Source: Gemmatimonadota bacterium
GTDB lineage: Bacteria > Latescibacterota > UBA2968 > UBA8231
DNA length: 20,674 bases
Direction: 5' to 3'
Assembly (NCBI GenBank): GCA_038128265.1
Contig: JAYPJE010000065.1
Coordinates: 1 to 20,674 of the forward strand
Part shown: piece by piece, positions 1 to 20,674 of the stretch
How the letters are laid out: every line of letters begins with the position of its first letter
Position numbering within the stretch: the stretch's first letter is position 1
Notes under the pieces: generated by a model
Seen by the model: only the letters and a program-made list of their open reading frames with translations
What the model was told of the DNA's origin: nothing
Database searches by the model: none
Position numbers and translations under genes: made by a program

Positions 1-330
1 GGCGGCGTGCTCTTTATGGGCAACTGCACGCCGCACTGCTCGACGCCGAACACGAGCGACGTCGTGCGCTGGAGCCTCGACCTGCGCTATCAAAACGCCG
101 GCGTGCCCAACAACGTCGGCGAAATGCCGGAGGACTTTACGCGCGAGCGGCCCGACCACGAGATCGCCTGCTATCCGCCGGAGGCCGACTTTGTCGTGCA
201 GAGCCCAAGCGCGCCCGAGCGTGAGGTGAGCGACCCCGCGCTCTTTGACCAGATACGTCAGCGCTACGAGCACACGCGGCCGCAGGGGCCACAGCGCGGC
301 TGGGGCGACTACGCCGAGCGCAGCGCGTAA
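1..330 (+). CDS. Phytanoyl-CoA dioxygenase (PhyH) family Fe(II)/2-oxoglutarate oxygenase, C-terminal part (5' truncated by window)
   Basis: Frame is open from base 1 (GGVLFMGNCTPHCSTPNTSDVVRWSLDLRYQ). This matches the PhyH C-terminal pattern G-x-x-l-f-x(4)-H-x-s-x-p-N-x(5)-R-x-s-x-d-x-R-y, carrying the distal Fe-ligand His and the 2OG-binding Arg. Stop TAA at 328-330. Confidence 0.75.
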   Translation, partial: GGVLFMGNCTPHCSTPNTSDVVRWSLDLRYQNAGVPNNVGEMPEDFTRERPDHEIACYPPEADFVVQSPSAPEREVSDPALFDQIRQRYEHTRPQGPQRGWGDYAERSA

Positions 331-340
331 GGTTCGAGGA

Positions 341-396
341 TACACGCAGAGAGGCCCCCGCTGACAGGTCGTTCAGCGGGGGCCTCTCTGCGCGTA
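341..396. terminator. Long inverted repeat between convergent genes; probable bidirectional terminator or REP-like element
   Basis: Perfect 20-bp stem CGCAGAGAGGCCCCCGCTGA (345-364) pairing with 373-392, 8-nt loop, extendable to 341-396 with one mismatch. It lies between the stops at 330 (+) and 411 (-). No U-tract immediately follows the stem. Confidence 0.65.
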
Positions 397-410
397 GGGT
401 AGAGCGTCTT

Positions 411-1115
411 TTAGCGGATAGCGAAGAGCACGTCGACGTACACGGTGAGATCGAGCTGCCCCGATTCGACCGGCACGGCGGAACCGGCCGCCTCGTCAAA
501 GGCGCCGCGCGCGTAGACGGGATAGGAATTCGACGATTCGCGGATATCGAGGGCCTTGCCCAACTTAACGCCGGCCGCCTCGGCTAGCGTTTGGGCGCGC
601 TGGCGCGCATCGGCTACGGCCAAGGCGCGCGCTTCGCTCAACAGAGATTCGCTGTCGGCCATCGTAAAGCGCAGGTCGTATACGGTATTGGCGCCGGCGT
701 CGAGGGCGGCCTGCAGCGCTGTGCCGAGTTTGGGCAGGCTGCGGAAAGTGGCGCGCACGCGGTTGTCGACCCAGTAGCCGACGATGTCGCGCGTTTCCTT
801 CTCGAAATCGTACTGCGGGCTGACGCTAAAATTGGCCGTTTGGATATCGGCGTCGGCGATGCCCTGCGCCTTGAGTGCGGCAATGACGGCGTCCATGCTT
901 CTGTTGTTGGCAGCCAGCGCCTCTTCAAGATCGGCGGCAAAGGTTTGCACGCCCAACTGTGCGAGAGCGATGTCGGGTGCGGCGCTAACGCTACCCTGTC
1001 CGGATACGTGAATGCCCTCGGAGTTTGCATCGGCAGAGATGATCGCTTTGCTACCACAGGCCATCAAGGCAGCGCTTAGCATAATCAATAAGGGAAGCAG
1101 TATACGCGGTGACAT
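411..1115 (-). CDS. SIMPL (DUF541, YggE/BP26-like) domain lipoprotein, 234 aa
   Basis: Motifs IHVSGQGSVSAAPDIA, IQTANFSVSPQYD, ALDAGANTV, ARALAVADARQRAQTLAEAAGVKLG and PVESGQLDLTVYVDVLF are typical of SIMPL. ATG at 1115 is preceded by GAGGA. Hydrophobic signal ends in lipobox LMA-C. Confidence 0.9.
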   Translation of the reverse strand: MSPRILLPLLIMLSAALMACGSKAIISADANSEGIHVSGQGSVSAAPDIALAQLGVQTFAADLEEALAANNRSMDAVIAALKAQGIADADIQTANFSVSPQYDFEKETRDIVGYWVDNRVRATFRSLPKLGTALQAALDAGANTVYDLRFTMADSESLLSEARALAVADARQRAQTLAEAAGVKLGKALDIRESSNSYPVYARGAFDEAAGSAVPVESGQLDLTVYVDVLFAIR

Positions 1116-1179
1116 AGTCCATTCCTCGAGGTGAAATTTACGTAGACAGAGCAGTGAGCCGGGCGTGATCACTTTTTAT

Positions 1180-1207
1180 TTGGACGCGAGTTGAGCGGAC
1201 CCGTTCC
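1180..1207 (-). promoter_or_regulatory. Putative ECF sigma factor promoter upstream of the SIMPL gene
   Basis: Minus strand reads GGAAC-N17-GTCCAA about 65 nt upstream of the ATG at 1115, resembling the sigmaE-like ECF consensus GGAAC...GTCnAA. Confidence 0.5.
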
Positions 1208-1248
1208 CCGCAGAGATTGTTGGCACTGCGCAGATATGGCGCATAGCG

Positions 1249-2688
1249 TTAGTAGCGGTCCTCGCTGGTGGTGAGCGGACACCAGCGCGCGGCAAATAGC
1301 GCGTCGAGCAGCGCCTCGCGCGCCGTCTCGTCGTCCATGCGGCTGAGCGCTAAGTGGGCGTAAAAGCGGTTGTAGCGATCTCCGTCGGCCAGCACGGCGA
1401 GCAGGGCGGGCACCGCGTCCGGCGTGCTGATGCCCTGCTGGGCTAGTTGCGCCAGCGCCAGCGCGCTTACGCGGCGCACGCGCCGATCCTCGTCACTCAG
1501 CGTGCCCACTATAGTGGGCAGCGCATCGCTCGCTGCCTGGCCCATCCGACCGAGCGCTTCGGCGGCGTTGCGCCGCACCCACCAGTGCGCGTCGCTCAGC
1601 AGGGCGATCAGATGGGGCACGGCGTCGGCCGCGGCGGGGCCCCACAGGCCGAGCACATCGCAGAGGGCAGCGCGCACCAGCCAGTGCGCGTCGTCCAGCG
1701 CCTCGACTAGCGCCTTGGTGCACGATGGGCCGATGGCCTCAATGGCCTGCGCAGCGCGCAGGGCCGTGGGATTGGTGCCGTGCGCGTTGTCCGGCGTCTT
1801 GTCCTCTATGCGTCCTTCGACGGCCAGCGCTTCGCGGCGCAGGCTCTCCAGCAGCGTGGGCAGCGCGTCCTGACCGCAGGCGCCCAGCGCGTAGGCTGCA
1901 TCTAAGCGCTCGCTTTCCGATCCGTTTTCTAACCGGTGCAGCTGTGCCTGCAGGTCGCCGCCTGCGTCTTTTGCTTCCGCGTGGCCGCCGCGCTGCCAGT
2001 TCCAGGCGTATACTTGGGTGGGACTGGCTTGTTCTAGCTGCCACTGGGCCTCTTCGTGCTGCCAAGATGGGCTGGGCGGCCACTGCATGCGAGCAAATTG
2101 GAATTTGAGCATATAGCGCTTGTTGGTGCTGGTGTTGGCGGTGGCGCGGTGCCAGGCATCAAAGTGCAGCAGGGTGACGGTCCCCGCATCGCCGCACAGG
2201 GCTAAGGCCTCTTCTGTTGCCTGCGCTGCGTCGGGGTGGGAGATGTGCTCCCAGTTGTGCACGCCGGGCAGAATGCCCGTCGGCCCCATATCTTCTGTTG
2301 TATCCTGCGGGTAGTACAGTGCCAAGATCCAGTGGTGACACGGATGGCGCGTGTTGTGGTCAAATACGTAGCAGTCCTTGTGCCAGGTCTGCCCCTTGCC
2401 GCCGGGTGGGTTGAGGTGGCAGTGGCGGTGGGGGTTCATAATGTAGCCCGGACCGAGCAGGCTGGTGAGCGCACCGGCAACGGCCGGATGGTCGAAGACT
2501 TGCTTGATCTGGGGCAGGCGCGGTAGAATGTTATTGCCGACATTCCCCTCTCTTTCAAACACTTCTTCGAGCGCATCGTAGATGAGCTGGTGCACGGGTT
2601 GGGCAAAGTCGGCCTTTACTTGCACGTAGCCATCGCGGATAAACTGCTGTATTTGGGCGTCGCTTAGCAGGGACTTGGGGTCGGTCAT
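1249..2688 (-). CDS. PhyH-family Fe/2OG dioxygenase fused to C-terminal HEAT (PBS-lyase-type) repeats, 479 aa
   Basis: N-terminal LSDAQIQQFIRDGYV, HxD motif (QTWHKD), GPTGILPGVH and AGTVTLLHFDAWHRATAN..KRYM. C-terminal repeats such as L.D.HWLVRAALCDVLG, LSDAHWWVRRNAAEALG and LSDEDRRVRRVSALALA. ATG at 2688 has SD GAGGA. Confidence 0.85.
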   Translation of the reverse strand: MTDPKSLLSDAQIQQFIRDGYVQVKADFAQPVHQLIYDALEEVFEREGNVGNNILPRLPQIKQVFDHPAVAGALTSLLGPGYIMNPHRHCHLNPPGGKGQTWHKDCYVFDHNTRHPCHHWILALYYPQDTTEDMGPTGILPGVHNWEHISHPDAAQATEEALALCGDAGTVTLLHFDAWHRATANTSTNKRYMLKFQFARMQWPPSPSWQHEEAQWQLEQASPTQVYAWNWQRGGHAEAKDAGGDLQAQLHRLENGSESERLDAAYALGACGQDALPTLLESLRREALAVEGRIEDKTPDNAHGTNPTALRAAQAIEAIGPSCTKALVEALDDAHWLVRAALCDVLGLWGPAAADAVPHLIALLSDAHWWVRRNAAEALGRMGQAASDALPTIVGTLSDEDRRVRRVSALALAQLAQQGISTPDAVPALLAVLADGDRYNRFYAHLALSRMDDETAREALLDALFAARWCPLTTSEDRY

Positions 2689-2765
2689 AGTATTTTCCTC
2701 GTCGCGCGTGATGCGGGCAAAGATAGACAGCGGAGAGAGGCGTTTCAAGGAATGAGAACAAATAT

Positions 2766-4175
2766 ATGGAAGAGCAGCCATTGAGCGCATCGGCGATGGA
2801 CCGCGGTCGCCAGTTGGGGTATGGTACAGCCGATCTGGGCATTGCGGCCGTCGAGTCGATCGTCCAGCTCTACCTGCTCAAATTCTACAGCGAGGTCGTC
2901 GGATTGCCCGCCACCTGGGTTGGAGTGGCACTGGCTATTGCCATGATTTGGGATGCCGTGTCCGATCCGCTGATGGGCGGTTTGTCCGACCGAACATCGC
3001 ACCGGCAGGGCCGTCGTCGTCCTTACTTTGTTCCGGGTGCGGCGCTGCTGGCGCTGACGTTTTATTTATTATTTAATCCCCACACAGCGAGCCAGCAAAC
3101 GGCGACCTTCTTCTATTTACTCGCCTCGTTTCTATTGCTCAATACCTCGATGACGCTGGTTGCCGTGCCGCACGCGGCGCTGGCCGGAGAACTCAGCAGT
3201 GATCGCCACGAGCGCAGCGCGCTCTTTGGCTTTAAGCGGCTCTTTGCCACGCTGGGTGCGCTGCTCGGACTCGTATTGCCGGCGCTCGTGCTGGCACTGT
3301 GGAACGAACCGGACAGTCCAGATGCCATGGCGCGCGCGCGCAGCGCGGCCAGCGGCCTGCTCGCCCCCGCAATCATTGGCACGGCTTGGCTGAGCTATCG
3401 CCTGACTCGCGGTTTAGACCGACCTGCGCAAATGGGTTTGCAGTGGCGCTGGCGGCTCTTTGTCGATCTGGTATTGGAGCAGCGCGAGGCGCTAAAGAAT
3501 CCGCTGTTTCGCCTGTTGGTGATCGCCTTTATCGTCGCCGCTGTTGGCCGCACGCTCAACGCGTCGATCGCGCTCTATTACTACGAGTACTTTTTGCTCT
3601 TGAGCGAACGCGAGGCCGTCGCGTGGATTCTGCTGCCCTTCTTTCTGAGCTTTATTGCATCCGTGCCGCTGTGGATTTTTCTGGGACGGCGCTGGGGCAA
3701 AAAGCGGGCCGCGCTGCTCGGCGTGCTGTCGCTGGGCGCGACTACGGCCGTTGTCTATCCGCTGATGCCCGCTGGGCAGGTCGGCCTGCCATTAGCCTAT
3801 TCGCTGGTCGGCGGCGTAATGGCAGGCGCCATTGTGCTGATGGACGCGCTCGTAGCCGACAGCATTGACTACGATCGCATTCGCGTGCGGCGCGCGCGCG
3901 AAGGGCTCTATTTTGGCGTGTGGAAAATGAGCACCAAAGCGGCGCGCGCCTTGGGCCTGCTGCTGGCCGGTATACTGCTCGATCTCATCGGTTTTCCCGA
4001 AGGAGGAGGCGCCGTAGATGCAGCCGTTAGCTATCGCCTGTCGCTGCTCTTTGGCCCGGTGGTTGGCGTGCTCTTTATGGGGGCCGGTGTGCTGCTGTGG
4101 TGCCTGCCGCTGGACAGTGCGCTGCACGATCGCATTCAGCGCATCGCCCAGCGGCGCTGGCAACGAAGTGATTAG
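2766..4175 (+). CDS. MFS transporter, glycoside-pentoside-hexuronide (GPH, MelB-like) cation symporter family, 469 aa
   Basis: GYGTADLG in TM1; WDAVSDPLMGGLSDRT..GRRRPY includes the two Asp residues equivalent to the MelB cation site; VPHAALAGELSSDRHERS; ADSIDYD...REGLYFG. About 12 hydrophobic segments. Confidence 0.88.
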   Translation: MEEQPLSASAMDRGRQLGYGTADLGIAAVESIVQLYLLKFYSEVVGLPATWVGVALAIAMIWDAVSDPLMGGLSDRTSHRQGRRRPYFVPGAALLALTFYLLFNPHTASQQTATFFYLLASFLLLNTSMTLVAVPHAALAGELSSDRHERSALFGFKRLFATLGALLGLVLPALVLALWNEPDSPDAMARARSAASGLLAPAIIGTAWLSYRLTRGLDRPAQMGLQWRWRLFVDLVLEQREALKNPLFRLLVIAFIVAAVGRTLNASIALYYYEYFLLLSEREAVAWILLPFFLSFIASVPLWIFLGRRWGKKRAALLGVLSLGATTAVVYPLMPAGQVGLPLAYSLVGGVMAGAIVLMDALVADSIDYDRIRVRRAREGLYFGVWKMSTKAARALGLLLAGILLDLIGFPEGGGAVDAAVSYRLSLLFGPVVGVLFMGAGVLLWCLPLDSALHDRIQRIAQRRWQRSD

Positions 4176-5305
4176 ATCTTGTTTTTCTCGATGTAGTCCC
4201 AGTTGATGTTCATACCCAGGCCGGGGCGCTGCGGCACGTGGACAAAGCCCTGCTCGTCCATCGGTTCACCGTGCTCGTGTAGGTAGGGTGCCGGTTCGTC
4301 AAAGTCGATAAAGGGGTGCAGCAGGCCGCGCTCGTAGAACTCGCCGTTGTGCATGGCGCAGAGCGCGTGCAGGTTGCCGGGGCCGCCGCCGTGGATCTCG
4401 CAGCGCATGCCGAACGACTCGCACAGGTGCACCGTCTTCATCAGCGGCGTCAGGCCGCCGACGTCGCCGACGCCGCAGCGGCTGATATCGCAGGCGCCCG
4501 CTTTAATCCACTCGGCGCGCACGTACATCTTGCCCTCGCAGGTTTCCGGACCGCAGATGGGCAGACTAGTCTGCTCGCACAGCCAGATATAGGACGACAT
4601 GCTGTGCTCGTCCATCGGTTCTTCCATCCAATAGTAGTCCAGCTTTTCCAGCCCTTTGGCCAGGTAGAGCGCCGCTTCGCGATCGTAGTAGTGGTAGGGA
4701 TCCAGCATGAGCGGCACGTCGGGACCAACGGCCTCGCGCACGGCGGCGCAGGCTTCGATATCGCGCTTGGGATTGGGCGCGCCTTCGTAGGGCGGCTGCC
4801 AGGTGTGCAGCTTAAAGGCGGGGTAGCCGCGCTTCATGCACCATTCGGCAAAGCGCGCGTAGTCTTCCGGCGTAGCCAATCCGCCCTCGAGGTCGTCGCC
4901 GCACATGGTCGAGGCATAGGCCGGTACCTTGTCGCGAAAACCGCCGAGCAGTTTGTAGACCGGCGTATTGAGCGCGCGACCGGCCAGGTCCCACAGCGCC
5001 AGATCGACGGACATGATCACCTTGTCCGACATGGTGCCCATATTGAGGCGCTGGCGGTGGTTGAGGTCGCGCCAGATCTTCTCGCGGTCAAAGGGGTCTT
5101 CGCCGACGATGGCTGGTTTGACGACGCTTTCGATTACCTGCGCGTTAGTGCCAAACCAATAGCCGCAGACGTCTTCGTCGGTGGCGATCTTGAGCAGCGT
5201 TTGCGCGACTTCGCGCTCGGGCCCTGGGTGCCCGTGTCCATCTGTGTCGCGCATCGTGCGCGAAATCGTCTTAAAGCGAATAACTTCTACGTCGGTAATT
5301 TTCAT
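4172..5305 (-). CDS. Mandelate racemase/muconate lactonizing enzyme (enolase superfamily) protein, probable acid-sugar dehydratase-like, 377 aa
   Basis: MKITDVEVI start, VGEDPFDREKIW, SVDLALWDLAGRALNTPVYKLLGG, VPAYAS. Metal ligands in MLDP, WMEEP and GPE. Also EIHG and VPQRPGLG. Strong SD (GAAGGAG). Confidence 0.92.
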   Translation of the reverse strand: MKITDVEVIRFKTISRTMRDTDGHGHPGPEREVAQTLLKIATDEDVCGYWFGTNAQVIESVVKPAIVGEDPFDREKIWRDLNHRQRLNMGTMSDKVIMSVDLALWDLAGRALNTPVYKLLGGFRDKVPAYASTMCGDDLEGGLATPEDYARFAEWCMKRGYPAFKLHTWQPPYEGAPNPKRDIEACAAVREAVGPDVPLMLDPYHYYDREAALYLAKGLEKLDYYWMEEPMDEHSMSSYIWLCEQTSLPICGPETCEGKMYVRAEWIKAGACDISRCGVGDVGGLTPLMKTVHLCESFGMRCEIHGGGPGNLHALCAMHNGEFYERGLLHPFIDFDEPAPYLHEHGEPMDEQGFVHVPQRPGLGMNINWDYIEKNKI

Positions 5306-5453
5306 AGATGTCCCCCCTCTCCTTCGATAAAGCGTTCACGCATGGAAGGTGCTCAATATATCGTATTGCGGCCAGCGATCCAAGTGCCAACGCGGCGTTG
5401 GCGTGCGCGCTGCGATTGATATATCCTATGCTCTCGCATGCATTGATCCGTTG

Positions 5454-5465
5454 CAGAACGTTCTG
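5454..5465. promoter_or_regulatory. Perfect 12-bp palindrome, candidate operator
   Basis: CAGAACGTTCTG, 18 nt upstream of the ROK start, in the divergent enolase/ROK intergenic region. Confidence 0.3.
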
Positions 5466-5483
5466 TTAGTGGGACAAAAGACC

Positions 5484-6443
5484 GTGAAAAAAGAGCCGCT
5501 CATTTTGGCCATCGACATAGGTGGCACGCAGTTCAGTCTGGCGTTGGCCCATAGCGATGGGCGCGTTGTGCGGCGCAAGGTGGGCGCTACCAATCGCGCC
5601 GAGGGTGCGTGCTGGATGGTTGAGCAAATTATAGACGCTGCCGGCCAGCTAGTCGAAGGGGCAGGTACGACCGTTGGCGCCTGCGGCATCGGCTTTGGCG
5701 GACCGGTCGACTTTGCCGCACAGCGCATTCTATCCTCTACGCACGTAGCGGGCTGGGAGGGGGTTGCGCTGCCAGCGCTGATAGAGGACGCCCTGGGCGT
5801 GCCCGCCGTGGTGGAAAACGACGCCAACGTCGGCGGATTGGGCGAATATGCTTTTGGTGCCGGACGCGGAGCGCGCGCGCTGGTCTACTATACGATTAGC
5901 ACGGGTATTGGCGGCGGCGTGATCGTCGATGGGGCGATCTACCGGGGCGGCGACGGCAACGCCGGCGAATTGGGGCACTGTCCCGTCGTGCTGGATGGCC
6001 CGCTGTGCGACTGCGGCAACCGCGGATGCCTCGAGGCGCTGTGCTCGGGCAAGTCGATCGCGCGCCGGGCGCACGAGGCGGCCGCGGCCCATCCGCGCCG
6101 CGCACGGATGCTGCGTCGCCTGGCAGCGGATGGCGAGATTACGGCGCGCGTTGTATTTGCCGCCGCACGGGCCGGCGACGGCTTAGCGCGGGAATTGGTC
6201 GAAGAGACGTGTACGTATCTGGGCATGAGCATGGCCAGCGCGATGAACGTGCTGGCGCCGGAAGTGATCGTTGTAGGAGGGGGTGTGAGCAAAGCGGGGC
6301 GCGGGCTCTTGGTGCCGCTGGTAGCACAGGCGCAGCGCTTCCTCATGCCCGTGCACCGGCCGCATCTGCATATTCGCCTGGCGCGCTTTCCAAGCCGCTC
6401 GGTGATTATGGGCGCTATCGCCCTCGGGCGCGGATTGCTCTAG
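5484..6443 (+). CDS. ROK family sugar kinase (glucokinase-like), about 319 aa
   Basis: AIDIGGT, GIGFGGPVD, ENDAN, STGIGGG, GELGH and Zn motif CDCGNRGCLE. No N-terminal HTH, so a kinase rather than a repressor. GTG start at 5484 was chosen by family length; exact start uncertain. Confidence 0.9.
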   Translation: MKKEPLILAIDIGGTQFSLALAHSDGRVVRRKVGATNRAEGACWMVEQIIDAAGQLVEGAGTTVGACGIGFGGPVDFAAQRILSSTHVAGWEGVALPALIEDALGVPAVVENDANVGGLGEYAFGAGRGARALVYYTISTGIGGGVIVDGAIYRGGDGNAGELGHCPVVLDGPLCDCGNRGCLEALCSGKSIARRAHEAAAAHPRRARMLRRLAADGEITARVVFAAARAGDGLARELVEETCTYLGMSMASAMNVLAPEVIVVGGGVSKAGRGLLVPLVAQAQRFLMPVHRPHLHIRLARFPSRSVIMGAIALGRGLL

Positions 6444-7282
6444 TCGCTCGCTGCGTCGGACAGACCCAGCAGCGCCCTTGCCTCGTCGCAGGTAGCCACC
6501 TCGCGCTGCAGCTCGCGCGCCAGGCGCACGGTGCGCTCGACAAACTGCGCGTTGCTGTCGGCCTTTACGCCGCGCGATAGGTAGACGTTGTCCTCAAAGC
6601 CGACGCGCACGTGCCCGCCCATCAGCAGGGCGTGGGTGGTGATGGGTAGCTGCAGCGGACCGGGTGCCAGCACCGACCACTGCGCACCGGCCGGCAGGCG
6701 ATCGCTCATATCGACCAGCGCGCGCAGCGTGCCTTCAATGCCCCAGCGAATCCCCAGACACAGCTGAATCCACGGTGGATCGGCGACGAGCCCGCGCTCA
6801 ATCAGGTCGTTGGCCTGGCGCAGATGGCCCAGGTCAAAGACTTCGATTTCGGGCTTAGTGCCGGCCTCGCGCATGCGCTGTGCGGCGCGATCGACCCACT
6901 CGGCCGCGTTGATAAAGACGCGGTCGCGAAAGTTGAGCGAGCCGACGTCGAGCGAGCTCAGGTCGGGATGGAGCGTTAGCGGATCGCGCCGGCGTTCGTC
7001 GGCAGCGGGTCCAGTGATATTAAATCCGCTGGTGGTCAGATTGATCAGCAGGTCGCTCTCAGCGCGGATGCGCTCGACGACTTCGGCAAAGAGCTCCACG
7101 CGCGAGTCGGGGGCGCCGGTCTGCGGATCGCGCACGTGAATATGGGCGATGGCTGCGCCGGCCCGCCAAGCACCGAGCGCCTGCTCGGCGATGTCTTCTG
7201 GCGTATAGGGCACATTAGGGTTTTGCTCTTTGGTCGGCGCCGAACCGCAGACGGCGGCGGAAATAATGAGTTTGTCGCTCAT
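6440..7282 (-). CDS. Beta-keto acid cleavage enzyme (BKACE, DUF849; 3-keto-5-aminohexanoate cleavage enzyme family), 280 aa
   Basis: KLIISAAVCG, NPNVPYTPEDIA, AGAAIAHIHVRD (Zn-binding HxH), SLDVGSLNF, KPEIEVFDLGHL and GGHVRVGFEDN. ATG at 7282 lies 11 nt after the upstream stop. Confidence 0.92.
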   Translation of the reverse strand: MSDKLIISAAVCGSAPTKEQNPNVPYTPEDIAEQALGAWRAGAAIAHIHVRDPQTGAPDSRVELFAEVVERIRAESDLLINLTTSGFNITGPAADERRRDPLTLHPDLSSLDVGSLNFRDRVFINAAEWVDRAAQRMREAGTKPEIEVFDLGHLRQANDLIERGLVADPPWIQLCLGIRWGIEGTLRALVDMSDRLPAGAQWSVLAPGPLQLPITTHALLMGGHVRVGFEDNVYLSRGVKADSNAQFVERTVRLARELQREVATCDEARALLGLSDAASD

Positions 7283-7293
7283 GCACACACCCG

Positions 7294-9279
7294 TCAGAAC
7301 ACGATGCTCGAAACGGCCTTGGAGATCAGCGCCAGTGCAATCGACGACATGCCGACCAGGCCCATGCCGCACGAATAGCCGGCCAGGAGAATGGGCGTGT
7401 AAGAGCGCCACGTCTGCTCGCCAAAGCGCCGTTCGAAATAGTAGCGGCCCAGTAAGGCGCCGATAAAGTTGGGCAGCACGAAGTGCGGCCAGGCGCTGAC
7501 GCCGCCAATAAACCCGTAAAACACCGCAATCGGCCACTTGAGCAGCGACAGCAGGCCGAGCATGGCACCGCTGGAGGCCACGCCGACGAGGATGTAGTCT
7601 AGGCGAATAATGCTACGTATGAGCTCGTTGCCGCCTTCGGCCAGCGTCGACTTGGCCCAGAAGGCCTGCATGGTGGCGTGGAAGGGCCAGAACTTCTGCA
7701 CGTAGGGAAAGGCCGACGAGGGAATGGGGCCGAGCTTCCAGATAAAAGACCAGAAGATAAAGGAGCACACGAACATGATGAGCAGCGTGACGGCAGCCAG
7801 TTTGACGATGCTGCCGAAGCGCGTGCGCGTTAGCTCTAATTGCTTGAAGGCGGCCGCCTCATAGCCCCAGTTAAAGAGGGGAATGGGCGCGAACCACACG
7901 GCGGCGCCCTGATAACCCGATAGGTAGAACGAACCTTCGCGCAGGTAGGGAAAGGACACGCCCTGCGGCGAGCCGGTCAGGCCGATCATGCGCGCGCCGA
8001 TGTAGGAATAGATCGGCGTCCATACAAAGCCGAAGAATGCGCTGATCCACCAGGGGAAGTTCGGCACGAGAAAGTAGACGAGAGCGATAAAGCCGGCCGT
8101 GCTAACGGCCCAGATACCCAGCGCTACCGGAATGGGAATATCGCCGCGATCTTTCGGTATGTCGCTGTCGCCCTCGCGCTGGGCACCGCGCAGGTTCCAC
8201 ATCGTGCGGCCGACCATTGCAAAGCCCATTACGGCCACGACAACGGCTCCGCCGATGGTAAAGCTGAGCCAGAAGTCAAAGTTATTGGCTATTTGCGTGG
8301 GGATGGCCGACATGCCAGGCTCCCAGGTGTGCAGGACATCTATGCTGTATAGGATCGGGTTGACCAGTACATTGACGAGGATGGACGCGGCAAACGAACC
8401 GACGACAATCCAGAAGGGCAGCACAAAGCCGATCAGTACGTTGCCCAAATCGGTGCCGATGCCCATGATCCCGGCCGGCAGCAGCTCCTTCATCGAAACG
8501 GTCAGGTCGATAAAGGGAATGGGCAGAATGGTGACGGTCTGGGTGAGAAAAATGCCGGAAACGGTGGGTATGACGACGTAGAACAGGCCCCAGAGAATGC
8601 CAATAAAGGCGCCGATGCTGAAGACTTCCCAGCGCCATCCCTCGCGCGCGCCGGAGCTCTCGGCCAGCGCGGTGGCGCCGCCGGCCTGCACCGATGCCAA
8701 GGGGTAGGGCAGCTTCTCGATATCGTTGGTTATGCGGAAGAGCACGTAGCCCAGCGATAGGCTGTTGATCTTCTGCATGACGATTACGGTGAGCAGGAGA
8801 ACGATCGGTTTGATCCAGTCGGCGTGTAAAAAAGAGCGGCCGCTTAGCGCGGGTGAGTCGCGCGGCGGCACGACCCAGTCGGGAATATACTGGTGAAGGC
8901 CATCGGCCTGGGGCGATTGAATCAGGTACTGGTCCCAGATCAGACCGCCAAAGGGGCCGCCGAAGAGGTCGGCGCCGGTGCCGAGTTTACCGCCCATCGT
9001 GACCAGTCCACCGGCCACCCAATAGAGAATGATGACTTCCTGCGGGCGCAAGCGCACAAAAGAGCGCTTGGCTATTTCTATAAAGAGGATCAGCGTTACC
9101 CACTCGGCGCCGCCAGCCATCGACTGGCCGGTCACTAGGCCGAGATAGATGGCACCCGGCAGCATGACAAAGCCGACAAAGAGCGCCGCCCACAGCGTTT
9201 TGATATTAAAGCCGGGCTCGAACTGCAGATTGTCTGGGATCAGGCGGATATCCGCGTCGCTTGATTTCTCTTGTGCCAT
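7294..9279 (-). CDS. Polytopic membrane protein, distant OPT/YSL (oligopeptide transporter) superfamily-like, 661 aa
   Basis: Hydrophobic throughout, with more than a dozen TM-like segments. Contains IEKLPYPLASVQAGGA (resembling the OPT e.Lp[FY]P.g.a.a motif), YIGARMIGLTG and C-terminal PILLAGYSCG. Confidence 0.7.
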   Translation of the reverse strand: MAQEKSSDADIRLIPDNLQFEPGFNIKTLWAALFVGFVMLPGAIYLGLVTGQSMAGGAEWVTLILFIEIAKRSFVRLRPQEVIILYWVAGGLVTMGGKLGTGADLFGGPFGGLIWDQYLIQSPQADGLHQYIPDWVVPPRDSPALSGRSFLHADWIKPIVLLLTVIVMQKINSLSLGYVLFRITNDIEKLPYPLASVQAGGATALAESSGAREGWRWEVFSIGAFIGILWGLFYVVIPTVSGIFLTQTVTILPIPFIDLTVSMKELLPAGIMGIGTDLGNVLIGFVLPFWIVVGSFAASILVNVLVNPILYSIDVLHTWEPGMSAIPTQIANNFDFWLSFTIGGAVVVAVMGFAMVGRTMWNLRGAQREGDSDIPKDRGDIPIPVALGIWAVSTAGFIALVYFLVPNFPWWISAFFGFVWTPIYSYIGARMIGLTGSPQGVSFPYLREGSFYLSGYQGAAVWFAPIPLFNWGYEAAAFKQLELTRTRFGSIVKLAAVTLLIMFVCSFIFWSFIWKLGPIPSSAFPYVQKFWPFHATMQAFWAKSTLAEGGNELIRSIIRLDYILVGVASSGAMLGLLSLLKWPIAVFYGFIGGVSAWPHFVLPNFIGALLGRYYFERRFGEQTWRSYTPILLAGYSCGMGLVGMSSIALALISKAVSSIVF

Positions 9280-9286
9280 AGAAGCG

Positions 9287-11206
9287 CTAGTTGCCGTAGA
9301 GCGAGTGGCCCTGGCCCGGGAAAAAGGCCATGTCGATTAGGAACGAAAAGCCAATGGCGGTGAAATAGCCCATGATTAGGCCAATGAAAAAGGGCTGCGC
9401 CTTTTGGTAGAGTCCGATGCCACCTGACCGCATAATGGCCCACTTGGCCAGCCAGGAGACGAAAATCGAAAAGACGATAATGGTCATTGGGTACGAGCAG
9501 ACGCCGACGGGCATACCGATGGGATGCAAGGGCCACCACGGGAAGCGATAGCGCATAAAGGTCAGCGCACCCATGATGCTACCACCGATGCCCAGGTGCA
9601 TTAGCCGCGTCCAGTCGGGTGCAGTGAGGGCAATTTTGCGCAGGCTTTCGGCGTAGGGGACTTTCGAACCGTCGCCGAAGATCCAGCCGCCGTAGTTAAA
9701 AGCGCCAAAGGAATAGCCCATATACAGGATGAAGGCCATGGAAACGACGAGGGCGACAAGGGCGGCGGCCATCACGCAGAAGGTGATGGTGCGGCGACTC
9801 AGCTGCATGTGGTCGCTTATTTTGGCGCTGTTGGCTGAGGCGACCATAAAAAAGCCCTTGAGCTCGTGGTGCCACCCGTAGGAAAGGCCGAGCGCAATAT
9901 TGCTCTCGGGGCCGGCGTAGGGTCCCAGCGTATAGCCGACAAAGGTCTGGCCGACCAGCGGCGCGCGCGAGAAGAGCAGGCCCCCTTCCATTACGATGCG
10001 CGTAATGCCGGTGTAGAGAATGAGCGTGGCGAGAATAAAGAGAATGAGCGTGGGGATCGACATACCGGCCCGATACATCCAAAAGGCGATGTAGAGCAGC
10101 GAAAGACCGCCGCCAAAGACAATGCCGCGGTAGGACATTAGCTCGTTGCTGTCGTCGATCGCATCGTCGCCGCGAATGGCTTTGCGCCAGATATCGCCGA
10201 GGTGTCCGCGCGCCATCCAAATCATATTGGCCACTAGCACAATCATCGCGCCGAAGGACTGCCAGCCGATGGCTGGATGGCCGCCCAGCGTGTAGATGTC
10301 GAGTCCGGGCAGCGAGTAGCCAAAGCGGTTGAAGGTGCCGATTTGCAGCATGGTCAGCACGTTAAAGAACCACAGGCTAAAGGATACGTCGAGGTTGACG
10401 AAGTAGGTGAAGCCGACGATGGCCCAGTTGATATTGGTGTTGATAGCCGGAAAATCGCGGCCGATGCGAATGGGATCGGACAGGTCGCGCGGTATCGGTG
10501 GAAAAGCCGGCGTGAAGTAGGTGACGACGTTCCACATAACCATGAAAAACGGAATGGCGAAGCCAATCCAAAAGGCGGGTTTGCGCACAAAGCCGGGCCA
10601 GTTGGAACCGGGCGGTGGTTCGATGAGCTGGCGCGGCACTTCCATCAGCGCGTAGGGCAGGCGCTCGTGCTCGACCCACTGTTTGCGCAGTGCGGCCACC
10701 ATGCAGTGGCAGAGAAAGAAGATGGCGATGACCAGGCTGGTCCACCAGAACAGCGGGGCAATCCACGCGCCCCACGGAATCGACTCGCCGGCGGGAATGC
10801 CGTTGTAGAACCACTTGAGGGCAATGTCGTCGCGCGGCATCAGCCAGTCCTTGGCGTACTGCACGACCTTGTCCTGCCACTGGTTTTCCGGCGAGGCGAA
10901 GAACTTGGGCGCGGCGATAACGGCGATCATATAGGTCGACGTGCCCCAGGTGGGAATGGAGGCGCCGACCAGCGACATGATAAAGACGATCCCGAGCTCG
11001 CTCGGCGAGAGGCCGGCAATGCGCAGGGCCGATTTGAGCGCGGCGTTGGCAAAGACGAGCGCGGTAAAGAGAAAGACTACGCTCAGCGGCAGGTAGCTAA
11101 TGGCCCACTGCGACGATTTCAGCACGAACATGCTGTAGGGCGCACCGACGTTGATTAGCGCGACCATAAAGAGGCCAATGAGGAAGGCGCGCAGCGGAAA
11201 TATCAT
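9287..11206 (-). CDS. Polytopic membrane protein of DUF6785/DUF6784 type, 639 aa
   Basis: LRAFLIGL start, ELGIVF, WFYNG, IPWGAWIAPLFWW, LRKQWVEHERLPYAL, RYRFPWWPLHPIG and KWAIMRSGGIGLYQKAQPFFIGLIMG, as recalled for this family. ATGA overlap with the upstream stop. Confidence 0.75.
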   Translation of the reverse strand: MIFPLRAFLIGLFMVALINVGAPYSMFVLKSSQWAISYLPLSVVFLFTALVFANAALKSALRIAGLSPSELGIVFIMSLVGASIPTWGTSTYMIAVIAAPKFFASPENQWQDKVVQYAKDWLMPRDDIALKWFYNGIPAGESIPWGAWIAPLFWWTSLVIAIFFLCHCMVAALRKQWVEHERLPYALMEVPRQLIEPPPGSNWPGFVRKPAFWIGFAIPFFMVMWNVVTYFTPAFPPIPRDLSDPIRIGRDFPAINTNINWAIVGFTYFVNLDVSFSLWFFNVLTMLQIGTFNRFGYSLPGLDIYTLGGHPAIGWQSFGAMIVLVANMIWMARGHLGDIWRKAIRGDDAIDDSNELMSYRGIVFGGGLSLLYIAFWMYRAGMSIPTLILFILATLILYTGITRIVMEGGLLFSRAPLVGQTFVGYTLGPYAGPESNIALGLSYGWHHELKGFFMVASANSAKISDHMQLSRRTITFCVMAAALVALVVSMAFILYMGYSFGAFNYGGWIFGDGSKVPYAESLRKIALTAPDWTRLMHLGIGGSIMGALTFMRYRFPWWPLHPIGMPVGVCSYPMTIIVFSIFVSWLAKWAIMRSGGIGLYQKAQPFFIGLIMGYFTAIGFSFLIDMAFFPGQGHSLYGN

Positions 11207-14200
11207 GCCGACACCTCGGCCCGATTAAAGGCGCCGTCGACTCGGCTCTGATAGTCTTGGCGAATGCCTGCTGGCAGCGTGCGCCAAACTAGGAAGCGCT
11301 TGCGCAGCACGTTGAGAAAATTGCGGTTCATGCGCTGCCACGAGGCCACATCGCCGCTGAGTCGATTGATCTGCACTTCGATTTTGTATATGTGGTGCTC
11401 GCCGGTGGGAATGGCGTGCAGCGTCACGTCCTGACTGATGCCCAGATCGTAGGGGGCCAGCCACGCCCGCATGGCGATGGCGTAGGCCGTGCCGTCTGGC
11501 GTCTGCGTCGAATGGAGCTCGACATCGCGGGCGATAAAGTCGCCAACGGAACCCTCGCCGTAGGCGTCGAAGACCGTCTTCAGATAGACGTACATGCTCG
11601 GCACTTCGGCGCCCCCTACCGTAAAGGGAAAGTCAAAGCGCCAGTCGTCGCCCTGCGGCGGTGGAAAGCGCCACTGTCGCGTTACGTCGGGCACGGCCAT
11701 ATTGGCCGCTAGCCGGGCCGGATAGAGCGTCGAGACGTAGACCGTGAGGATGACGATGAGCGTGGCCCAGACAGCCGACAGCGACGAGTAGTTGAGCGTC
11801 AGGCCGCTGAGCAGTTCGTACTGCACGATAAATAGGTAGGACACCTGGCCGAGCAGGTAGCCAGCGACGGCGCCAAAGGTCGCAAAGACGGTCGACTCGG
11901 CGATAAAGAGCATGCCGATATGGCTCGGTGCCAGGCCGACAACGCTGTAGACGCCAATTTCTCGCGCGCGCTCGTAGACGGCCCCCGTCATTGTATTGAC
12001 GACGATAAGAGCGGCGATCAGCACGGGAATAAAGAGCTGGCCGGCGCCGCTTATCTCCGTAGAGCCGATGGAGCTATAGACGACGACGCGGTCCTTCTGG
12101 CTGACAAAGAGCGTCAGCGCCACGCGCGTCATAAATGATTCGACGCGCTCAACAAAGGCGTCGGTGGTTCCAGGCGGCGCCGCAATGGCGATCGAGCGCA
12201 GCTGGCCTTCCATCTCTAAGACGATCTCGTAGGGCAAGAACAGCGAATTTTCTGGAGCCAAATGGCTGAAGCTCTCCAGCGGGGCCGAGGCCTTGGTGCG
12301 CGGATCTTCGGTCGCCTCGCGCGCGATCAGACCGGCGTCGGTCACCGTGTCGACCGGCGTTAGCTCTTCGCCGTCGAGATCGCGCAGCGCAGCCAGGCGT
12401 TCGGAGTCGAACAGGCCAATCACGGTGTAGTCCTGGGCAAATAGGCGCACCTGTGCGGTGCCGACGTCTTCGGGGCCGATGCCGAGCAGGTCGCCTAGCT
12501 TGTCAGGCAGGAGCACGACGTCGCGCTCGTCGGCGGCAAAGAAGCGTCCGGCCGACAGGTATTGGTCGATGCCGGTGACGCGCGGTTCGTCTGCGTGCAG
12601 GCCAACGATGCCGTGCACAAAGCTGCTCCTGCCCCGATCGGGCGCATCGATATCAATAAAGGCTTTTTCAGACTGCACCTGCGACAGATACCAGGCGCGC
12701 GGCACGACCAGCGCATCGGAGGCAAAGGCGCTGCGCACGTAGTCTAGCGTCGACAGCTGCATGCCGCGCCAGGCCCGCTCGCGTACCAGCGCGCCCTCGT
12801 ACTGCGGTTTGGTATCGCGCGGCAGGCGGTAAAAGTCGAGGCTCGATTTTACGGAGGTAAACGACGATACCGTAAAGGTCAGTAGGGTGAGCGTAATCGC
12901 CGTTAGCGCAGTGCGCAGGCGGCGCTTGCTGAGGTTGGAGATGCCGAGTAGGATGGCGGCAAAGCCGGCACTGACGCGCCCGACATCCGTTTCGTGCATG
13001 CCGGCGGCCGCCCCTTTGCGCTTTTGCAGCATCTCCTTGAAGCGGCCGATGACGATGAAAACGACGAGCAGGCCAAGCGCCAAAATAACAAAGGCTAGGA
13101 AGATGATGTAGGGCGACGTGCTGAGCTTGAAAGCGGGGTGCAGCCAGCGCAGCACGAGAAAAATGCCGACGAAAATGCCGGCAAAGGCGACGATCTGCTT
13201 GCGAATTTGCGGATAGCCAAAAAAGAAGCGCTCGCAGAAAAACGAGAAGGGCAGGATGAGCGCAAAATAGAATATGACCGCGCGCACCGTGTCGTTGGCC
13301 GTCGACTTAACTTCCGGATAGATGCGCGCTTCGACGCCCAAGGCGCGGCGCACGGCGCTCTTGTATTCGGTGTAGTTGAGGTTGGCCAAATGGCGCTCGG
13401 CTTCGAGCAGCGCGGATTTGGCGCGCGCGTGCATGAGCTGCAGCTCTTCGACGATAATGCCGTGGCGCTCCAACTGTTTAATGCGTGCTTCGTCGATAAT
13501 CCACATGTCGCGCGCCGCCTGTAGCGACGGATGGAAAAGCACGTTTTGTGCCGGATCGAAGCCGCGTCCCTGCGCGCGCTCAATAACGCCGAGGTCGACG
13601 GTAGATGGATCGAGCGGCTGCTGTAGGAAGGACTCGTCGGCGTTGGTCAGCATGAAGCGCACGCCGGCCAGCGCGCTTTCGCCGCCAAAGGCGCCTTCGC
13701 CGGCGAGGATCTTAACGCGGCTATCCGGCTCGGCAAAGACGACGCCGGCTTGCACCACGCGATCGGCGCGGCCCGACTGATTTTCTATGTAGCTAAAACC
13801 AAAAGAGCGCGGTGGCGCGTCGTTGCTGCCAAGCACGTTGATGCGGTCCATCGCGGATAGGTAGCGCGGATCGACCACCTCCAAAAAGCTGAGCGCCTCG
13901 CACTTGAACAGCACCTGCATCATGCGGTTTTCCCACCATCCGTAGGGCTGCATGCCGGGGTAGGTTTTATCGCCCTCTTCGCCCAGGTCAGGCGCTGAGA
14001 CAATGCGGCCGTCGCCGTCTAGTTCAAAGGCTTGGATGCGGTTTGAAAAGCGGTTGCGCACGATGTCAAAGCGGAAAAAACCCGCCGAGTCGCCCTCGCT
14101 GCGCGCGCGTGCCGTAATAAGGGTGCGCACGCCGGCAATCGAATTGGGACCAGGCTGTAAATACGTGACGAGCGCATCGGCTACCGGCGCTTTGGGCACG

Positions 14201-15822
14201 GCGAAGTTTACGTCGCGGTCAAACCAGTAAATGTAGCCTTCTAAGCTGTGCCCCCAGTCGCGCAGCGAGAGCTTGGTATCGTTGAAAAACTCGGGATCGG
14301 CGGCGGCCTTGAGCAGCAGGGCCGCTACCGTGCGCGCCTGTTCCTGCAGGCCGTCAAAGTCCATGAACTCGATGCGGTCCAGCGGCGTGTCGGCCAGCGG
14401 CCGCAGCTGGTTGGGCGTCACCAGTGAGATGGCCTCTTTGCCGACGAAGACGGCGGCCTCGCTGTCGAGGGCCAGGCGCACGGGCATGTAGTTTTTCCAG
14501 ATGCGCTTAACGGGCGCTACGGCGTCGATATAGCGATCTGCGTTGGAGAAGACCTCGGCGCTGTAGTCGGCAAAGTGCTGCGAGTAGGGCGCCATCAAAT
14601 TTTTGAGATAGTCGTTGTTGCCCCAGTTCGAATTGTAGAACGTGCCCATGGCAAAGCTGGCGACCTGCTCGCTGTGCGAGCTAAGATCGAGTCCGATAAA
14701 AAGTCGGAAATCAATCTCAGCGTCCTCTGCAATGCGCTCGCGAAAGTAGGTGCTCTTGCGCGCGTGGCGGGCGAGAAAATCATTGATGCCGGCCAGACCC
14801 TGAAAGTGGCCTGGCGTGGCGAGGAAGAGCACGGTGTAGCGCGTGCCGTGCTCTTTGAGCAGGCGCGCCGTCTCCAGGAGGGTGGCTATGCCGCTAGCGC
14901 TTTCGGCGCCCGGTGCCAGCGCCGGAACGACCGACATTGCATCGTAGTGCGCCTGCACGACGAGCACCTGGTCCTTCCACTTTTGCACCTGCTGGCGCTG
15001 GCCGCGCGGCATATCTTCGTCGAGGCCGGGGAGGATGGCGTATATATTGCGCGCGGTCGCCTGCTCCCAGTCCATTCGCGCTTCGAGATGCACCTGCGTG
15101 CGGCCGTTTTCGATCTGGGAACGCAGAGCCTGCGCCTCTTCGCTGGCCATCCAAAAGCGTGGAATATCGACGGGCACCTGCAGAAACTTTTCCGCGGCCT
15201 CGCCGCGCGTAACGCGGCCATCGTCGTAAAAAATAATGGCGCGTGCGCCCAGGGCGCGGACTTCGACATAGTTGTTGCCCGAGCCAAAGGCCATCAGGGC
15301 AATGCTGCCCGTCACCTGCTGGCCATCCAATTCGGCGAGCGTGCCGCGACCGGCGTCGATCAGGTGGCCGTCAATGCCGCCGGAGGGCAGCGTCGATGTG
15401 CGCACGCCGTTGGGCCAGAGCGCATGCAGTGCATAGTGCTGGCCAGAGGGCAGGCGCAGATGGGCCCCCTTGTCCATTGGGACCGGCAGCTCAAAGTGTT
15501 CCGAGGTGATGTCTTGGAGGCCGATTTGGCGAAACTGGTCTTCAATATAGCGTGCGGCAGCCGCGGCGCCCGGGTAGCCCGTTACGCGCGAAGGGTGAGT
15601 GCTGAGGGCCTCAATATGAGCACGTAGGTCGTCGGCGCTCAGGCGCTGCACGACGTCAAATACGTCGGGATCGCTGACGTTGGTTACCGTTTCGCTGAGC
15701 GGTTTCCAGCCAATCGCCTCTTCCATACGGGAAGAGAGACGCTCGGGGTTTATTACCGTTACCGACAGGAGAAAGAGTGCGGCAATGGCGATGAGAACGG
15801 CGCGTTTAATTGGCATAGGCAT
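11203..15822 (-). CDS. Large fusion: N-terminal anchor, PA domain, M28 peptidase-like domain, beta-sandwich/helical linker, extra TMs and MacB/FtsX-type ABC permease, about 1540 aa
   Basis: M28-like: LRAHIEALS..SRVTGYPG..AARYI, NIYAILPG and VQAHYD..APGA. PA: GHLIDAGRG..GSIALM..LGARAIIF. MacB/FtsX: NLSKRRLRTALT, GRFF, YTVIG and NTMTGAVYERAREIGVYSVVG..FIAE. Start uncertain (ATG 15816 or 15822, or GTG 15849). Confidence 0.85.
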   Translation of the reverse strand: MPMPIKRAVLIAIAALFLLSVTVINPERLSSRMEEAIGWKPLSETVTNVSDPDVFDVVQRLSADDLRAHIEALSTHPSRVTGYPGAAAAARYIEDQFRQIGLQDITSEHFELPVPMDKGAHLRLPSGQHYALHALWPNGVRTSTLPSGGIDGHLIDAGRGTLAELDGQQVTGSIALMAFGSGNNYVEVRALGARAIIFYDDGRVTRGEAAEKFLQVPVDIPRFWMASEEAQALRSQIENGRTQVHLEARMDWEQATARNIYAILPGLDEDMPRGQRQQVQKWKDQVLVVQAHYDAMSVVPALAPGAESASGIATLLETARLLKEHGTRYTVLFLATPGHFQGLAGINDFLARHARKSTYFRERIAEDAEIDFRLFIGLDLSSHSEQVASFAMGTFYNSNWGNNDYLKNLMAPYSQHFADYSAEVFSNADRYIDAVAPVKRIWKNYMPVRLALDSEAAVFVGKEAISLVTPNQLRPLADTPLDRIEFMDFDGLQEQARTVAALLLKAAADPEFFNDTKLSLRDWGHSLEGYIYWFDRDVNFAVPKAPVADALVTYLQPGPNSIAGVRTLITARARSEGDSAGFFRFDIVRNRFSNRIQAFELDGDGRIVSAPDLGEEGDKTYPGMQPYGWWENRMMQVLFKCEALSFLEVVDPRYLSAMDRINVLGSNDAPPRSFGFSYIENQSGRADRVVQAGVVFAEPDSRVKILAGEGAFGGESALAGVRFMLTNADESFLQQPLDPSTVDLGVIERAQGRGFDPAQNVLFHPSLQAARDMWIIDEARIKQLERHGIIVEELQLMHARAKSALLEAERHLANLNYTEYKSAVRRALGVEARIYPEVKSTANDTVRAVIFYFALILPFSFFCERFFFGYPQIRKQIVAFAGIFVGIFLVLRWLHPAFKLSTSPYIIFLAFVILALGLLVVFIVIGRFKEMLQKRKGAAAGMHETDVGRVSAGFAAILLGISNLSKRRLRTALTAITLTLLTFTVSSFTSVKSSLDFYRLPRDTKPQYEGALVRERAWRGMQLSTLDYVRSAFASDALVVPRAWYLSQVQSEKAFIDIDAPDRGRSSFVHGIVGLHADEPRVTGIDQYLSAGRFFAADERDVVLLPDKLGDLLGIGPEDVGTAQVRLFAQDYTVIGLFDSERLAALRDLDGEELTPVDTVTDAGLIAREATEDPRTKASAPLESFSHLAPENSLFLPYEIVLEMEGQLRSIAIAAPPGTTDAFVERVESFMTRVALTLFVSQKDRVVVYSSIGSTEISGAGQLFIPVLIAALIVVNTMTGAVYERAREIGVYSVVGLAPSHIGMLFIAESTVFATFGAVAGYLLGQVSYLFIVQYELLSGLTLNYSSLSAVWATLIVILTVYVSTLYPARLAANMAVPDVTRQWRFPPPQGDDWRFDFPFTVGGAEVPSMYVYLKTVFDAYGEGSVGDFIARDVELHSTQTPDGTAYAIAMRAWLAPYDLGISQDVTLHAIPTGEHHIYKIEVQINRLSGDVASWQRMNRNFLNVLRKRFLVWRTLPAGIRQDYQSRVDGAFNRAEVSA

Positions 15823-15919
15823 GCGCTGTGTGCGCTGTGAACGCGGCACACGGCGCCAAAAATAGGAGCGGCGTGAAGAGTCTGTCCCTACAGTTTATGT
15901 AGGAGCGCTGGTGCGGCGA

Positions 15920-16690
15920 CTAGTTGGCCGCCAACTCGCTGAGGTTCTTGACCTTTTTCAGCTCGCGCTGAAAGCGAAATGCGAGGTCTATTTCCTCGAC
16001 GGGCTCGTTGCGGTAGTTGTAGCGCAGGCCAAAGTCAGGTATGTGGAATACGATCGACCCAACGTCGTTGTGAATTTTTGAAAAAATCACGTAGCCTTCG
16101 ACGTCCTGGCCAGAAAAGCAAAACTCATCGTCGGGATATTTGGATTGATTGACGATATCGCGGCGCTCGTCAAAGCGCAGATAGCCCAATCCGTTGAACG
16201 CTAGGGGAAAGCGGCGATAGTATTCTTCGACGTCGTAGGCTCCCCATGGAAAGTACTTGCGTCCATTTGTTGACTCGATGACGATTTTGAGCGGGTCGAG
16301 TTTTACTTTCGGATATTCGTAGTTCTTGACGGTGATTTTAAATACGGATAGGCGCTGTGGTGGTTCGCCCGTTTTGGGATCGACCCAGTTTCCATAGGTA
16401 AAAGGGGTCGAGGGCATCTCGTCGCCGGGACCGCTGGCATCGCTCGACTGCGCGGGGTACTGACGATTGAGCTCCTCGTCGGTCATGGGACGCACGGAGA
16501 CTTCCAGGCGATTTTGGACAAAGGTGACGGTGCCGTCATCGAGCACCTGCATCTGGGTCCCTTCGCCACTCTGCTGCTGGGCCACCTCAGCGGGTTCGAA
16601 TTTTCCGGGGACCACATAATGCCCACATCCAGCGACCAGCAGTAGGGACAGTGACCAACCGAGTCCGAGTGCCATTTTAAGCGTGCGCAT
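15920..16690 (-). CDS. Hypothetical lipoprotein, 256 aa
   Basis: ATG at 16690 with SD GAGGAG. Signal MRTLK + hydrophobic stretch + lipobox VAG-C. The mature part is beta-rich (VFKITVKN, VEGYVIF), suggesting an Ig-like sandwich. Confidence 0.8.
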   Translation of the reverse strand: MRTLKMALGLGWSLSLLLVAGCGHYVVPGKFEPAEVAQQQSGEGTQMQVLDDGTVTFVQNRLEVSVRPMTDEELNRQYPAQSSDASGPGDEMPSTPFTYGNWVDPKTGEPPQRLSVFKITVKNYEYPKVKLDPLKIVIESTNGRKYFPWGAYDVEEYYRRFPLAFNGLGYLRFDERRDIVNQSKYPDDEFCFSGQDVEGYVIFSKIHNDVGSIVFHIPDFGLRYNYRNEPVEEIDLAFRFQRELKKVKNLSELAAN

Positions 16691-16715
16691 TGGAGATCTC
16701 CTCTCAGTGCCTTGT

Positions 16716-18056
16716 TCACATGTCAATCGGGGATGTGCTCTGCCGCTGGCGAGCGACGAACTCCCGAAAATTATCTTCTTCCATCTGCACCTGATCCGCT
16801 GACTGCTGGCGCAGATTCTCTATGAATACCTCGAATATGGGGGCGGCTTTGGCCTCGCGAAGATCGCGGCCAACCTGAATGCTCAGCGTCTGAGCATTGT
16901 TGGCTATCGGCGCGTAGCGCTCCCTGTTCTGCTCGTAAAATGCGCGCAGTTCATTCTCATCAATGCGCACCTGCGAGTAAATATCGCTTTCCCACATAGA
17001 CTCGAGAATTTTTTGCTGCAGCACCTTTTCTCGATCTTCCACAAGTGCTTCGTACAGGCCCTTGCTGCGCGCTTCTTCGGCTAAGATTTTCTCGGCTACA
17101 TACGCCCGGGTGACGCGAAACCCCAGCTCCGTTGTCGTTGTCGCAGGGGCTGAGTCGGCCTGCTGCAAGCGCTGTATAGTTTGCTGATACTCGGCCAGCG
17201 TCCATTCGCCGACATCGCTCTTGAGCAGGCGCAAGTCGGGGGATGCGCCACCGGAAAGGACCTGCGCCAGTGCCGCCGTATCGATTTGCACGGCGTGGCG
17301 CTCGGCCAGACGTGCGAGAAAATTGATATTGGCATCCTGCTGACGCTGTCGGCGCAGCGTGCGCTCGACGAGTTCCCGGCGCTGTTCCAGCGGCACCTGA
17401 CGCTTGTCTGCCACCTGCACTAGGAGGTAGCGGTCTTCCGCTTCAATGAGTTCTACAGCGCCTTTCTCCAACAGAAAGAGCGGCGCGTAGCGCGCATCAA
17501 CCATGAGTGGGTTGAGCCAGTCCGTGGCCATGGGACGCATCGAATAGCGCGTGGAAAGCTCACCAAAATCCATTCCTCCGCGCAGTTTTTCTAGTAGCTC
17601 AAGCGCCTTTTGCCGCTCTTCCACGTCGACGCGCTGCAGGCGAATTTCGCTGCCGGCGCTCGTCTCTTCGTAGAACGAACGGAGTCCTTCTTCCGTCCAG
17701 GATAGGTCGTCACCCATCTCCAGTTCGATTAGCTTGGACACCAGGCGATTGCGCTCCCACGCCTGCACGGCGTTTTGCACGCTGGCCTCTTCATGCAGGT
17801 TGCGTCGTCGCGCCTCCTTCATCATCAGCTCGCGGTCGATAACCAGCTGAAACTGCTGGCGCCACTGTTCGAGCGTAAGGGCCTGTGCATCGCTTCCGAG
17901 CCGCTGCAGCACCTCGCTGAAATCGCGTTCTGTTATTTCTCGCTCACCGACCCGTGCGAGGACGGGATCGGCGGGTGTAGACGGCGTCTCTTCCTGCGCA
18001 CACGAAGCCAGGAAAAACCCGCAGAGTAGGACGCCGAACGGCCGTTTAAATAGCAA
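16716..18056 (-). CDS. SurA/PrsA-like chaperone lipoprotein with degenerate parvulin (PpiC) domain, 446 aa
   Basis: Lipobox LAS-C; VLARVGEREITERDF; LVIDRELMMKEARRRNL; ALELLEKLRGGMDFGELSTRYS; second SurA-N-like unit ILAEEARSKGL...IDENELRAFYEQN. TTG start 3 nt after the upstream stop. Confidence 0.75.
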   Translation of the reverse strand: MLFKRPFGVLLCGFFLASCAQEETPSTPADPVLARVGEREITERDFSEVLQRLGSDAQALTLEQWRQQFQLVIDRELMMKEARRRNLHEEASVQNAVQAWERNRLVSKLIELEMGDDLSWTEEGLRSFYEETSAGSEIRLQRVDVEERQKALELLEKLRGGMDFGELSTRYSMRPMATDWLNPLMVDARYAPLFLLEKGAVELIEAEDRYLLVQVADKRQVPLEQRRELVERTLRRQRQQDANINFLARLAERHAVQIDTAALAQVLSGGASPDLRLLKSDVGEWTLAEYQQTIQRLQQADSAPATTTTELGFRVTRAYVAEKILAEEARSKGLYEALVEDREKVLQQKILESMWESDIYSQVRIDENELRAFYEQNRERYAPIANNAQTLSIQVGRDLREAKAAPIFEVFIENLRQQSADQVQMEEDNFREFVARQRQSTSPIDM

Positions 18057-18059
18057 TGG

Positions 18060-20674
18060 CTAAAATCCCCACCCTCTTCGCTCCGCCGGGCGACCGCCGA
18101 GGCGTTCCTGCTCTATACCGGCAAAAAGCTCGATAAAGGCAATGGTGTTGCTCACATCGAGATCCTTTAGGTTGCCGTAGTTAATGTCGTTCACCTGAAA
18201 ACCGATGTTAGAGGTTATGCTGTACCCCTGATACTGCACTCGATTGGTATACTGCGCAGTGAAGACCTTGCCGACAAAGTCGTCGACGTATTCGGGCGGC
18301 AGCGGATCGGGAATGCGTTCGGCGTTGCGGAATATAATGGTTTCAACGCCTACCTCGACGCGGCTTTTGGTCAGGACCGGAAACACGGCCGAGATCGAAA
18401 AAATTTCGCTCAGGTCATTGATCTCTAACAGGGCGGGACGCGGCTGCGTGCGGCGGCGCCACATGCTCTTCCAGCGCGGAATCAGCGTGACGTTGCCAAT
18501 GGGAAACGGATAGTCGGCCTTGTTTATGACGCCGATAAAGGCGCTGTCGTCAAAGTTGCTGCCCGCCTCCGCATTTTCGGCGCGCTGCTTGTAGTGGTCG
18601 ACGCGGAGCTTGTTGACGAACGTCAAATTGCCGCGCGTGTACTTGTAGCCGAGATAGCCCTGGTTGACCATGGCATCTTGGGTAATTTGCGGATCGTCAA
18701 AGGGCTGCAGGCCGCCAACGGAACCCGGCCGCTGCACCCACTGCAGCAGATTATCGGGAATGTTATCCTTAACCAATTTGATCATATAGAATGCTTCTAC
18801 GCGGCCAATGCGCGCCATATCCTGCTCCGAGCTGAGCAAGAGGAAGCTCATTTTTGCGCGCTCGTCGCCGGCGATGAGCCATTCACGGCTGCGGCCAACC
18901 GTCATATTGACGCCCGGGTATATTTCGGCACCGGCGTACATGTTGTAGCCGCGATGGCCGCGCTTGTAGGGATAATCGGCCTCTTCGTCGTTTTCAAAGC
19001 GGTCGACTATTGTATTGTTGTTCATATCGACGCCAAAGAGAAACTCCGGCGGATCGACGTAGTGGCGCAGAAAGGGCTCTTCGTAGTCCGGCGTCAGATT
19101 GCTGTTCTCGTTGAAGTCGGAGATTAGGTCATTGTTTTCGTCGAGGCCGGGAAATACGGCGTTGTCACCGCCGCCACCGCCAAAGCGCGGCCAGTCGACG
19201 GCCTGGTCTTGGTCGTCGTTATCGTCGATGTACTCAAACCAGTTCTGGCGCTGGTTCTCGTAGTCGACAAAGTCGTTTTGGTCGGTGATATAACCGCGCG
19301 TGGTGTAGTCGTGGTCCATGCTGAACGCTTCGCTATAGCCGAAGTAGCGACCGGAGCGCTTGGTGGCGTTGATAAACCAAGCATCGGCCTGCTGGTCACT
19401 CAGCGTCAGGTTACTCAGCTTTTGCACGTTGATATTGGGATAGCGCTGGTACTGCGCGTTGCGCGCGAACTCGCCGCGCACTTCCATGCCCCATACGTCT
19501 TCGATCTGTAGATCAATGCTGGCGATCTGGTTGGCTGAGGGCAGGCCGTAATCAAAGCGCACGACGCGCTGGTTTGTGTTGTCGCGGACATTGCCTTCGG
19601 CGCGCACGACCGGCAAGAAGATCGGCTGGCCGTTGATATTTGTTTGCAGATTGGACGTTACTTCGACGCGGTAGTCGTTCGACAGCACCATGGCAAAGCT
19701 AACTTTGCGCACGACCAGCGGATCGGGCACGCGGTAGCGCAGCAGAATGGGCGCCTCTTCCAGCGCTTCGAGAAAGCCTTCGCGCTCGCGTCCACCCTCA
19801 ATAGTTGGGTTGACGGACGTCGGTTCGCCGTCGACGATCATCTCGGATGAGAAAAAGAGCGCACCCGAGCCGTCGCCGGGCGAGTCGTCGACGATGCGCA
19901 CGACGATTTCGGTTACGTTGCCCGAGTTTTGGCTGCTAGTCAGGAGGCCCTTACGCGAATTTTCGGAGAAGTTGCTGGAGCTCGAACCAAAGTTGGTGTT
20001 GACCAACGTCGCGCCCAAGTTGATAAAGTCGCCGACCTGGGCCGTTCCACGCAGGCCCATGAAGTTGGTGTAGTCGGTGTCCTGAACGCGATTGGAGCCC
20101 TGCACGACGCGAACGGGCTCGCTGACGCGCGAGAGCAACACCGTTGCGCCGTACTTGTCGGACTGGAAGTCCCACTGAATGCCGTTAAAGCGCGAGCGGC
20201 TAAACGTCAGCGGCGTCAGCGTAGTGCGGATGGCGTCGCCGATGGTAAGCGAAGTGAAATACTGCCCCTTGGCATCGGAGGCAACGACTAGGTTTTGAAA
20301 CCAGCTGGAGAACCGGCTGTCTTTGAAGACGGTGCTGCCAAAAGCCAGCGGCTGCTGCTGGCGCCACTCGTAAATGCGCCAGCCGCGGGTGACCCAGTTG
20401 CCGAAGATATCGTACTGGCCTAGACCTTCCAACTGCGTGCTGACATAGCGCTCATACGGCTCTTTGGCGTAGTTGGTGTACTTATAACCACCCCAGTCGT
20501 AGATGTTGTAGAGGTCCTGTGGCACGTACCACTTGCGCAAGGTGGGAATGAGCGGGTCAAACCCTTCGATTCTCACTTGCGACGTGGCGCCGCGCTCTCG
20601 TCCCGGCGTTGCCGCGATCGCGGCGGATAGCGTCCCAGCCAGTAGAAGCAGGGCGATCCCCCAAGACGTAACTC
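18060..20674 (-). CDS. Large secreted, probable outer-membrane protein (>870 aa; start lies beyond the window end)
   Basis: The frame stays open upstream of the GTG at 20576 to the window edge and reads VTSWGIALLLLAGTLSAAIAA, a signal peptide. Many amphipathic beta-strand-like segments, an Asp/Asn-rich central insert, and C-terminal Phe (GWGF). Confidence 0.75.
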   Translation of the reverse strand, partial: VTSWGIALLLLAGTLSAAIAATPGRERGATSQVRIEGFDPLIPTLRKWYVPQDLYNIYDWGGYKYTNYAKEPYERYVSTQLEGLGQYDIFGNWVTRGWRIYEWRQQQPLAFGSTVFKDSRFSSWFQNLVVASDAKGQYFTSLTIGDAIRTTLTPLTFSRSRFNGIQWDFQSDKYGATVLLSRVSEPVRVVQGSNRVQDTDYTNFMGLRGTAQVGDFINLGATLVNTNFGSSSSNFSENSRKGLLTSSQNSGNVTEIVVRIVDDSPGDGSGALFFSSEMIVDGEPTSVNPTIEGGREREGFLEALEEAPILLRYRVPDPLVVRKVSFAMVLSNDYRVEVTSNLQTNINGQPIFLPVVRAEGNVRDNTNQRVVRFDYGLPSANQIASIDLQIEDVWGMEVRGEFARNAQYQRYPNINVQKLSNLTLSDQQADAWFINATKRSGRYFGYSEAFSMDHDYTTRGYITDQNDFVDYENQRQNWFEYIDDNDDQDQAVDWPRFGGGGGDNAVFPGLDENNDLISDFNENSNLTPDYEEPFLRHYVDPPEFLFGVDMNNNTIVDRFENDEEADYPYKRGHRGYNMYAGAEIYPGVNMTVGRSREWLIAGDERAKMSFLLLSSEQDMARIGRVEAFYMIKLVKDNIPDNLLQWVQRPGSVGGLQPFDDPQITQDAMVNQGYLGYKYTRGNLTFVNKLRVDHYKQRAENAEAGSNFDDSAFIGVINKADYPFPIGNVTLIPRWKSMWRRRTQPRPALLEINDLSEIFSISAVFPVLTKSRVEVGVETIIFRNAERIPDPLPPEYVDDFVGKVFTAQYTNRVQYQGYSITSNIGFQVNDINYGNLKDLDVSNTIAFIELFAGIEQERLGGRPAERRGWGF

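Follow-up and report, generated by a model that had tools for sequence, protein, structure and literature searches.

Analysis of the window, the whole stretch of 20,674 nucleotides from an uncultured bacterium, confirmed seven real, tightly packed open reading frames that are all read from the minus strand (Table 1). As the sequence-only reading had it for these co-oriented genes, the gaps from the barrel gene to the gene of the beta-keto acid cleavage enzyme (BKACE) are 3, 25, 97, -4 (ATGA), 7 and 11 nt, the 97-nt gap between the lipoprotein and the giant becoming 70 or 103 nt if neighbouring starts are used. Its observation that the products map to successive cell layers was borne out by the barrel model, the conservation of the lipobox and the matches to SurA/PrsA, to PA, M28 and FtsX, to DUF6785 and DUF6784 and to BKACE. 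The set consists of two joined modules, A (barrel, chaperone and lipoprotein) and B (giant, M1 and M2), plus BKACE. The end of contig C24 overlaps the minus-strand start of the window by 28 nt (C24-C65 junction) and supplies the ATG of the barrel gene, giving a full barrel of 873 aa; upstream on C24 lie genes for proteins of 594, 780, 608 and 301 aa, and the unit is therefore longer than the seven genes. An Rfam search of the region gave no match, the promoter scan was not above shuffles (4 vs 5.6) and the terminator scan was at chance level (21 vs 16.0 in shuffles).

Table 1. Features of the seven-gene unit, with positions in the window.
Feature	Coordinates	Strand	Evidence or remark
Large outer-membrane beta-barrel, unnamed family, 870 aa in the window	18060..20674 (ORF 18060-20672)	-	Structure model; ORF open at the contig end
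Putative SurA/PrsA-like parvulin-type chaperone, lipoprotein, 446 aa	16716..18056	-	Family profile
Lipoprotein, unnamed family, 256 aa	15920..16690	-	Invariant Gly-Cys lipobox
Giant, 1539 aa	11203..15822	-	Pfam, PDB profile matches, model
PA + M28-fold head of the giant, residues about 57-500	14323..15654	-	Remodelled site
MacB-type protomer of the giant, residues about 951-1378	11689..12972	-	TM1, periplasmic domain, TM2-4, conserved coupling-helix region
Permease M1, DUF6785 + DUF6784, 639 aa	9287..11206	-	Pfam 380 and 87 bits
Permease M2, OPT-like, 661 aa	7294..9279	-	Weak OPT matches, Atlas clusters
BKACE, 280 aa	6440..7282	-	Lineage-restricted accessory gene

The structure model of the barrel (pLDDT 81.8, pTM 0.80) has about 22-24 long strands, an inserted beta domain, Asp-rich loops and only about 55 residues ahead of the first strand. 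Searches of the protein against Pfam and NCBIfam, and with PF11751 (PorP_SprF), gave no match, and the fold search returned generic barrels only (best Z 13.4, rmsd 4.7, 228 aligned), TonB-dependent transporter structures being tied with porins at a Z of about 10. Among named Atlas clusters DUF6029 comes closest (0.89), which is no more than a lead. The family has 24 paralogues in the source genome, and some module A clusters carry ExbB/ExbD and a TPR protein. The chaperone family profile (16 members) matched SurA at E 2e-27 and PrsA at E 4e-26, with single-sequence Pfam matches below cut-off, and Cys19 of the lipobox is nearly invariant in the family alignment. Its members combine a parvulin domain with flanking helical chaperone regions, as SurA and PrsA do. 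The lipoprotein keeps its Gly-Cys lipobox in all 16 aligned members; Pfam gave weak DUF4352 matches in five of the 16 (best E 0.034) and the search of its profile against the PDB gave no match. Each of its nine paralogues in the source genome has a barrel gene less than 10 kb away (background 6%), and its presence agrees with that of the barrel in 34 of 34 genomes.

Module A accompanies surface proteins with a type IX secretion-like tail, whose genes continue upstream on the overlapping contig; the composition first proposed for the unit held all seven genes and missed these proteins on C24. The CHU_C-like tail carries a TPNxDxxND motif conserved across 34 tails. Pfam CHU_C or FlgD was found in 26 of 45 barrel neighbours, CHU_C scoring 25-37 bits in orthologous cargos against a cut-off of 27, and TIGR04131 was not reached by the four C24 tail-bearing proteins tested. 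Tail-bearing genes make up 11 of the 13 genes upstream of barrel loci in other genomes. Of the 23 barrel genes of the source genome, 16 have a tail-bearing gene as their immediate upstream neighbour, as compared with 101 of 3234 genes overall, and the best E of the tail profile was at most 4.1e-17 in all 30 barrel-positive genomes and at least 1.2e-16 in all 31 barrel-negative ones, counts that are partly circular because the tail profile was built from barrel neighbours. The source genome holds about 100 tail-tagged proteins, a PorV-like gene and a 2163-aa frame on contig C26 with SprA_N above cut-off, and SprA-like proteins are present in 33 of 34 genomes. Genome searches for PorP_SprF and, from the GldKLMN motor and ring, for GldN gave no match, the controls being silent too in a genome that is 84% complete.

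The giant of module B consists, in order, of a signal anchor, a PA + pseudo-M28 head, a transthyretin-like beta domain, three membrane helices, a complete MacB-type protomer and a KA1/START-like C-terminal domain placed in the cytoplasm. The canonical zinc and catalytic ligands of M28 enzymes include an EE pair and a terminal zinc-binding His. The head scored 45.5 bits with Pfam M28 (cut-off 21.3), and its profile matched the active aminopeptidase 2ek8 at E 9e-26, nicalin at E 4e-11 and nicastrin at E 1e-3; a specific nicastrin/nicalin ancestry was set aside since the active aminopeptidases score higher. Alignment to 2ek8 and 6hc6 placed GAEE on PGHF, the EE pair being replaced by His-Phe, and in a low-scoring alignment the last M28 His, that of YHTP, fell on D478. 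Over 79 relatives H339 occurs in 78, D478 in 65 and Tyr at position 292 in 58, and Glu is not among the five commonest residues at 339-340; invariant residues of the head include R79, S297, H339, D472, R474 and D482. By its Pfam and profile matches the head has the PA + M28 fold, and by the alignments and columns it lacks the canonical catalytic site of an active M28 zinc aminopeptidase; binding is therefore likelier than processing, which favours the first half of the earlier proposal of periplasmic binding or processing.

The model of residues 500-1539 (pLDDT 84.8) has a fold that matches MacB, LolCDE, YtrF and FtsX. Fold search (VIA) of the protomer gave YtrF at Z 16.1 (rmsd 18.6, 339 aligned) and FtsX at Z 14.2 (rmsd 4.3, 172 aligned), and its profile alignment to MacB covers both halves. 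A coupling-helix region, ERxxEI..G..P, aligned to MacB and YtrF, with E1284, R1285, E1288, G1296, P1299 and E1309 conserved in 76-79 of the 79 relatives. The giant has the four-helix transmembrane domain, the periplasmic domain between TM1 and TM2 and the coupling helix between TM2 and TM3 that define a type VII ABC permease.

M1 and M2 are distant full-length homologues (hhalign probability 95, E 2.9e-8, 567 columns). Their putative membership of the OPT family rests on weak matches: a Pfam OPT match was found in 2 of 31 M2 relatives (best E 7e-7) and in neither M1 nor M2 of the window, while the Atlas clusters of M2, at 0.97-0.98, carry OPT on 15-33% of members. Taken together with the M1-M2 homology, these matches uphold the earlier description of two OPT-like permeases. 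M2 is present in 41 of 41 related genomes, and archaeal presence of the family is indicated by Atlas cluster labels. The M2 profile gave no valid match in the PDB, armadillo-repeat matches being a 25-residue artefact. In the source genome there are 20 free M1 paralogues and one fused to a giant, the natural fusion of 2118 aa on contig C13; a 2120-aa cluster with 56 members is further evidence of such fusions. Of 46 neighbours of free M1 genes, 24 encode enzymes of small-molecule catabolism or redox enzymes, a count taken with no genome-wide control.

Pfam and ORF inspection of the window revealed no ATPase gene. At 6 of 85 giant loci, and in 3 more genomes, a mini-FtsX, an ATPase and a PqqD-like protein share an operon with the giant; in the source genome these partners lie outside the window, and the first proposal of the unit's composition had missed all three (the mini-permease, the MacB/LolD-type ATPase and the PqqD-like protein), which are encoded here in trans. 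Contig C44 carries a mini-FtsX followed by an ATPase orthologue 74% identical to an in-operon ATPase, with Walker A and LSGGQ motifs intact. The mini-permease is a four-helix FtsX-like protein of 214-233 aa. The ATPase gene comes next after it at 31 of 31 loci, of which about 24 are distinct, and 113 of 121 genomes have just one copy of the mini-permease. Of 23 genomes, 15 have giant, M2 and mini-FtsX together and the other 8 lack all three, and the single-copy ATPase pair stands in trans to up to 5 giants. The C44 pair is presumed, from genomic co-occurrence, to be a candidate cognate motor of the window giant. The closest models of the cognate ATPase are LolD, YbbA and MacB. Further cytoplasmic partners of the giant are the PqqD-like protein and a protein of about 330 aa whose profile matched no Pfam family and no PDB entry.

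The BKACE protein matched Pfam PF05853 over positions 1-274 of 274 (337 bits), with HxH and RVGxEDN motifs present, and was below the cut-off of every NCBIfam subfamily. True homologues lie behind M2 in 6 of 77 loci, all in one 6-row clade; eleven weak matches (26-65 bits) were ruled out because an off-frame stretch overlapping the end of M2 had entered the profile. The BKACE gene is thus restricted to one subclade, a passenger acquired recently.

In a GTDB scan the best 80 of at least 592 matches were mostly from Latescibacterota/Gemmatimonadota, with Planctomycetota and one Nitrospirota. All seven genes occur together in close relatives, a same-genus genome included. The modules nevertheless dissociate in both directions: A occurs without B in 8 genomes, and B without A in at least 5. 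Barrel and lipoprotein without the core were found in 8 of 8 genomes of one family, which count as one loss because all belong to that family, and the core without barrel or lipoprotein was found in three other families. In one clade, 24 of 26 rows have the chaperone or lipoprotein gene next to the core, as against 0 of 51 outside it; within this clade the link is kept through a gene-order change and a duplication and is lost in 2 of 17 direct orthologues. In a second lineage, of another family, a distant giant (34% identical) lies behind ExbD-ExbD-x-lipoprotein, and in a third family an M1 gene lies between a tail-bearing gene and a barrel. In the source genome only 2 of 4 M2 and 4 of 20 M1 genes have a barrel gene less than 10 kb away. 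Loci L098 and L101 have barrel genes near the core that stand behind an unrelated 727-aa gene and were taken as chance neighbours. The synteny suggested earlier as a check is thus conserved beyond chance within one clade and not beyond it, and the proposed link of outer-membrane genes to the giant proved real, by the clade counts and by recurrence in the second lineage. This conserved coupling of modules A and B is what the window adds.

We give about an even chance to the reading that the operon couples two separately evolving, undescribed modules which act in series in this clade, surface capture being followed by import. The genes, the folds of the barrel and of the C-terminal half of the giant, the altered M28 site and the linkage and co-occurrence of the genes are observed; from them we infer, as the best reading, serial capture and uptake of a small nutrient, in which the physical contacts, transport direction, substrate and serial coupling would be as follows. 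Module A would build a cell-surface station: cargo that combines domains of the F5/8 type, which are carbohydrate-binding-like, with a type-B-like T9SS tail would be exported, probably via the SprA-like translocon, and would dock on its cognate giant barrel, with the lipoprotein and the SurA-like chaperone assisting assembly. Module B would be an asymmetric type VII ABC machine in which the single MacB protomer of the giant pairs with the C44 mini-FtsX and LolD/MacB-type ATPase, a pair that would be common to all giant paralogues of the genome. Movement powered by ATP would act on the altered M28 head, which would bind or hold the ligand in the periplasm, and import through the inner membrane would fall to the OPT-like permeases attached to the machine. 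The sequence in this clade would run from surface capture through the barrel to head binding and import, and BKACE, a late add-on, may break down imported carbon. This reading is favoured by the operons that include mini-FtsX, ATPase and PqqD-like genes, the co-occurrence of giant, M2 and mini-FtsX, the giant-M1 fusion, the tail-barrel linkage with the SprA-like proteins, the clade counts with their recurrence elsewhere and the catabolic neighbours of M1. Against it speak the two-way dissociation of the modules, the loss of the link in 2 of 17 orthologues, the limited number of M1 and M2 genes near barrels, the weak OPT matches and the nature of known type VII ABC systems, several of which serve envelope building.

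Module B may instead be an envelope-building or protein-handling machine (LolCDE-like or nicalin/nicastrin-like) whose head takes hold of proteins or lipoproteins on export, those of module A for example, with the permeases and the PqqD-like protein recycling released peptides or signalling with them. The similarly altered site of nicalin and nicastrin, the LolD and YbbA models of the ATPase, the PqqD-like partner, retention of the complete module B operon in genomes of 1.8-3.1 Mb, and chaperone and lipoprotein genes, not cargo, as the nearest to the core all favour such a machine. It is nonetheless unlikely: active aminopeptidases outscore nicalin, genomes with A and without B exist and A is therefore built without B, and free M1 paralogues sit among catabolic enzymes. 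The adjacency of A and B might instead be historical or only regulatory, a single ancestral rearrangement joining modules with unrelated substrates. Both families, with 24 barrels and 20 M1 genes, are highly expanded and chance neighbours thus come easily; a single event could account for the link in the tree, the 97-nt gap separates the modules, and the link has been lost in some orthologues. Its survival of duplication and gene-order reversal and its recurrence with the distant giant of another family nevertheless make a merely historical adjacency improbable in our judgement. That the seven genes alone form an obligate ATPase-free trans-envelope importer ending in BKACE, the version of the sequence-only reading, is favoured by their tight spacing, their joint occurrence in close relatives and an ATPase-free window. 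It is very improbable, and as one machine of that composition it is largely refuted by the two-way dissociation and the rarity of BKACE, besides the dedicated, co-occurring ATPase pair and the conserved coupling-helix region.

Returning to serial capture and import, a fuller version would have T9SS-exported lectin-like proteins cap giant barrels of a new family and an ATP-driven MacB arm with a dead-peptidase head load ligand onto an OPT-fold heterodimer, one ATPase/mini-permease pair serving interchangeable giant/carrier sets in an end-to-end uptake line of new design. We regard this version as doubtful; if true, one pair for several carrier sets would mean that an ABC motor gates or drives a secondary-carrier fold. 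Type VII ABC proteins are known as motors that act outside the inner membrane and not as importers; one fused to or paired with OPT-like carriers would extend their role and assign a function to DUF6785/DUF6784. The barrel family points to T9SS-like export and display outside Bacteroidota, and the coupling offers a specific hypothesis for the capture of dilute organic substrates by Latescibacterota-type bacteria. Reconstitution is testable since the ATPase, mini-permease and cargo genes are now located.

Literature searches, with subscription journals mostly outside their coverage, returned no relevant paper for either module, in agreement with the earlier statement that no characterised system with this composition is known. 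SusCD/TonB-dependent utilisomes, in which binding proteins of the cell surface stand next to a barrel of the outer membrane and in some cases ExbB/ExbD, are a functional analogy to module A. TonB-dependent transporters have a 22-strand barrel with an N-terminal plug domain; the module A barrel model differs in having a short N-terminal region, and a SusD-like partner was not seen. In T9SS, secreted tail proteins are genetically linked to a cognate barrel, as in SprB-SprF and PG1035-PorP-PorE (PMC12618676, PMC9143113). Module A shares with type-B cargo and PorP/SprF the tail-bearing genes linked to a barrel, the CHU_C-like tail with its motif and the SprA-like and PorV-like genes. PorP, however, has 14 strands and about 33 kDa, whereas the barrel here, of about 870 aa, has about 22-24 strands, comes with a lipoprotein and a chaperone of its own and, in some clusters, with ExbB/ExbD and a TPR protein, and belongs to a host outside Bacteroidota.

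M1 and M2 share with OPT/YSL proteins (PF03169) their size, weak Pfam matches, language-model neighbours and mutual homology over their length, and differ in forming a pair of diverged paralogues that goes with an ABC-type giant, and in having no PDB profile match. OPT/YSL transporters work by a proton-coupled elevator mechanism. The PA + M28 fold of the head is common to the pseudo-peptidases nicalin, nicastrin and transferrin receptor and to active M28 aminopeptidases, with profile matches to all, but here the EE pair and terminal His are replaced and the head is fused to a type VII permease. Known type VII ABC systems do not carry their substrate through the inner membrane (PMC5985334). With MacAB-TolC, LolCDE, FtsEX, YtrEF, HrtBA and YbbAP the giant shares the full four-helix MacB-type protomer, the periplasmic domain and the coupling-helix region. 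It differs from them in that this protomer is part of a 1539-aa chain to which a pseudo-peptidase head, three additional helices and a C-terminal domain in the cytoplasm also belong, in its presumed 214-233-aa mini-permease partner and a single-copy ATPase pair in trans to up to 5 giants, and in being linked, sometimes fused, to OPT-like permeases, with PqqD-like and about 330-aa partners.

Analysis of the window, which spans all of contig C65 and belongs to a 4.29-Mb genome (84% complete) with relatives named chiefly as Candidatus Latescibacterota or labelled Gemmatimonadota, revealed seven minus-strand ORFs with gaps of 3, 25, 97, -4, 7 and 11 nt, as the sequence-only reading had described. 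They encode a barrel, a chaperone and a lipoprotein (module A, the trio), a 1539-aa giant and the permeases M1 and M2 (module B, the core), and BKACE. The barrel ORF, the first gene, is truncated by the contig end. One end of contig C24 shares exactly 28 nt with the minus-strand start of the window (20647-20674) and carries the barrel ATG, and the two contigs are very probably adjacent. The C24 genes (594, 780, 608, 301, then 796 aa) are co-oriented with the operon, so that the unit is longer than seven genes; the 594-aa gene has a counterpart of 90% identity located upstream of a close relative's barrel. Three genes of this continuation encode surface proteins bearing a CHU_C/FlgD-type C-terminal tail and one the 301-aa secreted protein. 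Several of the neighbour genes at 1249-5305 and 5349-6443 again adjoin the operon in same-genus genomes.

Coordinates of the features discussed
Feature	Location	Remark
PhyH-HEAT repeat fusion	window 1249-2790	neighbour of operon
GPH-family MFS symporter	window 2766-4175	neighbour of operon
Enolase-superfamily dehydratase	window 4172-5305	neighbour of operon
ROK kinase	window 5349-6443	convergent with BKACE
M2	window 7294-9279	
M1	window 9287-11206	
Giant	window 11203-15822	
Asp/Asn-rich stretch of barrel	window 18953-19316	residues about 421-541 of 838-aa frame
SprA-like gene, 2152 aa	L162:5742-12200 (G000:C26)	

Pfam identified PA (under the cut-off), M28 and FtsX in the giant. In the model of residues 500-1539 (pLDDT 84.8), three membrane helices and one full MacB-type protomer are accompanied by a transthyretin-like beta domain, additional beta structure, a helical stalk and, on the cytoplasmic side, a KA1/START-like domain; the small-domain matches had Z of about 8 and indicate a common fold, nothing more. 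The coupling-helix region is kept in 76-79 of 79 relatives. With the M28 aminopeptidase ligand set as reference, the EE pair aligned to His-Phe in the giant (His in 78/79 relatives) and the terminal His to Asp (65/79); the first His is Tyr in 58/79 relatives, yet His in the window's giant. Judging from the alignment, the M28 site is remodelled. The head (the PA and M28-fold part) matched the profiles of nicalin and nicastrin, more weakly than those of active aminopeptidases. The giant family is large, the N-terminal 941 residues retrieving 981 clusters at 50% identity (E up to 1e-30). Planctomycetota giants at loci L055 and L056 reach about 3000-3100 aa. Extra Big_5 Ig-like domains occur in the long relatives P0123 and P0125 (2769 and 2930 aa), and insertions of 150-300 aa in some M2 proteins, one with Reg_prop repeats, so that the outer parts vary modularly. 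Genome G030 gave 7 giant vs 2 M2 matches, with a tandem pair of giant genes ahead of a single M2 at L142 (G030:C2:736575-745586).

M1 consists of DUF6785 and DUF6784, and profile comparison indicated that M1 and M2 are homologous across 567 columns (probability 95). On Pfam OPT matches in 2 of 31 M2 relatives and on clusters of the Atlas protein resource, which include Lentisphaerota, Armatimonadota and Thermoproteota members, both permeases may be termed OPT-like; the M2 profile gave zero matches against the PDB. Giant and M1 are fused in a single 2118-aa ORF on C13 and in a 2120-aa cluster of 56 members.

The model of the first protein (pLDDT 81.8) is a large beta-barrel into which a beta domain is inserted and whose loops are rich in Asp; in a structure search, no solved protein came close to it (best Z 13.4, rmsd 4.7, 228 aligned). 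Its Asp/Asn-rich stretch contains many invariant Asp and resembles calcium-binding loops. The genome holds 24 barrel copies. A gene with the CHU_C/FlgD-type tail lies directly upstream of 16/23 copies vs 101/3234 genes overall, a partly circular count because the tail profile was built on such barrel neighbours; independently, Pfam marked 26/45 barrel neighbours, many with F5/8 domains. The tails have the motif TPNxDxxND in common, and the four tested did not reach TIGR04131. Genome-wide, about 100 FlgD-type matches, one SprA-like gene and three PorV-like genes were found, and SprA-like matches occur in 33/34 genomes of the phylum; GldN had no match in this genome, where, at 84% completeness, the search controls were silent too. 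There is a hint of a T9SS-like translocon, which would use another motor. Two barrel clusters, L016:13759-18665 (G000:C7) and L157/L158 (G000:C35), encode, besides ExbB, a TPR protein about 1090 aa long, the C7 cluster additionally ExbD-ExbD. Gene content suggests that some barrel copies may be served by a proton-driven motor. All nine lipoprotein copies lie within 10 kb of a barrel gene, and lipoprotein presence equals barrel presence in 34/34 genomes. The chaperone is SurA/PrsA-like by profile search.

We give about an even chance to the likeliest reading, that the operon couples module A, which would capture at the cell surface, to module B, which would carry out ATP-driven binding and uptake at the inner membrane with its motor provided in trans. 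Indirect hints of a substrate may be seen in the F5/8 domains on the tail-bearing proteins and in the catabolic or redox genes near free M1 genes (24/46 neighbours of 13 of the 20 genes, counted without a control). That module B instead has an envelope-building role appears unlikely.

The sequence-only reading had proposed one machine of seven genes, which is contradicted by dissociation of the modules in both directions. The barrel was found in 30/61 genomes. Family f10 carries barrel and lipoprotein in 8/8 genomes and lacks the core; families f2 (0/22), f4 (0/6) and f8 (0/3) lack the barrel and have mini-FtsX, a small permease, throughout, and giant and M2 in all 5 genomes tested. Neither module therefore requires the other. 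An accidental or merely regulatory link between them is just as improbable as the envelope-building role. On a quick M2 tree of 77 rows (76 different; SH-aLRT support only), with loci that extend no further than about 10 kb from the giant, chaperone or lipoprotein adjoins the core in 24 of the 26 rows of a single clade (support 99), in two gene orders, and in 0/51 rows outside that clade. The association recurs in another family, where a giant of only 34% identity sits after ExbD-ExbD-x-lipoprotein and before M1; in a third family, M1 has a tail-bearing gene on one side and a barrel gene on the other. Against such a link speak the loss of the trio in 2/17 direct orthologues and the distance of most M1 copies of this genome from barrels (4/20 within 10 kb). 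BKACE, formerly counted as part of the machine, drops out, since true BKACE genes behind M2 are confined to 6 rows that together form a clade of their own (support 99). Eleven weak BKACE matches were rejected as profile artefacts.

As to the motor of the proposed uptake module, giant and M2 are followed by PqqD-like, mini-FtsX (214-228 aa) and LolD/MacB-type ATPase genes in 6/85 giant loci, some also encoding an unnamed protein about 330 aa long. The complete operon occurs in three further genomes of the phylum (1.8-3.1 Mb), and in two of these M1 and a TPR gene precede it. In this genome contig C44 carries mini-FtsX and the ATPase, and contig C4 carries the PqqD-like gene together with that of the 330-aa protein. 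Mini-FtsX is single-copy in 113/121 genomes, and the ATPase gene comes after it in 31/31 loci, duplicates among them, so that one ATPase pair faces five giants here. Giant, M2 and mini-FtsX were all present in 15/23 genomes and all undetected in 8/23, the eight being one family. That the seven genes form an ATPase-free machine is very improbable.

A literature search on DUF6785, the gene combination and a T9SS-like system in Latescibacterota retrieved no relevant paper. The operon is real and undescribed; module B is akin to type VII ABC proteins and module A to T9SS cargo-barrel pairs, both kinds already known, and what the window adds is the conserved and recurring junction between the modules. 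According to PMC12618676 and PMC9143113, T9SS type-B cargo is paired with cognate PorP/SprF barrels, mirrored here by tail-bearing genes linked to the barrel, which is, however, far larger than PorP and not PorP. Known type VII ABC proteins, as PMC5985334 describes them, work outside the inner membrane without transport across it; this mode of action would fit, rather than show, that module B and its OPT-like permeases divide the work between motor and carriers.
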